Source of the DNA: Candidatus Woesearchaeota archaeon | GTDB lineage: Archaea > Nanobdellota > Nanobdellia > Woesearchaeales > UBA9642 | Reading direction: 5' to 3' | Assembly: GCA_041658255.1 (NCBI GenBank) | Contig: JBBAAQ010000001.1 | Coordinates: forward strand, 100,368 to 164,367 | DNA length: 64,000 nucleotides | Shown here: positions 1 through 64,000 of the stretch, one piece after another | Numbering within the stretch: position 1 is the first letter of the stretch | Layout: each line of letters opens with the position of its first letter | Position numbers and translations under genes: made by a program | The notes under the pieces: model-generated | The model's database searches: none | What the model saw: only the letters and a program-made list of their open reading frames with translations | Told to the model about the DNA's origin: nothing

Positions 1-198
1 GAGTTCAGCAGCAGTCTTTACGCCCTGCCCTCCACGTCCGATAAATTCGAGTTCAAAGAATCGTTCCATACTTCACCAAGATAAAATCATGAGGGAATAT
101 ATATAAAGTTTGTGGAAGAGTATAGGAGATATTTTGCATCACTCCAATCTCACTTGAAGTCTTGACGACATTTAAATAGTTCATATAGTTTACCAATA

Positions 199-1101
199 GT
201 GGTGATACTTATGACTTTTAAAGAACAACTCGAAAAATTGAAAGAAAATTGGCTGACTATTTCATTAGTCGTTATTGTGGTATTTACGATGTTCGTGTTC
301 ATGACTGGAAGCGGTCTACGGACTATAAGTCAATCGTATGGATCAGCAACTGATTCTTATAATCCATCGTACTTGAGTAAGGGAAGTACAGGATATTATC
401 CTGAGAATAATTATCTGAATTCTAATTCGAACCTCGCACCCAACATTCTCAATCGCATGATTATCAAGACCACATCGATGAATGTTGAGGTAAAAGATTA
501 TTATGGGAGTGAAGCAATGCTCAAAAACAGTGCATCAACACATGATGCAATCATCACTTCTGAAAATGTGAATGCAAACAATAAGTACCATTCAGGATAT
601 TATACTCTACGTGTACCCGTAGACCAATATGATGGATTAGTTGCAAAGTTAAAAACACTCGGAACAGTAAAATCATTCAATGAGAATGCAAATGATGTTA
701 CCGGATCCTATGTTAATCTTAAGGATGTTCTTATCATGGAAAAATCAAAACTTTCAAGTTATGAAGAACTCTATGATTCAACCGCAAACCTTAATGACAA
801 GATACAATTACTCGACCGGATCACGAGTCAGAAATCACTCATTAGTTCTCTGCAATATCAATTAGCAGATGAAAAGGAGCGAGTAGTTTATGCAACACTC
901 CAAGTTTCACTCTCAGAAAAGAGTCCTGCATACGCAAGTATTGTCTTTGCAACATTCGCAGATCTTTGGGCAGCATTTTTGAGCAGTTTGAATATATTCC
1001 TCTACATTGTGGCGTATGTATTACCATTTGTATTCGTCGGGTTAATCATCTTAGGTGTACGCAAATTCATGAAGCGGGAATCGAAGGGGAAAAAGAAATA
1101 A
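199..1101 (+). CDS. hypothetical membrane-anchored protein (N-terminal TM, two C-terminal TM helices)
   Basis: 300-aa ORF with a hydrophobic N-terminal segment (LTISLVVIVVFTMFVFM) and C-terminal hydrophobic helices; followed by a T15 run. Confidence 0.45.
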   Translation: MVILMTFKEQLEKLKENWLTISLVVIVVFTMFVFMTGSGLRTISQSYGSATDSYNPSYLSKGSTGYYPENNYLNSNSNLAPNILNRMIIKTTSMNVEVKDYYGSEAMLKNSASTHDAIITSENVNANNKYHSGYYTLRVPVDQYDGLVAKLKTLGTVKSFNENANDVTGSYVNLKDVLIMEKSKLSSYEELYDSTANLNDKIQLLDRITSQKSLISSLQYQLADEKERVVYATLQVSLSEKSPAYASIVFATFADLWAAFLSSLNIFLYIVAYVLPFVFVGLIILGVRKFMKRESKGKKK

Positions 1102-1121
1102 TTCTTTTTTTTTTTTTTTAT
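1102..1121 (+). terminator. poly-T tract immediately after the stop of the 199..1101 gene
   Basis: ttcttttttttttttttt directly after TAA; oligo-T termination signal (archaeal-style, or the tail of an intrinsic terminator). Confidence 0.35.
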
Positions 1122-1166
1122 GGTATATGTTTGTGATACCATTATTTGTAATATGGCCGCGTAACG

Positions 1167-1559
1167 TCATAAGAATTTGTCTTTGATGAGCAGTGGAATG
1201 AGATGTTTTACGCCGTTAGAAACTTTTATTGTTTTTTTAAGAAAGTCTTTTCTAGAATACCATAAGATTTTAGTTATTTCTGCTTTAGACACGATAGTTC
1301 CAGTATATTGGGTAATGTAATAATAATTTTTTTGTTTACTATTACTGGTTTCATTTACTAATATCATAGATTCATAATGTTTCATAGATTTAAGTGCAAT
1401 GCCTAGTTCTGCAAATAACTCTCTTTTAAGACATGATTCATGAGTTTCATGATGTTCTATTTTGCCGCCTGGCGTCCAATAGAGTGTTTCATCGTATCCT
1501 GTAACAAGCAGAATTTGTTTGTTGCGTGTTATTATCGCGCCAATCCTGTCTGCAATCAT
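1167..1559 (-). CDS. NUDIX hydrolase
   Basis: Nudix box GGKIEHHETHESCLKRELFAELGI (GX5EX7REUXEEXGU pattern). Confidence 0.7.
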   Translation of the reverse strand: MIADRIGAIITRNKQILLVTGYDETLYWTPGGKIEHHETHESCLKRELFAELGIALKSMKHYESMILVNETSNSKQKNYYYITQYTGTIVSKAEITKILWYSRKDFLKKTIKVSNGVKHLIPLLIKDKFL

Positions 1560-1612
1560 GAATTATCTAATCTCTTTCTCTATATAAATCTAATCTTGAC
1601 TTAACCGAAACA

Positions 1613-2728
1613 TTATCTCACACTTTCGTATCCGCCTTTCAGTCCGTGTTTGGTATACACAATCTGCCAGAGTTGATTGATTCTTACACGAAATCCGCCA
1701 GCAAAACAACTCAGATAATAATTCCACATGCGATAGAATCGTTCATCATAATCTTTTTTAAGTTCTGGCCATGCTTGACGAAAATTTGCACGCCACGCCA
1801 TAAGTGTCTTACTATAATCCACTGCAAAATTATGCCAGTCCTCCATGATGAAGAGTCCATTGGAAGCTATTGCAACCTGCTCAACAGAGGGGAGTCTTCC
1901 GTCAGGGAAAATGTATTTATCAACCCAGGGATCGCCTGGACCAGTTGATGTCTTATTTGCGCCAATGGTGTGGAGGAGAAATATTCCATCATCTTTGAGA
2001 CAGCGATGTACAACCCCCATATATGTGCGATAATTCTTCCACCCAACATGTTCAATCATTCCGACAGAGACAATTTTGTCAAATTTCTCGTTTACCGTAC
2101 GATAATCCTGGACGCGAATGTCAATAGGTAATCCTGCGCATTTTTCTCGTGCAAGTTTGGCCTGTTCTTGTGAAACAGTAATTCCGACACCAGTAATACC
2201 ATATTTTTTTACAGCATATCGAAGGAGTGTTCCCCATCCGCAACCGATGTCGAGGAGCCGATCGCCCTTTTTGAGTTGAAGTTTTTTACAGATAAGATTG
2301 AGTTTATCTTCCTGCGCTTTGTCGAGTGTTTGGGCATTCTTCCAATACCCACAGCTATACTGCATATTTTTATCAAGCATTCGCGTATAGAGCGCGTTTC
2401 CGATATCATAATGTTTCTCTCCAATATTGTATGCATGGGTCTTTTGTCTGTTGAAGAGTTTCGCCTTAATATAGGGGAGTATAAGATGTTTAAATCCGAG
2501 TATTTTGCGATCAATATGTGCATCGAGGATTTTTTCAAAGAATTGGTCGAGTTCCTTACAATCCCACCACCCATCCATATAGGATTCTCCGAGTGCCAAG
2601 GATCCTCCGGAAAGTACACGCACATAAAGTCCATCATTATGAACCTGAATGTCCCACGGTCTTGAACCGTTTATCTGGACATCTGCCGTAGCAAGAAGTT
2701 TGGTTACGATTTCTTTTGCTTGAGCCAT
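1613..2728 (-). CDS. cfa: cyclopropane-fatty-acyl-phospholipid synthase family SAM-dependent methyltransferase
   Basis: 371 aa; SAM motif LDIGCGWGTLLRYA; overall similarity to the Cfa/CMAS family (YxxGxxD, DxxxxF segments). Confidence 0.8.
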   Translation of the reverse strand: MAQAKEIVTKLLATADVQINGSRPWDIQVHNDGLYVRVLSGGSLALGESYMDGWWDCKELDQFFEKILDAHIDRKILGFKHLILPYIKAKLFNRQKTHAYNIGEKHYDIGNALYTRMLDKNMQYSCGYWKNAQTLDKAQEDKLNLICKKLQLKKGDRLLDIGCGWGTLLRYAVKKYGITGVGITVSQEQAKLAREKCAGLPIDIRVQDYRTVNEKFDKIVSVGMIEHVGWKNYRTYMGVVHRCLKDDGIFLLHTIGANKTSTGPGDPWVDKYIFPDGRLPSVEQVAIASNGLFIMEDWHNFAVDYSKTLMAWRANFRQAWPELKKDYDERFYRMWNYYLSCFAGGFRVRINQLWQIVYTKHGLKGGYESVR

Positions 2729-2817
2729 AGTTTTACATTATCCCGATGATTTTTATAGTTTATGGTTTTTATTTGGCGGTAGACACACTAGCGGATGAGA
2801 ACATTTTTAAGATATAG

Positions 2818-3186
2818 ATGTATTCTCTTCCTATGAAATTTACTGAATATTATCTTATCATTACAACTGTTCTTGAAAAACCAGGAATATCTTTTCCGGA
2901 ATTAGTTACTACTTTGTCCAATCAGCCTATTTTATCACTTCGTGAAACACACTTACGGAACAGGGAATTATTTCGTGGAGATATAGAGGCCACACTCGAA
3001 TCTTTTATTGCCGATCTCCCCTGCATTACTGAGGTAGGCGGGAAATACTGTTTTAACAAGGACAGTAAATTATTCTGCGACAATTTTGCATATAATCAAT
3101 TACTCAAAGAAGAAGTATCAGCATTTATCTGCGCCCAGACCGCACTCAAGAATGAACTGTTGCGTCGGCCTCTGGATGGTGATTGA
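2818..3186 (+). CDS. hypothetical protein, immediately upstream of truD (stop abuts the truD ATG)
   Basis: 122-aa ORF; TGA at 3184-3186 followed by ATG at 3187. Confidence 0.4.
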   Translation: MYSLPMKFTEYYLIITTVLEKPGISFPELVTTLSNQPILSLRETHLRNRELFRGDIEATLESFIADLPCITEVGGKYCFNKDSKLFCDNFAYNQLLKEEVSAFICAQTALKNELLRRPLDGD

Positions 3187-4224
3187 ATGCTCCTCAAATC
3201 CCTTCCTGAAGATTTTATGGTTGAAGAATTGCCTGCATTCCAATTACTGGAATCAGGACCCTATGCGATCTATAGGTTGTGGAAGTGCAATTTCAATACT
3301 GAAGATGCCATTCAACTCGTCTGCAAGAGATTCAATATCCGCAGGAGTGATGTTAAATTTGCAGGCACAAAGGATCGTAATGCGATAACCACGCAATATA
3401 TTTCAATACACCGGAATAACCGTAAACTTGTTCTCGATGAAGAGAATATTAAACTCGGATATTGTGGGTTTGCAAATGAACCGATAAGTCTTGGATGTCT
3501 TGCAGGAAATACATTCGAATTAATCATCCGAGATATCGCTCCTGAAGAACGCATAATTTTTGAACAAAACATGCATGCATTATCTGACACTGATGCGTTC
3601 TATCTTCCTAACTACTTCGATGAACAGCGATTCTCAACAAATAATGTTGCTATCGGACTATGTATCCTGAAAAATGATTTTAAGGGCGCAATTGAACACA
3701 TCAAAAATTCTGCGCAAAAAGAGGGATATTATGAAAAAGAGGCAGTAGAACATCTTGCGCGTTTGCCAACTGATTATATTGGTGCATTAAAAAAGATCCC
3801 GCCAAAAATCTTACTCATGTATATCCATGCAGTGCAATCAAAAATATATAATGAATTATTACGACAATCAATTATTGAATTGGATGAACATGCGCGCGAT
3901 ATTCTCTATTCTCAAGGAATATTTGCATTCAGTCAGGATTATTTGGTATATACTCGTTTATGTGATCACTCATTACCGCTTCTCGGATTTTCGACACCTT
4001 CAACACCTGCATTGAAAAAACAAATCGATGCATTAAGTATTACTCCACGTAATTTTATCATCCGTGCAATCCCGGAACTCAGTTGTGAAGGGACTGAGCG
4101 AAATGCAATGATGCATGTCATAAATTTCACATCAGAAAAGATTGACGACACAACTCTAAAACTCTCATTCACCTTACTGAAGGGTTGTTATGCGACAATG
4201 GTTGTGAAAGGATTGTTCAATTGA
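3187..4224 (+). CDS. truD: tRNA pseudouridine synthase, TruD/Pus7 family
   Basis: N-terminal PEDFMVEELP and FAGTKDRNAITTQY closely match the TruD PEDFVVxE / FAGQKDKHAVTEQW catalytic region. Confidence 0.75.
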   Translation: MLLKSLPEDFMVEELPAFQLLESGPYAIYRLWKCNFNTEDAIQLVCKRFNIRRSDVKFAGTKDRNAITTQYISIHRNNRKLVLDEENIKLGYCGFANEPISLGCLAGNTFELIIRDIAPEERIIFEQNMHALSDTDAFYLPNYFDEQRFSTNNVAIGLCILKNDFKGAIEHIKNSAQKEGYYEKEAVEHLARLPTDYIGALKKIPPKILLMYIHAVQSKIYNELLRQSIIELDEHARDILYSQGIFAFSQDYLVYTRLCDHSLPLLGFSTPSTPALKKQIDALSITPRNFIIRAIPELSCEGTERNAMMHVINFTSEKIDDTTLKLSFTLLKGCYATMVVKGLFN

Positions 4225-4424
4225 AGGATTTGATTAATTTAGGACATGATAGTGAAGCATTAAAGAAAAAATTTGAAAAAACAAACTGGTATGTTTATGA
4301 AAAATTATTAGAAGTAGGAAAGATTTATTTGAAACAATAATGCCTGAATGTAATTATTTCTGTTATTTCTTTCTAGTGGTTAAAGAAAGAATAAATTTAT
4401 AAACTCTTATTCTTCTCTATTACT

Positions 4425-5036
4425 ATGGATATTTCAGATATGATGCGCATTGAAGAAAAACTCCGCAATGAAGCCGAGCAGTGGAGAAAGAATAGACAAT
4501 GCAGTAAAACTGTCGAACAGGATTTATTAGACTCTGCTATTGCTAAAGGATTTCTGCTTGTCGGATCACAGTATGAACTTGCCTCAGGAAAATTTCTTAT
4601 CAAAAAACAGAATGGCAGCAATGAAAATCGTATTACCGCGACCGATGATCCATTCGTAGCAAAAGTGAATGCACTTATCTGTAACTATAAGTCTGACACA
4701 AGTTATGGGGGAGTATTTGGACGTGATATCCGGAAAAAAAAGGTCGTCATTGGGCAACTGCAAGACTATACTATTGCGCCTCAAGGATATATTTATGTTG
4801 TAAAAAAAGATCAATTTAAAAATAATCCTCCAGGATCAAGAGAGTATATCTGTGATAAACCATCGTCCTTCGAGTGCAGTACTCCATTCAGTATTGAAGA
4901 ATTCATGTATCCTATTATTATGATCAAGAAACATAGGCCTGTAGCTTTGCACGACCCTGAAGGAGTGTACGGGCAAAAAATAATTTATACTGCAAATACC
5001 ATCACCAACAAACAATTTTTCTCATTCCATCGATAG
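4425..5036 (+). CDS. hypothetical protein
   Basis: 203-aa ORF, no recognisable motif. Confidence 0.4.
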   Translation: MDISDMMRIEEKLRNEAEQWRKNRQCSKTVEQDLLDSAIAKGFLLVGSQYELASGKFLIKKQNGSNENRITATDDPFVAKVNALICNYKSDTSYGGVFGRDIRKKKVVIGQLQDYTIAPQGYIYVVKKDQFKNNPPGSREYICDKPSSFECSTPFSIEEFMYPIIMIKKHRPVALHDPEGVYGQKIIYTANTITNKQFFSFHR

Positions 5037-5141
5037 AAACATTTATATTTCTCTCTCTAATTTCGAGGAATTATAATTACTATTTCGGGTGTTGATCCCA
5101 TATTGGATTTCTTATCATTGTTGCGATATTTCTCATTTTAT

Positions 5142-5230
5142 AGCAAATAACATTAATATTCGGATACTGTGATGTTATTTGCTAGATAGTAAATCGCTTT
5201 TAGATATATCCGAAAATTAAAGCGATTTAC
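5142..5230. terminator. two adjacent perfect hairpins of identical geometry (12-bp stems, 18-nt loops)
   Basis: agcaaataacat...atgttatttgct (5142..5183) and gtaaatcgcttt...aaagcgatttac (5189..5230); between the 4425..5036 gene and the downstream operon. Confidence 0.4.
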
Positions 5231-5441
5231 TATAGATCTCAGAGTCTTCAATAAGAAGCAGCACGAGATATCGATTAAAGAAGCGCTTATCTGGACTGGC
5301 GTCTGGTTTGGGATGGCGATGCTCTTCAACCTCTTCATCTGGTTTGAATTTGGTAAAGACACGGGTTAACATTTCTTTGTTATCATTATGGGGAAGCAAC
5401 AAAAACATAACATTTAAAAAGGAAAACACATTCCCTTCTTA

Positions 5442-6335
5442 GTGATAACAAGTTTAATAACTGTTTTATGGGGGATAAAAATGGCAAAGGATATAAAAGA
5501 CGAATTATCAGATAAATTATCAGGAGCACTTAAGTTCGGAAAAAAAGCTTTCGCTATCGGCAAAGAAAAGCTTGTAGAGAAAACAGAAGAACTTAAAAAA
5601 AAGTATGATAGTAGCGTTTCGATACAGACCACTGTTGGTGCAGTAAAAGGCGCGGCAGATTCATTCAAAAAAACTGTTAAAACAAAAATTGATTATAAAA
5701 TTTCTGATCTCCAAACCAAAGCAGATGGCGGCGATGAATTTGCAAAATCTATTCTTGACGTTAAAAACGCTGTTAGTGAACAATATACTACGATCAAAAG
5801 TTACTGTGCTACATTATTTAAGACAGGAGAAAAAAATCCCGTCAATGAATTTATGCCGGGATATGCGACACTCATGCAGATCATTGATGCAGAGACTGCA
5901 ACAGAAGGCAAGAAGCAATATCAACGCGACTTTAATGCAACAACCAGAATTTCTGTTGATAAAGGTGAGCGAAAAGTATTAGTAAAGAGCCATCCTTTTA
6001 TCTCTATTGAATCAAGAAAACCTGAAGAAAAACTTGAGACAAAATGCACTATTGCATTCAATTATGATGTAGGATCAGGAGTTCAATATAACAAAATCAT
6101 CGCTGACATTGCAAAGAATGCAGTTGATTTTGTGCAAAAAGAGATTATCCCAGCGCAAACAGGATCCTATAATGGCAAGAGCGCAATGATTGCTAATGCC
6201 GGAGATTCAGCTATTGAATATGTCATTGAAGCAGCATTCAATAATAATGCGTTGAAACTCTCCTATATACCGAACAATAAGTTCAGTCCTGAAGTTGTTA
6301 TCACACAGACAATACTTTCGGACGAGAAAAAATAA
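5442..6335 (+). CDS. hypothetical protein, first gene of a seven-gene unknown operon (probable start ATG at 5481 after a GGGGGA SD)
   Basis: ORF; gggggataaaaATG at 5481; lysine-rich N-terminus. Confidence 0.5.
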   Translation: MITSLITVLWGIKMAKDIKDELSDKLSGALKFGKKAFAIGKEKLVEKTEELKKKYDSSVSIQTTVGAVKGAADSFKKTVKTKIDYKISDLQTKADGGDEFAKSILDVKNAVSEQYTTIKSYCATLFKTGEKNPVNEFMPGYATLMQIIDAETATEGKKQYQRDFNATTRISVDKGERKVLVKSHPFISIESRKPEEKLETKCTIAFNYDVGSGVQYNKIIADIAKNAVDFVQKEIIPAQTGSYNGKSAMIANAGDSAIEYVIEAAFNNNALKLSYIPNNKFSPEVVITQTILSDEKK

Positions 6336-6388
6336 GCTTAGAGAAAACACACACGTAGAGTCACTCTTTATATAGCGCATATATCTCT

Positions 6389-7768
6389 ATGTATATAGGA
6401 TATCGCGCTATAGAAATCGGCAGGGATACACACAACCCTGTTTTTAAAACACACAGTGAAATAAACAAAAAAACACAAGGTGAAAAAATGGGAAATGAAA
6501 CTGATGATACTACAGAAAATAAAAATGCATTAGTAGGAACAAAACATCAAGAGAATTCTCTTGCACTAAACGTACTGAATTATTCAAATGTCAGCGCGCA
6601 ACGAGCAAAGGATGAAAATGACATTGAATCATTAGGCAAAGCACTAGATGTCGAGGTCAAGGAAGCAAGTAAATCGGCGTATGGCGGCCAGAATGGTCTT
6701 ATTATTATCGGACAGGGAATACGGCATTGGAATCTTCCCATGATAAAAAATGGACTCAAAAAGATAACAGGCCGGCGAATCAGCCTTTCAGATATTCTCA
6801 AAGCGCAATATGAAGGATTTTGCGATTCCCGGGACAGGATCAATGATCGTGTTTCAGAAAGCAAGCAATCAGTTGCCGGTCTTCATGCAAACTTAGTCGA
6901 TAATGCAAAACACCGCGTGCGGCTTGGTGAAGAACTTAAAGCACATTATAGTAATATTACTAAATATAATGATAAGATTTTTGCATTAGAAAAATCAAAG
7001 AATGAGTTGAATCCAAACGCAGAGAATTATACCACTCTTGTCGCAAATGCCGATTTGAGTCTCGCACAAAAAAGACAGGAACTGATGAATGAGACCACTA
7101 ACTATAATATTAAATCAGGACAATCCAAGATAGAGAAAGAGACCTATGATCTTTTTACTATTCTTGCAAAAGAAGCAGAGGCAGGACTCCCGCATTTGAT
7201 CATTCTTCATGAGACAGTCAAGGGTCGTGTTAATCAGGCTGATGCAGTCATCCAATATCAGTCAAAAGCGATCACTACTGCTGAAACGGTTATGGACGCA
7301 GTCAAGACATATGGAGAGATCAAAGCAACACTTGAATATTCGAATAATGCTCTTGCCTTATTCAATGAAAACTTCAGTACCATCACCGGGTATATCGCAA
7401 ATACACCTCTTATTGATGAGAAGAGTCTTGCAAATCGTGTGAATAGTATAAGAATATTGAATGAGGATACGAATAGATATCAGTCGCAATTAGCATCGGT
7501 AAATGGAAATCATGAATTTGGAGAAATGAACCTTGCTGATTGTTATTCCTTTTTGGGTTGCGAGATTACTGCAAAACCAAAAGAGATTGACGAAGCGCGC
7601 AAAAACATGCTTCTCAACAAAGGATTGCATCCGGATATGAAAAACGCCGATTTAAGCGTTGAAGAACAGAGTAAATTGACGAGAAAGGTCGAATATTGTG
7701 CAAACGTTACATCGACATTTGCACAAATGGGGGATAACCCGACACTCCGAAAATTAATTGGTCAATAA
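6389..7768 (+). CDS. hypothetical coiled-coil-rich protein (probable start 6488 after an AAGGTGA SD)
   Basis: ORF; alpha-helical/coiled-coil composition; no catalytic motif recognised. Confidence 0.5.
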   Translation: MYIGYRAIEIGRDTHNPVFKTHSEINKKTQGEKMGNETDDTTENKNALVGTKHQENSLALNVLNYSNVSAQRAKDENDIESLGKALDVEVKEASKSAYGGQNGLIIIGQGIRHWNLPMIKNGLKKITGRRISLSDILKAQYEGFCDSRDRINDRVSESKQSVAGLHANLVDNAKHRVRLGEELKAHYSNITKYNDKIFALEKSKNELNPNAENYTTLVANADLSLAQKRQELMNETTNYNIKSGQSKIEKETYDLFTILAKEAEAGLPHLIILHETVKGRVNQADAVIQYQSKAITTAETVMDAVKTYGEIKATLEYSNNALALFNENFSTITGYIANTPLIDEKSLANRVNSIRILNEDTNRYQSQLASVNGNHEFGEMNLADCYSFLGCEITAKPKEIDEARKNMLLNKGLHPDMKNADLSVEEQSKLTRKVEYCANVTSTFAQMGDNPTLRKLIGQ

Positions 7769-7803
7769 AATAGTGAGCGACCATATGGTGAATACGCGGG
7801 TCG

Positions 7804-8916
7804 GTGAGAAACATGGTTGCGCCAACTATTTTGAACTTTAATCGTGCTGCAAAACAGCACTATATTGATCAACTGACGCAATCCATGGATAAGCTTTCTT
7901 CGGAACTCTATAAATCAAACGTGGTCCGCACCAATGTTGCTTCCTATTACGAGACCTATACGAATATCATCAAGATTTATGGCATTGAGGCATATGCAGA
8001 AAATATTTCTGATCTTTGCGTGAGCAACATATCAGGATTTCCGATGTATTCGCGTATTATTGAACTCGTGAATACGCAAAAAAAATCCTTTGCAAATATG
8101 GTGCAGCTGAGAAAAGAGGAAGACATTTCGCGCGACGCCATTGAATCGCTTTATACGAACAACCAGTCCGCATTTGAAGTCTTTATATCTGAATACTGCC
8201 GAAAAAATTATTTAAGCAAACTTTCTGAATTAGTCGCTTTTAAGGACATTACTAAACTTGTTGAAGAGAAGAACACTGATGAAAGAATGGTGCGATATTC
8301 ATTTGATTATGCAGCATATCCGCTTTCAGAAATGTCCTGCGTCACTGTTTCTCTGGATGCTTCAATGATCAAGTCGATCAAACCATTCGCTTCTAAACCA
8401 AAACTTCCGCTAGATAAGATAAAGAAGTATGCAACTGAAGATGTGCGTACACTGTATGAAATACTCAAAGATCATAAGGCATATCCTGCGGTGATAGAGA
8501 AAACTCAGCCTTTCTTTAATTTTTATGGCAGGGACATCAAGGACCCGCTTATCCGCAAGATTATCTTTGATCATCCTCAATCTACAATCCTTCAATTGAA
8601 ATTTTCGAAGATTGAAAATATTGATGTGCTCCTTGCAGAAAACATCTTTCAACTGAAACGTTCTATTGATGAAATCCCTGTCTGGAGCACTAATTCCATC
8701 TATGTGTGTCCTCTTGAGATCAAAGATTTACTTGAAGATGGACTTATGGAACAATTTGAACAAGGGACCCGGGGACGTCCTGAACCTTTTAAGATCATCA
8801 CTTACAAAAAAGCATTCGGACCGAATGCAGCAGTGCAGGAATCAGACGGGAAAGAGCTCGATGTAAAAGAACCAGGCAACACAATTCATAAAATAATATT
8901 AGGAGGGGGACCATGA
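7804..8916 (+). CDS. hypothetical protein (probable start 7813)
   Basis: ORF; stop overlaps the next start (ATGA at 8913). Confidence 0.5.
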   Translation: MRNMVAPTILNFNRAAKQHYIDQLTQSMDKLSSELYKSNVVRTNVASYYETYTNIIKIYGIEAYAENISDLCVSNISGFPMYSRIIELVNTQKKSFANMVQLRKEEDISRDAIESLYTNNQSAFEVFISEYCRKNYLSKLSELVAFKDITKLVEEKNTDERMVRYSFDYAAYPLSEMSCVTVSLDASMIKSIKPFASKPKLPLDKIKKYATEDVRTLYEILKDHKAYPAVIEKTQPFFNFYGRDIKDPLIRKIIFDHPQSTILQLKFSKIENIDVLLAENIFQLKRSIDEIPVWSTNSIYVCPLEIKDLLEDGLMEQFEQGTRGRPEPFKIITYKKAFGPNAAVQESDGKELDVKEPGNTIHKIILGGGP

Positions 8917-9179
8917 ATAAGAAAGAATTATCGGACACTGTACTCATCGATGATAGAACCTTAAAAAATATTGTGGGAAAACTTGTTTTTGGGTATATCG
9001 CATATCAAATCGGATCGGTCTTAGGGGATTATTGTGCAGTTGTTGGGGCATATGTCGGTCTACGCGCGAATTATTACAAAATGCCTACGGATCAATTATT
9101 TACGATGACATTTCGTACCTATGACGAGGAAAAAAAACACGATGAAGAGCGAGAACAACAGAAGAAGAATGCGCCGTGA
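8913..9179 (+). CDS. small single-TM membrane protein
   Basis: 88 aa; hydrophobic LVFGYIAYQIGSVLGDYCAVVGAYVGL; preceded by a GGAGGGGGA SD. Confidence 0.45.
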   Translation: MNKKELSDTVLIDDRTLKNIVGKLVFGYIAYQIGSVLGDYCAVVGAYVGLRANYYKMPTDQLFTMTFRTYDEEKKHDEEREQQKKNAP

Positions 9180-9292
9180 ACAAAGGAGCATCGTGTTCAG
9201 TTTTGAACGATGCATCATCGGCATAACAATGCAGATCAGATAAAACGCAAAAACATACTACTTACTATCGGCTTAATATCGGAGAAAAACAG

Positions 9293-10690
9293 ATGACCAT
9301 ACAATCATTTATTATCGATGGAGAAAAGGCGGATCAGTATCGCGCATTCACTCAATCTATTGATAGATTCGTGGGCGAAGGTGCTGATGGTTCGTCCGCT
9401 GTTCAAATTGATCGCAGAGGTGTTGAATTGCTGCCTTTGAAACGCCACGGATTTAGAAGCCAACTCTTCTCCAAATATTTTGTTATCGCCGATCACGCGC
9501 AAATTGAATATACTGCTGAAATCCTCAAAAACCTTCATGATGACGAGTTTTTGAAGGGTCCATCGCTTATTGACGAATTGATGGTGAGTGTATACCAGAA
9601 GAATAAAGAACTTATCGATCATTTGCTTAAAGACCAGATTATTATCGGCAATGTTCAGGTGTGGGGCATGTTTGATAGTGATAAAAAGAAGTTCAGGAAC
9701 ATTTTCGATACTATTGAATTTGATCAGATTGCGCTTCGGCATGATACTGCGTATCGTGATGTTATCGGAAAACCCACTTCATGGGTAATAGAATACAGTA
9801 TTGATACGCCCAAAAAGGATATTTCCCGCCTTCGGGAAATCTCTGCAAAAATTTATGAACTTGCGATGCATCACGAGCGCATTCTGGATAAAGATTCATT
9901 GTATGCATTGTATGAGGAATATATCCCGTTCTTTAGATCATATGGCGATATCCGGACATATCACTTAGAAAATACAGAAATGCAGGTATCTTCTCCTGCA
10001 TTTTTCAAGTATGTCACGTCCGATGCGACATATTTTGCATGGAGCGGAAAGAATGGCTCGCTCATCATTAATACCGGTACGGAACTGATCAAAAATCCAT
10101 CTATCCAGACGACAACAAATGCGAAAAAAATATTGCGTTTTTTGCAGGAAAATGATTATACGAGGATAGATAAAAAAGAATTAGAATCAGTGCTCAGAAA
10201 TATCGAGAATGATTATATCATCCAGCATGCACCAAGCATCATCGATTCTGCGAATTCAACCGAGGAAGATATAAAATTTATTCAAAAGATTGCGTCTGAA
10301 ACTCCTGACACTGCTCTTGAGCGTATGCGGTTTCTGAATAAATATATGTACACGTTTTCCCATGCTGATGATAACCTTCGATTCTGGAATAGTCTGAGTT
10401 CACTGCGCAAGACAGGAGACACGTCTTTTTTGACTGCAGAAACAGTCGTGATGTTCACTAAAAATGCGACTGATTCTTTGCTTGTTGATGAATTTTTAGA
10501 TTCACTCGGTCTCACTGATTATTATCTACTCCAGAAAACAGATCTGGAAAAATTCAAGAGACGGTATCTGAGGCTGTCCCACGAGGATCGCGCTTCTGTA
10601 GCAGTAAACTTTCATATCATGATGGATAAGGGGAATGATATTTCTCCGGCTACACGTGAATTTATGACAAAAGAAGGGTGGTTTCAATGA
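9293..10690 (+). CDS. hypothetical protein
   Basis: 465-aa ORF; overlaps the next gene start. Confidence 0.5.
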   Translation: MTIQSFIIDGEKADQYRAFTQSIDRFVGEGADGSSAVQIDRRGVELLPLKRHGFRSQLFSKYFVIADHAQIEYTAEILKNLHDDEFLKGPSLIDELMVSVYQKNKELIDHLLKDQIIIGNVQVWGMFDSDKKKFRNIFDTIEFDQIALRHDTAYRDVIGKPTSWVIEYSIDTPKKDISRLREISAKIYELAMHHERILDKDSLYALYEEYIPFFRSYGDIRTYHLENTEMQVSSPAFFKYVTSDATYFAWSGKNGSLIINTGTELIKNPSIQTTTNAKKILRFLQENDYTRIDKKELESVLRNIENDYIIQHAPSIIDSANSTEEDIKFIQKIASETPDTALERMRFLNKYMYTFSHADDNLRFWNSLSSLRKTGDTSFLTAETVVMFTKNATDSLLVDEFLDSLGLTDYYLLQKTDLEKFKRRYLRLSHEDRASVAVNFHIMMDKGNDISPATREFMTKEGWFQ

Positions 10691-12861
10691 GTGATCATGT
10701 GGCCACGATGAACGATAAGACAACTATCGATACGCTTATCGAACAGACAAAGAAGGAACAAGAGCAGAAACGTATTAATTTTGTCGTTGCAGCATTAAAT
10801 AAGCTTAAAGATCAGTTTCAGATTTCAGAAAAATTCATCAAGGAACCGATTCAGAACAGTATTGATGCAGGCGCAAGCCGGATTGATATTACTGATCAGT
10901 ATGATACTGAGAAAAATCTCGGATATATCACTATTCAGGATAACGGAAGCGGCATGAGCGAGAAAACCATTCGCGAGTACCTCCTTAATAAGTTTGACAG
11001 TTCTAAGGATGCGGATATCACCAAAATCGGCAGATTCGGTGTAGGATTTGTGTCGCTTTTTGCACAGGACGATCTTGAACGCGTGATTGTACAGACAAAT
11101 GACGGTAAAGAAGAACATCGTGTCGTACTCCTCCCCCCAAAATACGGCTGGAAGGGAACTATCTTTAAAAAGAAGGGGACCATTTTGGCATCTGATCGTG
11201 GAACAACAGTCACGTTGGAGATAGCATCGAAAAAAACCGCATTTGAAGGCACCATCAAAAAAGTCTACACTGATATCGATAATTCTTGCGCGTATACTAC
11301 CGCACCACTCTTCGTACAGGGAAAACAGGCCAATAAAGAGTTTAATATCCCTGATGCAATCTACCAGATGCGTTTTGGAGGATCTGAAATTGAAGGAGTG
11401 ATAGGATATACCACTGATACTGCAGCAACATTCAGTGCCTTTTTCAATAGGCGGCTTCTGGTATCGCATGAATTTGTCCCATTGTTCTCTGAACATAAGG
11501 ACCTTTCCGTCATGGTAAGTTCGTCCTATATTGATTATAATATTTCCCGTGATAAAATTATTAAAAATAAGAAATATGCGCAGATTGTCAATCTTGTCAA
11601 AAAGAAACACGACCAGATCATCTTTTCCATGATGCGTGATATTGAATCAGAAATCAATTATGGTATCGAGGAAAGACCAGTATACCGCTCTGAACCTGAT
11701 TATTCTAAACTTCCGGATTCTCCCGGTTCTTTTTTCAATAATCTTTCATCCAACTTTACACTCACTTCATCGAATAATTGGTCATTACGGAAAAGTAATA
11801 TCGTGACCTATGAGAAATCGCTGGTGTTTACCGGCAACCAGTTTAAATTCAATAAAATAATCGGGTATGTTGAGAAATCACTGGAAAAAGAAAAAGAGCA
11901 TCGTCCGGCGCGCTCAAAGATAAAAAGGGCGTTTCATCGGATCAAAAGGCGTTTTACAAAAGATCTTGACCAGATGCTGGGGTCTCTTTCTGACGAAGTG
12001 CGTGAAACGAAATTATTTACTGCGATTAAGTACATAAATAAAGCTCCACGATTTCAGAAAGTCTCTCTTAATGAAATTATGGACCAGGCGCTCCAGTATA
12101 AAGGCATTCTTGCTGCCAATCAATATGATACATTAAAACTCAGCGAAGTATCCCTCGAGTTCTTGCGGTCAGGAAAAATACTTATTCCCGATGTTCTTTC
12201 ATTTCATGATCCGCAAAATAAACTGCTTTCAAAATTCGGGTCGTATATTAACGTTGACCGCGCATATTCGGCACCCAGTTATGAAAACGAACAGTTTCTT
12301 GAAGAATCAGAAAAGAATTTTCTGGCTGCATTTCGCACGATTGTCGATAAAAGTCCATTAAGAAAACATATCGGCGCAGTGGCGTATGGTCGCAATCTCT
12401 CAAAAGAAAAGCCTTATGATATTGATACCGTATATAATACCATCGGCAAAAAATCTGTTTATGCAATGAAACAATCATGGAAGAGTCGCTTGTCTGGAAC
12501 ATTTCTGGACCGTAAAACGATGTTTCTGAACAGGACGAATGGATATATGCAAAAAGCGATCCAATTCAGTTCAGGGAACGATTATTCATTCCTTTCCTAT
12601 GTTTCTTTACTTAACTCTCTTGCGTATGAATTGATTCCTGAGGACAAGAAAATAACCCGAAAAATGGAAAACTTTGTTGCGACCTATTTCAAAGAGGATA
12701 TCTCCCGAAAAGATTCGCTTTTGGATGAACTTGATCCGGCGGCAGGCACTGCGACAGAAGCAGTCCCGCCTTCACTCTCAGATGGACTTACCGCAGGAGA
12801 CAGAGCCGAGATTTTACAAAAAGGACTTGTTCCCTCAAAGACTTATGATGATGACTGGTGA
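10678..12861 (+). CDS. Hsp90/GHKL-type ATPase domain protein (Bergerat fold) with a long C-terminal region
   Basis: EPIQNSIDAGASRIDI (N-box), ITIQDNGSGM (G1), IGRFGVGFVSLF (G2, Hsp90-like IGQFGVGFYS). Confidence 0.65.
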   Translation: MVSMSDHVATMNDKTTIDTLIEQTKKEQEQKRINFVVAALNKLKDQFQISEKFIKEPIQNSIDAGASRIDITDQYDTEKNLGYITIQDNGSGMSEKTIREYLLNKFDSSKDADITKIGRFGVGFVSLFAQDDLERVIVQTNDGKEEHRVVLLPPKYGWKGTIFKKKGTILASDRGTTVTLEIASKKTAFEGTIKKVYTDIDNSCAYTTAPLFVQGKQANKEFNIPDAIYQMRFGGSEIEGVIGYTTDTAATFSAFFNRRLLVSHEFVPLFSEHKDLSVMVSSSYIDYNISRDKIIKNKKYAQIVNLVKKKHDQIIFSMMRDIESEINYGIEERPVYRSEPDYSKLPDSPGSFFNNLSSNFTLTSSNNWSLRKSNIVTYEKSLVFTGNQFKFNKIIGYVEKSLEKEKEHRPARSKIKRAFHRIKRRFTKDLDQMLGSLSDEVRETKLFTAIKYINKAPRFQKVSLNEIMDQALQYKGILAANQYDTLKLSEVSLEFLRSGKILIPDVLSFHDPQNKLLSKFGSYINVDRAYSAPSYENEQFLEESEKNFLAAFRTIVDKSPLRKHIGAVAYGRNLSKEKPYDIDTVYNTIGKKSVYAMKQSWKSRLSGTFLDRKTMFLNRTNGYMQKAIQFSSGNDYSFLSYVSLLNSLAYELIPEDKKITRKMENFVATYFKEDISRKDSLLDELDPAAGTATEAVPPSLSDGLTAGDRAEILQKGLVPSKTYDDDW

Positions 12862-15800
12862 CGATCATGAAAAAAATAACTAAACGCAAAACCGTCAAAC
12901 AACAGGAAACCTCCGATGGAGAATCAAACAGCGGATCAGATACTCTTGATGTGCTTGTTGATGATGGGTTTCAGCAGGTTGGCGGGGGAGATGATGATTT
13001 TATATGGAAAATCAATCAGGAAAAGATGCAATTAAAGACAACTGCAGCGCTCCTTCCTGACCCGAATGATTATATTCTTGAGTTGTTTTCTTTTGTCCAC
13101 AACACCTCACCATCAAAAATTAAAGTAAAGACAAAATATTCGCAAACAGAAATCGTCGGCGATGGTCATGGTTTTGACCTTGCAGATCTGGATTCGTTGA
13201 TGTCGGTCTTTTTTGTCGTTCCTGATGATAGTGCAGATCTCTATAAACGATTCGGAGGACTCGCGACCGCCATCTACTCTGCAATCAACACCTCTGCATC
13301 TAAGATCGTGATTGAGACGAGAAAAGACAATGTTTCTCTGCGGTATACGGTTCGGGCAGGAACATATAATGCAGCCAATCTGAATGAGCGCATAAATTCT
13401 ATTCGATTCGGAGAAAATAAGATCTCTTTTACTCATGATGAAAAATCAAGTGTGAAAAGCGGCGTGAAAATCACTGTTTCAAAAAATGTTCCGCTCAAAA
13501 ACAAAATTATTGATATTGTCCGATTTAATACCAAAGGCATTGAATTTAACAAAATAAAAAATTATTGCGCGCAGTCGCTTACGCCCACTTTTTTGAATAA
13601 TGTTGATATCTGGGATCGGGGGTCTCTGGAAAAAACTGCTTTTTCCGCCAGAACTTTTTTTACTTCTTCCAATAAATTAGAAAAATATGAATTGAAGATT
13701 ACGGAAAAGAAATTTAATGCAATACTCTGGCTTGATTCCCGTAAATATATAAATAAATTAACACTTCTCCGGTCAGGAGTCAATCATCCTTTTGATGATT
13801 CTAATGTTTATGCGATGGTTCCGCCCTTTCCCGAATCAAATCTCATCCTCGATAGTCCGTATTTCCAGGTGCACATGGATAAGTCGGGAAAACTGAAGGA
13901 GATCCCTTACCTGGCGCGTGATTTTACAAATCCATTAGAAAAACATTTTTCTGAGTTATACACCCAGATCATCAATGATTTCATTCCTCTTGCGGATAAA
14001 AAATCTTCAAAGGATTTTTCTTATGAAGATCATAGCAACTATAATCTTCTTGAGCCGCTCATTCATGAGATGATACGGCGTATGGACCATAACTTTATTG
14101 TTGATAAAGACAAGTATCCTGCTGATGATTACCGAAAAAAATTATTAGACCTGCCGCTCATCAAAATCATAACCAACCCTACTGCTCCCGACGAATATAT
14201 CTCATTTAATACACTTCTTGATACTTATAAGTCTAAACAAATCTATACTACCGGCAGGACCTTTCCCGTGCTATCTCCTGATTGGAATGAGGGCAATTTA
14301 TTGTGCAGAACTGATAATCTTTTGAAACGATTCTGCGAAGAACATGCTGTTCCGTTTCAGGATTATGATGAGATAGTTAATGCGCGGAACGCAGATCAGC
14401 GGAATAAAGAGAATCTTGAACGTAAAATTCTCAAAGAACAGCTAAAAGAGCAGAAAAAAACAGAATTCAAAAAAAAGAGAAACGCATTTTCTGAATTACT
14501 GTCATATCTTTTTAAGTGGAGTAATAATTCTACAAAAAAATCACGGGGTAATGTTTCTGTAGGCGATTCATTAAGTACTATTGTCAGTGGTGCGGGATTA
14601 ACCACTATTGGTACGGTGAGTATGGTAGGTGCAGGTCTCATCATGCTCCCGGTACTTGCTCCTCTGGCTGTTCTCTGTTCAGTAGCATATTTGGGGAAAA
14701 AAGGTAAAGAGTACGCTGCTCCGCATGCACTGTCGTTTTACACAAAGGCTCAGCAGTTCTATGCTGCGCATCTTGAAGAGAGAGTGCAAAAAACAAAGCT
14801 TTCATTCTCTGCAAAATATACTGCATTCAAGACAGGATATCGTCAGATGAAAACTCGTACCGGAACAAAAATATCACATGTCTATGATAGCGCAAGTCAT
14901 GCAGTTACAAAAACAACCAGTGCCATAGGTTCAACTGTTGCTTCAGGAGTTACTTATGTCTCGACAAAGGCCTATCATGCAGGATCAGCATGTATCCGGC
15001 CAGTTGCCCGTGCAGGTTCCTTTGTGTATTCTGAAACAATTCAGGGAATATCCGGAATGTATTCTGCGACAAGTGATGCATTTGTTTCGCTGAAAGAAGG
15101 ATATGCTCAATTTCGCCGTGATCGCAAAGAACGATTCAAAACTAATCGCATGTTGCGGACCCAGCGTGAAAAGGAGAAGATATCAGCATATGAAGCGCTT
15201 CATCCTGAAGAATCTTCTACAGAAAAAGCGCGGATACAGCGAGAGAAACGCGCTGAAAAAGACAGGCGATCAATTGAAAAACAAACGAAGAGATTAGAGA
15301 GGAAACAAGCGCGCGAAAATTTGCGGGAAAAGTCCCGGGAAGAACGCAAGAAATTAAGAAGAGATGCGCAATTAAAAGAAGAGCAGGAATTAATCGACAA
15401 ATATAATGTTCTTAAAGATCAGCATATTACAGGCGCAAAATCTATTTTTGACGCATACACCAAAGTGGTGGACAAATATGGCGTACTGAGAAACATATTC
15501 CCAAAATTTGGCTTTGCGCTGGCCAAATATCCACGGATGGATCCTAAGACAAAAAATGTCATGTTTGAAGATAAATTCTTTTTTTCTTCAAAAAAATCTG
15601 CGATGTATCCCAATTCCAATCAGCCATATACGATCAGTCTTCCCGAAGGGCTTTCGCTGTTACATCGCGATAGAACATATCAAGAGCCTCGGACTACCGG
15701 AAGGGCAGAAGTCTACGTTGACACCCGTTCAAAAGAAAATCTTGAGTATGGAAAAGCAATCGGGTCAAGAAAAGGATTTTTTGCATTAGCGCCGTATATT

Positions 15801-16190
15801 ATCGGCTTATTTGATCATGAGAAGAATCTTCGTTATTCGACTCAGGATAGGACAGAAACACTTTCTTTTTATGATTCGCGGATGAAAGATTCATATACGC
15901 AGTATAAACGGGCGTTTGATAATGAGACCCCATTAAGCATGTTGGTCCTTGACTTTTATGGAAAAGTTTTTGAGGAGATCAAAGATGCAAAAGTATATCA
16001 CGCCATTGATCTCTATCATGCAGGCAATGAAACCGCATTCATCCAGACTTTTGAAAAGCTTTCTGATGAAGAGGTCAGAAAAACAATTAAGAAATTGGTG
16101 CGGATGGATACGCCAAACCAGACTATTGATGCATATGTGGCAAATAAATGTTCTGGTCTTATTGAAGAAATCGGCAGAGCAGAGATATAA
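12858..16190 (+). CDS. large (1110 aa) protein with a degenerate GHKL-like N-terminus, TM segments and a highly charged coiled coil
   Basis: ILELFSFVHNTSPSKIKVKT..EIVGDGHGF..FGGLATAIYSA resembles a degenerate N-box/G1/G2; hydrophobic GLTTIGTVSMVGAGLIMLPVLAPLAVLCSVAYLG; K/R/E-rich repeat region; ATGA overlap with the upstream gene. Confidence 0.55.
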   Translation: MTIMKKITKRKTVKQQETSDGESNSGSDTLDVLVDDGFQQVGGGDDDFIWKINQEKMQLKTTAALLPDPNDYILELFSFVHNTSPSKIKVKTKYSQTEIVGDGHGFDLADLDSLMSVFFVVPDDSADLYKRFGGLATAIYSAINTSASKIVIETRKDNVSLRYTVRAGTYNAANLNERINSIRFGENKISFTHDEKSSVKSGVKITVSKNVPLKNKIIDIVRFNTKGIEFNKIKNYCAQSLTPTFLNNVDIWDRGSLEKTAFSARTFFTSSNKLEKYELKITEKKFNAILWLDSRKYINKLTLLRSGVNHPFDDSNVYAMVPPFPESNLILDSPYFQVHMDKSGKLKEIPYLARDFTNPLEKHFSELYTQIINDFIPLADKKSSKDFSYEDHSNYNLLEPLIHEMIRRMDHNFIVDKDKYPADDYRKKLLDLPLIKIITNPTAPDEYISFNTLLDTYKSKQIYTTGRTFPVLSPDWNEGNLLCRTDNLLKRFCEEHAVPFQDYDEIVNARNADQRNKENLERKILKEQLKEQKKTEFKKKRNAFSELLSYLFKWSNNSTKKSRGNVSVGDSLSTIVSGAGLTTIGTVSMVGAGLIMLPVLAPLAVLCSVAYLGKKGKEYAAPHALSFYTKAQQFYAAHLEERVQKTKLSFSAKYTAFKTGYRQMKTRTGTKISHVYDSASHAVTKTTSAIGSTVASGVTYVSTKAYHAGSACIRPVARAGSFVYSETIQGISGMYSATSDAFVSLKEGYAQFRRDRKERFKTNRMLRTQREKEKISAYEALHPEESSTEKARIQREKRAEKDRRSIEKQTKRLERKQARENLREKSREERKKLRRDAQLKEEQELIDKYNVLKDQHITGAKSIFDAYTKVVDKYGVLRNIFPKFGFALAKYPRMDPKTKNVMFEDKFFFSSKKSAMYPNSNQPYTISLPEGLSLLHRDRTYQEPRTTGRAEVYVDTRSKENLEYGKAIGSRKGFFALAPYIIGLFDHEKNLRYSTQDRTETLSFYDSRMKDSYTQYKRAFDNETPLSMLVLDFYGKVFEEIKDAKVYHAIDLYHAGNETAFIQTFEKLSDEEVRKTIKKLVRMDTPNQTIDAYVANKCSGLIEEIGRAEI

Positions 16191-16537
16191 AAGTATTATC
16201 TTAAGATATACGCATCACATTGTGTTCTCTCACTCATCAATCTTTGCACTCTCGGCAGACTTGATTTTTGCAATCCTCGGATTACGATCACTCTACTTTG
16301 TCATTGCAAAAGTGCATGATATCTTTCATTATCTGCAGTATGGGCTTGCATTCATCCTCGTCTTTATTGGTATGAAAATATTGATTAAGGATTTTATTGA
16401 CATCCCCATCAGCGGTAGCACTTGGTCTGGTATTCTTCACTTTGTTCGTTGCAATTATCGCTTCGATCGTGTTTCCGAGGAATGTTGTAAAGAAAGAAGT
16501 GAAGATCGAAAAGAAAAAGAAGAGACAACAACACTAA

Positions 16538-18508
16538 TCATTCCTCCTTCATATCGACGCCATACACATTTCGTATCTTACTCATCTTTTGTATTAATGC
16601 AGCAATGTCTTTCTCAGGATTCTCTTCGATACCAATGGTGATGACTGCATGGTCTGATTTGCCGAATTTGGTATTGATGGTCTTGACATTAAATTTTTCT
16701 TTCGCAATAAGGGTGAGTATCTCTGCAAGCAGGCCGATGCGATCAACCACATTGACGTGAAGATTATGGATCTCCAGTACACTCTCGCTCACCTGTGGTT
16801 TGATTTCTGATTTTGCATCATAGGCGTGCAGATTGATACAATCAGCCTTATGAATGGCAATCTTTCCATCCCGGGTCTTGAATGCACGGATTTTATCACC
16901 CATTTTTGGATTGCAACATTTTGGGATCTTCACATTAGGGACTTTTCCATTATAGAGGATGTTTCCATCCTTAAATTCGAGTCCGCGCGTCTTAGACCTT
17001 TCTAATCCCTGATTACGTTTAACTTTATCCGGAGGTTTTGGTGCTTGTTCGTATTCGATGCCGAGTGCCTTCTTGATCTTGACCTTGGTCGATGCACTCT
17101 TCACAAAACTGAGCCATGCACGTGAGGGCATGACATTCTTTTGTGTAATGATCTCAACAATATCTCCTGAAGATAATTTATGATCGAGCGGTACAATGAT
17201 TCCATTCACTTTTGCAGATTTGCAATGAGTGCCTACATCACTATGGACTGCATACGCAAAATCAACTGGTGTCGCGCCTTCAGGGAGTGCAATCGTATCA
17301 CCCTTGGGTGTGAATACAAAAATCTCTTTCTGGAATAAATCCACTTTCAATAATTCTACAAATTCATGGGCGTCTGCAGATTTTTGGCGCCAATTAATGA
17401 TTTGTTTAAGCCATTCGAGTCGTCGATCAAACCGCTTATCCTGCTCCTGCTCCTTATACCGCCAATGCGCAGCGATTCCTTCCTCTGCAGCAAAATGCAT
17501 CTCTTGGGTTCGTATCTGTACTTCAAGGATTCGTCCATGACTGCCACGTACCGTGGTATGGAGTGATTGGTAATTATTAGATTTTGGGGTCGCAATATAA
17601 TCCTTGAATTTTTTTGGGATAGGTTTCCATATCTTGTGCACAATGCCGAGTGCGGCGTAACATTCTGCAACAGTACTCACAATGATGCGTATGGCATTTA
17701 AATCATAGATCTCTGAGAATTCCTTATTATCAGTTTTCATCTTCTTATAGATGCTGTAGAAATGTTTTGCCCGTCCATACACTTCAGCTTCAATACCGCC
17801 ATCCTTGAGTGCTTGCCTGATCTCTTTGATGATAATTTCAATCTGTTTTTCGCGCTCGTCACGTTTGAGCGAAATCTTGTTCTTGAAATCCGTATAGATT
17901 TCAGGTTCAAGGAATCGGAATGAGATATCTTCAAGTTCAGATTTTACAGAATTCATCCCAAGCTTATGGGCGATGGGTGCGTAGATATCCATGGTTTCCT
18001 GCGCAACAGTTTTTTGTTTATCCCGCGACCGGTACTTGAGTGTGCGCATATTATGTAAACGGTCAGCAAGTTTGATGATGATGACACGAACATCCTTGGC
18101 TGTTGCGAGAATGATTTTACGGATATTTTCTGAACGCATATCGCTGGGTTCATATATCCGTGATTTCTCATCAATCTTTTTTAATTTAGTCAGTGAGATG
18201 ATGAGTTCAACTGTTTCCTTATCAAACTCCTTTTGGATGGTTGTGGCAGTCACTGGCGTGTCTTCAATAACATCATGGAGTAATGCTGCAGCAATCGAAT
18301 GATAATCCATCTTGAATTCTGCAACAGTCATGGCAGTATTATAACAATGCGTAAAATATTCATCACCGGATTCACGTTTCTGTCCTTTATGCGCGTCATA
18401 AGCGAATCGTACTGCCTTCTCAACGAATTTAAGGTCTGCCTTCGGATTATAGGATTCAACTTTCTTAAGCAGTACGAGAGTCTGCTGTTTAAGTTCTTCA
18501 TCAGTCAT
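16538..18508 (-). CDS. relA: bifunctional (p)ppGpp synthetase/hydrolase, RelA/SpoT homolog (HD + synthetase + TGS + ACT)
   Basis: 656 aa; HD motif LLHDVIEDT; synthetase-region similarity; C-terminal TGS/ACT-like region. Confidence 0.85.
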   Translation of the reverse strand: MTDEELKQQTLVLLKKVESYNPKADLKFVEKAVRFAYDAHKGQKRESGDEYFTHCYNTAMTVAEFKMDYHSIAAALLHDVIEDTPVTATTIQKEFDKETVELIISLTKLKKIDEKSRIYEPSDMRSENIRKIILATAKDVRVIIIKLADRLHNMRTLKYRSRDKQKTVAQETMDIYAPIAHKLGMNSVKSELEDISFRFLEPEIYTDFKNKISLKRDEREKQIEIIIKEIRQALKDGGIEAEVYGRAKHFYSIYKKMKTDNKEFSEIYDLNAIRIIVSTVAECYAALGIVHKIWKPIPKKFKDYIATPKSNNYQSLHTTVRGSHGRILEVQIRTQEMHFAAEEGIAAHWRYKEQEQDKRFDRRLEWLKQIINWRQKSADAHEFVELLKVDLFQKEIFVFTPKGDTIALPEGATPVDFAYAVHSDVGTHCKSAKVNGIIVPLDHKLSSGDIVEIITQKNVMPSRAWLSFVKSASTKVKIKKALGIEYEQAPKPPDKVKRNQGLERSKTRGLEFKDGNILYNGKVPNVKIPKCCNPKMGDKIRAFKTRDGKIAIHKADCINLHAYDAKSEIKPQVSESVLEIHNLHVNVVDRIGLLAEILTLIAKEKFNVKTINTKFGKSDHAVITIGIEENPEKDIAALIQKMSKIRNVYGVDMKEE

Positions 18509-18532
18509 ACGATACAGAGAAGGAGTGACGGA

Positions 18533-18580
18533 TATTTAATGTTTGTGGTTTAATTCATGATGTATTCGGAAGATTTACGG
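18533..18580 (-). promoter_or_regulatory. conserved upstream motif, copy A (upstream of the relA-like gene)
   Basis: minus sense TCCGTAAATCTTCCGAATAC..GAATTAAACCACAAACATTAAATAT; shared with copies at 18993..19043 and 20411..20467. Confidence 0.5.
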
Positions 18581-18624
18581 ATGTACTTTGTGCGGGCATA
18601 TAAGAATATGCGTACACATATATT

Positions 18625-18981
18625 TTATAGAATTACTTTTCTTTTATCTAAATCAAAGACCCCATTTACAGTGATGAGAATGGCATCTTTAACAGTATAC
18701 CCGTTGTTTTTTTTAGTGCAGATATCTATATATTTTCCAGAAGAATAAATTTTTACTTCGCCTTTGATGCGATAATATCCGCCTATGACACAGATATGTT
18801 TATTTTTTTTAAGATTTTGGATTGTGGTTTTCATCTGACAGTTGGCAACAAGCAATTTGCCGTCTATGAATCCTGTCGAGATAACAATATTTGCGTTAGG
18901 GATGCCCTTTTTTGACGATGTTGCAAGCACGAGCTCCTTTCCTTCTTTAAAATTATTTTTCCAATCCATGATTATGACCAC
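18625..18981 (-). CDS. PNPOx-like FMN-binding split-barrel family protein (putative)
   Basis: 118 aa; pattern resembles pyridoxamine-5'-phosphate-oxidase-like/general stress protein 26 folds; weak. Confidence 0.45.
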   Translation of the reverse strand: MVIIMDWKNNFKEGKELVLATSSKKGIPNANIVISTGFIDGKLLVANCQMKTTIQNLKKNKHICVIGGYYRIKGEVKIYSSGKYIDICTKKNNGYTVKDAILITVNGVFDLDKRKVIL

Positions 18982-18992
18982 TAAATCTACAG

Positions 18993-19043
18993 ATATTTAA
19001 TGTTTGTGGTTCAATCCATCAAGAATCCGGAAGATTTCCGATG
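18993..19043 (-). promoter_or_regulatory. conserved upstream motif, copy B (upstream of the PNPOx-like gene)
   Basis: minus sense TCGGAAATCTTCCGGATTCTTGATGGATTGAACCACAAACATTAAATAT, about 12 nt upstream of the ATG. Confidence 0.5.
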
Positions 19044-19072
19044 ATACTCGCGACTTGACGCTCAAGACATTT

Positions 19073-20362
19073 TCACCGAAGCTGCATCAGAAAGTTATTA
19101 TTAAGATTTTTCAGGTTTGTAAGCACAATCTCTTCTATCAGGGAGGAGAATTTTTTATCATCACGCTTTTTCGACCGTTTAGTCAAATCAAGATAGGAAT
19201 CAAAATATCCTATAGGTAATTCCAAAACCAGGATATTATGCATCCGCAATATATGCAGCATCAATAATCGCGAGATTCGGCTGTTGCCGTCCCGGAATGG
19301 GTGTATTCTTTGGAATTCGTTATGAAAGAATGCTGCAAAAGATATTATTTCTGCAATATTCTTTTTCGTGCTTTCAAATAAGATATACTCTTTCATGAGT
19401 TTATCGATTTTTCTTTCTACATCTTTCCAATCACTCGTCTCAAATAAGGGATTTTTTTTTATGAACACATTTTCTTTTCTGAATGTTCCGGCGAACCCTT
19501 TTCCATTCATTGCAGTTGCATGATAGTGTAATATGAGCGCGGTGCTCAGTACAATTTTATTTTTCGAGTTTATGATCATCTGTTCTATGGCTCTCTTATA
19601 ATTGAGTGTCTCTTCGATGAACTCTGCCTTTTGATCTTCTGGCACAATATTTTTTATGAGTAATTTTTCTGTTTCAGGAAGCGTTAATGGATTACCTTCG
19701 AGGCTGAGACTTGAATAGATAAATCCTATCTCCCGATGTTTTTCTTGAATATCAAGGGATTGACTATCTATTCGCATGTTGCGACGGTATCTTTTGAGTT
19801 CACGTGTGATATCTACTATGTGTGAGCGGTTCTTTTCTTTGTAAAACTCTGTTTTTATGTTGAAATAGTTAAGGATCTTTTTTATGTATTCACTCTTCAA
19901 CAATTTGCATTTCAAAGGATTTCTCGATACGATGATGAGAAGGCCATATGTCGATAATGCATCAGTATAAAATCGGAATGTTTCGGGATGGATTTTAATA
20001 TCGTTTATGGTGAAGAATTCCTTTTTTGCCGCATATTTTAAAAAATAGAGCATCTTGGACTTGAATAGGATGTTATAGTTGATGCTGTTTCGTAAAGAGA
20101 AGGAGATAAGATTGAATAATTCTTGCGTAGATGTTGCATTGACTATGACGATATGCTTGCCGCTTCTTTTTACTAAATTCTTTTTTTCAAGAAGTAATAT
20201 GTTATTGAATATGTTCGGGTATTCCTTCCGGTCTTTGCCGAGTTCTCTAATTATTTCATTTACACGTATTTTTCCATTCTTTGCCACAATGTAAAATACA
20301 TCATAAGGCGAGACCATGATAGTTATACGTGATGCAACTTTAAAAAGGTTTCTATTTTCCAC
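19073..20362 (-). CDS. Fic/DOC family protein with an N-terminal wHTH-like region; non-canonical Fic motif HPFRDGNSR
   Basis: HPFRDGNSRISR near the C-terminus (canonical HxFx(D/E)GNGRxxR with the second Gly replaced by Ser). Confidence 0.7.
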   Translation of the reverse strand: MENRNLFKVASRITIMVSPYDVFYIVAKNGKIRVNEIIRELGKDRKEYPNIFNNILLLEKKNLVKRSGKHIVIVNATSTQELFNLISFSLRNSINYNILFKSKMLYFLKYAAKKEFFTINDIKIHPETFRFYTDALSTYGLLIIVSRNPLKCKLLKSEYIKKILNYFNIKTEFYKEKNRSHIVDITRELKRYRRNMRIDSQSLDIQEKHREIGFIYSSLSLEGNPLTLPETEKLLIKNIVPEDQKAEFIEETLNYKRAIEQMIINSKNKIVLSTALILHYHATAMNGKGFAGTFRKENVFIKKNPLFETSDWKDVERKIDKLMKEYILFESTKKNIAEIISFAAFFHNEFQRIHPFRDGNSRISRLLMLHILRMHNILVLELPIGYFDSYLDLTKRSKKRDDKKFSSLIEEIVLTNLKNLNNNFLMQLR

Positions 20363-20410
20363 ATTATATTTAAGAATCGTAAATAAAAAGTGTAAAGTAG
20401 GACCGTTTCC

Positions 20411-20467
20411 CGCATTTTACATTTACGTTGTTTTATTCAACCCATCAAGAATCCGGAAGATTTCCGA
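20411..20467 (-). promoter_or_regulatory. conserved upstream motif, copy C (upstream of the Fic gene)
   Basis: contains GGAAATCTTCCGGATTCTTGATGGGTTGAA on the minus sense, plus a degenerate copy of the TAAAT-rich part. Confidence 0.45.
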
Positions 20468-21064
20468 AGCGACCTCGGGGATGGGTTTATTACCATCAAC
20501 CGTATAGAAGATCCCGTCTCTGTGATAGAGTGGTGTTATTGCGGTTGTCTGGGAATAATAGATTTGAAGTCGCTTCCTGATCTGTTCAGGTTTATCATCA
20601 TCTCGCTGGACGAGTGGCGAATGGCACTTGTCACATTCTCCATCAATCTTCGGCTTTAACGTGATAAGATTATATCCCTCACCACATTGGGTACACACTC
20701 TCCGACTTGATATTCGTGCAATGATCTCATCTTCAGGAAGTGTGATCTCTATTGCTGCATTTATTTGGAAATGGGATTTCAAGAATTCGTATTGTGCAAC
20801 ATTGCGCGGGTATCCATCAAGAACGATCCCGGTCTTGAAATATTCTGCATGTGCAAAAATGACTTCGTTTGTTTTATCGTCAGGGATAAGTTCTCCAAGA
20901 ACATTGATCGTATGATCAATCCATTTGCCGAGTGCTGTTCCTTTCTTGATCTCTTGCCGGAATGCATCACCAGTCGAAAGATGCTTGAGTTGGTAATGCT
21001 CTGCAACACGTTGAGATTGTGTCCCTTTACCTGATGCCTGTGGTCCAAAGATGATGATGTTCAT
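20423..21064 (-). CDS. adk: adenylate kinase (long type with Zn-finger lid)
   Basis: P-loop GPQASGKGTQ; lid CTQCGEGYN..CDKC; 213 aa. Confidence 0.9.
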   Translation of the reverse strand: MNIIIFGPQASGKGTQSQRVAEHYQLKHLSTGDAFRQEIKKGTALGKWIDHTINVLGELIPDDKTNEVIFAHAEYFKTGIVLDGYPRNVAQYEFLKSHFQINAAIEITLPEDEIIARISSRRVCTQCGEGYNLITLKPKIDGECDKCHSPLVQRDDDKPEQIRKRLQIYYSQTTAITPLYHRDGIFYTVDGNKPIPEVASEIFRILDGLNKTT

Positions 21065-21221
21065 AATGTTTGCCTTATTGAATTTTCTTAAATGTTAGCG
21101 TCGTTCGCATTTAAATATTTTTATCGAAGGAAAAATTCTCCACTTGCAATCCTGAGAATTTTTCGAGAGTAATAGGTTTAAGATGCTCACACATTGACGC
21201 CAACATATATATTTTCCTTTT

Positions 21222-21725
21222 CTATCCGAAATACCCGATGTTTCCTTTCTTTGCAATCGCACTCCAGGATACTTTCATTTTCTTAATGATTTGGAGCATA
21301 TCAGGTTTGAGTGATGAGATCTCTATATGCGTAAAGTCAATGGTTGCAATCATATCCTTTTCTTCATTTTCGACGATTGATCGCAGAATCTCCCTACTGA
21401 TAATCATGATTTGTTTATAGAGTTCAAAGAGTTTAGATTTTTCTGTGTCAGAAAACGCCGAACATTCATAGAGCGCAGAGAATTCTTCGGGTTGCATGAT
21501 TTGGATAATGATCTTCTCATAGAATTCGAGCCGATCAGCCATGCGGTGTAATACCTGCTTAAGTGTCGTGTCCTCAGGCGAAATGTCGTATTCTTTTTCG
21601 AATATATTAAACGATGAAAGTTTTGATGCAAGAGGGTGCTGAGGTGTTGTTTTGTTTCCGGTGTTTTCCGGCGTTTTCTGTGCATCCTGCGTATGCGCAA
21701 GCGGAGTCGTGATTTTCTTTTCCAT
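21222..21725 (-). CDS. hypothetical protein
   Basis: 167-aa ORF; preferred over the overlapping 21404..21733 frame, which is Arg/Lys-biased. Confidence 0.4.
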   Translation of the reverse strand: MEKKITTPLAHTQDAQKTPENTGNKTTPQHPLASKLSSFNIFEKEYDISPEDTTLKQVLHRMADRLEFYEKIIIQIMQPEEFSALYECSAFSDTEKSKLFELYKQIMIISREILRSIVENEEKDMIATIDFTHIEISSLKPDMLQIIKKMKVSWSAIAKKGNIGYFG

Positions 21726-21760
21726 GACACCAAGAATACGAGAGTAATTTTTAAAGTTGT

Positions 21761-22159
21761 TTATTTTTTAGGCGTGTATACTATGCTACGTAAGATATAA
21801 TCTTCAAGACTGAACTGTTTTTTTCGCTCGCTGAGTTGCGGATCTATTTTTACTTTATATTTGTTCTGTTCAGTTTTACCAATATAGATCTTATTAAAGT
21901 GGATATATCCTTTCAGAGATTCTAGGCTGAACGCTTCATACTGTATGCCATTACTTCCTTCAAGAATCCCTTTAGCGAGTTGTTGCTCGTCAAAAATATT
22001 TTCTAATTGTGTGATTATTTTGCTTTTAATTTCACGTATTTTGCTTGGTTTATTAATAATTAAAAAATACCATTTTACTGCATAATTATTGTCGATCATC
22101 TGGCCCTTTTCTCTAGCGTATCGTAATTCACGTTTAACATATTTGATGGGTGGTGTCAT
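21761..22159 (-). CDS. hypothetical protein
   Basis: 132-aa ORF; overlaps the upstream gene stop (operon with 22156..23343). Confidence 0.4.
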   Translation of the reverse strand: MTPPIKYVKRELRYAREKGQMIDNNYAVKWYFLIINKPSKIREIKSKIITQLENIFDEQQLAKGILEGSNGIQYEAFSLESLKGYIHFNKIYIGKTEQNKYKVKIDPQLSERKKQFSLEDYILRSIVYTPKK

Positions 22160-23343
22160 TTTCTTTCAGATGAATTGCTTTGCAGCAACGGTATCTCTCC
22201 AATAACATATGCATTGAATAAGATGTGATTCTGTGTGCGGAGAGAAACATGATCATATTTTCCCCACGGGTTCATAAAAAAGATCTGATTTCTTATTGCT
22301 TCATATATATGTAATGTCTCATGATCGAATCGGGGGAATGGCGAAGCATTAATATATGTTTCTTTTGCACGTTTTTCATGATGTTCTTTTTCCTCTTTTT
22401 CGAGGAGCATAAATCCAAGGATTTCCTGGGTGGACCACTCTTTTTTTGCTGATATATCTTTTCCTGTTGAACAGTCCCTCCATATCCAAAACGATTCCCC
22501 GCAAAGGTCTGTGTAAGGATTATCTGAGATTTCAACAGGCAGATAGTGGAATGTCATGGGTTGTGAGCTGCGGAGTGTCGCATTCGGAACGTAAACTGTT
22601 CGTGAGCTGTCAGTCATCCTCTTATAATATCGTTCACGATTAGTTTTCTCTGAGAATTCTTTCCTGACGAATTTTGTGCGTTCTCTTCTGGTCATTGAAA
22701 AATCAAAACCGAACTCCCCGTTTGATTTTTGTTCTAATCTTTCAAAACTATACATCGGAATAACATCTTTTTCAAGATCAAGATATTCTGTTACGCTGAG
22801 CGGATATGCTGCATCCGTCTGCCGTATCGCTTCTGCAACTGTTGAGAACATAAATTTTTTCCAGAATGGCTTATTCGTTGCTTCATATGCAACGCCGGTG
22901 ATTGTCTCGAGCAATTTTCCTTCGTTCTGATAGTATTCATCCCTGAGTTTTTCTTGGAGCAATAATTCTGATGCAAGTTTATCTTCAATGACTTTTTTTC
23001 GGGGTTTATCTTTATTGATGAAAATATGCTTACTTTGCTGGCTGATGAGTGTATTATAGTTTATGGGAACAATAAGCGCAGTTTCAGGATCAAGATTCAT
23101 ACACGCATGGACGAGATCTTTTTCAAATGAAATTCTGCCTTTATTTGAAGATATTTGGATTTCAGGATCGACTTGGAAGTCCTTGCTTTTTGGAAACGCT
23201 TCGTAGAGTGGTATCTGAACAATATGTTGCAATTTTTTCCACAGTTCCTGCTTTTTAAGCATTGTATCTGAAATCATTCTATCCTCAATGTAACTAAGTA
23301 AGAGTAGTAATTTTATAAAGTTTATTCTTTTTTGGAGAAACAT
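22156..23343 (-). CDS. hypothetical protein
   Basis: 395-aa ORF. Confidence 0.45.
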   Translation of the reverse strand: MFLQKRINFIKLLLLLSYIEDRMISDTMLKKQELWKKLQHIVQIPLYEAFPKSKDFQVDPEIQISSNKGRISFEKDLVHACMNLDPETALIVPINYNTLISQQSKHIFINKDKPRKKVIEDKLASELLLQEKLRDEYYQNEGKLLETITGVAYEATNKPFWKKFMFSTVAEAIRQTDAAYPLSVTEYLDLEKDVIPMYSFERLEQKSNGEFGFDFSMTRRERTKFVRKEFSEKTNRERYYKRMTDSSRTVYVPNATLRSSQPMTFHYLPVEISDNPYTDLCGESFWIWRDCSTGKDISAKKEWSTQEILGFMLLEKEEKEHHEKRAKETYINASPFPRFDHETLHIYEAIRNQIFFMNPWGKYDHVSLRTQNHILFNAYVIGEIPLLQSNSSERK

Positions 23344-23393
23344 TTTTAAACTTCTCTGTGCGCCTATACATATTGCCTTCGAGGTGATTTGTT

Positions 23394-24551
23394 ATGCGTT
23401 CAATTAAAGAAATGAATTTGGATAATAAACGTGTTCTGCTCAGAGCAGATCTTGATGTAAAAATTGATGAAACAGGAGAAATCGTGTCAGATATTCGGCT
23501 TCAAGAACTCATTCCAACTATTAAATACATCCTTGAACATAACTGCAAACAGATTATTCTCATAGGGCATTTAGGCAGACCGGGGGGAAAAATTGTTGAC
23601 AAATTCAAGATGGATAAGGTGGCGCTCCGACTGGAAAAACTACTGGGAATGATTGTCGTAAAATTGGATGATTGTATTGATATAAAGATTCCCGATGCAA
23701 AAATTGTTGTACTCGAAAATCCGAGATTTCATCCTGAAGAAGAAATAAATGATGAAACTTTTGCAAAGAAGCTTGCTTCCTGCGCGGATGTATATGTAAC
23801 TGATGCATTTGCAACAGTACATCGTGCGCATGCGTCGACTGTTGGGGTAACAAAATTCTTGCCGGGGTGCATCGGTTTTATTATAGAACGGGAACTAAAA
23901 AATCTTGATCTCAGCAATCCACAACGTCCGTTCATCGCCATTCTTGGCGGCGCAAAGATCTCAACAAAATTCGGAGTCATCAAAGAACTCTTAAAAAAAG
24001 TTGATTACCTCCTCATCGGCGGCGCAATGATGTTTACATTCTATAAAGCAAAAGGATTTGAAGTCGGTAAAAGTCTTTACGAAGAAAGTTTTGTTGCAGA
24101 AGCAAAATTCTTGTTGAATAACGAAAAAATCATCCTACCCGACGATGTTCTCGTTGCAAAAGAGATCAAAAATGACAGTGAAATTACTGTTGTTGCTGAT
24201 TGTGAAATGCCTAAAGAACAGATCGGTCTTGACATTGGTCCTGAATCAATTCAGGTATTCAAAGATTATATTAAAAAGTCGAAGACTGTTTTCTGGAATG
24301 GTCCACTCGGCTATTTTGAAATCGAAAAATTCGCAGAATCGACACGGCAGATTGCAGAGTATCTTGCAGAATCCGGAAAGGTCGTGATTATCGGCGGTGG
24401 GGATACGGAAGACGCAGTCACGCCCTACAAAGAAAAATATACGCATGTCTCAACCGGTGGCGGCGCAAGCCTCGAATACATCTCCGGAAAAGAACTTCCC
24501 GCAATCAAGGCATTGAAAGAAAATGAGATAGAATTTCATACTGTGCTGTAA
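23394..24551 (+). CDS. pgk: phosphoglycerate kinase
   Basis: 385 aa; N-terminal KRVLLRADLDV, hinge and C-terminal GGGASLE motifs typical of PGK. Confidence 0.9.
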   Translation: MRSIKEMNLDNKRVLLRADLDVKIDETGEIVSDIRLQELIPTIKYILEHNCKQIILIGHLGRPGGKIVDKFKMDKVALRLEKLLGMIVVKLDDCIDIKIPDAKIVVLENPRFHPEEEINDETFAKKLASCADVYVTDAFATVHRAHASTVGVTKFLPGCIGFIIERELKNLDLSNPQRPFIAILGGAKISTKFGVIKELLKKVDYLLIGGAMMFTFYKAKGFEVGKSLYEESFVAEAKFLLNNEKIILPDDVLVAKEIKNDSEITVVADCEMPKEQIGLDIGPESIQVFKDYIKKSKTVFWNGPLGYFEIEKFAESTRQIAEYLAESGKVVIIGGGDTEDAVTPYKEKYTHVSTGGGASLEYISGKELPAIKALKENEIEFHTVL

Positions 24552-24563
24552 TTATGGTTCTTG

Positions 24564-25142
24564 TTATTTGTTTACAATCTGCTCAATAAAATTTTTCAAA
24601 ATAAGTTTTGCATTTTTTTCTTCAATTTCTACTTCTGGATGAAATTGCACACCGTATATGTTTCGCGTGGGATGTCTGAGTATTTCAACACCGTCTGACG
24701 AGGTTGCAAGCGTAGTTAAGAATGTTGTTTTGGGAAGGAACCATTTATGCGCTTCGTATGCGCTGAACTGTTTTGGAATAGCCTCGCACAGGACGTCCCT
24801 TCTTTTGATCGTTATGATGACTTCTCCACAACGTTTTTCTCTTTTTTCTAGGGCCTCACCGAATGTGTGTGCGATAATTTGGAACCCCAGGCAAATTCCG
24901 AGAATAGGTTTTTTATATTTTTTTACTAATGCTATTTCAGACGCATATACGGCATTAGATCCTTTATTAACCGAAAGAATATCTGAACCTCCTGAGAGAA
25001 TAATGCCGTCATAATTCGTATAATCTGCAAGTGTTATTGCATCAAACTTTTTCACCGTCGGAGTTGTTTGAGAAAACAGTCTTATTTGTGCAATAAGTTT
25101 GTCAAGATGTAGTGAGTTATTATCAATGATGAGAATTCTCAT
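24564..25142 (-). CDS. class I glutamine amidotransferase (GuaA subunit A / PabA-like)
   Basis: MRILIIDNNS..; catalytic ILGICLGFQI and VQFHPEV. Confidence 0.7.
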   Translation of the reverse strand: MRILIIDNNSLHLDKLIAQIRLFSQTTPTVKKFDAITLADYTNYDGIILSGGSDILSVNKGSNAVYASEIALVKKYKKPILGICLGFQIIAHTFGEALEKREKRCGEVIITIKRRDVLCEAIPKQFSAYEAHKWFLPKTTFLTTLATSSDGVEILRHPTRNIYGVQFHPEVEIEEKNAKLILKNFIEQIVNK

Positions 25143-25148
25143 TACCGA

Positions 25149-25634
25149 TCACTCTTTCTTCGGTCTCTTCCGTTCCTCGCTCCGCAAATACATTCCCTTA
25201 TCCACAAGTCGTTTGATGACTAAATCTTTTCCTTCCTGTTTGAAAAGTCCGTAACCGAGGTTTTCATTGCGTGCATTCTGGACGAGTACAAGTCCTTCTT
25301 TTAATTGGTTTGGGTTGCGTACGATGGATGTTTCAAGGACACTGCGTCCACATAAGAATAACCCTTCTGCTTTCGGATTGATAAAGATTTTCTTGCGGTT
25401 CGCATCTTCAAATCGGGAAATGATGTCGATTGCTGCAGGGCTTGGCATGAAATGTTTTTGCGCCTCACCTAAAAATATCCCTGTCGCAAAAGGGTCGCGC
25501 ATGATCTTTTCGCGCAGCTCCCAGATATCATCATTGACTAAAAAGTAATTCCGTGCGATACTATGGACTCCTTTGATCTCTTGATCACTGAATTGTTTGG
25601 TAAATGCATGGAATAGTTGTAGGTCAGAAGACAT
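25149..25634 (-). CDS. PUA-domain RNA-binding protein (putative)
   Basis: C-terminal IFINPKAEGLFLCGRSV..EGLVLVQNARNENLGYGLF resembles a PUA fold. Confidence 0.45.
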   Translation of the reverse strand: MSSDLQLFHAFTKQFSDQEIKGVHSIARNYFLVNDDIWELREKIMRDPFATGIFLGEAQKHFMPSPAAIDIISRFEDANRKKIFINPKAEGLFLCGRSVLETSIVRNPNQLKEGLVLVQNARNENLGYGLFKQEGKDLVIKRLVDKGMYLRSEERKRPKKE

Positions 25635-25714
25635 ATGTTTTCCTCGATATAGAGAGATTAAGTTGGAGGTTTATATAGTTAGTGGTATCTTCGAGTTAAG
25701 AATTAGACAACACT

Positions 25715-27676
25715 TTATTTCTTCCCGCTCTTTTCAAGAACTTTAATGGTTTCTTCGCGGGTCTTGCATTCGCCAACTTTCTTTGCAAGGGCATTCCTAT
25801 TATTGAGGATGAGCCAGCTCTCGAAATCATTCTTTGTCTTTGTCACATATTCGTTGAATGAAGTGTCGCTCATCTTCTTTAATTCTTCAAGAAGTTCTGC
25901 CTCATAACGTACGAGTACTCCAGAATTGAGTTTGAGGTATTTATCGACAATATCGTCCTTTTTCAAGAGATGCTTCATTGGCTTTTTGCTGATATATTGT
26001 ATCTTACTCATCTTTTGGATGATGAGAACGAGTATGATTCCGATGATGATGTATCCTGCAAGGAATGCAAAATCCATTTGTATGTCTGGCCACTTTGCAT
26101 TAAAGATCGTGATTTTTTTAAGTGTTTCAGATGCAATAACATAGGGGTTATAATGCGCAATCTTTTGAACAGCAAGAGACATGTTTTCGACAGGGAGGAC
26201 TAAATTTGAGAGGAAGAGAAAGACACTTCCCACAGAAATTGATGCCATAGTAACTGCTTCCTGACTCTTGAAGAAGTATCCGATAATCATTCCGATAATC
26301 GTGAAGAGTGCAATGGAAACAAAGATGAGGAGGACGGTAAATCCGATATTCGTACTCAGACCTGCTTCAAGAAAGTAGTATGCAAGTAGTAGTATCAGGA
26401 TGAGTTGTAAAATGTTTACGAATATACTCGTCAAGAATGTTGATATGATAAATGTGAGATCTTTTGTTGGTGTGGTGAAATTCCTGAAATAGGCTTTTGA
26501 CGTTTTTTCCATGATGATTAAATTACTCGAGAGCATGATGCTGATAAAGACAATGATGAGAATAATGAGATAGGGAAAGATGAAATTAAGATTATTTGAT
26601 TTTGTACTTACCGGTTTGATTGTCGTCGTAATCGGATTGACGATACTTTCTGCAGAAGTAACCTTTATTGCGTTAATCTGCGCGTTGAGTGTTTCAACAG
26701 ACGATTTCATACTCTCGAGATTTGTCTTGATTTCTGCAAGATTAGTCTTCATTGCAGTAATTTTTGTGGTAGTGTCTGCAGTAGTGGTTTTAACAGTATC
26801 GAGTTTTTTATTGAGTTTATCAACATCAGTTGACATTGCAGCAATCGAACTCTTGAGTGCTGCGACATCCGCATTGGTCTTGTTTGATTGATTGGTAATT
26901 TGTGCCCGGTATGTTTCGAGTTCGTCCTCAAATACATTCTGTCGTGATGAGTTGTCAACTGTTACATCGTCAAGAAAATCCTCACTTGCGCTGATAATAG
27001 CAAGGCCCTTACTTTTAAGCGCAGCAACATCAGTTTCTACTGCAGTGAGTTGAGTGTCTGCATTACCGGTACTTAAACTGCTTTTATTCAAATCAAGACT
27101 GCCAAGTTTTGTCTGCATATCAGTAAGTGTTTTCGTCAGGTCATCAGTTGCTGCTTTAAGTTTGATAATACGGAGCAGATTTTCGCTATTGGTCTTCTTT
27201 GCGCTCTCAATTGTCGAGATGAGATCATTCGTCATCTGATAACTGAGTTTATTAGAAGTGAAATCTATTTTTGAAGAGACCGTTTCAATAACTGCATAAA
27301 TGAAATTGGTACGTGATTGGTCAACATAGAATACGATTTCATTCGTCTTATTATTGCTGATCGCAAAATCCTTTGGGAAGATGATACAGACATGTGCATT
27401 ACCCTGTTCAATCATGTCCGTACATGATTCTGTAGTCACGTATTCAATCACTGCAAAATTAGTATTGCTTTTGAGTGCATTCAAAAACTCATTCGTGAGA
27501 TTGGTTTTTTCAGGTGCAACATACCCGATATTGAGTTTTGACGCAGTCGGATTATTGAATGCGAAACCGACAAGGAGCATGATGAGGAGCGGTCCGAAGA
27601 TGACGACGAGTATGGATGTCTTTGACCGCATCAATAATTTAAGATTTTTTCCTACAATTTTAATTATTTTTTTCAT
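25715..27676 (-). CDS. ABC-2 family permease, YhgE/Pip-like (large extracellular coiled-coil domain between the N-terminal TM and a C-terminal TM bundle)
   Basis: 653 aa; N-terminal TM, long T/S/K-rich coiled-coil repeats, five or six C-terminal TM helices; adjacent to an ABC ATPase. Confidence 0.6.
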   Translation of the reverse strand: MKKIIKIVGKNLKLLMRSKTSILVVIFGPLLIMLLVGFAFNNPTASKLNIGYVAPEKTNLTNEFLNALKSNTNFAVIEYVTTESCTDMIEQGNAHVCIIFPKDFAISNNKTNEIVFYVDQSRTNFIYAVIETVSSKIDFTSNKLSYQMTNDLISTIESAKKTNSENLLRIIKLKAATDDLTKTLTDMQTKLGSLDLNKSSLSTGNADTQLTAVETDVAALKSKGLAIISASEDFLDDVTVDNSSRQNVFEDELETYRAQITNQSNKTNADVAALKSSIAAMSTDVDKLNKKLDTVKTTTADTTTKITAMKTNLAEIKTNLESMKSSVETLNAQINAIKVTSAESIVNPITTTIKPVSTKSNNLNFIFPYLIILIIVFISIMLSSNLIIMEKTSKAYFRNFTTPTKDLTFIISTFLTSIFVNILQLILILLLAYYFLEAGLSTNIGFTVLLIFVSIALFTIIGMIIGYFFKSQEAVTMASISVGSVFLFLSNLVLPVENMSLAVQKIAHYNPYVIASETLKKITIFNAKWPDIQMDFAFLAGYIIIGIILVLIIQKMSKIQYISKKPMKHLLKKDDIVDKYLKLNSGVLVRYEAELLEELKKMSDTSFNEYVTKTKNDFESWLILNNRNALAKKVGECKTREETIKVLEKSGKK

Positions 27677-27691
27677 CGTTACGTATCTTTT

Positions 27692-28810
27692 TTATTTTTC
27701 TTCTTTCTCGTCTTCAGATTTCTTTTTAGCGCCTTTTCTCATTTTTTCGACAAGTTTAGTCTTTTCTTCCATGAGTTCTTTATCGTCTTCAGCTTCTTCT
27801 TCTTTATCTTTTGCAGATTCAGTAATAAGAATGAATATTTCGTCCAGTGTGGGTTTTGTGACTTTGAGATCAATAATGGTCTCTTTATGTTTATCGAGTT
27901 TTTTCATTAATTCCTGCAGGACAAGTTCAGGTTTTGAAGTATGAATAACAAGTTTAGTTCCGCGATCCTCAATTTGGGCGATTTCCTTCATGATGTCCTT
28001 ATCTTCAATATCCGCGATGAGATTATAATTTCCCGGGAATGTTTCAAGATGGATCTCTTCATGTTTGCTGAATCGTTCTTTAATTTCATTAGGTGTTCCT
28101 GTTGCAAGAATTTTTCCCTCTTTAAGAATTGTAATACGTGAACAGAGATTCTCGAGTTCTGTCAAATGATGTGAGGCAAGAACAATTGTTGTTCCACGTT
28201 TATTGATTTTACGTACAAGTCTCCAGATATGATTCCGTAAGAGCGGGTCAAGATCCGCAGTTGGTTCGTCCAGGATTAGGATTTTTGGGTCATGGATGAG
28301 CGCGCAGGCAATGTCAAGTCTTCGTTGCATACCGCCAGAAAGGTTTTTTGCGAGTCGGTTTTCAGCGCCTTGTAAATCCATGAGATTAATGAGTGTTATC
28401 ATATTGGATTTAAGTGTATCCCGATGAAGCCCGTAGAGTGTTCCAAAATACAGGAGATTTTCTTTGACGCTCAAATTATCATAGAATGAGGACGTCTGGC
28501 TCGCCATGCCGATGACCTTTTTTAATTCCTCATGATGGCTATGTACAGACCTGAAGATTTGTGAATCTTTATGTTCAAGAAGATGTTCTCTGCGGAATAA
28601 TACTTCACCGGTGTTTGATTTCAGAAATCCGACGAGAATATTAAGCAAAGTCGTTTTTCCGGACCCTGATGCGCCAATAATCCCAAAGATTTCACCGGCG
28701 TTAATCTCGAGATTGATATCATCAAGAACAATCCGACGATCATAAGCCTTCGATACCTCTTTTACCTTAAACACTGGCGTAGCCATAATACACTCATACC
28801 GATACTGCAA
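27692..28810 (-). CDS. ABC transporter ATP-binding protein with an acidic/basic C-terminal tail
   Basis: Walker A GASGSGKTT, signature LSGGMQRRL, Walker B ILILDEPT. Confidence 0.85.
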   Translation of the reverse strand: MQYRYECIMATPVFKVKEVSKAYDRRIVLDDINLEINAGEIFGIIGASGSGKTTLLNILVGFLKSNTGEVLFRREHLLEHKDSQIFRSVHSHHEELKKVIGMASQTSSFYDNLSVKENLLYFGTLYGLHRDTLKSNMITLINLMDLQGAENRLAKNLSGGMQRRLDIACALIHDPKILILDEPTADLDPLLRNHIWRLVRKINKRGTTIVLASHHLTELENLCSRITILKEGKILATGTPNEIKERFSKHEEIHLETFPGNYNLIADIEDKDIMKEIAQIEDRGTKLVIHTSKPELVLQELMKKLDKHKETIIDLKVTKPTLDEIFILITESAKDKEEEAEDDKELMEEKTKLVEKMRKGAKKKSEDEKEEK

Positions 28811-28996
28811 GTATATAAATATTTCGCTGATATTTCGTTGATGCAGTTTAATAAAAAATTGATGCCATGAGTGGTATTTGCTGTTAAAATCGTTCTATTA
28901 TTGTTTATTCTATTGTGAAGCACAATAGTTATTGTATCTATGTTGCAGTGATTAAGAAAAGATAAACTATTTAAACAGGGTATCGTTCTCTTTACT

Positions 28997-29437
28997 ATGG
29001 ATAAGAAATCAGCAGTCGTTATTTGGGATAATAAGAATTATTATGACGCTATTAAAGAGTTTTTGGTGGCATCTGGATATATGCCCAGTTATATTAAAAC
29101 TTCTGAGATAAAAACCCCTAAATTTAACATCCTTGATTTGCAACCGGATCTCGTTATTCAGCAATTCTCACATAGCAGGATGGGTCCTGCAGCAGACTAT
29201 GCTTTCACAAAGAGAATAATGCATCTGACTAAGGATAGCAAGAAAAACATTGCACTGCTTGTGTTAGATATATTGCCTAAATATGATAAAGCGATGGAAC
29301 TGGTGCGTCAATCACATGAAATATTGTCAGGTAGCAAGGTTCAATTTTCGTATGATGAAATGGTATATGAAAAAGAGAAGTTCATGAAATATTTGACTGA
29401 CGAATACTGGAACGCACCGGCACGTAGTAGGGGTTGA
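28997..29437 (+). CDS. GATase1-like / flavodoxin-like-fold paralog A lacking the nucleophile Cys (putative pseudo-enzyme)
   Basis: 146 aa; paralogous to 29448..29882 (shared ..KNNYY.., PDL(V/I)IQ(Q/E)F, LLVLD.LP.Y.KA.EL, ILSGSKVQF); no GxCxG. Confidence 0.4.
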   Translation: MDKKSAVVIWDNKNYYDAIKEFLVASGYMPSYIKTSEIKTPKFNILDLQPDLVIQQFSHSRMGPAADYAFTKRIMHLTKDSKKNIALLVLDILPKYDKAMELVRQSHEILSGSKVQFSYDEMVYEKEKFMKYLTDEYWNAPARSRG

Positions 29438-29447
29438 GGATATTAAT

Positions 29448-29882
29448 ATGGATAAAATAGCAGTCGTTGTTGGGGAGAAGAATAATTATTATAACAGTAT
29501 TTGGGCGTGGCTGAATGAATCAGGATATACGCCTTTTTATCTTAATGCTTCTTTGGTAGATAACATCTCGGGTTTGGAGCCGGATCTTATTATTCAGGAA
29601 TTTCCTGATGTGTCTATGAATCACGAACGGGAATATGCTATTATAGAAGAGACAATGAATTATATTAAGAGCAGTACGAAGGATATTTCACTGCTTGTGC
29701 TAGATGCATTGCCTAACTATTCTAAAGCAGTGGAATTGCCGAAGCTATCACAGAAGATATTGTCAGGTAGCAAAGTTCAATTTGCGTATGGTCGGCGTAC
29801 GGATAAAAAGGAAAAGTTCGCAGAATACCTGGCTTGTTTGCAGAAACAATCCGGAACAAATGTACCTCTCTTATTAGGTTGA
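29448..29882 (+). CDS. GATase1-like / flavodoxin-like-fold paralog B lacking the nucleophile Cys
   Basis: 144 aa tandem paralog of 28997..29437; separated from it by 10 nt. Confidence 0.4.
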   Translation: MDKIAVVVGEKNNYYNSIWAWLNESGYTPFYLNASLVDNISGLEPDLIIQEFPDVSMNHEREYAIIEETMNYIKSSTKDISLLVLDALPNYSKAVELPKLSQKILSGSKVQFAYGRRTDKKEKFAEYLACLQKQSGTNVPLLLG

Positions 29883-29976
29883 TGAACTTTATTAATTCTG
29901 ACAAGCAAATCATTGAGGATAATATCTCTGTATAATAAGTAATCACTTTTTTAAATCCATTCCTATTATATATATT

Positions 29977-30543
29977 ATGATCCTTCTCATCAACATCTGC
30001 AAAGAAGAGATGCATTACTTAGAATTCGTGCAGCCAATCATCGATATCGTGAAAGAGACGCAGACACTATATATAGTGAAGCATTACACGCAATTGACTG
30101 ATGCGATTATTGATGCTGCAGAGAAGATCATCATCTGTGGTACCTCACTGCATGATTTTGCATATCTCAACAATCTCGATGCGTTTGATTTCTTGCAGCA
30201 AGATGATTTTAACAAACCAGTCCTTGCAATCTGTGGCGGCATGCAGATTCTTGCACTCCAATTCGGATGCAAACTTGATGATGGACAAGAGATCGGATTG
30301 CAATCCGTTCTATTTGAGAAAGAATTTTTAGGGATACAAGGAATTCGCGAAGTTTATTGTTTACATAAGAAGATTATTGTCGAGGATGTAGTGTTCAAGA
30401 AGAATTTCATCGTCAGCGCACGAACAGACTGCGTACAAGCAATAACGCATAAAGAAAAACCATTCTATGGAACGCTCTTCCATCCTGAAGTGCGGAATAA
30501 GGAATTGATGAAGAATTTTTTAATAGCGCATCATACTAGATAG
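29977..30543 (+). CDS. class I glutamine amidotransferase-like protein (catalytic Cys/His/Glu present)
   Basis: LAICGGMQILALQFG (nucleophile elbow) and LFHPEV. Confidence 0.6.
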   Translation: MILLINICKEEMHYLEFVQPIIDIVKETQTLYIVKHYTQLTDAIIDAAEKIIICGTSLHDFAYLNNLDAFDFLQQDDFNKPVLAICGGMQILALQFGCKLDDGQEIGLQSVLFEKEFLGIQGIREVYCLHKKIIVEDVVFKKNFIVSARTDCVQAITHKEKPFYGTLFHPEVRNKELMKNFLIAHHTR

Positions 30544-30593
30544 AATTCTTGATATTCGTAGTGATAGGGTTCATAAGAGAATATGTGATTGTT

Positions 30594-31259
30594 TTATGCG
30601 CAAATGTCATGGATTGTAAAACCTTGTTTTCTGAGGTGTGTGTAGATTTTTTGTGTGAGTAGATCTGCTTCCTGATTTCTGGGATACCATACTCCTTGAG
30701 CGCAATTTTGTTCGATCCACGCAGATGTTTTTTCTTCCTGTTTGACAAAACCATCAGCACTGTTCTTAAGAGATTTCCATCTCGCATGATAAAATGCTCC
30801 CGGCAATCCTTCCTCAGAGCTTACAATATAACGATTTCTATGGAGATCAAATGCTTGTTTATCTACGTGATCGATATACCAATCCGTCCATGGGCCGGTA
30901 AAATAATGTGTAAAATTATTTAAGAACATAAAATTGTTTCCTGTATTGAGTGGATGTACTGCGTTTCGCTTGACAATAATCTCCTCTGAAATCCGTGCAT
31001 CATTTGCGATATTTTCTTGTTTATAAGATGCTAAAACACAGTCGATAATTATGTCAAATGCAAGAAAGTTTCCATGAAGAAAATTATTAACAAATTCTTC
31101 GTTTGTTTTCGACTCCAAATGATTGTTCCATTTTATTCCAAAATCCTTCTTCGCATATTCTGTAAACGTAAAACTTGACAACTTATCCCCGATGGATGTT
31201 TCGACTGCATTCCTAAAATATGCTAAGTACTCACTTATAAGAATGTTAATATCTACCAC
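30594..31259 (-). CDS. hypothetical protein
   Basis: 221-aa ORF. Confidence 0.4.
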   Translation of the reverse strand: MVDINILISEYLAYFRNAVETSIGDKLSSFTFTEYAKKDFGIKWNNHLESKTNEEFVNNFLHGNFLAFDIIIDCVLASYKQENIANDARISEEIIVKRNAVHPLNTGNNFMFLNNFTHYFTGPWTDWYIDHVDKQAFDLHRNRYIVSSEEGLPGAFYHARWKSLKNSADGFVKQEEKTSAWIEQNCAQGVWYPRNQEADLLTQKIYTHLRKQGFTIHDICA

Positions 31260-31340
31260 GATAATCCCTCTAAAGTAGAGAAATACTTGTGAAATTATAA
31301 ATGTATCTGTATCATATACGTTATACTATCTCGCGAGAAT

Positions 31341-31637
31341 TTATTTCTTATACACATTCTCAAGCCACCAATCCTTGACAACAGATAATGTCAGTGTCGA
31401 GAGCATGAATCCTGCAGTCGGAACAAGCGCATTAAGCCATGGGTTCGGGATATTGATAATCATAAGAAAGATGACGATAATAATATAGGTAAGAACAGCG
31501 ATGATTGCTCTGCGAGTAATGCTCGTTTCCCAAGCCTTATCTGCCTCGACCCTCTTGTTTCGTTCCTTGATTGCATTGATTTCCTTTTCCATGGATCTCT
31601 CTAGATATATAGTGATATATAATCTTTTTGATTTCAT
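31341..31637 (-). CDS. small two-TM membrane protein
   Basis: 98 aa; charged N-terminal helix then two hydrophobic segments. Confidence 0.4.
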   Translation of the reverse strand: MKSKRLYITIYLERSMEKEINAIKERNKRVEADKAWETSITRRAIIAVLTYIIIVIFLMIINIPNPWLNALVPTAGFMLSTLTLSVVKDWWLENVYKK

Positions 31638-32111
31638 TTGGAGTTTTTCGAATAATTCGCTTCGCGTTCAGCATCGCTCGCATTTTTATTGTTTTAATGA
31701 GAGAAATTCTTGCCATTTGCATGTCAGAAATTGAAAATTTCTGATCACGATCAAAAATTCATTTTTGACGATTCTGCAAGAATTTCTGAATGTAATGCAT
31801 GTAGATGCTCGCACATTGATGTCATAAAAATTTCCTAAATTTTTAGGACGCCAAAATTTACAATTTTGAGCGCTGGACCATTTATTCGAAAAACTCTTTC
31901 ATTTGGGCTCTGTAGAATTTCTCACTTCGTTCGTAGTCGCCATTCGCATTCTTAATGTTTTTTGAAGAAAATGTTTACCATTTGGAATTCTATAAACATT
32001 TTTAGAATGATATTTTGAAGATGCTCATCTTAAGGCGACTAACATTTTCTATAGGGCCTTTCATTTAAGAATATTTATTAATGCAGGACTATTTGTGATA
32101 CTAAAGGGTGT

Positions 32112-35100
32112 TTGGTGAAACAGCAGATATATACAAAGAGGGGGTTATTGTTGACTCGCAGATTAATGTCGCATATACAGATACGTATTGCATTAACATT
32201 TTTACTCTGCATATTAGGTGTTTTTACAGTAGCTGCACAATCGTCAACCCTTAAGACTGCACTTAGTGCTAATACGAGTACAGAACCAATGGCAGTCATT
32301 GTCGTCATTGAAAAGCCTCAACCGATTGTCGGAGTGCAATCGTCACTTATGAAATCTGCTTCCCGCGCACGTGCAGCAGTAGCGACACCTGTTTCTGAAA
32401 CACCTACACGCATCATTGATTCATTGGGTAAAGAGTTGACGCTCCACACAGAATATTCTATCATTAATGGATTTTCAGGAACAATTACTGCGAACGGAAT
32501 TGCAGAATTAGAAAAGCTCAAAAAATCCGGTACCCGTCTCACGATTTATCCTGATACGGTGTTTTATCTGCAGGCAATCCGCGATCCCAGGCCAATACTC
32601 GCACTGAATGTAAGTACCAATGCAATCCGTGCAAATGAAGCGAGAAACACGTATAATGTTTCTGGACGCAATATTACTGTTGCAGTTATTGATTCGGGAA
32701 TAGATTATACACATCCCGCCTTAGGAAATTGTACAATGATGGGAAGTAATTGTCGTGTCCGTGACGGTTACAATTTTGTAAATAATACGGCAACCCCTAT
32801 TGATGATAATGGTCACGGAACCCATGTTGCAGGAATCATTGGTGCAAATGATTCGACTACATCATTTATCGGAATTGCTCCTGATGTCAATTTTTATGCA
32901 TTAAAAGTCTGCAATGCTGCAGGAGAATGTGCAACATCTGCGATGATTAATGCACTGCAATGGGCAATAGACCATAATGCAGATGTTATCAGCATGTCCA
33001 TTGGTGCATCATATTCTTATGATCCTTTAGGGAATAGTGGTCTTGATGTCATATCGCGCGCAGTTAACGCTGCAATTGCTGCCGGAATACCTGTTGTTAT
33101 TGCTGCAGGAAATGATGGTTTGGGGATAGGAACAATTGCAGTTCCTGCAGCAGCACGTGACGTAATTACTGTTGGCGGCATTGATGATCATAATACGGTA
33201 GCGACGAGTGATGATAGTATCGCAGATTTTAGTTCTGGTCCTTCAGCATTTGGACGATTCGATCCAGAACTTGTCGCGCCAAGCGTCGGTATTATCAGTA
33301 CTGTCCCAACAGGTTCTTGCGTTAATTGCGCCCCCGGTAGGTATCTTGGACTTACTGGAACAAGTATGGCCGCCCCCCATGTTACAGGAGTTGTTGCGCT
33401 CCTGCGTGAAAAGAATCCTTCACTAAGCCCGGGAATTATTCGGGGATTGTTGATGCATGCTGCACGCTCAATCACCGGCAGCGTCTATGATAAGGGTACA
33501 GGGGTTGTTGATGCACTAACAATATTTGAACCCCGAATAATTATCAGTGTCCAAAACGAGAATACTGTCGGATCTATAGTATCAACAGATCGTGCAGAAT
33601 TACTCCTTATTCCTAACCGATCAGTATCGTTTAATCTCGCTCTTGATGCAACAACTGTGCAATCTATAGGACTCAATTATACATTCAATATCACACTGGA
33701 TGATTTAGTCGCATTCGATACAGGGGCAATACTTAATGCATCAGTATGCGCTATTCCATTAGAAGCGAGTATTCTTGTTTCGAGCAGTACTACTCTTAAT
33801 ATCTCGTGCATATTTACAAATACGTCCGCTGTATACGCATCAACATATGCAGGAATACTCCACCTTAATGGTACAGGACATAATAGTAGTGTGACTATTC
33901 CAATGCAGTATGCAATTCCTATTGTTATTACTATACCATTCCAATACACCGTTAATGTTTCACGACAATTACTGCATAGTGGATCAACAAGTGGTGGAGC
34001 TTATTATTCTACAGGTGATGTATTTACTTACGCATATTATAATCCTAAATCAGGTAATGAGACCATACGTATTAATTGGACTAATCCTACTGATGATATT
34101 GATTTATATGTATACAATGCTTCAGGCAATATTGATGTCTATGCAGGATGGGCTGCGGGATTACCCTATGAGTATGTTGAAAGCAATACTACAACATCAA
34201 TAAAATGGATCCGCATCAATGGGTATGAGTTTGCAACAGCTCCCTTATCATTTACACTTACGGTAACTGATAATAATAATCGTGCACCGAATAATTTAGT
34301 CATCACGAATCAGACTGGTGGCACAATGCTTTATTTCTTAAATGGAACAAATATCACCATTCTTATCAATGCCACAGATCCGGACAATGACACGCTCATA
34401 TTTTCCTGCAATGATACTGCGTATGCATTACAAGACAGCGGACCGGCGTATGCACGTTATACGCGTTATGCAAACAATACGCTTATCGGCAATCATTCAA
34501 TTACCTGCACTGCAACTGATCCTTACGGTCTTTCTATAAGTACAAACGCAACAATAACTGTCACAAATAATTCGTTGATCATCACACAAGTAACTCCTAC
34601 GCCAGGAGAGTATTCCATCCTCAAAAATAGTTCGCTCATCCTAAATTATACTGCTATTAACCTTGAAGGGAATGCACTGAATTCGTCATGGTATGTTGAT
34701 ACAGAACTCGTTGCAACTAATACTTCAATATTTACATTTGAGGGAGCAAATTGGACAGTCGGAACGCACATCGTTACTGTCAATATCACAAATAATCATT
34801 CGACAGCATCTTATGAATGGAGTGTTGCTATCAATCAAACATTTTTGTCAGTAAATTATTTACGAAAACAAGTAATCCTTATAGGAATTGATGGAGCACA
34901 ATTTGCAGCATTCAATAGGCTCTATACACAGGGAAATCTTACCAATATGATGCGGCTTATTGCAACTGACGGTTGGATGGGTACTGCACAGATCACCGGC
35001 CATACCGCAACAGAGACTGCACCGGGAAATGCAGAATTGCATACAGGACTTAATGAAACATATACAACAATTTCAAATAATTGGTATGTTCCGGAAAATA

Positions 35101-36980
35101 CAAGATCTATCCCGAACGGACTCACAACGTTTGAACGATTAAAAGCATACAATTCCAGCATCAAGACAGGCCTCGTCTACGGAAAACAAACACTCTATAT
35201 TCCTGACGGCATCTTAAGCAATGCAAAACCTGAAGTTGATTTCTGGAGGAATAAGACCACTAATTCCTACTGGACGAATTGGCCGTATAGTGGCGCGTGT
35301 TCATACCCGCAAAATGTTTCTCAGGCTGCAGCAGATTTCATTAATGAGTATTATAATGAATCATTCTACCTCGTAGTCTATTACGGTGTTCCCGATTGCA
35401 CAGGACACGTCTATGGGGATAATTCTACACAGTATGTTGAATCACTTATTGCTGTTGATGATGCGATAGGGATGCTCCTTGATATATTGGAATCTGCAAA
35501 TCTCAGCGGCAATTCCACGAATTCCATAGTAACTCAAATTATTGTATCTGCAGATCATGGATGGAATAGTAATACTACCGGACACGGGGTACGCAATAAT
35601 GATACGACAATATTGCCGTTATTATCCAATAATAATTTCCTCGTACTTGCAAGTGATAATCATACCCGCGCGCAATGCGATATTGCACCGACGATACTTG
35701 ACTATTTTGGTGTTTCTGAAGCTGCATATACTGATATTTTTGATAATAATTGTGAATCATTACGCTACTCGCCGCCAACGATTACCGTTCATGCGCCCAC
35801 AGGAACTTATACGGAGCTGCCGGTACCACTCAATATTTCGCTGAATGAAAAGGGTTCTTGTAATTATTCGATTGATACTGCCAGCGTTGTACTATTGCAA
35901 ACAACAACGAATATATCATTTTATGAATCTGTTGATGATATTGATTCAGGGTCGCATACAGTGATGTTTTCCTGCGTTGACCGTGCAGGAAATAGTGCAA
36001 ATATCAGCGCATCATTTACGTATACGCCTCCGTCCCGTCATAGCAGCGGTGGTGGAGGAAGTGGAGGCGGGGGCAGTAGTATAACAAGCACCATGCCTTC
36101 TATAAATAATACTGTGAATAATACTGTGCGTAATATGTCAATTCCTGCAGATACGCTTATTCGGACAGTAATCGCGAATACTAGTCATTCGTTTACTTCT
36201 GCCGCGTATGTCTTTACGAATGTATCTAAAGAATTTACGATAATTCTTGCGCGTAATGTGACGACGATTAATGAAACTTCACTTACAGGATTGCAGGTAT
36301 TATTTAATGGTACAAAGACTGTTGCCGTTACAGTCTATACGTATAATGATTCTGATTCGCGTGCGATTTCTGAAATAATAACCACTACCAATACGGTGTT
36401 TACTGGAGTGCCCTTTGCAGTATTTGCAATTGATCATCCAGAACTATCAGATGGAGAAATTATTAATGCATCACTCAATTTTAGCATTCCAAAATCTCTT
36501 CTAGAATCGTATACGAGTAATCCTGCAGATGTGCGATTATATCGATTGCAACAATCTGCTGGCAATTCTTCAAATGCGTGGATTGAACTCAAAACCACAC
36601 TCGTATATGCAACAGATACTGCATATTACTATGTCGCTCAATCCCCCGGTCTGAGTATGTTTATTATTGGAACAAGTACGAAACTCGAACTTCCTTCACA
36701 ATCATTAATCCCCCTGCCGAAATCGCGTATAACACCCGTATTTCGCATCCTTAATGACACTAACTATTCTCGTGCGAAGAATGATTCAGTGAATGATTCT
36801 TTGAATACTTCTGCCCGGAAGCCAGCATCCATGCAGGATTTTTGGTCAACAATTATTTCTGTATCTTTCACGCCAGAACAACGCGTATATATATGGATTA
36901 TCAGGATCATTTGTATTACCGGGATATTAGGTATTTCAATCTATTATTGGATACATTTTCGTTCTCCTCGTTGTATATAA
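32112..36980 (+). CDS. secreted subtilisin-like serine protease (S8) with C-terminal Ig/PKD-like regions, an embedded alkaline-phosphatase-superfamily domain, a Gly-rich linker and a C-terminal TM anchor
   Basis: signal peptide; catalytic VIDSGID, HGTHVAG, GTSMAAPHVTG; later LIGIDGAQFAAF, DCTGHVYG, VSADHGW (type-I phosphodiesterase-like); GGGGSGGGGSS; C-terminal hydrophobic IWIIRIICITGILGISIYYWI. Confidence 0.8.
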   Translation: MVKQQIYTKRGLLLTRRLMSHIQIRIALTFLLCILGVFTVAAQSSTLKTALSANTSTEPMAVIVVIEKPQPIVGVQSSLMKSASRARAAVATPVSETPTRIIDSLGKELTLHTEYSIINGFSGTITANGIAELEKLKKSGTRLTIYPDTVFYLQAIRDPRPILALNVSTNAIRANEARNTYNVSGRNITVAVIDSGIDYTHPALGNCTMMGSNCRVRDGYNFVNNTATPIDDNGHGTHVAGIIGANDSTTSFIGIAPDVNFYALKVCNAAGECATSAMINALQWAIDHNADVISMSIGASYSYDPLGNSGLDVISRAVNAAIAAGIPVVIAAGNDGLGIGTIAVPAAARDVITVGGIDDHNTVATSDDSIADFSSGPSAFGRFDPELVAPSVGIISTVPTGSCVNCAPGRYLGLTGTSMAAPHVTGVVALLREKNPSLSPGIIRGLLMHAARSITGSVYDKGTGVVDALTIFEPRIIISVQNENTVGSIVSTDRAELLLIPNRSVSFNLALDATTVQSIGLNYTFNITLDDLVAFDTGAILNASVCAIPLEASILVSSSTTLNISCIFTNTSAVYASTYAGILHLNGTGHNSSVTIPMQYAIPIVITIPFQYTVNVSRQLLHSGSTSGGAYYSTGDVFTYAYYNPKSGNETIRINWTNPTDDIDLYVYNASGNIDVYAGWAAGLPYEYVESNTTTSIKWIRINGYEFATAPLSFTLTVTDNNNRAPNNLVITNQTGGTMLYFLNGTNITILINATDPDNDTLIFSCNDTAYALQDSGPAYARYTRYANNTLIGNHSITCTATDPYGLSISTNATITVTNNSLIITQVTPTPGEYSILKNSSLILNYTAINLEGNALNSSWYVDTELVATNTSIFTFEGANWTVGTHIVTVNITNNHSTASYEWSVAINQTFLSVNYLRKQVILIGIDGAQFAAFNRLYTQGNLTNMMRLIATDGWMGTAQITGHTATETAPGNAELHTGLNETYTTISNNWYVPENTRSIPNGLTTFERLKAYNSSIKTGLVYGKQTLYIPDGILSNAKPEVDFWRNKTTNSYWTNWPYSGACSYPQNVSQAAADFINEYYNESFYLVVYYGVPDCTGHVYGDNSTQYVESLIAVDDAIGMLLDILESANLSGNSTNSIVTQIIVSADHGWNSNTTGHGVRNNDTTILPLLSNNNFLVLASDNHTRAQCDIAPTILDYFGVSEAAYTDIFDNNCESLRYSPPTITVHAPTGTYTELPVPLNISLNEKGSCNYSIDTASVVLLQTTTNISFYESVDDIDSGSHTVMFSCVDRAGNSANISASFTYTPPSRHSSGGGGSGGGGSSITSTMPSINNTVNNTVRNMSIPADTLIRTVIANTSHSFTSAAYVFTNVSKEFTIILARNVTTINETSLTGLQVLFNGTKTVAVTVYTYNDSDSRAISEIITTTNTVFTGVPFAVFAIDHPELSDGEIINASLNFSIPKSLLESYTSNPADVRLYRLQQSAGNSSNAWIELKTTLVYATDTAYYYVAQSPGLSMFIIGTSTKLELPSQSLIPLPKSRITPVFRILNDTNYSRAKNDSVNDSLNTSARKPASMQDFWSTIISVSFTPEQRVYIWIIRIICITGILGISIYYWIHFRSPRCI

Positions 36981-37042
36981 AGTATAGAATACTTTTATAC
37001 AACTTAAAAATTTTTGATTTGCGATAGCAAATTTTTCTTGTA
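36972..37042. repeat. 71-nt direct repeat, copy 1 (contains a hairpin + T-run terminator-like core)
   Basis: tgtatataaagtatagaatacttttatacaacttaaaaatttttgatttgcgatagcaaatttttcttgta; near-identical to 40789..40859 (2 mismatches). Confidence 0.8.
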
Positions 37043-37125
37043 AATAATTTTTCAAGTTTATGTTTTAATTTATATTCCGATTCATATTCTTGCGCATACT
37101 CTTGTGAATACCTTATGATTTCTAC

Positions 37126-38619
37126 TTGTTAGTTAATAACAATTTATATATAGCGTCTAGAATATGTGAAGTCATGTTCGATATCATTGTGGGGCGTAAC
37201 GAAGCAGATAGGGAAAAATTCGGTGATAAAGGCACTGTTTTTATCGGTAAACATTATGTGAAGATGGGGCGGACTACAAGCCTGAGTAATAACATATTTC
37301 TTGATGTCACCCGTGCGCATGTTTTCTTCGTCGTGGGAAAAAGGGGTTCGGGGAAATCGTACACGATGGGCGTCATTGCAGAAGGCATTTCTGACCTCCC
37401 CCCTGAAATCAAGAATAATATTTCAGTCATACTCCTTGATACCATGGGTATCTATTGGACCATGAAGTATCCGAATCAGAAAGATAAAGGACTTCTCAAT
37501 GAATGGGGGCTTTCCGGAAAGGCGCTTGATGTCAAAATTTATACGCCGACTGGTTTTTTTGATGATTTCAGAAAAAAAGGTATCCCGACTGATTATCCTT
37601 TTTCTATTAAACCCTTAGAACTTGACGCCGGAGACTGGTGTATGAGTTTTGGCGTGCAATCAAATAATCCTATTGGTGTCTTAATCGAAAAAATAATTTA
37701 TGCACTTAAAGATCGTCATGAAACGCAGGGAATAGAATATGCGATTACGGATATTGTTGCAATGATCGATCAGGATAAAGAAGCAGACAGTAATACCCGA
37801 AATGCTGCAAAAAACTTATTCTTTAATGCACGCAATTGGGGAATTTTTGAACCAGAACTCACAACTCAAATAGTTTCTTCTACTCTTCAACCTGAAAAAA
37901 AGTCTTCGCTTGACTATAAGAAAAAAACTACTGTTGCAACTCCGATATCGCATCGTGCAACACCACTTTCAGATCTTGCAAAAGGCGGGCAAGTGACTGT
38001 CGTCGATCTTTCCTGCTATGCGACCATGCCGAATTCCTGGAATATTAAGAATCTTGTTGTTGGACTTATCGCAGAAAAATTATTCATCCAACGCATGATT
38101 GCACGTAAAGACGAGGAATATGCACAGATCCACAAATCCATTAATTTATTCGGTGAAGAGCAGACAAAGAAGTTTGAGTTTCCTATGGTATGGCTCGTCA
38201 TTGATGAAGCGCATGAATTCTTGCCGCACGACGGAAAAACACTTGCCACAGATCCACTCGTAACGATTTTACGTGAAGGACGACAGCCGGGAATATCTCT
38301 TATCCTTGCAACCCAGCAGCCCGGAAAAATCCATACTGATGTTATGACCCAATCTGATGTGGTGATTGCGCATCGCATCACGGCAAAACTGGATACAGAA
38401 GCACTCGGTGCATTAATGCAAAGTTATATGCGTGAAGGACTCGTTGAACAACTTGACGATCTTCCGCGCGTCAAAGGCGCTGCAATCATCTTCGATGATA
38501 ATAACGAGAAAATGTATCCGATGCGCTTGCGACCGCGATTGACGTGGCACGGCGGCGAAGACCCATCAGCGCTCCCGAAACAAGACGAGGGGTTTGGCGA
38601 GGATGTGTTTAAACTATGA
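37126..38619 (+). CDS. HerA/FtsK-superfamily (DUF87-like) P-loop ATPase
   Basis: N-terminal IVGR..G..GTVFIGKH; Walker A GKRGSGKS; Walker B VWLVIDEAHEF; ILATQQP, VVIAHRIT. Confidence 0.7.
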   Translation: MLVNNNLYIASRICEVMFDIIVGRNEADREKFGDKGTVFIGKHYVKMGRTTSLSNNIFLDVTRAHVFFVVGKRGSGKSYTMGVIAEGISDLPPEIKNNISVILLDTMGIYWTMKYPNQKDKGLLNEWGLSGKALDVKIYTPTGFFDDFRKKGIPTDYPFSIKPLELDAGDWCMSFGVQSNNPIGVLIEKIIYALKDRHETQGIEYAITDIVAMIDQDKEADSNTRNAAKNLFFNARNWGIFEPELTTQIVSSTLQPEKKSSLDYKKKTTVATPISHRATPLSDLAKGGQVTVVDLSCYATMPNSWNIKNLVVGLIAEKLFIQRMIARKDEEYAQIHKSINLFGEEQTKKFEFPMVWLVIDEAHEFLPHDGKTLATDPLVTILREGRQPGISLILATQQPGKIHTDVMTQSDVVIAHRITAKLDTEALGALMQSYMREGLVEQLDDLPRVKGAAIIFDDNNEKMYPMRLRPRLTWHGGEDPSALPKQDEGFGEDVFKL

Positions 38620-39020
38620 ATGCAATGACTCTACCACTCTCTCGAAAAAAAACAATAACGTTATTGAATGCATTTATCGCGGATGTATTGCCGAAAAAGC
38701 AGTGGTTTTTATCATGTAAACCATTTATGAATGCGGCAGTATTTTATGGTTCTCGTGCGAAAAACAATCACCGTGCTGACTCTGATATTGATATACTGAT
38801 ATTTATGCCGCTTGCGGTAGAGAAGAAATATACTCGAGGGGAATATGTGTATAATTATTACGGACATCATATTAATATTGTTATCCGATCTATTGAACGG
38901 TTAAGAAGAATTGCTGCATTTAGAGAAAAGGATTTATTCGAAGCAGAAATATTCCGTATGGCTGAGATTATTTGGCAGAAAGATACCGAAGTTGCACAAT
39001 TAATAAAAAAAATAATTTAG
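38616..39020 (+). CDS. minimal nucleotidyltransferase (MNT, Pol-beta superfamily) translationally coupled to the upstream ATPase
   Basis: VFYGSRAKNNHRADSDIDILIF (G[SG]x9-13Dx[DE] NTase motif); ATGA overlap with the ATPase gene. Confidence 0.7.
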   Translation: MNAMTLPLSRKKTITLLNAFIADVLPKKQWFLSCKPFMNAAVFYGSRAKNNHRADSDIDILIFMPLAVEKKYTRGEYVYNYYGHHINIVIRSIERLRRIAAFREKDLFEAEIFRMAEIIWQKDTEVAQLIKKII

Positions 39021-39027
39021 ACCGACT

Positions 39028-39267
39028 TTACTTTTTCTTCCATAACTTCTTATCAATCTTTTCATGGACTGCAAGTTCTTCCTGGAATTCTTTCTTTGTG
39101 AAATCTGCGTGCGTCATGCTGATGATTGACGAGATGAACATGATGACAAAGAAGAGTGCGAATGTGAATCCCCAGGTCTCTGAGAGTTTCATCACAAAAT
39201 AGACTGAGACGAAAAATCCGATGATACTGGTCAACATAAATCCTGCGCTTAGATGTGCATACTTCAT
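39028..39267 (-). CDS. small two-TM membrane protein
   Basis: 79 aa; two hydrophobic helices, K-rich C-terminus. Confidence 0.4.
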   Translation of the reverse strand: MKYAHLSAGFMLTSIIGFFVSVYFVMKLSETWGFTFALFFVIMFISSIISMTHADFTKKEFQEELAVHEKIDKKLWKKK

Positions 39268-39322
39268 TTTACTTCACCTCTTTTTTCTTCTGGCTGTTCG
39301 TATTTAAATAGTTATTGAATGA

Positions 39323-39481
39323 GACGGGGTTGTCGGAAAATAGTTTTAGCATCTCAAGGTGAGTGTTCTCTACAGCAGTTCCAGAAAGTGTTGCAGAATT
39401 GCAAATGGCAACATTTTCCATAAAATTAACAAAACAAACACGAGCGATGCTAAAAACGAAGCTTATTTTCCGACAACCCCG
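39323..39481. ncRNA. ~160-nt element with a ~30-bp near-perfect stem (candidate structured ncRNA or MITE-like element)
   Basis: gacggggttgtcggaaaatagttttagcatc (39323..39353) pairs with gatgctaaaaac-gaagct-tattttccgacaaccccg (39446..39481); locally GC-richer than the surroundings. Confidence 0.4.
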
Positions 39482-39564
39482 AAAGGGACCGCGGTATTTT
39501 TTCAAAGAAACGAATTGATGAATAAAAGAATAAACTATTAAAAGCACGATTCGTTGAGATAAGT

Positions 39565-40110
39565 GTGAATTCCAAAAAAATAGGATTATATCGGTTCAGT
39601 CCCATAAAAAATATTTCTCAATTATTGGAAGCTATAAAGCACACGCATTTTTCTTGTCATACACTCTGTAAACACACATTTGGGAGATATCTTCCTAATG
39701 CGGGGAATATCGGTATTTTTTGCCACTACGAAAAAGAATACAATCAGCTTATCCAAATGAGAAAAAAACTTACAGAACCTTCTAGCAATCCAAATCAAAA
39801 ATATTTTAAATTATATAAACCCATTATTATCAAGGCGAAAGGGGATGTCCCGCAAACAATCTATACACATCTGTATATACGTAAACCGGATATTTACCGA
39901 TCCCAGGTCGGTGATGTCGATTTCTTCTTAGCGCCAAAAGAATATCTTAAAATAAAAAAATCATTAATCGAAGGGGCGAATATTAAAGATGGAAGAATAT
40001 TTCCCCGTCAGGATCTTGACATGATTGAGTTATACCATCCTGATATTGATGCACTCGCATACGTAAGTACGAAAATGATGACTGAAACAGTACGGGTGAA
40101 ACAGAATTAA
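39565..40110 (+). CDS. hypothetical protein
   Basis: 181-aa ORF. Confidence 0.4.
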   Translation: MNSKKIGLYRFSPIKNISQLLEAIKHTHFSCHTLCKHTFGRYLPNAGNIGIFCHYEKEYNQLIQMRKKLTEPSSNPNQKYFKLYKPIIIKAKGDVPQTIYTHLYIRKPDIYRSQVGDVDFFLAPKEYLKIKKSLIEGANIKDGRIFPRQDLDMIELYHPDIDALAYVSTKMMTETVRVKQN

Positions 40111-40178
40111 ATTTCTTGTATAACGCCTTATGGAAAGGGAAAACTTTTTATACAATGCCCGCTCGTAGATGTTGAGAG

Positions 40179-40778
40179 GTGGTTGTCATGAAGTTTACAG
40201 TTATGTCAATAATGATTATTATTCTTGTAGGTGGTCTTGTACTGGTGGTCGGTTGTAAAACCACTAAAACAGGAACAACAGTCATTCCTGTCGATACAGA
40301 AAAAACATATGGAGAATTATACCGATTCAGTGATGTAAGTACATATTCCTATCGTTTAACGACGAAACTTGCAGATGGTGATGTAAATACGACTGTAGAA
40401 TCGAGTGTAAAATCTGAAACGCTCTATGGAGCATCCGTATGGGTCCAAGATTCGACATCAAATGGCGTAACGACGCGTATTTGGCTTGATGCGACAAAAT
40501 TTTCCTGCCTCAAAATGGCGTTTATTCAAAGGGTGCAAGATACTGACCGTCTTACCTCTGTTTCATGTCCACTCGAGAATTCTGCGCAAGCATCTGCTGT
40601 TGCAGTCAAATATATCTACGCAGGTTCAGAAAAGGTTACTGTACCACTCGGGACATTTGATGCACTAAAATATGCGAGTGCAGACTCCACGTATTGGTAT
40701 GTTACAACAATTCCAGTCCCGGTAAAAGCAGTCTCGAATTATGGCGTAACGATTATGGAATTAGCGTCGTATTCATAA
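40179..40778 (+). CDS. secreted/lipoprotein-like hypothetical protein
   Basis: N-terminal signal with LVVGCKT lipobox-like segment; T/S-rich. Confidence 0.45.
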   Translation: MVVMKFTVMSIMIIILVGGLVLVVGCKTTKTGTTVIPVDTEKTYGELYRFSDVSTYSYRLTTKLADGDVNTTVESSVKSETLYGASVWVQDSTSNGVTTRIWLDATKFSCLKMAFIQRVQDTDRLTSVSCPLENSAQASAVAVKYIYAGSEKVTVPLGTFDALKYASADSTYWYVTTIPVPVKAVSNYGVTIMELASYS

Positions 40779-40788
40779 TTTTTTTTAT

Positions 40789-40859
40789 TGTATATAAAGT
40801 ATAGAATACTCTTATACAGCTTAAAAATTTTTGATTTGCGATAGCAAATTTTTCTTGTA
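40789..40859. repeat. 71-nt direct repeat, copy 2
   Basis: tgtatataaagtatagaatactcttatacagcttaaaaatttttgatttgcgatagcaaatttttcttgta. Confidence 0.8.
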
Positions 40860-40927
40860 TTTTTCTTTTTTTCATCAACTCTTTATCTTTTACGAAACTT
40901 TTTAAACACAGATAAAATCACAATACG

Positions 40928-41701
40928 ATGGGGATTTTTCAACTACTCATCGACTATGTACTCCACTTAGATCGTTATGTGAGTCAACTCATCGAATATT
41001 TTGGCCCGTGGACTTATGTTGTAGTATTCTTGATTATTTTTCTTGAGACAGGTTTAGTATTGACGCCCTTCCTACCGGGTGATTCACTCATTTTTGCACT
41101 CGGCGCATTTGCCGCAATCGGTTCACTCAATATCTGGCTCCTCTTCATCCTCTTATCACTCGCGGCAATACTCGGCGATACCATGAATTATTGGATTGGG
41201 CACTATCTCGGTCGAAAAATTTTGAGAGCAAGACCGCAATTCATGAAAAGATATGAGATTGATATTCGCGGGATAAAAAGAGATTCTCATGTAGTAATAC
41301 GTCTCCGGTATTTTATGAATATACGAAATGTGATTATTCGTAGCATGATTTATAGAATATATAAGCATATTATCAATGCAAAGAATATTTCTATAACGAA
41401 AAAATTCTTTATCAAACACGGTGGAAAGACCATTATCCTTGCGCGATTCATCCCCATTATTCGAACATTTGCCCCGTTCCTTGCGGGCATTGGAAAAATG
41501 GATTACTGGAAATTCTTTATGTATAATGTGGTTGGAGGAATCGTGTGGGTCGGACTATTCTTATGGGTGGGATACTTTTTCGGAAACATTTCTTGGGTTC
41601 AAGAAAATTTTTCAATCGTCATCATTATTATCATGGCGACCTCACTTATCCCTGTCATCACTGCAATCATCACGAACTTGAGGGATAAACGTAAAAAATG
41701 A
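40928..41701 (+). CDS. DedA/SNARE-associated family membrane protein with a ~55-aa basic insertion
   Basis: FLETGLVLTPFLPGDSLIFALGAFA and RFIPIIRTFAPFLAGIGKM are typical DedA motifs; I/R/K-rich segment between them. Confidence 0.7.
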   Translation: MGIFQLLIDYVLHLDRYVSQLIEYFGPWTYVVVFLIIFLETGLVLTPFLPGDSLIFALGAFAAIGSLNIWLLFILLSLAAILGDTMNYWIGHYLGRKILRARPQFMKRYEIDIRGIKRDSHVVIRLRYFMNIRNVIIRSMIYRIYKHIINAKNISITKKFFIKHGGKTIILARFIPIIRTFAPFLAGIGKMDYWKFFMYNVVGGIVWVGLFLWVGYFFGNISWVQENFSIVIIIIMATSLIPVITAIITNLRDKRKK

Positions 41702-42693
41702 AACACACCATATCAATAACTGTTATTTTGCTTTCATTTTTTGTCCTCGCACAAGTATTCGGACTCTTCCTTATTATGAAGGATGCGCAGGTGAATACTG
41801 CGATTGAAGGGAATACGACAATTATTACTGTTGCGCATGATGATACTGCAGTCGGTGCCCGTCCTGATACCACGGGCGCAGAAAGTTTAATCTATGTAGT
41901 CATCGGAGTGATTATCGGGACATTACTCGTATTACTCCTCGCGAGATTTGGAAAAACAGGTCTTTGGAAGATATGGTATTTTATTGCTGTCTGGATTGCA
42001 AGTGCGATTGCCCTTGGTGTACTCATCAAATATAACTTATTTTTTTCATATGGCCTCGCGATTGGACTTGCACTCGCATTGACTATCTGGAAGGTGTTTT
42101 GGCCGAATGTATTTATCCATAATATTACTGAAGTCTTAGTCTATTCAGGAATCGCATTACTCATTGTTCCACTCTTCACAGTGTTGTGGGCGATCATCTT
42201 ATTACTCATTATCTCACTCTATGATATGTATGCAGTCTGGAAATCAAAACACATGATTACCATGGCAAAATTTCAGACAAAATCTAATGTGTTTGCAGGA
42301 CTGATGATTCCTTATAGGAGAAAATCAGAATCAAAAAATACATCTTCATCAAAAATGAGGGATAGTAAAACCACTGCATCTTCATCAGGATTGAAATCCA
42401 TGAAATTGCCGCACCTTGCAAAGAGTGCAAAAGAATCAACTCTACAAATGGCAATCCTCGGTGGTGGAGATATTGCGTTCCCACTTATTTTTACTGGTGC
42501 GGTGTTTGAAGGCATGCTGCGATTAGGACTCACAAAACCTACAGCATTTATGCATTCATCAATCATTATTCTGACAACAACGATTGCACTCGGACTATTA
42601 TTCTTCTATGCAAAGAAAGGAAAATTCTATCCCGCAATGCCATTTGTCAGTGCAGGATGCTTGATCGGATGGGCGATAACGCTGCTGCTGTAA
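41698..42693 (+). CDS. presenilin/signal-peptide-peptidase-like intramembrane aspartyl protease (A22 family)
   Basis: LISLYDMYAVW (YD motif) and LGGGDIAFPLIF (GxGD motif), multiple TM helices; ATGA overlap with the DedA gene. Confidence 0.7.
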   Translation: MKHTISITVILLSFFVLAQVFGLFLIMKDAQVNTAIEGNTTIITVAHDDTAVGARPDTTGAESLIYVVIGVIIGTLLVLLLARFGKTGLWKIWYFIAVWIASAIALGVLIKYNLFFSYGLAIGLALALTIWKVFWPNVFIHNITEVLVYSGIALLIVPLFTVLWAIILLLIISLYDMYAVWKSKHMITMAKFQTKSNVFAGLMIPYRRKSESKNTSSSKMRDSKTTASSSGLKSMKLPHLAKSAKESTLQMAILGGGDIAFPLIFTGAVFEGMLRLGLTKPTAFMHSSIIILTTTIALGLLFFYAKKGKFYPAMPFVSAGCLIGWAITLLL

Positions 42694-42734
42694 AAAGCGG
42701 TAACATTTATTAAGAATGCGTTCTTTTTTATATC

Positions 42735-43355
42735 ATGAGTACAGATAAATTAATTATCAACTATCTTAAAAATAATTGCCTCTACGAAATGAGTAAAGAG
42801 CAACAATTAATCTCGATTGTTAATCTTATTGCAAAAATTCCTTGGGGCGAGGCAAGAACTCCTGAAACAGTTTTGCAGAAGGGAAAAGGGACATGTCAGG
42901 GAAAACATCTTTTATTGCAAGCATGTCTTGATGAATTACGCATTAAATATAAGCCGGTTGTTTGCACGTTCTATTATAGTGAACAAGGATTAAAATTACC
43001 ACCAAATTTGATTAAGATTATTAAAGAGGGCGAATGGATTCATGGACATAACTTCTTAAAAATCCAAAATTTCGAAGGCAAATTTGTCGACATCGATATT
43101 ACGTGGAACAGAGAATTAAAACCGTATGGTTTTCTTTGTTCTCCGGTGAATTGGGACGGTAAGAAACCGATTATTGGAATGAAAAAAATAGTAAAAAGAT
43201 GGGATGGCATTAATGTTGAAAAAATCAAATCCGAAATTATTAATTCTTTAAATCCAGAACTCAAAGAGCGAAGACACCGATTCGTAAAAGAACTGGTGGC
43301 GTGGGTTGAAGGGATTAATAAGGAATTGATTAAATCGTCAAAACTTTCTTCTTAG
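42735..43355 (+). CDS. transglutaminase-like cysteine protease superfamily protein
   Basis: putative Cys-His-Asp core: GKGTCQGKHLLL, HGHNFLKI, FVDIDITWN. Confidence 0.5.
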   Translation: MSTDKLIINYLKNNCLYEMSKEQQLISIVNLIAKIPWGEARTPETVLQKGKGTCQGKHLLLQACLDELRIKYKPVVCTFYYSEQGLKLPPNLIKIIKEGEWIHGHNFLKIQNFEGKFVDIDITWNRELKPYGFLCSPVNWDGKKPIIGMKKIVKRWDGINVEKIKSEIINSLNPELKERRHRFVKELVAWVEGINKELIKSSKLSS

Positions 43356-44799
43356 CTTTCTTCCCCTTCTTCATCAACGACAATCCAATAAAACTTGCAA
43401 GTGATACGACACATGCAGGGAGAAAGGACATTTTTCCGAGGAACGGGTAGGATACAACAAGTACGATAAATCCTGAAAGTATTGACCAGAATGCTCCACG
43501 TTCTGTTGATTTCTTCCAGAAGAATCCTCCGATGACTGTTGGCGCAAGGATGAGTACTCCGCCATTTGCTGCGACTGCAAGTTCAACAAAATTTGGGAAA
43601 ATATACGCAAGTGCAATTCCGCTGATTCCGACGCAGAATGTGATGATGCGTCCGACCTTAAGATAATGTTTTTCTGACGCATGTTTTTTTATGGATCCCA
43701 TGTAGAAGTCTTTGATGAATATTGCACTGATGACCATAATTACTGTGTTGAGTGTTGAAAGGATTGTTGCGATGAGTCCTGCGACTGCAAGACCAATAAG
43801 TCCAGTGGGTAGATAATTTTTTATGACGAGGAGTAATGCGCTGTCTGGATTTATTCCTGGCAGCTGTATTCTTCCGATGAGTCCGATAATTACTGCAAGG
43901 ACGATGAATGGGATGGTGATGAGCGCAGAATAGAGTAATGTACGTTTCACTGTCTTCAAATCTGCACTTGCATAGATGCGTTGCCAGATTTCCATATACA
44001 TTAAAAATACTGGGGCGCCGAAGAGTATGACGAGCCAGAAGAATGACGGGCCAGCAAAATTATAGATGTTAAGATATCCTGCAGGAAGTTTACTCATGAT
44101 TGCGCCGATTCCCCCACTCTTGATGATCATCCAGGGAAGTAGGATTATTGCAAGGGTGATGAACATGACGATGAAATGGACGATGTCCGTATAGAAATCG
44201 CTTTTGATACCTGCGATTGCAGTATAAATCACTACCCCGATGAGTGCGAAGATAAGTGAGATAAAAAGTCCTTGTCCTCCGAACACTTGAAATAATTGTG
44301 ATAGTCCGAGGAGTAATCCTGCAAAGAAGAGGAGGTATGCGACGATGATGACAATGCCGGCGATGACGCGTACACGATTCGAATAGCGCTGCGCAAAAAA
44401 ATCACCCATGGTATGCGCCTTATAGGTATCTCCGAATGTCTTGATCTTTTTTGCAAAGAAATAGACAACCACATATCCTGCAAGGATGACGAATAATCCT
44501 GAAACCGCAAATGATATCCCTGAACTGTACGATGCAGATGCAGTACTCAGGACTGTACTCATCCCAATCATGGTTGAAGCCATGGTAAAGACGAGAAAGA
44601 ATGTCTTGAACTTACGTCCTGCAACGAGATAATTTTCGAGATTAGATTTTGTTCCGATCCAAATCGCAAAGATGAATAATCCGATGAGATATGCAAAGAT
44701 AATAATAAGATCGAGTGGTTGCATCGGAGTATGTTTATAATTATTGGTGTTTATAAAATTTTTTAATTCGAGAGTGTATATATCACTCCCACTGGACAT
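43330..44799 (-). CDS. sodium:solute symporter family transporter
   Basis: 489 aa, ~13 TM helices, SSF-like pattern. Confidence 0.75.
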   Translation of the reverse strand: MSSGSDIYTLELKNFINTNNYKHTPMQPLDLIIIFAYLIGLFIFAIWIGTKSNLENYLVAGRKFKTFFLVFTMASTMIGMSTVLSTASASYSSGISFAVSGLFVILAGYVVVYFFAKKIKTFGDTYKAHTMGDFFAQRYSNRVRVIAGIVIIVAYLLFFAGLLLGLSQLFQVFGGQGLFISLIFALIGVVIYTAIAGIKSDFYTDIVHFIVMFITLAIILLPWMIIKSGGIGAIMSKLPAGYLNIYNFAGPSFFWLVILFGAPVFLMYMEIWQRIYASADLKTVKRTLLYSALITIPFIVLAVIIGLIGRIQLPGINPDSALLLVIKNYLPTGLIGLAVAGLIATILSTLNTVIMVISAIFIKDFYMGSIKKHASEKHYLKVGRIITFCVGISGIALAYIFPNFVELAVAANGGVLILAPTVIGGFFWKKSTERGAFWSILSGFIVLVVSYPFLGKMSFLPACVVSLASFIGLSLMKKGKKAKKKVLTI

Positions 44800-44935
44800 A
44801 CACGCGTAACCTATTTTAATGAGTTCTTTTTTCTCGGATAAATAGATGTCATAAGATGGGTTATCGTATCAAAAAGCCGCAATATTTAAATACTCATAAC
44901 ACGAATATAGCCAAATATCCAATTTTGGTGATAAT

Positions 44936-45436
44936 GTGAAAGGTCTTTCAAAAAAGGAAGTTGAAATTATTGCGCATCTCGAATTTGAGCAAACGTATTT
45001 CTTTACACGAGAGACCATCAAACAATTCTTCGAAACGCCACAGCACATTTCTGACTTCATATTTGGGCTGAGAACAAAAGGTCGGGTTATCAAGATAAAC
45101 CGCGAAAAATATTATCTTATACCAATAAAATCGCGTAGTGGAGGATGGTCAGAACATCCTTTTATTCTTGCAGATGAGATATGTGATGGCAAAGATTATG
45201 TTATCGGCGGATGGGCGGCAGCAAAATATTGGAAACTTACAGAACAAATACCTGCGCAGATAGATGTATATACTACAAAGAGACAAGGCACTTATAATAT
45301 AATGAATATGCGGTTTGTGTTTCACCGGACAACTGTTCGAAAAATACGTAGTGGAGTCAAGAAAGCGATAGAACAACATCCCTTCGCAATTATTTCAAAA
45401 GACGAGGCTAAACAATGGTACAGACAGAGAAAGTAG
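44936..45436 (+). CDS. AbiEi-like antitoxin / transcriptional regulator (putative)
   Basis: 166 aa; overlaps the start of an AbiEii-like NTase gene, as in type IV AbiE TA loci. Confidence 0.5.
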   Translation: MKGLSKKEVEIIAHLEFEQTYFFTRETIKQFFETPQHISDFIFGLRTKGRVIKINREKYYLIPIKSRSGGWSEHPFILADEICDGKDYVIGGWAAAKYWKLTEQIPAQIDVYTTKRQGTYNIMNMRFVFHRTTVRKIRSGVKKAIEQHPFAIISKDEAKQWYRQRK

Positions 45437-45846
45437 ACAAACAATTTATTGCAGACTTAGTCGGAAAAACTTCATTTAACGAGACGCTTCTCGCTAAGGA
45501 TTATTATATCACAAGAATACTCTATCTTTTAAAAGATATAAAGGGAATATATTTCAAAGGCGGAACAGCGCTTCAGAAAATATTTCTCAACCATTCACGA
45601 ATAAGTGAGGACATAGACTTTACACTAAAAAAATCAGTCTCAGAAATTAGGAAGGAGATAACGCAGATAATACATTCATCAAAATTATTTGGGACGAATC
45701 CGTTTAATCCCTTGTATTGCGGCATTTCTGATTTCGGGGTCCGCACTTACCGGACATATTTTTGGATAGTGTGGTCCGTGAGTAAGAAGATATTTACTGT
45801 TTTTCTTCATATTCCGACCAATCGACATGCCACATATAATTGCTAA
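45415..45846 (+). pseudogene. AbiEii-like nucleotidyltransferase toxin, 3'-truncated (only ~90 aa of the NTase N-terminus is intact)
   Basis: YFKGGTALQKIFLNHSRISEDIDF is the AbiEii/DUF1814 signature; the reading frame then degenerates where a minus-strand transposase remnant begins. Confidence 0.55.
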
Positions 45847-46234
45847 TTGGCCACTGATAACGAACATATGTGCGTTGTCTCCTGCGATTAACACAGGGTT
45901 CAGTCAATCCTTCCGTATCAAGAATTTTTTGTATTTGACGTTGAGAAGCAGTAAAACCAGCTCTTTTCAAAACATAATGTAATTTTTCTGCACCATAATC
46001 ATCACGACGTCGAATATCAACAACCCTCTTAACAAACGATTTGTTTAATGGCAAAGGAGGTCTACCGACCTTCTTTACCACATAAGCTAAGATGCCTTTT
46101 CGTTTAAATTTATCAGCCAAATAGTAAACCATTTGTCGACTTACTTTTTGAACACGTGCAATGCTTGTTGCACTCTTATTTGCACGAAACTGTTGAATAG
46201 TCCACTTACGCTTCTTTTCGGTCAATTTTTCCAT
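45685..46234 (-). mobile_element. IS transposase remnant (HTH N-terminus intact, DDE region frameshifted/truncated)
   Basis: 146-aa ORF with an HTH (IARVQKVSRQMVYYLADKF) ending around W-H-V-D-W-S; downstream coding continues in another frame (45685..45894). Confidence 0.5.
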
Positions 46235-46356
46235 AAAGTATCACCGAAAAGAAGAAAAACATCAAAAAGTTAAAAGTGTAAAGTAATTACGTACTTGAAC
46301 AAGACTGCAAGCATATAATAATATTTATAAAGTATCAATTCTAATTATGTTAATAG

Positions 46357-47376
46357 TTGAGTATATTATTGCAAATGAAAAAAAACAAGCTATTATTCGC
46401 TGCGGAACAATTATTGAGTATTAATTTACACGTAAAAAGAACCGATATACTTTTGCTTATTTATGATTCACAAACGAAAAACTTCTTTACCTACATAAAA
46501 AAAATTCTTGCTGAAAAAAAAATAGTGTATTATGAACACGTACTTGACATGTATTCAAGACCTGCAATCATGACTCCCGCAATGGCAAATAAACTAAAAA
46601 TATGTACGATTACAATCTATGGCTGTAAATGGGTTTTTGGCGAACATGAATCGTTTGCGTCACCATTATTACGTTTAGTAAAAAAATATCAGATTACACA
46701 CGTACATATGCCGGGATTAAATGATGCAATTATTAGATCAGGATTATCTGTAGATTACACAAAAGTTGCACAGTTTACCCGTAAGATCCATCAAAAGATG
46801 TTGCATAAAAAAAGCATGGTAATACAGAGTGCTGCAGGAACAAATTTAACCATTTTATTCAACCCCAACTATACGTTTGTTGCTGATGATGGAATCTTTC
46901 ATAAGGGCGGCTTAGGAAATCTTCCAGCAGGAGAAGTATTTACTTGCCCGCAACAGGTTAACGGCGTATTATGTGTTGATGGCGTTATAGGCAATCTTGT
47001 ACACCTCGACCAAAAATCACTACAAGCAACTCCGCTCAAAATAGTTATAAAGAATTCTCGGATCGTCGCTATATCCTCAAAAAATAAGAAACTCGTTACT
47101 GCATTTAAAAAAACGGTGTATAGTTGCAATAATGGAGATCGAGTAGGGGAAGTTGCTATTGGTACAAACATCTACATCCCGCAATTATTGTATGAACCAT
47201 TACACGATGAAAAATTTCCTTCATTTCATATGGCGTTTGGCGATCCAATCAGTACATTAACGAAAGCTACATGGAAAAGCAAGATACACGTCGATTGCAT
47301 TATTCTTAAGCCAACCATCATTCTTGATTTAGAACTAGTTATGGATAATGGAATATTTCAACATACTCATAATTGA
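46357..47376 (+). CDS. aminopeptidase, M29 (AmpS/aminopeptidase T) family
   Basis: NLPAGEVFTCP, GEVAIGTN, DEKFPSFHMAFGDP match conserved M29 blocks. Confidence 0.6.
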   Translation: MSILLQMKKNKLLFAAEQLLSINLHVKRTDILLLIYDSQTKNFFTYIKKILAEKKIVYYEHVLDMYSRPAIMTPAMANKLKICTITIYGCKWVFGEHESFASPLLRLVKKYQITHVHMPGLNDAIIRSGLSVDYTKVAQFTRKIHQKMLHKKSMVIQSAAGTNLTILFNPNYTFVADDGIFHKGGLGNLPAGEVFTCPQQVNGVLCVDGVIGNLVHLDQKSLQATPLKIVIKNSRIVAISSKNKKLVTAFKKTVYSCNNGDRVGEVAIGTNIYIPQLLYEPLHDEKFPSFHMAFGDPISTLTKATWKSKIHVDCIILKPTIILDLELVMDNGIFQHTHN

Positions 47377-48314
47377 ACAATAACATCAGAATTTTTTATA
47401 TACTTACGATATGGAGTACTATTAGTATAAATGCCTTTTTTTGTAGTGAACTGTTTTTTTACATTAAAAGAATCAGTCGTGGTTATACGAATAAATGACG
47501 AGCGGAGTAAAATATCTTTTTCATATGTGTTGAATTCGTCATATAAAAAATCAATATAGCATCCGCATCGAATAATGATTTTTTGTATTTCATAAAGCAA
47601 GTATTTTGTAGTATGTTTACAATAATCCACTTCTAGAAAATTAGGCATGCTCAAGTAAATATGACGACCGGGTTTTTTCTTCAGCAGACGCAATGATTGA
47701 TAAAGGAATAATTTTAATCCTTCAAGGCTATAGGGTGGATCAATAATAACGACGTCAAATGTATTAGTATGCATAGACATGTCTAATCTAAAATCAGCAA
47801 AAACAGTACGAACAGCAGGCATGGCACTGCGTATTTTATTAAGAACGCGTTTATCAATATCAAAAACAGTAATATTATTCATCTTGAATTTATGAAGCCA
47901 GAATGAATTAAAATCAGAATCTCCTAATATTGCAACGGCATTCTTTTGGTCATATTGTTCTTGAGCAATAATTCTCGTTCGTGCAAAAGCTGTCGCCTTT
48001 GTTGCACGAGTTTGATCAATACATTCATTATCAGAAGGTAGATCTTTATAAAAGGATTGTATTGTAACAGAATCGATGACCGCATACGGTTTTTTTGAAT
48101 GAGCAGAATTTTTCGATAACAAATACTTATTGAGTAGTTGTTCTGATTTTTTTGTGATTTGTAAACCGGATTTATTTTTTCGGAGGTAACCTTTTAGCAA
48201 TAGTGTATTTTGTAATTCTTTACTTGTAATACTAGTATTAGAAGTTTTTGCAGAGCAAACTGTATCTAATACATGGATAAGATCACGAATATCGATATAT
48301 GATTGATGCTTCAT
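47367..48314 (-). CDS. class I methyltransferase-fold protein with a DPPY motif and N-terminal wHTH-like region (DUF43/aminopropyltransferase-like?)
   Basis: VVIIDPPYS; AILGDSDFNSF; ATGA-style overlap with the upstream MetRS-like gene. Confidence 0.45.
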   Translation of the reverse strand: MKHQSYIDIRDLIHVLDTVCSAKTSNTSITSKELQNTLLLKGYLRKNKSGLQITKKSEQLLNKYLLSKNSAHSKKPYAVIDSVTIQSFYKDLPSDNECIDQTRATKATAFARTRIIAQEQYDQKNAVAILGDSDFNSFWLHKFKMNNITVFDIDKRVLNKIRSAMPAVRTVFADFRLDMSMHTNTFDVVIIDPPYSLEGLKLFLYQSLRLLKKKPGRHIYLSMPNFLEVDYCKHTTKYLLYEIQKIIIRCGCYIDFLYDEFNTYEKDILLRSSFIRITTTDSFNVKKQFTTKKGIYTNSTPYRKYIKNSDVIVQL

Positions 48315-49618
48315 AGTGTGCTACCTGTCATAAGCATAGTAATACTATTTTTTTGATCAGTAACAAAAGGCGTCAACATGTAATCAAGGGCGTTGAAAAG
48401 AGTTGTTTTATAAGAGTTATCCCAATTATTCGAATGTGCAAGTACCCTGAGTTGTTTTGAAATATTAAAAATTTCGTCGACAGCCTTATCTAATCGATAG
48501 TGATTCATTGCGTTATCGTACTGCACAACATGTGTAACATATTCTTCTTTAGAAAGTTTAACAACAGGTTGGGCGAAATATTTTTTTAACGGAGCAAATT
48601 TATTATGCACAAGTCGTTTGAATGCAACATACTCATCTTCAGTAAATGTTGAATTATTAAAAGGATTTTTTTTGTAAAATAAGTAGAGACGTAAATAATC
48701 TGCTGAGTCTGTTTTTAGTATGCTGTCAAAAGTAGTATTGAATTTAGTCTGAAAATAGCCGTGAAATAATATGTCTTTAGGTAACGGCTGGTCTAATGCC
48801 TCTAATAATCCAGGATAATTAATGAGATGTGGTAGTAATGTCGTTGGACCGCACACATGAATGTTGGTGGTTTTGTCATTGGCAAAGTGCAAATCGGTTG
48901 GTTGAATATATCCGATTAATGCATCAAACCACGAATATAATCGCGATCCGTCACAAAGTATTCCTTGCACATTTGAATTGCGGGTAATACAAAAGTCCTT
49001 TAAACCTTCCCGGATACTATTACGTAACTCGATCTTACGACTTTCAGGAAATACGTGTATGACGTTTAGCGCAGTTATGATTGCATCAGAATATTTAGTA
49101 GTATCAAAAAAGACTGCGGTTTCGGAATGAGTTATAGTTTCAACAGGGTTCTTTTTACGTATTCGTTGACTAATAAATGAACCAGTTAATGGATCATAAT
49201 CCCCGCGATACTCTCCAACATATAAATCGTGGTGTTCTTTTAAGAGCATATACGCATCTTTTACCGCAGCAATATGTTCTGAAGAATATGTTTTAACAGT
49301 GATAGTATTATGAGGTGCTAACACATCAAGTAGTGATTGCATTTTATTTCGATATTCAAAAAGATGCTCTTCCACAGCACCATCGCGCGGGATAGCGCAC
49401 GTATTTTCGTCCAGTCCATAAATATACTTGCACAGATGTTGATTATTTATAAAATATTTCTTGATAATATCGCTCATCACCATTTCATAGATGATCCCAA
49501 TATGTATCGGGCTTCCTGATTCTACAAAATCGGAGAAAATAGCATAATTAGCCATTGACCTTACCTTCAGAATACCAATATTTGATGAGTTCTTCAAGTA
49601 AATGGAAGTATAATTCAC
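48311..49618 (-). CDS. class I aminoacyl-tRNA synthetase-like paralog, MetRS-like catalytic core with a degenerate KMSKS (probable start at Met22, 49555)
   Basis: PIHIGIIYEMV (HIGH-like), LYSWFDALIGYI (MetRS YVWFDALxxY block), LFHGYF; no Zn knuckles or anticodon-binding domain apparent. Confidence 0.5.
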   Translation of the reverse strand: MNYTSIYLKNSSNIGILKVRSMANYAIFSDFVESGSPIHIGIIYEMVMSDIIKKYFINNQHLCKYIYGLDENTCAIPRDGAVEEHLFEYRNKMQSLLDVLAPHNTITVKTYSSEHIAAVKDAYMLLKEHHDLYVGEYRGDYDPLTGSFISQRIRKKNPVETITHSETAVFFDTTKYSDAIITALNVIHVFPESRKIELRNSIREGLKDFCITRNSNVQGILCDGSRLYSWFDALIGYIQPTDLHFANDKTTNIHVCGPTTLLPHLINYPGLLEALDQPLPKDILFHGYFQTKFNTTFDSILKTDSADYLRLYLFYKKNPFNNSTFTEDEYVAFKRLVHNKFAPLKKYFAQPVVKLSKEEYVTHVVQYDNAMNHYRLDKAVDEIFNISKQLRVLAHSNNWDNSYKTTLFNALDYMLTPFVTDQKNSITMLMTGSTL

Positions 49619-50837
49619 AAGAATAAGGTGTTTTACAACGTGAGGGTTCGCTAGCAGGCATATTTAATGCGCGATCTAAGCAACCACCCCCGCAGGCAAC
49701 TTTTATACTACAAGAATTACAATGTAATAATTTATTATACAACGTATGAATATGTGCTATTTTCGATGCAGAAAGTTGTAACTTATTCTTTTTTTGATCA
49801 AACATTCCAACGATAAATGTGCTACTTAATGGATGATTTGCATATGAGCATTCAAAACATTTTGATACGCTTCCATCGGGATTTATAACAAAAAAATCAT
49901 CCTTAAAAATTGGGCAAGTAATAGGAGTCTCTAATAAAAAATGGGTGTAAACAAGATTAAACACAGTCATTCCGCGCGTTTTACCATATTTAATCATTTT
50001 TACAAATGTTTTTGAAAATTCTTTAGGATTGCAGACAAATGAATTATTTTTTCCCCGCCCCGCAGCTAATATCGGTTCTGCATGTAAGAATCGCACACCG
50101 AATTTAGCATAATAATCGATAATTTTTTTGTATTCTTTTAACATCGGTGCAGTCATGGTTATCCTGACTTTAAAGAATGCGTTATTTTTGACAAGATACG
50201 CTGCGGTTTTTTCTACATTGCTAACACTAGATGATCCATTAACAAATGGCCGGTTTTTCGATTGATATAAACCATCCCAACTAAAATTAATGATGAATTT
50301 ATTTGCAATGATAAAATCTGCAAATTTTTGCGAAAAAACCCCGTTGGTTGATATTGAAAAAGAGAACTCTTTATCGCTAAATTGTTTGCAATATTCTACT
50401 ATAGATTTTATTGTAGGATAACATAGAGATGGTTCCCCTCCAAAGAAATTTAGAACATATTTTTTCTTATTTAATGCAATTCTATCTGACAAAATTGCAA
50501 TAATTGTTTCTTTAGTTAATATTGTTTTCTCGCTATTTGCATCAATAAAGCAATATACGCACTTCAAATTACATGCTTTTGTCAGGGTGAATGCAATATA
50601 GGAAGTATCCGCATCAGCTAAATGTGTTAATGGATTTTGGAGCGAATTATGTTTTAATAAATTTTTTAATTCTCCTGCAATATGCTCTTTAGTTTGAGTA
50701 GCGTCAAATTCAACTATCTCTTTAGTAGACCCTAAATATACTAAATACTTATTTCGATATTTAACTAAAGGTAATCCTAGTATCGAATCCATAACCCCCT
50801 CACAATAATAAAAAAGAAATAATAAATTTACGAACAC
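49548..50837 (-). CDS. radical SAM enzyme with a C-terminal SPASM domain (peptide-modifying maturase-like); probable true start ATG at 50792
   Basis: CNLKCVYCF (CxxxCxxC); C-terminal Cys cluster CNSCSIKVACGGGC...C..C; annotated start is GTG. Confidence 0.8.
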   Translation of the reverse strand: MFVNLLFLFYYCEGVMDSILGLPLVKYRNKYLVYLGSTKEIVEFDATQTKEHIAGELKNLLKHNSLQNPLTHLADADTSYIAFTLTKACNLKCVYCFIDANSEKTILTKETIIAILSDRIALNKKKYVLNFFGGEPSLCYPTIKSIVEYCKQFSDKEFSFSISTNGVFSQKFADFIIANKFIINFSWDGLYQSKNRPFVNGSSSVSNVEKTAAYLVKNNAFFKVRITMTAPMLKEYKKIIDYYAKFGVRFLHAEPILAAGRGKNNSFVCNPKEFSKTFVKMIKYGKTRGMTVFNLVYTHFLLETPITCPIFKDDFFVINPDGSVSKCFECSYANHPLSSTFIVGMFDQKKNKLQLSASKIAHIHTLYNKLLHCNSCSIKVACGGGCLDRALNMPASEPSRCKTPYSCELYFHLLEELIKYWYSEGKVNG

Positions 50838-50914
50838 ATATTAGACAAATTAGCAAATTTCTCTAATTCTTCTTGTTTTCCTAACACGTTATTGGATAGT
50901 TTTACAACTTTCAT
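50828..50914 (-). CDS. 28-aa candidate precursor peptide MKVVKLSNNVLGKQEELEKFANLSNMCS
   Basis: strong SD GAGGGG 7 nt upstream of the ATG; lies immediately upstream of the rSAM/SPASM gene; C-terminal Cys-Ser. Confidence 0.4.
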   Translation of the reverse strand: MKVVKLSNNVLGKQEELEKFANLSNMCS

Positions 50915-51142
50915 GTTTTCGCCCCTCGATTAATGAAATTATAATCGATAATAATAGTGTAGTTCTGTTATTTATATACCTTTCGCTTTTTAACACGTAT
51001 ACCCCGTAAATTTTCCGGTTCTAATTCACAATATTAAAATACTTCTTCTGCTTTAGGATAGTAAGATTGTGCATACTATTTAAGTGCGCTCCGAATCGTA
51101 TACACGCGAGACGATTATTATGCTCGGAATTATTCTCTCCTC

Positions 51143-51820
51143 TCAGAATTGATTCAGACTCTTCTGTTTCAATTTAATATTGTATGACTCAGGATTGATG
51201 ATCATGTCGTCCTTTGCAGCAAGGATTTGCGTCTTGAATGGAATGTTTTTTTCTTGGAGCAATCTCTTTATCTCTCGCGTTACTTCTAATGGATCTTTGA
51301 CATCATGAGTAAAGTTTGTTAAGATATACAGTTCAGGATTGATCTGTTGTACTAATTCTACGATTTGTTCTTTGCTTAATGTATGTTCTCTGCTCGAATA
51401 TTCGCTGATGATGATATTGGTGTCTTTCAACTCCTCAGCAAGTTTTTTCGTGTAAGTGATTGTTGTGAAGTACGTGAGCATATATTTATGTGTTTTTATC
51501 TTAAATGCTAAAGAATCAAGTTTTGTCTGGATGAAGATAATATCCTTTTTTGGTTCTGGATTCTTTGGAGTGATAAACCTTGCGTGAGATATCTTCTGGA
51601 GATATGCTGCATCATTCGTGTAGATATCGTCTTCTTCTGTCGCAAGGATGAAATCTAATTCCTCGATTTTAGCTTGAAGTTTGGCGAGTTGAATGATTGA
51701 GCCGATTCCCGGATTGATAAGAATTTTCTGTTCATTGACGAGGAGAATCCCGCCTGCACTGCGCCCCTTTTGCATACTTTGGTAATCACTTCCACTTCCT
51801 AAGAAAATGATCTGCGACAT
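51143..51820 (-). CDS. hypothetical protein with a weak metallo-beta-lactamase-fold-like N-terminus lacking HxHxDH
   Basis: IIFLGSGS..GRSAGGILLV..ILINPGIGS pattern; no His cluster. Confidence 0.35.
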   Translation of the reverse strand: MSQIIFLGSGSDYQSMQKGRSAGGILLVNEQKILINPGIGSIIQLAKLQAKIEELDFILATEEDDIYTNDAAYLQKISHARFITPKNPEPKKDIIFIQTKLDSLAFKIKTHKYMLTYFTTITYTKKLAEELKDTNIIISEYSSREHTLSKEQIVELVQQINPELYILTNFTHDVKDPLEVTREIKRLLQEKNIPFKTQILAAKDDMIINPESYNIKLKQKSLNQF

Positions 51821-51892
51821 AATAGTTATAATCCTTCAAACTTTATTAAGATTGTTGTTGTGGAATAGGGTTATTACGGATTATAGCAATTT

Positions 51893-52013
51893 CATGAGTG
51901 CAGTATTCATAGCAATGATTGCTGTTAAAGTCAATAATGTGTTTTTGAGTTTACTCATACTTTCTCTAGGATGTTACTATTTATAAAGTTTACTGAAGTT
52001 ACCACTAGAAAGG
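51893..52013. repeat. 121-nt duplicate of the promoter plus signal-peptide 5' end of the gene at 52744..54204, copy 1 (encodes a 25-aa remnant MSKLKNTLLTLTAIIAMNTALMKLL on the minus strand)
   Basis: ~85% identical to 54139..54259. Confidence 0.7.
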
Positions 52014-52294
52014 AGCAACATAGAAAGATTTATATATGTGTTATCACATACTTATGTGTAAAGGTGATCATTATGAGTAATATAACATTATCAATGCCAA
52101 ACGATGTTCATTTGCAGATGAAAGAATTTTCCGAAGTGCGATGGAGTGAAGTTGCGCGTAAAGCGATTATAGAAAAACTTGAAACATTGCGCATGGCTGA
52201 ATCGTTAGCGAAAAAAAGCAAACTTACAGAAAAAGATGTTCAAGATTTTAGTAAAAAAATTAATACCCTTGCTACAAAGAGGATTATGAAATGA
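51971..52294 (+). CDS. antitoxin-like small protein (VapB/RHH-type); probable start 52073 after an AAGGTGA SD
   Basis: MSNITLSMPNDVHLQMKEFSEV..; stop overlaps the PIN gene start (ATGA). Confidence 0.5.
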   Translation: MLLFIKFTEVTTRKEQHRKIYICVITYLCVKVIIMSNITLSMPNDVHLQMKEFSEVRWSEVARKAIIEKLETLRMAESLAKKSKLTEKDVQDFSKKINTLATKRIMK

Positions 52295-52719
52295 ATATTG
52301 TTCTAGATTCGAACATACTCTTTTCAGCACTCATTAAAAATTCTACAACTAGAAAAATAATTCTTGATTATGACGGATTCTTCCTCTTTCCATCATACAT
52401 ATTTATCGAGATGGAACATCATAAAGATGAATTATACAAAAAATCTGAACTTTCAGAAAAAGAATTCGATGATCTACTCCATTTAATTCTTTAAAAAGTA
52501 TTAATCGTACCACACGCAGTCATACAACCGCACATTAAAGAAGCAATTATTATTGCTCAACCTATCGATATCAATGATATGTTATTCATCGCATGCGCAC
52601 TCGCATATCATAAAAGCATCCTCTGGTCGAATGATAAGAGATTAAAAACACAATCAAGAATTCGCGTGTTGAATACTCGAGAAATAATTTTATATTTCCA
52701 GGAAAAACAAAAATCTTGA
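52291..52719 (+). pseudogene. vapC: PIN-domain VapC-like toxin interrupted by an in-frame TAA at 52492-52494
   Basis: N-terminal MNIVLDSNILFSAL (PIN Asp box); the same frame continues after the TAA: ..DINDMLFIACALAYHKSILWSNDKRL.. to a TGA at 52717. Confidence 0.55.
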
Positions 52720-52743
52720 TTTTTCTTTCTAAAAAAATTAGGA

Positions 52744-54204
52744 TTACGGATTATACTTATCTCTCATCACTTGTTCTAGACTTTTATTGCTTAGTGCAGT
52801 GTATGTTGTTCCGTCATGTCTGGTGAGTATGATCATTGTTGCATTTCCGCTTGTTTTTCCGAGATAATTTTGCCAACTCGGTGCGATTTCCATTTGTTTA
52901 GTTGAGTCCCACTTTGTGTTTGGCGGATTCATGAAATGTGCTTGTAACATTGTGATATCGATTGGATTTTTGAAATCTTTACCAAGGTTTCCTACTGCCG
53001 AGTTGAATAGTCCATTATAGTCTGGATCGTCGTTTCTTCCGAAGTATGTTTCTCCTGTCATTACTTCTTTGGTTAATGAAACATCCATAGCATATAACCC
53101 GAATGTTAAATTCTCGCTTTTGAGATATGCTTGATCGTATACTGTTGCTGCTCTGTTTATTATTCCTGTTGTTGTGTTGAAGTCTACTACTGTTGCCGCT
53201 GCAAATCCTCCTGCGTCTCCAAATCCTATTTGGTGCATTCCGTTCGGCGTGTTTGGATATTCTTGTCCTGTTTCGAATTTTTTGTTTTTGAAATACGTTG
53301 TGTCGAGATTGTTTATTTTAGCGTTTTGGATGAGTGTTGCTTTTTGTTTGTATATTTCGTAGAATTGTTTTTGTACAGCATTGAGTGTATCGACTACAAA
53401 ATGTGCTGTTAATGGCTTGAGAGTTCTTACATTACCTTTTTGTGTAGGGTCCATCTTGCTTAGTTTATTATACTTTTCCATCACACTCGCAGGCATGTTT
53501 GTTTTGTCTTTTATGTATTGATCTATTGTTGTATCCTGACTGGTAGAGAATGTTGTTTGCCATCCCCAGATGTTTTGTCCTTCGATAGTCATTGTGTATT
53601 CTGTTCTTCCTGTTGTTTTTCCTAGTCGTTGTTGTTCTGTTCTCGCGTTTATTTGTTCTTGTAATGCGCGTTCTAGTGTTTGTGGGTTTTCGCGATGTAC
53701 TATTGATGTTTTTCCTGCTTTGAATTTTCCTTCTTGTTCTATAGTATATGGATATATCCCGCTGCTTACACGCGCTCCTGCATCATTTTTTTTATCCCAG
53801 TAGAGTCGGTGTCTTCCTGCGCTTTGTTCTGCATTGTAGAGTTCGCGTATTTTTTGTCCGAGTATATTGAATACTGTGATTTTTGTTTTTGCTGTTTTTG
53901 GTAGTGCGTATTCTATTGTTCCTTCTGCTGCTATTGTTTCTATTCCTGTTATTGTTTCAGTATTTTCTTTATCTTTTATTCCTGTTACGAGTAGATTATA
54001 TCGCCCTTGGTTATCTGTTCTTGTCGTCTGTGTATTAATAGGATTATTTTTTTCCGCAATAGTCACAGTCACGTAGCTTGCAGGTTTCTTGTCGAATATT
54101 GATTTGATTGTTCCATTAATATTTCTATAAGATTGTGCCATGAGCGCAGTATTCATAGCAAGAATTGCCGTCAAAATCAATAATGTATTCTTGAGTTTAC
54201 CCAT
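52744..54204 (-). CDS. secreted protein with an N-proximal FlgD-Ig/T9SS-sorting-domain-like beta-sandwich
   Basis: signal peptide; KITVFNILGQKIRELYNAEQSAGRHRLYWDKKNDAGARVSSGIYPYTIEQEGKFKAGKTSIV. Confidence 0.5.
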   Translation of the reverse strand: MGKLKNTLLILTAILAMNTALMAQSYRNINGTIKSIFDKKPASYVTVTIAEKNNPINTQTTRTDNQGRYNLLVTGIKDKENTETITGIETIAAEGTIEYALPKTAKTKITVFNILGQKIRELYNAEQSAGRHRLYWDKKNDAGARVSSGIYPYTIEQEGKFKAGKTSIVHRENPQTLERALQEQINARTEQQRLGKTTGRTEYTMTIEGQNIWGWQTTFSTSQDTTIDQYIKDKTNMPASVMEKYNKLSKMDPTQKGNVRTLKPLTAHFVVDTLNAVQKQFYEIYKQKATLIQNAKINNLDTTYFKNKKFETGQEYPNTPNGMHQIGFGDAGGFAAATVVDFNTTTGIINRAATVYDQAYLKSENLTFGLYAMDVSLTKEVMTGETYFGRNDDPDYNGLFNSAVGNLGKDFKNPIDITMLQAHFMNPPNTKWDSTKQMEIAPSWQNYLGKTSGNATMIILTRHDGTTYTALSNKSLEQVMRDKYNP

Positions 54205-54259
54205 ACTTTCTCTAGGATGTTACTATTTATAAAGTTTACGGTTGTTACCACTAAAAAGG
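54139..54259. repeat. 121-nt repeat, copy 2 (native promoter/5' end of the 52744..54204 gene)
   Basis: aligned to 51893..52013. Confidence 0.7.
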
Positions 54260-54326
54260 GACTATTTAATAACTTCTGATTTTTCTGCTTTGAAATCATT
54301 AACTATTTAAATGCGTTTCCTAAAGA

Positions 54327-57300
54327 TTGATAAAAAGTAGTGTGAGGCGGTTGATGATGAATAAACGCGTACTATATTTATTCTTTTTATTATTTATTTT
54401 AGGGATGTTATCTATTTTTATTATTCCTTATGTTTCTGCTGCTACAGCTGTTGCGGGTGATGAAGGTAGTGGTGGTGGTGGTACTTGTATTCCTACTACT
54501 TGTACTGCTTTGGGTAAGACTTGTGGTTCTTGGAGTGATGGGTGTAGCGCAACATTGAACTGTGGTACATGCAATTCTGGGTATACGTGTACGAGTGGTC
54601 AATGTGTTGCTGATGCAACTTCATGCACTACCACTGGTTGCTCTAATGGATATATTTGTGATCTTTGGGGTGGTGTATTTGCATCACCCTATTGTAGTTG
54701 TCCGAGCGGAACAGTACAAATTACTCATTATGATTATACTCTTAATAGAACGATTATTGATAGAACATATACGGGATATCAGGGGTGTAGTGTTGAAGTT
54801 TCCCCGGGTGTGTGGACTCAAATACAATGTGTAAATACTCAAACAGATAGCCAGAATTGTGGTTGGTGTGGGAATGCTTGTTCATCAGGTCTTTCCTGTG
54901 TTAGTGGTAATTGTCAATGCCCGACAGGTCAGACATTATGTAATGGTGCATGTGTAGGTACTGTTAGCGATCCTGCTAATTGTGGCAGGTGCGGCAATGT
55001 TTGTTATGCGCCTAATACGAAATGTTATTCAGGGTCTTGCGTGCAATGTATAAAAGCAATATTTGATTGTCCTGATGGACCTTATGAGTGTATAAATAAT
55101 CGATGTGTTCTACGTTGTGAAAGTCCAAATTTTTGTGGACCGGTAAATTCACTTAATACGGATTCTGATGAAGATCGCAAAGCCAATTGTGTAGGATCAG
55201 ATTGGTGTCTTTCATGCATTAACGGTTATGCTAATTGTAATGCGAATAGTGGTTGCGAGACAGACATCACTACAACAAGTAATTGTGGAAGTTGCGGGAA
55301 TGTATGTACTGCATCAAATCGTTGTCCTGCAGGTACAAGTACACTATTTTATATCTCTCCGACATGTAGTGGTACTTGCGGTACAGTATCGACTGGAAGT
55401 AGTCCATGTGCATCATCTTCATATTGTTCAAATAATATTTACTATATCCAACCCGGAGTATGTAATGGTCTGGGAACAGCATGCGCATTAGGTATAGCAC
55501 AGGCGCAACCAAGACTTGGAGAAACAAAGAGCTGTATTGATTCTTCCACACTTAGAACGACAACGTATAATACCTGTGATGCAAATGGGTATATAGGAAC
55601 ATCTAACGATGTGAATTGTCCTGTGGTTTATGGTGCTGGTTGGACTTGTCAAGTTGTTTTTGGTGTTCCCCAATGTAAGAGGCCACAAACTTTCTGGTGG
55701 AAAATGGATTCTGATGGCGATGGACATTATGTTGGTTCAGCAGTGGAAAGTAGTACATCTCCTGGAACAGGATATGTGGTTGTTTCTAGTCAAAATGTGC
55801 TAAGCGATGATTGTAATGATAATAACGCCGCTATCTATCCTGGAGCGACTGAATTATGTAATGGTGTTGATGATAATTGTGTGAATGGTGCTGATGAAAC
55901 TTTTGCACTTGGTGAAGTGTGTTCTTCTCCTGCAAATAATTGTGGCAAGACTAGTCTCGGGAATACAGTGTGTAATACTGCGCAAACTGGCGTAACTTGT
56001 AATGCTCAGAAACCTGCTGACGCATCACCTGCACCAAACACACCATATACTTCTCCTGCAAATAATTGTGGTGCTACCAATACTGGCGTATATGTATGTA
56101 ATGCAGATAAGATAAGTACCTCAGGCAATGTTCAGAAGCCTGTTGATGCTTCTCCTGCTCCGAATACTGCGTGTACTTCTGCTCCGAATAATTTAGGCGC
56201 TACTGCTTCTGGTTATTATCAATGTAGTGCTGATAAACTTTCTACTTATTGTAATGCAGTAAAGCCTGCTGATGGGTGTTCAGGCACTCCTCCAACAACA
56301 TCGTGTGGTACGTGTGGAACAATGACTGCTCTGTGTAGTGGAACAATCTGGACGTATACTGGTGCATCTTGTTCGTCTACAGGTACAACGCAACCACAAT
56401 CCTGTCTTGCAGTTAGTGGTTGTTCTGGTTCATTGACACAGACATGTACACTTCAAGGTTCGAATTATAATTGGGTTAGTGGTTCATGTTCATCATTATT
56501 AAATTATTGTGCAGGTACATGTATTGCTGCAGCATGTTGCACATTGAATTCAGAGTCATGTAATGGTGCCGACGACAATTGTAATGGTATTATTGATGAT
56601 CCTTGGAAGAGTGGTAGTCCAAAACTTGGTGATTCATACACTTCTCCTGCGAATTCTTGTGATGCAAAAAATTCTGGAACATGGGTGTGTAACAATGATG
56701 GTTCTGGAATAACAGGTAGTGTTGCTGCACCTGCAAATCCTTCTCCTGCTCCAAATACTGCTTGTACGTCTTCTGCAAATTCTTGTGGTGCGACAAATAC
56801 TGGAACATATTTATGTGCTGCTAACGGACTCTCAACTTCTTGTTCTGCTTTCGCACCTCCAAATCCTTCACTTGCTCCAGGAACTGTATGTACTTCTCTT
56901 CCCAATAATTTAGGTGCTACTGCTCAAGGTCAGTTTCAATGTAGTGCTGATAAACTTTCTACTTATTGCGATGCCATAACTCCTGCTCCTGGATGTACTG
57001 GTTCTGCGCCTACAACATCGTGTGGTACGTGTGGAACAATTACTGCTCTGTGTAGTGGAACAACATGGACGTATACTGGCGCAACTTGTTCAGCTACTGG
57101 TAATACGCAACCACAATCGTGTCTTGCAGCTAGTGGTTGTTCCGGTTCATTGACACAGACATGTACACTTCAAGGTTCTAATTATAATTGGGTTAGTGGT
57201 TCATGTTCATCATTATTAAATTATTGTGCAGGACAATGTACAAATCAATCGTGCTGTTCACTTCTTTCAGAATCGTGTAATGGTGCCGACGATAATTGTA

Positions 57301-60300
57301 ACGGTATTATTGATGATCCTTGGAAGGCTCCTGCTAATCCAAAACTTACTGATGTATGTACTGCAACAAATATTTGTGGTACAAATACTGGCGCGCAGGT
57401 CTGTACAGTTGATGGTACAGGAATAACTTGTTCTGTAACTCCTCCGGTGATGCCACTTAATTATGGGACACCTTGTAATTCTACTCCAAATAATTGTGGG
57501 ACTACAACTCCCGGAACTATAAAATGCGATGGAACATGTTCAGCGACTAAACCTCTTGATGTTGCAAGTTGTTGTGCAGGTACTCCTGCATCAAGATCAT
57601 GTACTGATCCTAATTGTGGTACTCAAACACAATTATGTTCAGGATCTGTATGGACTTATACTGGCGCATCATGCGCAGGTACTGGTGCTACAACAACACA
57701 ACCCTGCACGATCAATAGTTGTTCTGGAACGCAATCACGTAATTGTCAGTTAAGTGGTCTCTGGACAGGATGGGGTACATGCGTTGCAACTAATCCTCAA
57801 CAAGAAACCTGTAATGGCGTAGATGATAATTGTGATAGTAAGATTGATAATGAATTATCCCTTATTTCACGATCATGTACTGTTGGTAATGGTTCATGCA
57901 CGCGCACAGGAACGCAGACACAAGTATGTAATGGTATTTCTGGTCTAGGTTGGGGTGTATGTAGTGTAACACCTGGAACTCCAACAGCTGAAACATGTAA
58001 TAATATAGACGATAATTGTGATGGAACAGTTGATGAATGGCCAACATGTAATATTTGTGGCGATAATCGTTTAGGTGGTAGTGAGCAATGTGATGATGGA
58101 AATACAGTAAGCGGTGATGGTTGCAGTGCAACTTGTAGAACAGAAGGTGATGGTTCATGTAATAGTCTTTGCGGATTATTATTCCCTGCATGCCAATCAG
58201 GATTTTCTTGCGAATGGTCTGGGATAGTACAGCGTTGCAGAAATACTGCTTGTTCAACAGATTCAACATGTGGTTGTTGTACTCAATCCGGATGTAATGA
58301 TAATAATGGATGTACAACTGATGTGTGCACTACTGGTGTTGGTTGTAGTAATGCTGCACGTACTGGTGCATCATGTGGTACAAATCCTTTGGCATGTAGT
58401 GAAAATCTTGCAGTTATCAAGAATTATGCATGTAGTGCGACAGGTTCATGTGATGATGCTCTTGCATCAGACACTACAACAAATTGTGGTAATACGAATT
58501 ATTGTTCAGGATTTACTAATACATGTGTTGCATGCGCGTCTAATACTGCAAATTGTGATCAGGCTAATGCTGACTGTGAATCTCATTTATTGACTGATAT
58601 GAATAATTGTGGAACATGCGGGAATAAGTGTGGTGCAAGCCAGACATGTAGTGCAGGATCGTGTGTTACACCAGGTACATGGTATCGCGATGTTGATGGT
58701 GATGGCTACGGTACTCCTGCAAATTCAGTACTCAATCTCACTCAACCTGCAGGGTATGCAAATAATCCTGCTGATTGCAATGATAATAATTTTGCAATTA
58801 AACCGACTGCAACAGAATATTGTGACACTATAGATCAAAATTGTAATGGATTAATCGATGAAACATGTGATAAAGATGGTGATATGTATGCTGATCCTAC
58901 ACTTGCCTGTGTGGGAAGTTTTAGGGCAGGAAATGGTTTAATCTATGGTTGCGCGACTAATGGTCTTGACTGTAATGATAATTCTGCAACAACTTATCCG
59001 AATGCTCCAGAGATCTGTGGTGTCCGTGGTGGTAACGGGATCAAGGAGAATTGTGCTGCCAGCGTAGCAGATGTTGGTTGTAGTATTTGTGGTGATAAAA
59101 CCATCAATACACCCAATGGTCTTGGAGTAAATGAGGAATGTGATTATGGCTCGTGGTGTATGACAAATTTAGGAGTTAAAACTGTTTGTTCGCAAGATAC
59201 TGATTGTGCAGGGATCGGCGACGGATTATGTCTTCCGCGTGACAGTGTGAATTGTTCAGCACAATGTATGAGTACTGGTTGTGCTATCACTGGTCTTAGT
59301 ATTACTCCTATTGATTGTCAAGATAGAGCTATCGATGAAAAGATTTGTACAACAGGAAACACACTCAATATTTCGATACAATTTAGCGGCGCAGATTGCG
59401 CGAAAGCAAATATTGTACAAATAGACTACCATGATCAAAATAGAACATGTATGATTACTACTACCAGTACGCAAATTTTGGGGATAACAAAATCTTTCTT
59501 TACCGGAGGAAATGGAACATATGTATTTACCTATGTATTCCCGACAATACCTTCTTCATGTAGTGGTGCACCACTTAAACAGGCAGAAGCAGGGCTCTAT
59601 ACCGGAAACATTGCAAATATGCAAACAACATGGATTCAAAGAACAAACAGTATCGCTCCATTCCCAGGAATAAGCCCGACAGTCATACTTTATGATGCGT
59701 CACAACTCTGTACTGCAACTTGTCCGGAAGCTGCAATACTTGCAAACGAATTAGGAACATATACTGATATTGCAACTGCAGTAAAAACAAATCCTGCAGC
59801 AAAACAGAAATTTATGAACTTCCTGAAGAACGAAAATTGTTTCACGAGAAGCGCGCAAAAACTCAGAAATGCATATTGTGGTTTTGAAAAAAATACTGCT
59901 ACGAACGTCATTACTTATAAAACAAATACTACAGTAAAAATAGGGTTACCGTCACTAAAAGAAATAGAAGCGTCATGTACGATATTATATCCTATCGGAG
60001 CAGCACCAACGATTAGCGTCAGTGCAAAAGGCGGGTCTGGAACATACCATTATGCATACACATTTGGAGACGGAAAAACAGTAAATAGTACCACATCAAC
60101 TGCTACGATACCCAATGCGACACAAACGACAGGAGGATATGAACCAAGAGTTATAATAACTGATAGCAAAAGGAATACGAGAGAAATTGTTTGTCCAAAA
60201 ATTAATATAACCAGCACCGATTCATCTTCCAGAGGGTATTGTGGTGATGGAAAATTAAACGATGGTGAATATTGTGATTACGCAAACACTACAATGGTTT

Positions 60301-60530
60301 CTGGCGGAAAGAATGGGGCACTACTCATCAATTCGCGTGAACCAGGAAAAACGTCATGTGCGCAATTATTTAGTACATCAAATTATTGGAATGAACCTAA
60401 TGGCCAAACAGGATCTGCTGGCGCAGCTATCGCGCGATGTAATGATCAGTGTCAAGTGCAATGTCAATTATATGTGAGTGGTACTAATACAACAATTGTA
60501 ACGAAATCATGGAATGGAATAATGCCGTAA
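54327..60530 (+). CDS. giant (2067 aa) Cys-rich secreted/anchored surface protein with MopE-like putative metal-binding repeats and CGDG Cys-rich repeats
   Basis: N-terminal TM/signal; recurring NCG.CGN.C; C.NG.DDNC.G..DE (MopE-like); ICGDN..GSEQCDDGN..GDGCS; internal near-identical ~106-aa modules. Confidence 0.7.
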   Translation: MIKSSVRRLMMNKRVLYLFFLLFILGMLSIFIIPYVSAATAVAGDEGSGGGGTCIPTTCTALGKTCGSWSDGCSATLNCGTCNSGYTCTSGQCVADATSCTTTGCSNGYICDLWGGVFASPYCSCPSGTVQITHYDYTLNRTIIDRTYTGYQGCSVEVSPGVWTQIQCVNTQTDSQNCGWCGNACSSGLSCVSGNCQCPTGQTLCNGACVGTVSDPANCGRCGNVCYAPNTKCYSGSCVQCIKAIFDCPDGPYECINNRCVLRCESPNFCGPVNSLNTDSDEDRKANCVGSDWCLSCINGYANCNANSGCETDITTTSNCGSCGNVCTASNRCPAGTSTLFYISPTCSGTCGTVSTGSSPCASSSYCSNNIYYIQPGVCNGLGTACALGIAQAQPRLGETKSCIDSSTLRTTTYNTCDANGYIGTSNDVNCPVVYGAGWTCQVVFGVPQCKRPQTFWWKMDSDGDGHYVGSAVESSTSPGTGYVVVSSQNVLSDDCNDNNAAIYPGATELCNGVDDNCVNGADETFALGEVCSSPANNCGKTSLGNTVCNTAQTGVTCNAQKPADASPAPNTPYTSPANNCGATNTGVYVCNADKISTSGNVQKPVDASPAPNTACTSAPNNLGATASGYYQCSADKLSTYCNAVKPADGCSGTPPTTSCGTCGTMTALCSGTIWTYTGASCSSTGTTQPQSCLAVSGCSGSLTQTCTLQGSNYNWVSGSCSSLLNYCAGTCIAAACCTLNSESCNGADDNCNGIIDDPWKSGSPKLGDSYTSPANSCDAKNSGTWVCNNDGSGITGSVAAPANPSPAPNTACTSSANSCGATNTGTYLCAANGLSTSCSAFAPPNPSLAPGTVCTSLPNNLGATAQGQFQCSADKLSTYCDAITPAPGCTGSAPTTSCGTCGTITALCSGTTWTYTGATCSATGNTQPQSCLAASGCSGSLTQTCTLQGSNYNWVSGSCSSLLNYCAGQCTNQSCCSLLSESCNGADDNCNGIIDDPWKAPANPKLTDVCTATNICGTNTGAQVCTVDGTGITCSVTPPVMPLNYGTPCNSTPNNCGTTTPGTIKCDGTCSATKPLDVASCCAGTPASRSCTDPNCGTQTQLCSGSVWTYTGASCAGTGATTTQPCTINSCSGTQSRNCQLSGLWTGWGTCVATNPQQETCNGVDDNCDSKIDNELSLISRSCTVGNGSCTRTGTQTQVCNGISGLGWGVCSVTPGTPTAETCNNIDDNCDGTVDEWPTCNICGDNRLGGSEQCDDGNTVSGDGCSATCRTEGDGSCNSLCGLLFPACQSGFSCEWSGIVQRCRNTACSTDSTCGCCTQSGCNDNNGCTTDVCTTGVGCSNAARTGASCGTNPLACSENLAVIKNYACSATGSCDDALASDTTTNCGNTNYCSGFTNTCVACASNTANCDQANADCESHLLTDMNNCGTCGNKCGASQTCSAGSCVTPGTWYRDVDGDGYGTPANSVLNLTQPAGYANNPADCNDNNFAIKPTATEYCDTIDQNCNGLIDETCDKDGDMYADPTLACVGSFRAGNGLIYGCATNGLDCNDNSATTYPNAPEICGVRGGNGIKENCAASVADVGCSICGDKTINTPNGLGVNEECDYGSWCMTNLGVKTVCSQDTDCAGIGDGLCLPRDSVNCSAQCMSTGCAITGLSITPIDCQDRAIDEKICTTGNTLNISIQFSGADCAKANIVQIDYHDQNRTCMITTTSTQILGITKSFFTGGNGTYVFTYVFPTIPSSCSGAPLKQAEAGLYTGNIANMQTTWIQRTNSIAPFPGISPTVILYDASQLCTATCPEAAILANELGTYTDIATAVKTNPAAKQKFMNFLKNENCFTRSAQKLRNAYCGFEKNTATNVITYKTNTTVKIGLPSLKEIEASCTILYPIGAAPTISVSAKGGSGTYHYAYTFGDGKTVNSTTSTATIPNATQTTGGYEPRVIITDSKRNTREIVCPKINITSTDSSSRGYCGDGKLNDGEYCDYANTTMVSGGKNGALLINSREPGKTSCAQLFSTSNYWNEPNGQTGSAGAAIARCNDQCQVQCQLYVSGTNTTIVTKSWNGIMP
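56180..57620 (+). repeat. tandem ~720-bp intragenic duplication (two ~240-aa modules, cores >90% identical at the nucleotide level)
   Basis: 56278..56522 and 56995..57240 nearly identical (..TTSCGTCGT.TALCSGT.WTYTGA.CS.TG.TQPQSCLA.SGCSGSLTQTCTLQGSNYNWVSGSCSSLLNYCAG..). Confidence 0.75.
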
Positions 60531-60616
60531 GAAACTATGCAAAAACAAACTCTTCCGTTCATACACCAATAAACATATAAATACATCTACACTTGAAAGA
60601 GTAGGCACATCACCAA

Positions 60617-61015
60617 GTGCCTGAATTCGAGGTAACACTTATGGACAAAACAAATTATGCATTAATCTTGATTGTAGGAATTGTTGCAGTTGTCGGTATT
60701 GTTGCGATGATTGTGGCAACATCCTCATCAAATACTGAAGTATCTTCGAGCATCACGGGTAATGTTGTTGATGTCCCAAAAATTACTACACCAACAATGG
60801 CACAAGTCCAGTGTACTGATGGTAATGATGATACGACTGATGGTTGTGTGAATTATATGAACGCGCGATGCGGGGACGGATATCTCTACGCCGGTGTCGA
60901 ACAATGTGAGACAACAACACTGCAGGGACAATCGTGCCAGAGTTTCGGATATGCGGGCGGAGCATTGAGATGCACACAAGATTGTGTCTTTGATACGAGC
61001 GAATGTTATAATTAG
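60617..61015 (+). CDS. small membrane-anchored Cys-rich protein (CGDG-type Cys-rich repeat)
   Basis: N-terminal TM; RCGDGYLYAGVEQCE..QSCQSFGYAGGALRCTQDC. Confidence 0.5.
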   Translation: MPEFEVTLMDKTNYALILIVGIVAVVGIVAMIVATSSSNTEVSSSITGNVVDVPKITTPTMAQVQCTDGNDDTTDGCVNYMNARCGDGYLYAGVEQCETTTLQGQSCQSFGYAGGALRCTQDCVFDTSECYN

Positions 61016-61923
61016 TTTTTTTGGATTCTTTTTCTATATTCTTTGAGATATGTTTTTATAATATATGATATGAATGTTTCTTCTTTGTTTCTCATTTGGC
61101 TTCGCTCTAGTGCCGTGTAATACGCATTTCTGTTTGTATATTCAATATTGAGCATCGGATAACCTAAGCCACTGAGCGTGTGATTCATCATTAATCGTGA
61201 TATCCTTCCATTCCCATCACTAAACGGATGTATAGTTACGAACTTCAAATGCACTAGTGCCGCCATTAGTACTGGATTTATTTTTCCATAATATTTATTG
61301 TACCACGTAAAAAATTCTTTTAGTAATGTTTCTAATTCTGCAGGTAGTGGCAGTTCTACGTTGCTTCTTGCTATTGCTATAGGATGTTTCCGTATCATTC
61401 CTGCTATTTCCGGATCAGAATTCTTGAATAATCCTTTATGCCAGTAGAGGATGGTCGCTAAATTAAGCTTTTTTTTAAATTCTAACATCTCATAGAAGAT
61501 TTTCTTATGCGTTTCTGCCTCCTTGACAAATTTTAATGCCTTATGTTTTGGAGTGATTTGTTCTTGAAGTAAATCCGCTGTTTCTTTTAGTGTTAATGTA
61601 CTGCCTTCTATCCTGTTCGTATTATACGTGAATTTGATCATGAATGATTCAATATATTTTTCTTTTGAAGATTGCGGATACTTCTTATATTCTTTAATCC
61701 AAGATTTTTTGATTGCTTCTAATGTAGTGTCGTATAATCCGGTGAATAGTTCATAAAGAAATTTTTCTTTTATTTCATCAATATTTTTTGGCAGAGTATT
61801 GCCTAAATATTGTCTCTTGTTTTCAAAATTTTTACCAACCCGTAGTGTATGCTCGAGATAGTAATTTTTCTTTGTTCCCTGATTGATTATTCGGATATTG
61901 ACCATAAATATGGTATACGTCAC
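61012..61923 (-). CDS. Fic family protein (canonical motif)
   Basis: HPFSDGNGRISRLMM. Confidence 0.75.
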   Translation of the reverse strand: MTYTIFMVNIRIINQGTKKNYYLEHTLRVGKNFENKRQYLGNTLPKNIDEIKEKFLYELFTGLYDTTLEAIKKSWIKEYKKYPQSSKEKYIESFMIKFTYNTNRIEGSTLTLKETADLLQEQITPKHKALKFVKEAETHKKIFYEMLEFKKKLNLATILYWHKGLFKNSDPEIAGMIRKHPIAIARSNVELPLPAELETLLKEFFTWYNKYYGKINPVLMAALVHLKFVTIHPFSDGNGRISRLMMNHTLSGLGYPMLNIEYTNRNAYYTALERSQMRNKEETFISYIIKTYLKEYRKRIQKN

Positions 61924-62042
61924 AAATATATAAATTTAACTAATTTTAATGAAATGTGACGTATATCCCTTCTCTTATTGTGCTATTAAGACAATAATTT
62001 CAACGTCTGTAAAAGAACACCTTTAAAAATCCCATTCTATTT

Positions 62043-62300
62043 CTCATCTCGTGCTAGACTGGGCGGTTAGTCCTCGCCTGTTACTCCAAACGGACTTTAG
62101 GGAGGGTCGAAGCCTAGGGAGCGGTTTTATGGATAGTGGCAGTCCTTAACGTACTGTCGATCCTTTGTCCTCTTTGACTTTTTTCCTTACGAACCGGATC
62201 AGACCAGGAATGGAGCAGTCCTCAGTTTTGAGAAGGGTGCTTTGAGGGTTGCGGAGGGGAGGGAAATTAAGGAACCAACTGTTCACTATCCACATCATCC
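62043..62300 (+). ncRNA. ffs: candidate SRP RNA (GC-rich island with a domain-IV-like motif)
   Basis: ccGGAUCAGACCA-GGAA-UGGAGCAGUCC resembles SRP helix 8 (GNRA-type loop, 5' UCAG / 3' AGCAG asymmetric loop); pyrimidine-rich strand opposite GGAGGGGAGGG suggests G-U-rich helices; local GC far above background; boundaries approximate. Confidence 0.45.
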
Positions 62301-62328
62301 ATCCTTAGGCGTGCACACTTCTTTCATT

Positions 62329-63225
62329 TTAAGCGCTCGTGATTCTTTGGTGTGCATATATTTTTTCAGATTTTTTTTGTTGACTTATTTTTGCCAGATC
62401 CTTCATTTCAAGTATCCGTGTCCTTTGAGTATATTCGAATTTTATCAAGTGAATACATTCTTGTTTACTATACAAATACATATTAATTTCGAAATCTGTC
62501 GGCGCATATATTTTTTGGATGGGATCAAATGTTTTGTGGGCGAGTGTAATAAAATCAGTGTCCCGGGTGAAAAAATTAATGATCCTTCCGTTTGTTGTTG
62601 CATACTTGAATATTTCGAAAAATATCTTGTCATCATTTGTGGGGATTTTTCCTATATGCTTTGATAGCAAGAGATACGATTCATGGAGTCCCTGCTCTAT
62701 TTTATAGTATGTCCACCCGCCTGTTTGCATAAATGCTTCAAGTGATGTTCTATTGTTATTAACAATGTGCCGTTTCGCAGTAATGCTTGTGTTGATAATA
62801 TTATCTCTCTGTTGGTGAATAGTATTTTCTTTGTAGGCGTGATATCCGTTTTGCATATTTTTCTTTTTGCGTTGAATATCTCTTTGTCTGTTCCCATTCT
62901 TATTAGTCTTGTATGATGCAAGCTTTTTTGGACCGAATAATTCTTCTGCAACAGTCGGACTAATGCCAACACTCGAATGACTCATCAATTTACCTAGCTT
63001 TTGATGAAGCGATTCTACTTGTTTAAGAATTATCTGGTATTCTCCCGGATACTTGTGGAGTATGTTTTCAATAGCGGCCCTCTTATCGAGTGCAATCTCC
63101 TCACCATTGTCATATGCGAGCGGGTTAAACATATTTGTGTCGAGAAATGTATCTTTTGTTTTTCCCCGTATACTCATTTGTTCGATGGTGTGAATATATT
63201 CGTCAATCGAATAATGGATAAGCAT
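62329..63225 (-). CDS. hypothetical protein
   Basis: 298-aa ORF. Confidence 0.4.
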   Translation of the reverse strand: MLIHYSIDEYIHTIEQMSIRGKTKDTFLDTNMFNPLAYDNGEEIALDKRAAIENILHKYPGEYQIILKQVESLHQKLGKLMSHSSVGISPTVAEELFGPKKLASYKTNKNGNRQRDIQRKKKNMQNGYHAYKENTIHQQRDNIINTSITAKRHIVNNNRTSLEAFMQTGGWTYYKIEQGLHESYLLLSKHIGKIPTNDDKIFFEIFKYATTNGRIINFFTRDTDFITLAHKTFDPIQKIYAPTDFEINMYLYSKQECIHLIKFEYTQRTRILEMKDLAKISQQKKSEKIYAHQRITSA

Positions 63226-63294
63226 GGAGCATCAAATACTACGTCGCTTTTAAATTTAACTATTTAGGAGTGGTATCTTGTTTGTGTTTTATTT

Positions 63295-63972
63295 TTAGTT
63301 GCCATTTTGTGCAATGATGATGAGTCGATCGTGTTTTTGCGCCGTAGGATTCTTCGGGGGGAGTATCTTCTTTTCAAGAATGTGATATCCTGCTTCTTGT
63401 ACACTTGCAATGGTTTCCGGAATGCTCTTTGGCCTTGTACGGGAAAAATATGCAGGTAATCCATAATCGACGACATTATTAGTCATCACAATCCCATCTT
63501 TTTTAATGAAATCTTTTAAGATAATAAGGAAGAGTTTATATTCAATATAATTGAATACGTGGGAGACAATGACTGCATCAAATTTTTCTTTGCCTGCAAT
63601 TTTTTGCAGAAGTTCTTGTGTACGTTTTTTGAGGACAAGAAATGAATCTCCGGCGATACTATTCAGATCGCAATAGATGGGGCTTGCTTGTGGGTATTTT
63701 TTTGCAATCCATTCAAGAACATGGCGATCATTCTCCCAGTAAAAAATATGTGTGCCTTTTTCTGGAAATCCTTCTGGGGTGATTAACGGATTAAAAAATG
63801 GTCCGACTTCGAGAATAGTTTTTCCAATTTCCGTGCGATATTTTTTAATAAATGGAAGAAGTTCTTTGCTCCCTGCAATCATGCGTTCGCGTGCATGAAT
63901 ATCGAATTCTTTTCCAAAGGGATTTTCTTTGAGCGGCCAACCCGGCCAGTCGTATGTTGGTTCGTTCATCAT
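63295..63972 (-). CDS. class I SAM-dependent methyltransferase (putative)
   Basis: TILEVGPFFNP resembles motif I; acidic motif II-like DAVIVSHV. Confidence 0.5.
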   Translation of the reverse strand: MMNEPTYDWPGWPLKENPFGKEFDIHARERMIAGSKELLPFIKKYRTEIGKTILEVGPFFNPLITPEGFPEKGTHIFYWENDRHVLEWIAKKYPQASPIYCDLNSIAGDSFLVLKKRTQELLQKIAGKEKFDAVIVSHVFNYIEYKLFLIILKDFIKKDGIVMTNNVVDYGLPAYFSRTRPKSIPETIASVQEAGYHILEKKILPPKNPTAQKHDRLIIIAQNGN

Positions 63973-64000
63973 GTCTGATAACTCTCATTATGTTACAATA

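Follow-up and report, generated by a model that had tools for sequence, protein, structure and literature searches.

A rare operon in a woesearchaeon encodes a divergent Hsp90 homologue, its degenerate paralogue and a predicted J-domain protein

Introduction

What might be the function of seven consecutive genes that a DPANN archaeon, tiny and of symbiotic type, carries in the midst of housekeeping genes and that fit no named system? The question arises from a 64,000-nt stretch of DNA (the window) in a metagenome-assembled genome (MAG) of 'Candidatus Woesearchaeota' (DPANN), where a sequence-only reading had pointed to a co-directional block at 5442-16190. Like that reading, we obtain no assignment to a named system from PADLOC, NCBIfam, Pfam or PHROGs, and the gene cluster is rare, conserved and apparently without previous description.

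A coupled operon within a disrupted gene

The ORF check recovers the entire block, with all coordinates and lengths as originally claimed: seven ORFs on the + strand, of 297, 459, 370, 88, 465, 727 and 1110 aa. Gene calls publicly available for two further assemblies of this contig (L001 and L002; 99.7-100% identical) contain the same seven genes, and g2, g3, g5, g6 and g7 are genes rather than chance ORFs because distant homologues exist for each. The block and its boundaries are as follows.

5238..5369, + strand: 5' remnant of a terC/alx-family membrane-protein gene (NCBIfam TIGR03718 TerC/Alx)
5481..6335, + strand: g1, 284 aa (ORF open from GTG 5442), N-terminus rich in Lys
6389..7768, + strand: g2, 459 aa, with a J domain at the C-terminus after a long helical region of coiled-coil type
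7804..8916, + strand: g3, 370 aa (367 aa from 7813), conserved family-specific protein
8913..9179, + strand: g4, 88 aa, small, with a weakly hydrophobic Gly-rich segment
9293..10690, + strand: g5, 465 aa, acidic, conserved family-specific protein
10687..12861, + strand: g6, 724 aa (or 727 aa with GTG 10678 as the start), divergent member of the Hsp90 family
12858..16190, + strand: g7, 1110 aa, g6 paralogue whose ATP site is degenerate, carrying a membrane-type hairpin, a coiled coil rich in charge and a C-terminal domain conserved in the family
16207..16537, + strand: 3' remnant of the same terC/alx gene (Pfam TerC, NCBIfam TIGR03718)

The description of the block as a translationally coupled operon stands, with one overlap relocated. 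The coupling placed at 8913 is seen as an ATGA overlap of g3 and g4, and that at 12858 as a GTGA, the 4-nt overlap of g6 and g7 if g7 starts at GTG 12858 (ATG 12867 is the alternative). The third, placed at 10678, does couple g5 to g6, but the g6 start is probably ATG 10687 rather than GTG 10678, with an ATGA overlap at the g5 stop. The g1 start is probably ATG 5481, which is preceded by GGGGG and agrees with the 284 aa of the L001 gene call, and that of g3 is probably 7813.

The flanking genes are those originally named: TruD lies upstream, and a long RelA/SpoT homologue converges on the block from downstream. With adenylate kinase and PGK nearby, this is a housekeeping neighbourhood, not a defence island, and the stated absence of phage hallmarks is borne out by a PHROGs search. 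What the sequence-only reading did not mention is that the genome is archaeal and that the block sits between two halves of a disrupted terC/alx gene, in place of its middle. The 5' remnant, which forms the left boundary of the inserted block, matches positions 21-62 of 303 of the TIGR03718 model (E 1.9e-10), and its translation ends …KEALIWTGVWFGMAMLFNLFIWFEFGKDTG and then a stop; the 3' remnant, the right boundary, matches Pfam TerC positions 127-177 of 178 (E 7e-8) and TIGR03718 positions 227-302 of 303 (E 4.7e-20), and is frameshifted near 16420. Given this replacement of the middle of terC/alx, the seven-gene block is probably an acquired accessory cassette.

A divergent Hsp90 and its degenerate paralogue

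Judged by profile similarity and modelled fold, g6 is a divergent homologue of Hsp90 with a complete ATPase site. The GHKL domain previously proposed for it is detected by Pfam HATPase_c_3 (E 8.8e-13), and its ATPase motifs are intact (E56, N60, D63-A-G-A; D88-N-G-S-G-M; G118-R-F-G-V-G-F; R291 conserved), the catalytic motifs being invariant in the family alignment, so that g6 would be expected to act as an ATPase. The family profile (A10) matches TRAP1 at E 7.6e-16 over profile positions 18-525, that is, the N-terminal and middle domains and beyond, and the 60 PDB matches listed for it are all members of the Hsp90 family. The N-terminal half of the AF2 model (pLDDT 80-94) matches TRAP1, Hsp90 and GRP94 at E ~1e-17; outside their N-terminal halves, the models of g7 and g6 are poor (mean pLDDT 55 and 63).

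The g7 protein combines several parts.

13050..14492, + strand: N-terminal half, aa ~65-545, Hsp90-like N-terminal and middle domains (AF2/Foldseek)
14592..14699, + strand: hydrophobic segment, aa 579-614, putative membrane hairpin or anchor (Kyte-Doolittle)
15105..15467, + strand: highly charged helical region, aa ~750-870 (51% K/R/E/D)
15825..16187, + strand: conserved C-terminal domain, aa ~990-1110 (family conservation, AF2, phmmer with C-terminal stretches)

No family library (Pfam, PADLOC, NCBIfam, PHROGs) detects a GHKL domain in g7; the claim that it is GHKL-like nevertheless holds at the level of profile-profile comparison, where the g7 and g6 families align over 261 columns (hhalign probability 98.4%, E 1e-14), and of predicted fold, where Foldseek matches the g7 model to full-length Hsp90s in the PDB, with TRAP1 (6xg6_B) at E 5.8e-16 over ~510-550 aligned columns (pLDDT ~85-92 at aa 70-250). 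Thus, comparison of profiles and models indicates that g7 is a paralogue of g6 with an Hsp90-like N-terminal and middle fold, in which the ATP site is degenerate: the catalytic-position Glu E75 (aligned to g6 E56) and the adenine-contact Asp D102 are retained, whereas the Mg-binding Asn is lost (F79 aligned to g6 N60, at a position variable within the family) and the Gly loop reads 'G-LA-A' against 'GRFGVGF' in g6. The notion of paired ATPases is, accordingly, half right, applying to g6 and not to g7.

The membrane-type segment and the long charged coiled coil foreseen in g7 are both there. The former comprises ~34 residues with a central Pro (Kyte-Doolittle maximum 2.34), nine of ten g7-family members have a comparable segment (~30 or more residues) at aa ~525-620, and P598 and G591 are invariant in the three closest members, all of which suggests that g7 inserts into a membrane. 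The charged region is modelled as one long helix (H789-874, low confidence), and the C-terminal domain (pLDDT 78-87 at aa ~1040-1110) has Y1053, F1061 and L1068 invariant in 10 sequences.

The same comparisons bring up GHKL proteins that act on DNA, and a clamp of the MutL/MORC/Topo VI-B type for repair, restriction or chromosome handling might be envisaged. In single-sequence searches, g6 matches the N-terminal domains of PMS2 and MutL best (E 4e-4), it weakly matches NCBIfam MutL models, the MutL N-terminal domain is also among the matches of the g7 model (E 1e-10), and MutL-alpha provides a precedent for an asymmetric heterodimer. We consider such a clamp very improbable: the similarity to Hsp90s, which make up all the PDB matches listed for the family profile, runs through the middle domain, the g6 and g7 folds score full-length Hsp90s orders of magnitude above MutL, searches of Pfam, PADLOC, NCBIfam and PHROGs find no nuclease, DNA-binding, methylase or helicase domain in the operon, and neither a J domain nor membrane anchoring suits a DNA enzyme.

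A J-domain protein and family-specific companions

GHKL had been taken for the sole identifiable domain of the operon; both tail genes do encode GHKL/Hsp90-like domains, but g2 adds another, which had been missed.

nt ~7520-7684, + strand: J domain of g2, aa ~378-432, HPD motif H414-P415-D416

On its own, this match falls below threshold (Pfam DnaJ E 0.018, 15.6 bits, cut-off 27.8), and the same residues match the DNAJB8 J domain in the PDB at E 0.33. However, the protein at the operon position of g2 in L048 is a significant DnaJ match (E 1.1e-10, 41.8 bits against the same cut-off), HPD is invariant between g2 and its 26%-identical orthologue in L047, and the motif is kept in three divergent operons. 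These sequence comparisons identify the g2 J domain as part of the system. A point against any coupling to Hsp70 is that no Hsp70 gene lies near the operon: neither the window nor any of the fetched loci contains Hsp70 signature motifs.

The other companions are less readily characterized. At the operon position of g3, homologues are found in L004 (phmmer E 2e-23), L047 (E 7e-33) and L048/L109 (E 1e-5), and g5 homologues immediately precede the gene for the Hsp90-like protein in L004 (BLASTP E 4e-21), L047 and L048/L109; neither protein has a relative in Pfam or the PDB. With no recognisable fold in g3 and g5, an effector could hide there. Conservation of g1 and g4 is not demonstrable in the related loci: g1 has no match in Pfam, PADLOC, NCBIfam or PHROGs, and hhalign against the genes upstream in L048 is not significant, whereas g4 is missing between the g3-like and g5-like genes of L004 and L047, and the L048 operon has an unrelated 112-aa TM protein at a different place. 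The label of small membrane protein fits g4 in size more than in hydrophobicity (maximum Kyte-Doolittle 1.36 over 19 residues).

Our tentative reading, to which we assign a probability of roughly 0.45, is that DPANN archaea have acquired this operon as an accessory and that its products include an asymmetric heterodimer of the Hsp90 type, tethered to the membrane and linked to Hsp70 via its own J-protein. The Hsp90 fold, the profile similarity and a J domain in the same operon could also be accommodated by an ordinary housekeeping HtpG (Hsp90) with co-chaperones that diverged past recognition in a fast-evolving DPANN genome. This explanation, which would have told against the sequence-only reading, seems scarcely credible: with the HtpG equivalog model the score is 32.9 bits, where the cut-off is 371; the family occurs very rarely and not throughout a lineage; one paralogue, g7, is catalytically degenerate and putatively membrane-anchored; and the block splits another gene. 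In bacteria, HtpG works as a soluble homodimer and is not known to have dedicated operon partners.

Distribution of the operon and of its core pair

The earlier reading implied that gene order should be conserved, and so it is in distant relatives: the succession of J-protein, g3, g5, g6 (Hsp90-like) and g7 (partner) recurs in low-GC contigs at 20-36% identity and at a different genomic position in each relative. Where taxonomy is known, this elaborated operon belongs to DPANN archaea (Woesearchaeota, Nanoarchaeota). The family is exceedingly sparse, with 16 matches to g7 among 1.84 billion representative proteins and no g7 relatives found by a two-pattern scan of 185,579 species-representative genomes.

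A simpler module of two genes is found in high-GC contigs, among them Myxococcota and Pseudomonadota MAGs: an Hsp90-like ATPase precedes a giant partner whose N-terminus resembles that of g7. On high-GC contigs, at least some of which are bacterial MAGs, the ORF immediately after a GHKL gene matches the g7 profile in at least 27 cases. These loci have no g2-, g3- or g5-like genes, and therefore the core pair can work without them, as a self-contained module among variable neighbours. In all fetched loci of archaeal type that contain both genes, the g7-like gene immediately follows the g6-like one, and in one low-GC genome the pair as a whole occurs three times in tandem. The gene overlap, constant adjacency, tandem triplication and recurrence in high-GC contigs all argue that g6 and g7 act as a pair.

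A patchy and apparently mobile distribution is more usual for conflict systems than for proteostasis genes, and this counts against our reading. The operon might instead, as the earlier reading had suggested alongside envelope assembly, provide defence against viruses or mobile elements. The Hsp90-like pair would then sense or switch in an ATP-dependent manner, the J-protein would tie it to host chaperone status, and the effector would reside either in the membrane, as the g7 hairpin or g4, or in a domain gone unrecognised in g1, g3 or g5. The extreme patchiness, the variable position and the terC insertion fit an accessory or conflict cassette, as do the tandem triplication and the self-contained high-GC module. 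GHKL domains control known defence nucleases (PMC12137116), phage sensing by bNACHT25 is mediated by DnaJ (PMC12169576), in PADLOC the GHKL core shows similarity to the N-terminal parts of Tiamat TmtA (E 4.7e-10) and MzaB, and structural comparison with viral proteins ranks phage rIIA proteins, players in a phage-host conflict, highest. Nevertheless, a defence role appears rather unlikely. The PADLOC matches span only the ~90-residue ATP-binding core, with no match of the partner or full-length models to archaeal or high-GC pairs; Pfam, PADLOC, NCBIfam and PHROGs reveal no effector domain, be it nuclease, protease, NADase, pore or other; the operon neighbours are housekeeping genes; and there are no close relatives on viral contigs beyond the common GHKL core, while phage genomes and plasmids yield no match.

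The architecture of g7 conceivably points in yet another direction, namely, an ATP-driven machine for membrane tethering or remodelling, its logic analogous to that of atlastin or dynamin-like proteins, in which nucleotide-dependent dimerisation of the Hsp90-like heads would draw together membranes holding g7 hairpins, whether at host contact or in division or vesicle formation of DPANN archaea. The layout is suggestive, with a dimerising nucleotide-type head, a helical region and the Pro-centred hydrophobic hairpin followed by an amphipathic and charged coiled coil and the C-terminal domain, and so is the occurrence of the elaborated operon in DPANN archaea. Their genomes are typically small, and yet ~11 kb here, and about 27 kb in the L048/L109 genome, is spent on it. 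We find this quite unlikely, the proposal being based on architecture alone: the ATP site of the g7 head is degenerate, the J domain is left unexplained, and the high-GC giant partners have no clear membrane segment. Furthermore, we know of no GHKL protein that functions in membrane fusion or tethering.

Concluding remarks

We return, then, to the membrane-tethered Hsp90-type machine. Under this model, g6 and g7 would form a heterodimeric clamp that g7 anchors to the membrane and whose closure is driven by ATP binding and hydrolysis in g6 alone, for which the asymmetric cycles of Hsp90/TRAP1 and MutL-alpha offer a model. The g2 J domain would switch the cell's Hsp70 (DnaK) to its high-affinity state, and Hsp70 would capture a protein substrate and pass it to the clamp, in an Hsp70-to-Hsp90 relay. 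Bacterial Hsp90 directly partners DnaK (PMC9478669), and sacsin follows the same logic as the proposed relay of g2, g6 and g7, fusing Hsp90-like modules to an Hsp70-recruiting J domain (PMC3710099). The g3 and g5 proteins might serve as family-specific adaptors or substrate receptors. What such a machine would do for its DPANN hosts may lie in the assembly or quality control of membrane and surface proteins, in structures for host contact or in the sensing of invaders.

Gene content and conservation of the operon

The seven plus-strand genes, g1 to g7 (297, 459, 370, 88, 465, 727 and 1,110 aa), lie exactly where the sequence-only reading placed them, at 5442-16190, and the same seven recur, with protein identities of 99.7-100%, in two independent assemblies of the contig that are publicly available (L001, ENA; L002, Logan). 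Two of the three translational overlaps originally proposed, namely, ATGA at 8913 (g3/g4) and GTGA at 12858 (g6/g7), are present, whereas the third, at 10678, is probably misplaced: g5 and g6 overlap by ATGA if g6 starts at ATG 10687, the start used in the public gene calls. The alternative to GTG 12858 as the start of g7 is an ATG six bases past the g6 stop, and g1 most likely starts at ATG 5481, which is preceded by a GGGGG motif. The sole sizeable intergenic gap within the operon (113 nt, g4-g5) contains an imperfect stem-loop, GCATCGTGTTCAG…TGAACGATGC (window ~9185-9215), a possible site of processing or attenuation within the operon. Scans for sigma-70 promoters and terminators, with models that are uninformative for an archaeon, gave counts at or below the shuffled expectation.

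Across all seven proteins, Pfam, PADLOC, NCBIfam and PHROGs scans recover only two things, the GHKL core of g6 and, weakly, DnaJ in g2. The operon matches no family or system model in these four libraries, in agreement with the initial failure to map it to any named system, and a limited literature search found no description of it. PDB sequence searches with g2, g3, g5 and g7, and with family profiles of g3, g5 and g7, returned nothing useful; a word-index search with the concatenated g3 and g5 alignment returned a 98%-identical copy of g5 only, candidates probably having been swamped by Lys/Glu-rich words. The observation of an operon is nonetheless real, and the operon is more structured than could be seen at first reading: it is made up of folds that are already known, those of Hsp90/GHKL and the J domain, and its order is shared among operons whose proteins are 20-36% identical, which is the conserved synteny that had been proposed as a check.

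Gene order in related operons and partial operons
L004: g3-like, g5-like, Hsp90-like, g7-like
L047: g2-like, g3-like, g5-like, Hsp90-like, g7-like
L003, L046 and the contig encoding the protein P0023: begin within or at the Hsp90-like gene and run into the g7-like gene
L048/L109: 16 co-directional genes, encoding proteins of 248, 452 and 112 (TM) aa, a J-protein, a g3-like protein, a g5-like protein, three pairs of Hsp90-like plus g7-like proteins, and four small proteins

The other operons have no g4 and no demonstrable homologue of g1, and comparison with the L048 operon revealed none for either gene. All carriers with recorded taxonomy are DPANN archaea (Woesearchaeota, and a 'Nanoarchaeota archaeon' for the protein P0025), and the remaining carrier contigs are of low GC content (27-43%). 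The genomic neighbours of the Hsp90-like/g7-like pair vary in every case; the P0023 contig has TruD and adenylate kinase downstream of the pair, so that these neighbours are shared with the present locus but arranged differently. The operon occupies ~11 kb here and about 27 kb in a relative. The tandem pairs in L109 (2490-17636; also in L048 and L110) measure 708+1115, 680+935 and 704+905 aa, and the 708-aa ATPase of this operon is evidently misannotated in one source, as an 'arsenate reductase-like glutaredoxin family protein'.

A divergent, apparently active Hsp90-type protein

Profile and model comparisons show g6 to be a divergent Hsp90 homologue. Pfam detects a GHKL domain (E = 8.8e-13), and single-sequence searches reach the ATP-binding core only (MutL, PMS2, Hsp90, sacsin, TmtA, MzaB), all far under the family cut-offs. 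When a profile of g6 and 16 relatives (A10) was compared with the PDB, the best 60 sequences were all Hsp90-family chains, with TRAP1 at E = 7.6e-16 and an alignment of ~500 residues (profile positions 18-525 against TRAP1 residues 40-616). The AlphaFold model of g6, with pLDDT of 80-94 over residues ~50-320, matches TRAP1, GRP94 and Hsp90 at E ~1e-17. An Hsp90-type middle domain is also present, given that the A10 alignment reaches TRAP1 residue 616 and that, in Foldseek, both g6 and g7 align with full-length Hsp90s over 500-750 columns, with model confidence high only in the N-terminal ~300 residues and pLDDT below 50-70 in the C-terminal parts of both models.

The set of GHKL ATP-site features (catalytic Glu, adenine-contact Asp, Mg-binding Asn, Gly-rich loop) is complete in g6, whereas in g7 the Asn has given way to Phe or a variable residue and the loop is degenerate. 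Among the ATP-site motifs of g6 (E56, N60, D63AGA, D88NGSGM, G118RFGVGF), E56, N60, D63-A-G, D88-x-G-x-G and G118-x-x-G-x-G are invariant in the g6-family alignments, as is R291, and g6 looks like an active ATPase. It is not, however, HtpG, the housekeeping explanation against which the sequence-only reading had asked to be checked: it scores 32.9 bits on the NCBIfam HtpG equivalog NF003555, for which the cut-off is 371, and g7 does not match this model at all. Membership in the MutL/MORC group was rejected as well, the score on mutL TIGR00585 being 35.2 bits against a cut-off of 180 and Hsp90 outranking MutL in profile and fold searches; a Pfam scan of the operon proteins found no nuclease or DNA-binding domain.

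A paralogue with a degenerate ATP site

The last gene, g7, is recognised by no library (Pfam, PADLOC, NCBIfam, PHROGs), and an exhaustive HMMER search with it against 1.84 billion representative proteins yielded only 16 matches. A word-index search returned g7 itself only, and pattern scans derived from the g7 alignment confirmed no locus among species-representative genomes, JGI metagenomes and viral contigs, these scans being limited by the pattern, which missed the P0023-bearing JGI contig too. Structure, paralogy and motifs were compared by means of a 10-sequence g7-family alignment (A3). The model built from A3 has pLDDT of ~90 over residues 70-250, and full-length Hsp90s are its best matches in the fold search (TRAP1, E = 5.8e-16, ~510-550 aligned columns; MutL, 1e-10). 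Compared with the g6 superfamily profile, A3 matches with a probability of 98.4% (E = 1e-14, 261 columns). The relationship is clear only with such deeper profiles: direct BLASTP between g6 and g7 finds nothing, and three-sequence profiles reach only E = 4e-4.

By these comparisons, g7 is a paralogue of g6 with a degenerate ATP site. E75 aligns with the catalytic Glu and D102 with the adenine-contact Asp, but a Phe stands in place of the Mg-binding Asn, at a position that varies among family members, and the Gly-rich loop has degenerated. The initial assignment of both tail genes to the GHKL fold accordingly survives, for g6 by Pfam and for g7 by profile-profile and fold comparison though not in the family libraries, whereas the description of the two as paired ATPases applies to g6, which keeps all the ATP-site motifs, and not to g7. 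Beyond the Hsp90-like part, g7 contains a hydrophobic segment of ~34 residues (579-614; hydropathy 2.34) that has a Pro at its centre and an equivalent in nine of the ten family members, a downstream region in which 51% of residues are charged, and a C-terminal domain conserved across the family; g7 is, apparently, membrane-anchored. The operon thus ends with an Hsp90-type protein with an intact ATPase site and, strictly adjacent to it, a degenerate-site paralogue with a membrane-type segment.

A probable J-domain protein

GHKL is not the only recognisable domain of the operon, contrary to what was first thought, given that the C-terminus of g2 matches DnaJ and carries the HPD motif. The match of g2 itself is sub-threshold, both in Pfam, where its 15.6 bits (E = 0.018) fall short of the 27.8 required, and in the PDB, where DNAJB8 aligns with the same residues (E = 0.33). 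HPD is retained in the L047 orthologue, which is 26% identical to g2, and in the much more divergent operon of L048, the protein at the g2 position exceeds the Pfam threshold, with 41.8 bits (E = 1.1e-10). We therefore take g2, with its own DnaJ match sub-threshold, to be a probable J-domain protein. A scan of the 64-kb window and of all fetched loci for Hsp70 signatures was negative.

Probable insertion into terC/alx and genomic surroundings

Two remnants of a terC/alx gene flank the operon:

5238-5369, plus strand: terC/alx 5' fragment (TIGR03718 positions 21-62 of 303, E = 1.9e-10)
16207-16537, plus strand: terC/alx 3' fragment (TIGR03718 positions 227-302 of 303, E = 4.7e-20; Pfam TerC, E = 7e-8), frameshifted near 16420

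The fragments correspond to model positions 21-62 and 227-302, and therefore, the seven genes take the place of approximately positions 63-226; insertion into, or replacement within, a broken terC/alx gene best explains the arrangement. No att-like flanking direct repeats were found at the edges of the block, and its GC content does not differ from that of the flanks. Just upstream of the 5' remnant, there is a perfect 15-nt inverted repeat with an 18-nt spacer, ATAGTAAATCGCTTT … AAAGCGATTTACTAT (window 5186-5233), perhaps a surviving terminator or regulatory element of the broken gene. The block contains no phage hallmarks, as noticed at the outset and now borne out by PHROGs, a tblastn search against 50,697 phage genomes was empty, and searches of viral contigs and of plasmids gave no close relative beyond the shared GHKL core and no match, respectively; a phage or plasmid origin was rejected.

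As first described, the operon lies between TruD and a relA-like gene. The upstream flank consists of DUF4349, CFA synthase and TruD, and the downstream flank of a long RelA/SpoT homologue on the minus strand, Fic, adenylate kinase and PGK: these are ordinary genes, not a defence island. Several of the genes in the window deserve mention in their own right. The RelA/SpoT homologue (16538-18508, minus strand) is full-length and long, with HD, synthetase, TGS and ACT domains; to our knowledge, long RSH proteins are unusual in archaea, and the gene is for this reason likely to be a bacterial acquisition. The CFA synthase homologue (1613-2728, minus strand; Pfam CMAS, E = 7e-90) is a bacterial-type lipid-modifying enzyme in an archaeon, and a 429-aa Fic/DOC-domain protein (19073-20362, minus strand) is encoded two genes past RelA/SpoT, adjoining adenylate kinase. 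Two giant proteins, both likely surface proteins, contain subtilase S8 and type I phosphodiesterase domains (1,622 aa; 32112-36980, plus strand) and MopE-type metal-binding motifs (2,067 aa; 54327-60530, plus strand), respectively. In an unusual pairing, two minus-strand genes overlap (48311-49618 and 49548-50837), one for a 435-aa protein whose class I (Met-type) tRNA-synthetase domain is only partial and one for a radical-SAM protein. The archaeal SRP RNA at 62047-62320 on the plus strand (Rfam RF01857, 116.5 bits) was the first sign that the window is archaeal, and the housekeeping proteins of the window are identical to entries from a 'Candidatus Woesearchaeota archaeon' MAG (MFA5796530-MFA5796549, on a 187.9-kb contig), which makes the source a DPANN archaeon.

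Comparison with known systems

The Hsp90 family (HtpG, TRAP1, Hsp90, GRP94) provides the best fold match of both g6 and g7 and shares with them the succession of a GHKL N-terminal ATPase and a middle domain. Bacterial Hsp90 (HtpG) is a soluble homodimer, and we know of no dedicated partners for it. The differences are extensive: g6 and g7 are only ~12-15% identical to Hsp90s in structural alignments; they are encoded as an obligate pair whose two paralogues are dissimilar, the ATP site of one being degenerate; g7 adds a putative membrane hairpin, a coiled coil rich in charged residues and a C-terminal domain that is unrelated; and the pair belongs to a dedicated, extremely rare operon with two novel proteins.

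Sacsin, a eukaryotic protein that joins Hsp90-like ATP-binding modules to a J domain (PMC3710099), in its case as repeats accompanied by HEPN, is similar in another respect. The N-terminal domain of g6 matches NCBIfam P_loop_sacsin (E = 8.9e-11) and Pfam SACS (E = 1.5e-5), although under the curated cut-offs (NF047352, 42.1 against 50 bits; PF25794, 25.4 against 32.8 bits), and several Hsp90-like modules occur per system (two here, six in L109, three in sacsin). Unlike sacsin, a single protein of 4,500 residues, the operon encodes separate polypeptides and includes a predicted membrane anchor. Ubiquitin-like and XPCB domains are absent from the operon, and a HEPN domain is not convincingly present (g5 has a weak PADLOC match to CARF_HEPN, E = 0.0019), and we found no evidence for direct sacsin ancestry.

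The main rival explanation is a role in defence or conflict, which the sequence-only reading had already raised. It is favoured by the distribution of the operon and by GHKL precedents (PMC12137116, PMC12169576), and the GHKL defence proteins, namely, Tiamat TmtA, Mza MzaB and GHKL-Shedu, share with the operon the ATP-binding core and an accessory, patchy character. The resemblance is nevertheless confined to that core: the PADLOC match of TmtA to g6 (E = 4.7e-10) spans ~90 residues (positions ~59-149 of 1486), with the rest of TmtA (models of 1,300-1,650 aa) unmatched, and that of MzaB covers model positions 31-100 of 500 only, with the Mza partners absent. Membership in Tiamat or Mza was rejected in view of this core-only match and the lack of partner genes and of a nuclease domain by PADLOC.

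A structural resemblance to phage rIIA likewise speaks for defence, T4-type rIIA ranking first when the fold is compared with a viral library (E = 1.9e-12, ~500 aligned columns). The rIIA protein is a membrane-associated GHKL-type protein, encoded beside a partner, and is not known to have an assigned molecular function. Hsp90s in the PDB give lower E values (5.8e-16 versus 1.9e-12), in libraries that differ in size and content, and membership in rIIA/rIIB was rejected, the likeness being one of fold only, with no tblastn match among the 50,697 phage genomes and no rIIA family by PHROGs. Against the defence explanation as a whole stand the lack of an effector, of a defence-island context and of any model match; if it holds, the operon would represent a new class of defence system built on chaperone-type parts.

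A wider two-gene module

The core pair extends beyond DPANN. Myxococcota and Pseudomonadota MAGs and many metagenome contigs encode GHKL proteins (530-600 aa) that share 25-29% identity with g6 over its N-terminal 300 residues, and in at least 27 cases the next same-strand gene matches the g7-family profile at its N-terminus (E values in the local database as low as 1e-22). The two genes have the same order and are as closely coupled as in the operon, but the high-GC partners are much larger (usually 1,200-2,500 aa), share only ~100-300 N-terminal residues with g7 and show no clear membrane hairpin. No g2-, g3- or g5-like genes were found in the high-GC loci, whose members match named family or defence models no further than the ATP-binding core; Tiamat and Mza were rejected for these pairs likewise.

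In other Woesearchaeota MAGs, L012 (9554-14280) and L016 (134-4179) encode translationally coupled Hsp90-like proteins (793 and 633 aa) and partners (782 and 715 aa). Together with the similarly divergent L005 and L006, these were rejected as g7-family members, the g7 profile being in register but non-significant (E = 0.025-0.15); the L012 and L016 pairs, in which the N-terminus of the partner is weakly similar to g7 (hhalign E = 0.03-0.1), may represent a third, more divergent branch of the pair.

A possible membrane-embedded chaperone machine

Accompanying the pair are a probable J-domain protein and two conserved novel proteins, in a conserved gene order, in an extremely rare operon apparently inserted into terC. 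We infer that g6 and g7 could form an asymmetric heterodimeric clamp because their genes are coupled and constantly adjacent and because the pair has been triplicated as a unit; g7 would hold the clamp at the membrane. Hsp90 is functionally linked to Hsp70 and J-proteins (PMC9478669), and g2 would couple the clamp to Hsp70, as in the Hsp70-to-Hsp90 relay (PMC9478669) and the design of sacsin (PMC3710099). Conceivably, the operon encodes a new, DPANN-specific machine in which an asymmetric Hsp90-type heterodimer, embedded in the membrane and joined by a J-protein of its own and two novel subunits, remodels proteins or membranes at the envelope, for example, in host contact; the operon would then also be a prokaryotic, operon-encoded counterpart of sacsin, and we would give this reading roughly one chance in five. 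Membrane tethering at the DPANN-host interface is an attractive possibility that the architecture suggests.

Archaeal Hsp90 and Hsp70 have been proposed to be horizontal acquisitions (PMC8166112). Here, a genome-reduced archaeon devotes ~11 kb to a very divergent Hsp90 pair, a private J-protein and two proteins of novel type. If the pair is a heterodimeric clamp, it would be a natural experiment in Hsp90 asymmetry and an apparently undescribed membrane-anchored Hsp90-type machine. The core pair defines an unnamed module in dozens of high-GC contigs and in Myxococcota and Pseudomonadota MAGs, so that characterisation of a single member would annotate many genes. Sacsin, whose union of Hsp90-like modules with a J domain has its parallel in the operon, is mutated in the human ataxia ARSACS, and its mechanism is still debated. 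Should the reading as a DPANN machine prove true, the operon would offer an experimental handle on sacsin-type chaperones as well as on the widespread, unnamed module of an Hsp90-like ATPase and a giant partner.

Follow-up and report, generated by a model that had tools for sequence, protein, structure and literature searches.

The Locus

The window is the whole 64-kb stretch of DNA that was analysed, part of the genome of a DPANN archaeon of the Woesearchaeota. It contains a gene cluster that lies entirely on the forward strand. The cluster begins with a gene for a putative J-domain protein (6389..7768, 459 aa), with a long helical region at the N-terminus and a predicted J domain towards the C-terminus. 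Next come an accessory gene (7804..8916, 370 aa), a small ORF (8913..9179, 88 aa) that is called on the public contig and has a 4-nt overlap with the preceding stop, and another accessory gene (9293..10690, 465 aa). These are followed by ORF A (10678..12861), whose product is a divergent Hsp90-like ATPase that keeps its active site intact, and by ORF B (12858..16190, 1110 aa), its pseudo-Hsp90 partner. A Fic gene and a RelA/SpoT gene are found just downstream of the cluster on the opposite strand, and very large surface-type proteins are also encoded in the window. No Hsp70 gene or Hsp70 signature motif occurs within the 64 kb.

Both ORFs are real as the initial annotation described them. An independent gene caller recovered them on the public contig, with 724 aa for A (ATG 10687) and 1110 aa for B (GTG 12858). 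Read from GTG 10678, ORF A would have 727 aa; ATG 10687 is the more likely start, and it forms an ATGA overlap (10687-10690) with the stop of the 9293..10690 gene. The TGA stop of ORF A (12859-12861) forms a GTGA overlap with the GTG of ORF B. An alternative start for ORF B is ATG 12867, which is preceded by a GGTGA Shine-Dalgarno-like site at 12857-12861. The two genes are tightly coupled, as had been claimed.

ORF A: An Hsp90-Like ATPase

Residues 51-130 of ORF A match the Pfam family HATPase_c_3 (E 8.8e-13, 48.9 bits against a cut-off of 25). The GHKL motifs are all intact. They comprise E56 (nt 10843-10845), N60 (10855-10857) and D63; D88-N-G-S-G92, with D88 at 10939-10941; the lid G118-R-F-G-V-G123, part of GRFGVGF at residues 118-124 (11029-11049); and G175-T176. 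In an alignment of 19 sequences, the motifs E-x-x-x-N, D-x-G-x-G, the lid G-x-x-G-x-G and G-T are invariant. A motif table of 9 A-type and 14 B-type proteins gives the same picture for the A side, where every protein keeps E..QNS.DA, D-[NDY]-G-x-G-M and K-[IV]-G-[RK]-F-G-[VI]-G-F. The middle domain carries the loop N-I-S-R-D at residues 288-292 (nt 11539-11553), which compares with L-N-L-S-R-E in Hsp90. SR[DN] is present at this loop in seven of the nine A-type sequences, the other two having ARK and TRD.

The complete Bergerat signature with an Hsp90 flavour that had been attributed to this protein is thus borne out, and the matches listed in profile and fold searches against the PDB are all of Hsp90 type. 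When the A-family profile is searched against PDB sequences, each of the 60 matches listed is Hsp90-family or carries an Hsp90-like name. The profile aligns with HtpG from positions 21 to 450 (E 2e-14, 56 bits), across the N and M domains and part of C, with LsRD opposite vSRE. Positions 29-529 align with TRAP1 49-615, near the TRAP1 C-terminus (E 2e-14). The AF2 model of ORF A has moderate confidence (pLDDT 67, pTM 0.46). In Foldseek, the 50 PDB matches listed for it all belong to the Hsp90 family (Hsp90, TRAP1, GRP94 or HtpG; E 1e-17), and full-length Hsp90s are aligned over 730-790 columns. A comparison with MORC had been suggested initially, and the MORC/MutL type of GHKL protein is rejected here, since the 50 fold matches and 60 profile matches listed are all Hsp90-family or Hsp90-like.

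Sequence similarity to known Hsp90s is low. Identity in the structural alignments to the Hsp90 family is 12-16%, and ORF A falls below threshold with both the NCBIfam HtpG model NF003555 (33 bits, cut-off 371) and the "HSP90 family" model PRK14083 (27.7 bits, cut-off 455). Given that HtpG score, neither of the two proteins is a canonical HtpG ortholog. At E values up to 0.1, Pfam gives HATPase_c_3, SACS and HATPase_c for ORF A, and neither HSP90 nor any other family.

Chen et al. 2006 (PMC1525184) list universal Hsp90 markers, which in human HSP90AA1 numbering are Y38, REL46-48, N51, D54, G95, G97, GQFG132-135, G183, P379 and SRE399-401. By alignment, ORF A has the E of REL, N60, D63, G90, G92, G118, F120, G121, G175, S290 and R291, while Y is changed to F47, R to K55, L to P57, Q to R119 and E to D292. 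About 11 of 17 markers are kept, and P379 could not be placed. In profile and fold searches ORF A groups with Hsp90, HtpG and TRAP1, as a very divergent protein far under the HtpG family cut-offs. It has the N, middle and C regions of a full-length Hsp90-type protein and every residue needed for binding and hydrolysis of Mg-ATP, the Arg loop of the middle domain included.

ORF B: A Degenerate Partner

Plain BLASTP gives no match between ORF A and ORF B. When family profiles are compared with hhalign, the two match with a probability of 98.3-99.0% (E 2e-14 to 5e-18), for instance with 98.5% over B66-376 and A47-323. A reversed profile and unrelated families, used as controls, stay at 0.1-0.2% (E about 0.4). 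The B-family HMM also finds A-type proteins directly. Against the PDB, the B-family profile gives weak TRAP1 matches (E 0.003), and three distant B members have weak HATPase_c matches.

An AF2 model of ORF B, built from B-family sequences only and without templates, has a pLDDT of 75, with values above 90 over much of residues 70-250. All 50 PDB matches listed for it in Foldseek are Hsp90 family (E 2.6e-17, probability 1.0, 424-611 columns). AF2, Foldseek and hhalign agree that the Bergerat fold is present at the N-terminus, together with Hsp90-type N and middle domains (residues 63-500, nt 13044..14357). The initial annotation had proposed that the two proteins are paralogs and that the second begins with a GHKL domain; both proposals hold. 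The N and middle domains of ORF B are a true paralog of those of ORF A.

The nucleotide site within this module is degenerate. E75 aligns with the catalytic Glu, which is invariant in all 14 B-type sequences. The position of the Mg-binding Asn is F79 in ORF B and is F, V, I, T, A or M across all 14. In the window's B subgroup, G101 replaces the adenine-binding Asp, which P0028, P0029, P0031 and P0032 retain. At the lid, ORF B has FGGLATA, and a GxxGxG lid occurs in 0 of the 14 proteins. In the catalytic loop, Arg is changed to Lys (HMDKS) in the window's B subgroup, and N-L-S-R-N is retained in distant members. Substitutions at the lid and Mg-binding positions had been noticed from the start. 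The motifs then picked out in ORF B are real, conserved in homologs and in register with those of A, except that N82, which aligns with D63 of ORF A, is not the Mg-binding Asn. With its Asn and lid gone, the nucleotide site of ORF B is predicted to be dead.

Beyond the middle domain, ORF B has parts of a different kind. Residues 579-614 (nt 14592..14699) form a single Gly/Ala-rich hydrophobic stretch of 36 residues, with a Kyte-Doolittle peak of 2.34 and two prolines, Pro598 and Pro602, in the middle. Two hydrophobic helices had been described here; a hydrophobic segment of membrane type is indeed present, although as one continuous stretch. From its hydropathy it is probably a membrane helical hairpin. 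Of 11 archaeal B proteins examined, 10 have an equivalent segment of 22-39 residues containing proline, usually as [AS]P, and the two bacterial B partners examined have no comparable hairpin.

The next segment (residues 620-750, nt 14715..15107) is about 50% G/A/S/T by composition scan and is alignable in L002, another of the loci. It is followed by a segment rich in K/R/E (residues 751-850, nt 15108..15407), which had been taken for a heptad-like coiled coil of about 120 aa. The segment is about 100 aa long, with 53% E/K/R and 16% strongly hydrophobic residues, and its best heptad a/d occupancy is 25%. The low hydrophobic content and the low occupancy rule out a canonical coiled coil; the segment looks like a charged single helix or linker. 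The C-terminal domain (residues 950-1110, nt 15705..16187) is conserved across the archaeal B family. It has no PDB sequence match and no meaningful Pfam match, and hhalign finds no similarity between the C-termini of ORF B and ORF A. B proteins are longer and more variable than A proteins, with 790-1239 aa in archaea and about 1250-2100 aa in bacteria, and only the N-terminal module is common to archaeal and bacterial members.

Conservation of the Gene Pair

Among the matches listed, a B-type ORF follows on the same strand in 40 of 43 strong A-type ORFs. A locus counts as testable if at least 600 nt of sequence lie downstream, and there are at least 43 such A-type loci. The order A then B is found in DPANN archaea and in GC-rich loci that are presumably bacterial, some of them named Myxococcota. 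Among the matches listed, the core pair is far commoner in the GC-rich loci than in archaea. The A and B genes usually overlap, by 4-11 nt in L047, L044, L051 and L003.

The pair is also found in several copies. One archaeal contig has three tandem A-B pairs whose A and B genes show matching divergence, in which A2 and A3 are 61% and B2 and B3 are 40% identical, while A1 and B1 are more distant; one bacterial contig has two pairs. The A and B genes are co-transcribed and tightly coupled. In both archaea and bacteria, the two are inherited together and duplicated together. Both families are fast-evolving and patchily distributed. Archaeal members are 22-40% identical, and only 12 relatives of ORF B are found among 1.84 billion cluster representatives. 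On the contig with the closest B homolog, the pair lies beside TruD and adenylate kinase, as it does in the window. The pairing of an active with a dead protein recurs in many soil bacteria, and the two-gene module is common in soil and sediment metagenomes. To our knowledge, such a pairing of Hsp90-like proteins is undescribed and the module is unannotated.

In archaea, the clusters encode a J-domain protein and two accessory proteins besides the A-B pair. In the window, the predicted J domain comprises residues 384-428 of the 6389..7768 protein (nt 7538-7672), with the HPD motif at residues 414-416 (7628-7636). Against Pfam DnaJ it scores 15.6 bits (E 0.018), under the cut-off of 27.8. The positional counterpart in L056 (424 aa) is above the same cut-off, with 41.8 bits and E 1.1e-10. 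L044 has a homolog of the window's protein that is 26% identical (E 4e-33) and retains HPD, and the motif is invariant in a three-way alignment of J proteins at the same cluster position in three archaeal loci. The initial annotation missed this conserved upstream gene, and also the wide bacterial spread of the pairing.

The 7804..8916 protein has homologs at the same position in L001, L044, L047 and L056, and no match in Pfam, NCBIfam, PADLOC or PHROGs. The 9293..10690 protein has homologs in L001, L044, L046, L047 and L056; its relatives give only weak DUF6638 matches. Jackhmmer finds no counterpart of the small ORF 8913..9179 in other loci. No homolog of the archaeal accessory genes is found in the bacterial loci, and L051, the sole bacterial locus with called genes, has no J-domain gene listed. 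The archaeal accessories may thus be a lineage-specific use of the pair.

A Proposed Asymmetric Chaperone Machine

Hsp90 dimerises through its C-terminal domain and acts together with Hsp70 and J-proteins, and its two protomers behave asymmetrically, as seen in Hsp90 and TRAP1. The reading proposed here is that A and B are two subunits of a divergent, asymmetric Hsp90-like machine driven by ATP, to which a probability of roughly 45% is given. An A:B heterodimer is suggested by the conserved adjacency, the overlap and the co-duplication of the two genes. Together, A and B would make up a clamp of the Hsp90 type whose ATP turnover is confined to the A protomer; the asymmetric ATP cycle of TRAP1 and Hsp90 would here be hard-wired. 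In archaea, the hydrophobic hairpin of ORF B would hold this complex to the membrane on the cytoplasmic side, and the charged segment and C-terminal domain could bind a client or partner. The upstream J-domain protein would recruit an Hsp70 encoded elsewhere and pass substrate to the pair, whose likely role would be the remodelling or assembly of a membrane-associated protein substrate. Sacsin offers a precedent, with Hsp90-like modules and a J domain that recruits Hsp70 (PMC3710099). Several observations speak against this reading. By hhalign the C-terminus of ORF B does not resemble that of ORF A, and PDB and Pfam searches find no known domain in it; the window has no Hsp70 gene or signature motif; the bacterial loci have neither the archaeal accessory genes nor, in the two B partners examined, a hairpin; and the model of ORF A has moderate confidence only.

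Fast-evolving, patchy families fit conflict systems too, and such a role had been hinted at initially. The pair would then be a module for conflict, defence or membrane integrity, in which the ATPase senses an invader or is switched by it and the membrane-inserting partner serves as effector or envelope guard. It would be loosely analogous to the single-protein system Tiamat (TmtA), or to phage rIIA-rIIB from the other side of the conflict. The A-type GHKL core is nearest to TmtA in PADLOC (E 4.7e-10 for the window's A, 1e-13 for that of L047), but the TmtA profiles are 1300-1800 long and are matched over about 75-100 residues only. ORF B and the accessory genes have no PADLOC match save chance-level ones (E 0.002-0.03) for two accessory genes. 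The Gly-rich hydrophobic segment of archaeal B could perturb membranes, but the searches turned up no effector domain, whether nuclease, protease, NADase or other. Rarity and tandem expansions of the families would suit defence, as would the Fic and RelA/SpoT genes just downstream on the other strand; the recurrence of TruD and adenylate kinase beside the pair on a related contig points instead to a stable chromosomal location. In a viral structure library, phage RIIA is the next best match to the B model after giant-virus Hsp90 (E 1e-14), and T4 rIIA is followed, 11 nt on, by the membrane-associated rIIB. Against this, PHROGs gives no RIIA match for the window's A or B, RIIB is unrelated to ORF B, viral contigs have no relatives beyond the generic GHKL core, and the A profile matches T4 RIIA in the N domain only, with 15 bits, compared with 56 bits for HtpG across N, M and C. 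Dedication of a J-domain protein to the pair would moreover be a hallmark of chaperones. With PADLOC matches confined to the N-terminal GHKL domain, no signature of a defence system is seen, and a defence role appears unlikely.

Another possibility is that A is an ordinary Hsp90-like homodimer, and B a membrane scaffold, adaptor or regulated client that uses its dead module only to dock or to inhibit N-terminal dimerisation of A competitively. Homodimerisation of A is plausible, since its model aligns with full-length Hsp90 chains and its profile nears the TRAP1 C-terminus. No Hsp90-type C-terminal domain is detectable in B, which is also far longer and more variable than A and has only its N-terminal module in common between the two domains of life. 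Yet conservation of the B module is not limited to a surface patch but runs through the middle domain and takes in the catalytic-loop region. A docking role alone would not readily account for the invariant catalytic Glu, and the strict one-to-one co-duplication of A and B fits a stoichiometric complex. The homodimer arrangement is considered improbable. The pair could also be a membrane-remodelling or cell-surface machine for DPANN episymbiosis, for example one that maintains sites of host contact, with ATP-driven closure of the clamp transmitted to the membrane through the B hairpin. The hairpin, charged helix and accessory genes are found only in archaeal clusters (Woesearchaeota/Nanoarchaeota), and the window encodes very large surface-type proteins. 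The core pair, however, is far commoner in GC-rich, presumably bacterial loci, and the two B proteins examined there have no hairpin, so the core function is not DPANN-specific. There is also no similarity to known membrane-remodelling proteins, and a role in episymbiosis seems very unlikely.

The asymmetric machine leads to a broader and more tentative claim, held at somewhat less than even odds. A and B may form an ancient, undescribed and obligately asymmetric Hsp90-like heterodimer of a catalytic subunit and a pseudo-ATPase, extending from Myxococcota-type bacteria to DPANN. Its archaeal form would be membrane-anchored and have its own J-protein and two cofactors. It would be a new branch of the Hsp90/sacsin group with its own client class, or possibly have a new membrane-associated stress or antiviral function.

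Few chaperones have been studied as much as Hsp90, and the reason for the asymmetric behaviour of its two identical protomers is still under debate. If the proposal is true, nature would offer a ready system for this question, with one protomer permanently dead and maintained so in both bacteria and archaea. DPANN archaea would also gain an Hsp90-type system that has its own dedicated J-protein; most archaea are generally considered to lack Hsp90 (PMC3708813, PMC12874294).

Comparison with Known Systems

Several known systems share features with the A-B pair. Eukaryotic MutL-alpha (MLH1-PMS1/PMS2) also has two paralogous GHKL subunits with unequal nucleotide handling. In MutL heterodimers, however, both sites still bind ATP and the fold beyond the N domain differs; A and B have no endonuclease domain. 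MutL models match the N-terminal core of ORF A with 17-35 bits, mostly over the first 40-75 residues of the domain.

TmtA of Tiamat, as represented in PADLOC, shares the flavour of its N-terminal GHKL core with A-type proteins (E 4.7e-10 to 1e-13). It is a single large protein, and ORF B has no TmtA match. Residues 34-129 of ORF A cover just positions 59-149 of a profile with 1486 positions, and relatives behave alike, so membership of TmtA is rejected. PADLOC also gives a short MzaB match for the window's A, again within the N-terminal GHKL domain.

In phage T4, rIIA and rIIB are adjacent genes 11 nt apart, and both products are annotated as membrane-associated. RIIA proteins have an Hsp90-like fold and belong to the top viral matches of the B model (E 1e-14 to 1e-10). 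The A-family profile, by contrast, matches the N domain of T4 RIIA only (hhalign 94.5%, E 8e-8; 15 bits). The window's proteins are not assigned to RIIA/RIIB, given the missing PHROGs match to RIIA and the dissimilarity of RIIB and B.

The Hsp90 family (HtpG, TRAP1, Hsp90, GRP94) has the E/N/D/G motifs of the Bergerat N domain, the S-R-[DE] loop of the middle domain and the N-M-C layout in common with the pair. A functional link to a J-protein would be shared as well, and so would the intrinsic asymmetry of protomers established for TRAP1. The family forms homodimers, whereas A and B are two different genes, one with a dead site. In archaea, B has in addition a putative membrane hairpin, a charged segment and a C-terminal domain that is unrelated, and A and B have no conserved MEEVD-type tail.

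Sacsin, known from animals and slime moulds, has three Hsp90-like repeat regions, a J domain and HEPN. The best-scoring curated model for the N domain of ORF A is the sacsin N-terminal ATP-binding model NF047352 (E 9e-11, 42.1 bits against a cut-off of 50), and Pfam SACS (PF25794) also gives a sub-threshold match (E 1.5e-5, 25.4 bits against 32.8). Sacsin combines Hsp90-like modules with an Hsp70-recruiting J domain in one polypeptide (PMC3710099), a combination that the archaeal clusters would share. The components in the window are separate proteins without a ubiquitin-like or HEPN domain, and the A-B pair is prokaryotic, with one module systematically inactivated. The archaeal cluster would thus be a prokaryotic, multi-gene counterpart to the Hsp90-like modules and J domain of sacsin.

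An Hsp90-like ATPase with an intact active site

The first gene of the pair, ORF A (window 10678/10687-12861; 724-727 aa), encodes an Hsp90-like ATPase. The initial annotation had credited it with a complete GHKL (Bergerat) signature, and this holds: all four GHKL motifs are present, the Pfam match to HATPase_c_3 is significant, and the motifs are unchanged in an alignment of 19 relatives. When the A-family profile is compared with all PDB sequences, the 60 matches listed are all Hsp90-family or Hsp90-like chains. Positions 21-450 of the profile cover HtpG and positions 29-529 cover TRAP1, each with an E-value of about 2e-14. Likewise, a fold search with the predicted model of ORF A finds full-length Hsp90s at an E-value of 1e-17. 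The middle-domain catalytic loop, L-N-L-S-R-E in Hsp90, has the counterpart N-I-S-R-D in ORF A. Of 17 residues that Chen et al. (PMC1525184) give as universal markers of Hsp90, ORF A retains about 11.

Despite this affinity for Hsp90, ORF A lies far outside the recognized families. It is not a canonical HtpG ortholog, since it scores only 33 bits against the HtpG model (cut-off 371) and 27.7 bits against the “HSP90 family” model (cut-off 455). The nearest curated domain is the N-terminal ATP-binding domain of sacsin, at a sub-threshold 42.1 bits. A MORC or MutL identity is excluded by the Hsp90-family profile and fold matches together with the curated-model scores. The Hsp90 flavor noted at first fits these results and the comparison with MORC does not, as the matches listed for the A profile and for the model of the second protein are Hsp90-family or Hsp90-like chains.

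The C-terminus of ORF A (12817-12858) is acidic, ending in KTYDDDW, and is reminiscent of the short peptide motifs at the C-terminus of some Hsp90s. In the alignment this tail is not kept in the related proteins P0003 and P0004.

A degenerate paralog

The second gene, ORF B (12858-16190; 1110 aa), lies directly 3' of ORF A. Its product has no match in Pfam, NCBIfam or PADLOC and none that is meaningful in PHROGs. BLASTP finds no similarity between the two proteins, and a three-sequence profile comparison is only suggestive (probability 8%). No ORF B homolog was recovered in two runs of a word-indexed protein search, and metagenome contigs scanned with B-family patterns gave no hit. When 1.84 billion cluster representatives were searched exhaustively with HMMER, however, 11 relatives emerged. 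The homology of A and B becomes clear only with the deeper family profiles that use these relatives. The B-family N-terminal profile then matches the A-family profile with a probability of 98.3-99.0% (E-values 2e-14 to 5e-18), and the full-length profiles align over B66-376 and A47-323. When a reversed A profile or two unrelated families of the same cluster are used as controls, the probability is 0.1-0.2%.

Structure prediction had been expected to show a GHKL domain at the N-terminus of B, and it does. An AlphaFold2 model of residues 1-530, built from B-family sequences only and with no templates, has a pLDDT of 75 overall, which exceeds 90 across much of the stretch from residue 70 to 250. 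Compared with solved structures, all 50 of its listed matches are Hsp90-family proteins (TRAP1, Hsp90, Hsc82, GRP94 and HtpG), with alignments covering 424-611 columns and a best E-value of 2.6e-17. The best match of the B profile among PDB sequences is TRAP1 (E-value 0.003), and three distant B members independently show weak HATPase_c matches. The profile alignment with its clean controls and the match of a B-only model to Hsp90 therefore confirm both the paralogy of A and B and the fold of ORF B.

The degeneracy of the second protein, also proposed initially, is borne out by a joint alignment of 9 A-type and 14 B-type sequences. The A-type sequences keep the catalytic Glu, the Mg-coordinating Asn, the G-x-x-G-x-G lid, the adenine-binding Asp and the middle-domain Arg. 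All 14 B-type sequences keep the catalytic Glu, while none has the Asn, which is replaced by F, V, I, T, A or M, and none has the lid. The adenine-binding Asp is glycine (G101) in the window's subgroup and is retained by P0028, P0029, P0031 and P0032. The middle-domain Arg is Lys (in HMDKS) in the window's subgroup and is kept by distant members, which combine D-[DN]-G-x-G with N-L-S-R-N. Of the “E...N” motif first read in ORF B, E75 is indeed equivalent to the catalytic Glu; N82 pairs with D63 of A once the register is corrected.

The B-type protein with the most canonical motifs is P0031 (locus L046, 224-5311), which has E-D-N-G-V-G-I and N-L-S-R-N. Its locus has a variant layout: P0031 is preceded by a 412-aa protein in which no GHKL domain is detected, and after it comes a homolog of one of the accessory genes described below, that of 465 aa.

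Inheritance of the pair

The two genes were initially described as tightly coupled, and they are so well beyond this genome. The junction in the window is a GTGA overlap; an alternative B start is the ATG at 12867, with GGTGA 5' of it. Elsewhere, where genes have been called, a stop/start overlap of 4-11 nt is the rule. Wherever a close homolog of ORF A has sufficient sequence downstream, a homolog of ORF B follows. Across 116 fetched loci, 43 strong A-type ORFs have at least 600 nt downstream, and 40 of these are followed by a B-type ORF on the same strand. The B-family HMM also detects N-terminal modules of B type in ORFs whose length is roughly 1250-2100 aa, directly 3' of A-type genes of 530-600 aa. 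The loci in question are GC-rich, and several carry the names of Myxococcota or related MAGs.

One archaeal contig carries three tandem pairs (L047 2490-17636; L056 5901-14184) of 708+1115, 680+935 and 704+905 aa. The divergences of its A and B genes mirror each other: A2 and A3 share 61% identity and B2 and B3 40%, and A1 and B1 are both more distant. Of the two genes, B is the faster-evolving. Two pairs also occur on one bacterial contig. It is therefore the pair that is inherited and duplicated as a unit.

Two other Woesearchaeota loci, L008 (9554-14280) and L012 (134-4179), were rejected as members. They encode more distant GHKL ATPases of 793 and 633 aa, whose genes each overlap by 4 nt the gene of a partner with a transglutaminase-core domain and, at its C-terminus, a hydrophobic segment. 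These loci represent a separate module of a GHKL protein plus a membrane partner.

Predicted membrane segment and C-terminal half of ORF B

A hydrophobic region of membrane type is present in ORF B. It is not the two helices first described, however, but a single Gly/Ala-rich stretch of 36 residues (579-614) with prolines at its center. The simplest reading of this sequence is a predicted helical hairpin, which would place the protein's two halves on one and the same side of the membrane. An equivalent segment with an internal proline, usually [AS]P, is found in 10 of 11 archaeal B homologs. No comparable hairpin is present in the two bacterial partners that were examined.

The segment is followed by a G/A/S/T-rich region (residues 620-750) and a K/R/E-rich region of roughly 100 residues (751-850). 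The latter had been taken for a heptad-like coiled coil, a reading that its 16% hydrophobic content and best heptad occupancy of 25% do not fit. The conserved domain at the C-terminus, about 160 residues long, has no PDB match and no detectable relatives. Its sole Pfam match, to BPTA, is sub-threshold (E-value 0.0007) and occurs in one of 11 members. The C-termini of ORF A and ORF B show no similarity.

Accessory genes and genomic setting

The pair belongs to a same-strand gene run at about 5442-16190, with short gaps or 4-nt overlaps. Upstream of ORF A are a 459-aa putative J-domain gene (6389-7768), a 370-aa gene (7804-8916) and a 465-aa gene (9293-10690). The latter two have homologs at the same position in four loci (L001, L044, L047 and L056), and in L046 the 465-aa homolog lies 3' of the B gene. 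The 459-aa protein has a weak C-terminal DnaJ match in Pfam. Its positional equivalent in the three-pair cluster matches DnaJ above the Pfam cut-off (E-value 1.1e-10), its L044 homolog retains HPD, and the motif is unchanged in all three proteins aligned. In the three-pair cluster, the J-domain protein and the 370-aa and 465-aa homologs lie 5' of the pairs, and four small unknown genes lie 3'. Jackhmmer found none of the accessory genes in bacterial loci.

The window, with a G+C content of about 38%, has TruD (3187-4224) 5' of the cluster. Three of the proteins that it encodes, TruD, PGK and RelA, are identical to NCBI entries from a “Candidatus Woesearchaeota archaeon” MAG. On the opposite strand, 3' of it, lie a full-length bifunctional RelA/SpoT of 656 aa (16538-18508, minus strand; HD, RelA_SpoT, TGS and ACT domains), an adjoining PNPOx-like gene (18625-18981, minus), a neighboring Fic-domain gene (19073-20362, minus) and adenylate kinase (20423-21064). 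As RelA/SpoT enzymes of the long form are typical of bacteria, this one looks horizontally acquired. On the contig of P0022, the homolog closest to ORF B, TruD comes directly 3' of the pair and is itself followed by adenylate kinase; in the window the entire cluster plus RelA, PNPOx and Fic stands between these two genes. The neighborhood is rearranged locally.

Elsewhere, the window holds an archaeal signal recognition particle RNA (62047-62320, plus strand; 116.5 bits), which marks it as archaeal, and genes for two very large proteins: a 1622-aa subtilase and type I phosphodiesterase fusion (32112-36980, plus) and a protein of 2067 aa in which MopE-type metal-binding motifs recur (54327-60530, plus).

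Possible mechanisms

The leading model, to which a probability of about 45% is given, is an Hsp90-type ATP-driven clamp. In this model, one live protomer (A) would associate physically with one dead protomer (B) and act on a client. In archaea, B would hold the clamp at the membrane, and a relay of J-protein and Hsp70 would feed it. Several observations count against it: an Hsp90-type C-terminal dimerization domain was not detected in B, no Hsp70 was found within the 64-kb window, and both families are patchy and fast-evolving. It is conceivable, if improbable, that A instead works as a conventional homodimer, with B as its scaffold or regulator.

An equally doubtful proposal is that the pair is a defense or membrane-integrity module. 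The nearest PADLOC system to the A-type N domain is TmtA of Tiamat, but this resemblance is confined to the N-terminal GHKL domain, which rules out Tiamat membership. The fold of phage RIIA proteins is Hsp90-like, as is that of the ORF B model, to which these proteins are strong structural matches: among BFVD viral models (query window 12858-14447), they come just after giant-virus Hsp90, at an E-value of 1e-14. In phage T4 (L117/L118), rIIB starts 11 nt 3' of rIIA, and the two form a similarly adjacent, membrane-associated pair whose mechanism is unknown. However, at the level of sequence profiles RIIA resembles the A family over the N domain only, the likeness otherwise being one of overall fold, and PHROGs and profile comparisons rule out RIIA/RIIB membership. 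No effector domain was found. Nor was any viral relative, and on this ground a viral origin is rejected. On the P0022 contig the pair again has TruD and adenylate kinase as neighbors.

Relation to known systems

A literature search found no description of the A-B module. Hsp90 is reported to be missing in the majority of archaea (PMC3708813, PMC12874294). The module is a system of the Hsp90/sacsin superfamily with a proposed hard-wired pair of active and pseudo-active subunits, to which the version in DPANN archaea adds a predicted membrane anchor and a putative dedicated J-protein.

Follow-up and report, generated by a model that had tools for sequence, protein, structure and literature searches.

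The stretch of DNA analysed here, 64,000 nt from a Woesearchaeota contig and referred to as the window, contains two nearly identical direct repeats enclosing five genes, one of them for a HerA-like ATPase. What these repeats are, borders of a cassette delivered by insertion or recombination or something more ordinary, was the question raised by the first-pass annotation. A repeat search of the window defined two copies of 72 nt, 36971-37042 and 40788-40859, with 70 of the 72 residues identical (97%, two mismatches) and a spacing of 3817 nt. When up to three mismatches were allowed, each half of the repeat matched the window only at these two places, and no matches were obtained in 100 shuffles. 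The near-identical repeats of about 71 nt were therefore described correctly, as was their position at the ends of two genes for secreted proteins. Copy 1 (36971..37041, + strand), which is of the consensus type, overlaps the end of the subtilisin open reading frame, to which it contributes two final sense codons plus the stop codon (TGT ATA TAA; stop at 36978-36980). Copy 2 (40788..40858, + strand), a variant with T24C and A32G, begins 9 nt past the stop codon of a lipoprotein-like open reading frame of 196 aa and is directly preceded by T8A. Strain 1 has copy 1 and strain 2 does not, whereas copy 2 is found in both strains.

The gene upstream of copy 1 specifies a secreted subtilisin of 1621 aa (32115..36980, + strand; Peptidase_S8 and Phosphodiest domains), which is lineage-specific and absent at the corresponding position in the relative L006. 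Between the copies, the five genes listed previously were all found: a HerA/FtsK-superfamily ATPase of 481 aa (DUF87; 37174..38619, + strand), a minimal nucleotidyltransferase (MNT) of 134 aa (NTP_transf_2/Polbeta; 38616..39020, + strand) overlapping the HerA stop by 4 nt, a small membrane protein of 79 aa (39028..39267, - strand), a protein of 181 aa without assigned function (39565..40110, + strand), and the lipoprotein-like protein of 196 aa with a signal peptide followed by Cys (40188..40778, + strand). Copy 2 is followed by genes for a DedA/VTT-domain membrane protein (40928..41701, + strand) and a presenilin-type SPP (41698-42693). More than 5,700 homologues of the HerA-like protein were detected, 62-80% identical among the best 120, and those with names are mostly from Woesearchaeota or DPANN; judged by these homologues, it is a highly conserved Woesearchaeota gene. 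It occupies a syntenic position in relatives and has the 79-aa gene as neighbour there (68-81% aa identity). The lipoprotein has a syntenic homologue in L006 (37% aa identity), the DedA-SPP pair is conserved in relatives, and the HerA-like, 79-aa, lipoprotein, DedA, and SPP genes are collinear in the relative with a HerA 80% identical. L006 and L010 share the order of the backbone genes. The MNT and 181-aa genes are lineage-specific. No homologue of the latter was found in the relatives' loci, and no MNT gene adjoins HerA in any of the three loci examined from relatives (L006, L009, L010), so that the proposed pairing of HerA-like ATPase and MNT is not conserved. A conserved partner nuclease or effector of the NurA, Sir2, or DUF4297 type, as expected of a HerA-based defence or repair system, is not located beside HerA, the sole conserved neighbour being the 79-aa membrane protein, and PADLOC returned only generic HerA matches confined to the ATPase half.

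The first-pass annotation had suggested searching for further copies of the 71-mer, which as a border specific to a cassette should not be found elsewhere. A 23-mer from the right-hand hairpin of the repeat revealed six more copies on four JGI contigs of the same archaeal population (matching, at 99.96-100% identity, contigs of the ENA assembly that contains the window's contig), and at least six other loci thus carry the unit. The flanks of these six copies are unrelated to the window. Every copy is intergenic, both orientations relative to neighbouring genes occur, and one copy lies in a ribosomal-protein operon between the genes for L32e and L19e. At five of the eight sites one end of the unit overlaps a stop codon or is at most 20 nt away from one, and some copies are found directly upstream of gene starts. 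Locus L013 harbors a direct pair of units 2.3 kb apart, flanking three unknown genes. Divergent or partial copies were not detected in the window or in the relatives' loci (nhmmer --max, blastn-short), and either half of the unit gave no match in 185,579 species genomes (GTDB) or in IMG/VR. Rfam 15 yielded no match to 36800-41000 at E ≤ 1, the only match in the window at the gathering threshold being the SRP RNA. In the literature searched, no description of repeats of this kind in Woesearchaeota was found.

Alignment of the eight copies revealed a unit of about 71 nt, TTGTATATAAAGTATAGAATACTTTTATACAACTTAAAAATTTTTGATTTGCGATAGCAAATTTTTCTTGT, over which all copies are 97-100% identical. They share the sharp boundaries TTGTATA...CTTGT, and similarity ends abruptly on both sides. 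The left end is formed by a hairpin that had been missed previously, a 14-bp stem with one bulge at unit positions 1-32 (hairpin 1; in copy 1 TTGTATA[T]AAAGTAT-AGA-ATACTTTTATACAA, 36971..37002, from RNA and DNA folds). The hairpin noted before, ATTTGC-GATA-GCAAAT followed by a T-run, is indeed present (hairpin 2; in copy 1, with the T5 after it, at 37017..37036 on the + strand, from sequence and folds); its 6-bp stem ends 8-9 nt from the right end of the unit. Just upstream of it, an A5T5 tract (37006-37015) provides a T5 run on either strand. Both hairpins also fold as single-stranded DNA (z = -5.1 and -5.2), and folding is better than that of shuffled sequences on both strands. Terminal inverted repeats (TIRs) are absent, since the ends TTGTATATAAA... 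and ...TTTTTCTTGT are not complementary, and flanking direct repeats indicative of target-site duplication were not seen at any of the eight copies. The five nucleotides preceding TGTATA... are TTTAT in four copies and TTTTT, GTTTT, TTTGT, and CTCGT in the others, T-rich but not fixed. T8A, perhaps itself a part of the element, precedes the unit in four of eight copies, and the unit usually lies immediately on the 3' side of a tract rich in T or in pyrimidines.

Strain 2, whose contigs are 98-99.7% identical, offers an empty site. It has the subtilisin, HerA-like, and MNT genes, and copy 1 is missing. The alignment of its contig L005 to the window (99.7%) stops at position 36971 and resumes at 37037; the junction reads ...CTCCTCGTAAATAA..., and exactly 70 nt are missing (window 36970/72-37039/41). 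The ambiguity of the junction is 2 nt (GT), the sole homology there. Target-site duplications, another mark of insertion proposed for inspection, are not apparent when the filled site in the window is compared with the empty one in L005, and the pyrimidine tract preceding copy 1 is already contained in the empty site. The three other copies that could be checked are all present in strain 2; the polymorphism was seen at one site only and, without an outgroup, represents either an insertion or a precise loss. In the closest of the relatives compared (aa identity of HerA 80% and 76%), the subtilisin-HerA junction is lacking.

With these data, two explanations of the repeats can be judged. That they were made or misplaced by the assembler is practically negligible as a possibility. 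Logan contigs break at both copies, but unitigs built with k = 31 are expected to end exactly there if a true repeat is longer than k. The repeat was recovered in two independent megahit assemblies and a JGI assembly, the arrangement is shared by the independent ENA and JGI assemblies, and copy 2 is found in the second strain as well. Moreover, the final k-mer of megahit was apparently longer than the 71 nt of the repeat (k = 141, judging by contig names containing 'k141_'), so that contigs spanning the repeat rest on reads. The repeat is genuine. Very unlikely, too, is the view that the repeats are recombination scars, att-like sites or ends of a composite transposon, left by a 3.8-kb cassette with the HerA-like and MNT genes. 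The direct orientation of two copies around five genes, the lineage-specific MNT and 181-aa genes, and the similar pair around three genes in L013 would be in line with it. Yet strain 2 contains HerA and MNT without the left repeat, the HerA, 79-aa, lipoprotein, and DedA-SPP genes are collinear in relatives, the HerA-like gene is conserved among Woesearchaeota, at least eight copies of the unit exist nearby or elsewhere, and no integrase or transposase was found in or beside the segment. The presence/absence pattern expected of a cassette was accordingly not found for the backbone genes between the repeats. Both observations named in the first-pass annotation as refuting a cassette, dispersal of the 71-mer and synteny in relatives, have thus been made. 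Judged by gene order, these are ordinary, long-resident chromosomal genes and not a delivered cassette. A false lead is thereby removed: there is no mobile HerA/MNT cassette in the window, and catalogues should not list the HerA-like and MNT genes as a two-gene system. Direct pairs such as that in L013 could still allow homologous recombination between copies to delete or move segments in future.

It appears likely that the two repeats are copies of a non-coding, transposase-free mobile element of about 70 nt in one population of Woesearchaeota (DPANN). Such a unit would land in intergenic DNA without duplicating its target, and its movement would depend on an enzyme supplied in trans from another locus, perhaps a transposase of the IS200/IS605 type, acting on single strands and recognising hairpins, as for the PATEs of haloarchaea. 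The copies in the window would then flank the genes from HerA to the lipoprotein through chance or local hopping. Neither the window nor other loci of the population totalling about 65 kb yielded a transposase of any kind. No TnpA or TnpB was found, nor a sequence link to the ends of any IS200/IS605 element. Integrase, recombinase, or transposase domains were not found in or beside the bounded segment in Pfam scans, which covered all open reading frames in 32112-43355, other window open reading frames of at least 90 aa outside 28,997-51,000, and the Pfam hits of called genes inside that range.

PATEs are transposase-free derivatives of IS200/IS605 elements that have no TIRs, near-terminal palindromes, no target duplication, and are too short for a transposase, and the 52-bp versions seem able to move (Dyall-Smith et al. 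2011, PMC3119063). The unit likewise has no TIRs, palindromes at or near both ends, no duplication, and is too short for a protein, and it resembles PATEs in being present in multiple, highly similar copies with strain-specific presence. Elements of the IS200/IS605 family excise without a scar and insert without duplication (PMC10055086), and the scarless presence/absence of the unit fits this peel-and-paste chemistry. Unlike PATEs, the unit has no sequence link to any IS200/IS605 end found, its host is a DPANN archaeon, and its 5' flank, which is T-rich (TTTAT in four of eight), does not clearly show a strictly conserved target of 4-6 nt. Hairpin 1 starts at the left boundary itself, unlike the canonical left end of IS200/IS605 elements, where, in IS608, about 19 nt separate the cleavage site from the hairpin. 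The distance between cleavage site and hairpin exceeds, at the 5' end, that at the 3' end (PMC3119063). The SMRs of Haloquadratum, about 80-110 bp without transposase or target duplication and with an unknown mode of mobilisation (PMC3119063), are of a similar size class and share these properties with the unit, but they possess TIRs, which the unit does not. A Woesearchaea genome is reported to be dense in classical MITEs, elements with TIRs and target-site duplications (PMC11602168). The unit is like them small, non-coding, intergenic, and multi-copy, but has neither of their two hallmarks. Short hairpin-forming intergenic repeats are also known from bacteria, the Correia elements of Neisseria and the REP/BIME sequences with RAYT transposases, which can provide the genes beside them with promoters or terminators. 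The REPs, single palindromes of about 20-40 nt with a GTAG-type head, depend for their movement on Y1 (HUH) transposases and have neither TIRs nor target-site duplications; Correia elements have TIRs and duplicate TA. The unit is alike in being a hairpin-forming intergenic repeat, but domain of life and promoter type differ.

The copy at locus L014 holds a nested, hairpin-rich insert of 68 nt at the foot of hairpin 1, of which no further copies were found. It recalls the SMR-A elements, which insert into PATE palindromes (PMC3119063).

Transcription signals are contained in the unit as well. A TATA-box-like octamer at 36974..36981 matches the consensus on both strands, reading TATATAAA on the + and TTTATATA on the - strand. 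Of 60 called genes, 10 have the promoter box of this genome, T[TA]T[TA]TA[TA]A, with its end 19-25 nt from the start codon, compared to 0.33 expected. One of the ten is the 214-aa gene at L021/L015, for which the sole box in the 80 nt scanned is TTTATATA of the element, ending at the canonical distance of 23 nt upstream. At the same spot in a relative, a methyltransferase gene is located directly upstream of the homologue of the 214-aa gene; a remnant of it was not found beside the L015/L021 copy. Two other neighbours have their start codons 32 nt and 54-55 nt from the element's box (with a GAGGT ribosome-binding site). No gene faces the box-bearing end of copies 1 and 2. The genes downstream of these copies have boxes of their own outside the element, TTTATATA at 37143..37150 (+ strand) for the HerA-like gene, ending 23 nt before the ATG, and TTTTTAAA at 40899..40906 (+ strand) for DedA, ending 21 nt before the ATG; hence no function is needed to explain copies 1 and 2. 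Oligo-T suffices for termination in archaea, and the T5 tracts of the unit provide a run of at least five T on the sense strand downstream of a gene, a putative terminator. Hairpin 2 contains too few G-C pairs for the unit to be picked up by a scan for bacterial-type terminators, which is uninformative for an archaeon. Since the TATA box TTTATATA in the left arm faces outward (- strand) and the central T5 tracts are present on both strands, each copy is predicted from these motifs to be probably a portable terminator with an outward promoter. The earlier idea of a duplicated terminator module holds insofar as a repeated intergenic module with oligo-T and hairpins is present, near stop codons at five of eight sites; occurrence in both orientations and upstream of gene starts, and the nature of a discrete insertable unit, do not agree with it. 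A more far-reaching proposal appears doubtful as a whole: the unit would be a mobile DPANN terminator with outward promoter that inserts by oligo-T without TIRs or duplication and has rewired loci, by breaking the ribosomal-protein operon apart between the L32e and L19e genes and by becoming the source of the only promoter box of a gene whose upstream partner in the operon was lost, and the mover would be a very compact IS200/IS605-like system or an undescribed enzyme.

The same signals could be taken to mean that the unit is a native regulatory module, either a bidirectional oligo-T terminator with a TATA box or a transcription-factor palindrome, which is not transposable, was spread by illegitimate recombination or gene conversion, and was kept as useful. 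The consensus box and T5 tracts on both strands, the exclusively intergenic location, often within 20 nt of a stop or start codon, and the lack of a transposase in the loci scanned would suit such a module. Still, we regard it as unlikely: the eight copies are 97-100% identical and lose similarity abruptly at both ends, they occur in both orientations, the strains differ by a precise 70 nt with just 2 nt of junction homology, both genes downstream of a copy in the window own separate promoters, and a second, classical MITE family in the genome shows active transposition. Quite improbable, more so than the native module, are dispersed genes for small RNAs. Transcription would start about 22 nt downstream of TATATAAA on the + strand and end at the T5 after hairpin 2, yielding a hairpin RNA of about 30 nt, or antisense transcripts would run outward from the - box. 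Box, hairpin, and T5 are in the required arrangement and folding is better than in shuffled sequences on both strands, but such an RNA would be very short and rich in A and U, a match to Rfam at E ≤ 1 is lacking, the few substitutions provide no covariation, and the lack of either half in 185,579 species genomes or IMG/VR argues against a conserved RNA. The indel behaviour would be unexplained, though compatible with a transcribed mobile element.

Some further candidates were rejected. The ends of hairpin 1 (GTTGTAT / ATACAAC) do not fit by eye the R'/R'' cores of integron attC sites, GTTRRRY / RYYYAAC, and neither an array nor IntI is present. A template/variable repeat pair of a DGR is not supported, with no reverse transcriptase, mismatches that are not adenine-specific, and at least eight copies. 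SINE-like retroposition, suggested by A8 after the unit on the minus strand in four copies, is unlikely, as there is no duplication and the pyrimidine tract pre-exists at copy 1. Genes for OapB/OapC near the L015 copy brought ORB repeats of replication origins into consideration, but a G-string is missing from the unit, and one of its scattered copies lies in the ribosomal-protein operon.

As a mobile element, the unit would be a new sequence family of an already known kind, with ordinary biology. A family of miniature, probably mobile repeats without TIRs and duplication is now documented in Woesearchaeota, absent from Rfam, GTDB species genomes, and IMG/VR, and MITE finders based on TIRs would probably miss it. 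Such repeats may carry promoters and terminators around very small genomes; if this reading of the signals is true, the unit illustrates, in compact and natural form, how archaeal transcription signals can be portable. Repeats of this kind also fragment metagenome assemblies and can create spurious open reading frames and altered gene ends.

An unrelated classical MITE (family 2, 155 nt) is located between the two copies at 39326..39480. It has perfect terminal inverted repeats of 17 nt (GGGGTTGTCGGAAAATA) and is flanked by imperfect direct repeats of 9 nt. An open reading frame of 92 aa (39269-39547, - strand) is probably spurious because it overlies this MITE. Contigs of two assemblers are broken at the 71-nt element or at the neighbouring MITE.

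The two near-identical direct repeats described in the first-pass annotation were recovered by a repeat search. They are 72 nt long (36971-37042 and 40788-40859), identical at 70 of 72 bases and spaced by 3817 nt. Searching with each half of the unit and allowing up to three mismatches yielded nothing in the window beyond both copies, and 100 shuffled sequences gave no match to the halves. Copy 2 starts 9 nt past the stop of the ORF for a 196-aa lipoprotein-like protein. Copy 1 reaches into the 1621-aa subtilisin ORF, whose terminal codons, TGT ATA TAA, are provided by the first bases of the copy.

The hairpin ATTTGC-GATA-GCAAAT with its T5 run is present in the unit, as noticed before. A larger hairpin, TTGTATA[T]AAAGTAT-AGA-ATACTTTTATACAA, opens the unit with a 14-bp stem containing one bulged T; a hairpin is located at or near each end. 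Since the tract between the hairpins is A5T5, a T5 run is found on either strand. Folding of both strands as single-stranded DNA was far better than that of shuffled sequences (z = -5.1 and -5.2). Neither terminal inverted repeats (TIRs) nor a target duplication were found in the unit.

The window has a G+C content of about 38%, and the closest homologues of its proteins are from metagenome-assembled genomes named Candidatus Woesearchaeota, a DPANN lineage. An SRP RNA of the archaeal type (Rfam RF01857, 62047-62320 on the plus strand, 116.5 bits) fixes the domain of the organism. Two strains could be compared: strain 1, ENA contig ERZ27247322:k141_392514, is 100% identical over window positions 28,616-51,701, and strain 2 is a population in a second sample, ERZ27249422, 98-99.7% identical to strain 1. 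With an exact 23-mer from the second hairpin, six further copies of the unit were detected on four contigs of the JGI metagenome Ga0265292, so the repeat is not specific to the supposed cassette. Besides the unit, these loci have only short stretches of a MITE family in common with the window. Other contigs of the ENA assembly containing the window contig match them at 99.96-100% identity, which assigns these loci to the same genome population.

Alignment of eight copies revealed 97-100% identity over the same approximately 71 nt, TTGTATATAAAG...TTTTTCTTGT, and an abrupt loss of similarity at both ends. Two of the loci harbor variants, L012 with a 12-nt insertion and an altered right tip, and L014 with a nested insert of 68 nt that forms three hairpins and is placed precisely at the foot of hairpin 1 on its 3' side. 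The insert (L014 6581-6648) is flanked on both sides by ACA(G/A) and may represent another tiny mobile repeat targeting the palindrome; a second copy of it was not found among the loci examined. All copies of the unit are intergenic, in either orientation relative to the neighbouring genes, and one is located between the L32e and L19e genes within a large ribosomal-protein operon. Neither half of the unit was found in 185,579 prokaryotic species, represented by one genome each, or in IMG/VR, and the family therefore appears to be restricted to this lineage.

Copy 1 is absent from strain 2. A contig of this strain, L005, contains the subtilisin 3' end and the HerA-like and MNT genes, aligns with the window up to 36971 and picks up again at 37037, with the junction sequence ...TTCTCCTCGTAAATAATT... 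Exactly 70 nt are missing, and this gap agrees with the family boundaries to within one base. The subtilisin C-terminus reads ...SPRK* at the empty and ...SPRCI* at the filled site. The target-site duplication for which a check had been proposed was not seen when both sites were compared, the sole ambiguity being 2 nt (GT). The contig names suggest that the ENA assemblies were finished at k = 141, exceeding the size of the unit; if so, reads must support the empty junction. Copy 2, the ribosomal-protein copy and the copy in L015, another unit-containing locus, are all present in strain 2. The 70-nt unit thus behaves as a discrete movable piece, whether it was gained in strain 1 or precisely lost in strain 2.

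A T-rich 5' flank precedes seven of the eight copies and is T8A in four of them. The five nucleotides preceding TGTATA are TTTAT in four copies and TTTTT, GTTTT, TTTGT and CTCGT in the others. Copy 1 lies behind a pyrimidine tract, TTCTCCTCG; because the empty site has this tract as well, a target preference is more likely than a contribution of the tract to the unit.

Strain identity to L005 steps from 99.7% (35748-36971) to 97.9% (37037-39223) across the copy 1 site, a possible sign of a recombination boundary close to the element. A second strain-level difference in gene content near the copies is found downstream of SPP, the presenilin-type gene following DedA, where strain 2 has a 243-aa methyltransferase (L020 2962-3693) and the window a 188-aa protein (42789-43355).

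The repeats had originally been suspected to mark the delivery of a 3.8-kb cassette carrying a HerA-like ATPase and MNT, a nucleotidyltransferase, as a pair. The HerA-like protein has more than 5,700 homologues, the best 120 of which are 62-80% identical, and those named among these 120 are mostly from Woesearchaeota, Nanoarchaeota, DPANN or an "archaeon"; to solved HerA structures it is only distantly related, via the ATPase core. Among the relatives examined, the closest HerA (80% amino acid identity) is encoded in locus L006 in the order ABC transporter, GATase, 83-aa gene, HerA, 79-aa gene (minus strand), 196-aa lipoprotein, DedA and SPP. The same order is found in the window, and the arrangement HerA...DedA-SPP is also kept in the relative's locus L010. 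The subtilisin upstream, MNT right after HerA and the gene for the 181-aa protein are specific to the lineage in the window. Beside HerA, the relatives examined have the 79-aa membrane protein and not MNT; HerA-like and MNT are not a conserved pair there. MNT looks like a lineage-specific gene that came in between HerA and the 79-aa gene conserved next to it. Its gene (38616-39020, plus strand) overlaps the HerA-like stop codon by 4 nt, and no HEPN partner is evident. Integrase or transposase domains were detected neither in the window ORFs scanned nor in the precomputed Pfam hits of the called genes. With dispersed copies, collinear relatives and no such domains, both points on which the first-pass annotation had made its reading depend went against it, and the cassette interpretation is refuted.

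Its fallback, a duplicated terminator module, is partly right given T5 on both strands, but does not account for occurrence in both orientations or for a discrete movable unit of 70 nt. The unit does not qualify as a classical MITE, since TIRs and a target-site duplication are both absent. Of the other candidates weighed, attC sites, DGR repeats and origin repeats were discarded, and retroposition was judged unlikely. No Rfam family was matched. Haloarchaeal PATEs are described as lacking TIRs, having near-terminal palindromes, making no target duplication and being too short for a transposase (PMC3119063). All four descriptions apply to the unit, which on this comparison may be called PATE-like, and terminal-only PATEs of 52 bp are apparently mobile (PMC3119063). 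The scarless presence and absence fits the peel-and-paste transposition of IS200/IS605 elements (PMC10055086). Membership of the PATEs in the strict sense is no more than possible: TnpA, TnpB or a matching IS end were not found in approximately 130 kb of this genome, the left hairpin abuts the boundary, and no single short word serves as the target. Taken together, it is rather probable that the unit is a small mobile repeat without a transposase, PATE-like in architecture and belonging to a new sequence family, and that two of its copies happen to flank resident genes. In a census of TIR-type MITEs, their density in one Woesearchaea genome was among the highest in archaea (PMC11602168); TIR-based methods would probably miss the unit.

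In 10 of 60 called genes of this population (0.33 expected), the octamer T[TA]T[TA]TA[TA]A comes to an end 19-25 nt upstream of the start codon, a spacing that is the signature of leaderless archaeal promoters. The HerA-like gene and DedA each have a box of this kind that is not part of the element, TTTATATA (37143-37150) and TTTTTAAA (40899-40906). The left arm of the unit also contains the octamer, TATATAAA on the plus and TTTATATA on the minus strand. Facing outward, the minus-strand box stops 23 nt short of the ATG of a 214-aa gene (L015, shared by ENA contig L021), where it is the only box in the 80 nt scanned upstream. A relative's homologue of this gene (74% amino acid identity) directly follows a methyltransferase gene, which is absent here. 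The minus-strand box ends 32 nt before a gene in L013 and 54-55 nt before L19e, both of which have a GAGGT ribosome-binding site. A reasonable reading is that the unit could serve as a portable terminator and outward promoter. Its value would be higher if promoter or terminator activity, or an unusual mechanism of mobilisation, were demonstrated.

The second repeat family, unrelated to the unit, is a classical MITE of 154-155 nt. The window copy (39326-39480) has 155 nt and perfect 17-nt TIRs, GGGGTTGTCGGAAAATA; a partial inverted copy is located at 31637-31721, and L015 contains two (1588-1741 and 10167-10320). Flanking 9-nt direct repeats match at 9/9 positions in both L015 copies and at 7/9 in the window, and compensatory changes between copies are found in the central hairpin. 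The MITE was unmatched in Rfam. Because it underlies the 92-aa ORF at 39269-39547 (minus strand), this ORF is probably spurious. The ENA contigs L005, L021 and L022 end at or near MITE copies.

Several other genes and repeats were observed in the window. Long RSH enzymes are unusual in archaea, and the full-length RelA/SpoT-type protein encoded at 16538-18505 (minus strand), with HD_4, RelA_SpoT, TGS and ACT domains (E about 2e-44 each for HD_4 and RelA_SpoT), would on that basis suggest horizontal acquisition by this DPANN archaeon. Genes likely to be of the toxin-antitoxin or defence type are dispersed over the window: two encode Fic/DOC-domain proteins (19073-20359 and 61012-61920, both minus strand), and one, which follows a 166-aa ORF, is an AbiEii-type nucleotidyltransferase toxin gene (45415-45843, plus strand). 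A large repetitive surface protein is probably encoded at 54327-60527 (plus strand): its 2067 aa contain MopE-type metal-binding motifs (Pfam Cu-binding_MopE), and its gene has many internal DNA repeats (families D1-D3, D6, D9 and D16). A 52-nt direct-repeat family is present in three copies (18528-18579, 18989-19040 and 20415-20466; 62-85% identity to the reference), and a pair of 121-nt direct repeats (51893-52013 and 54139-54259) shows 89% identity.
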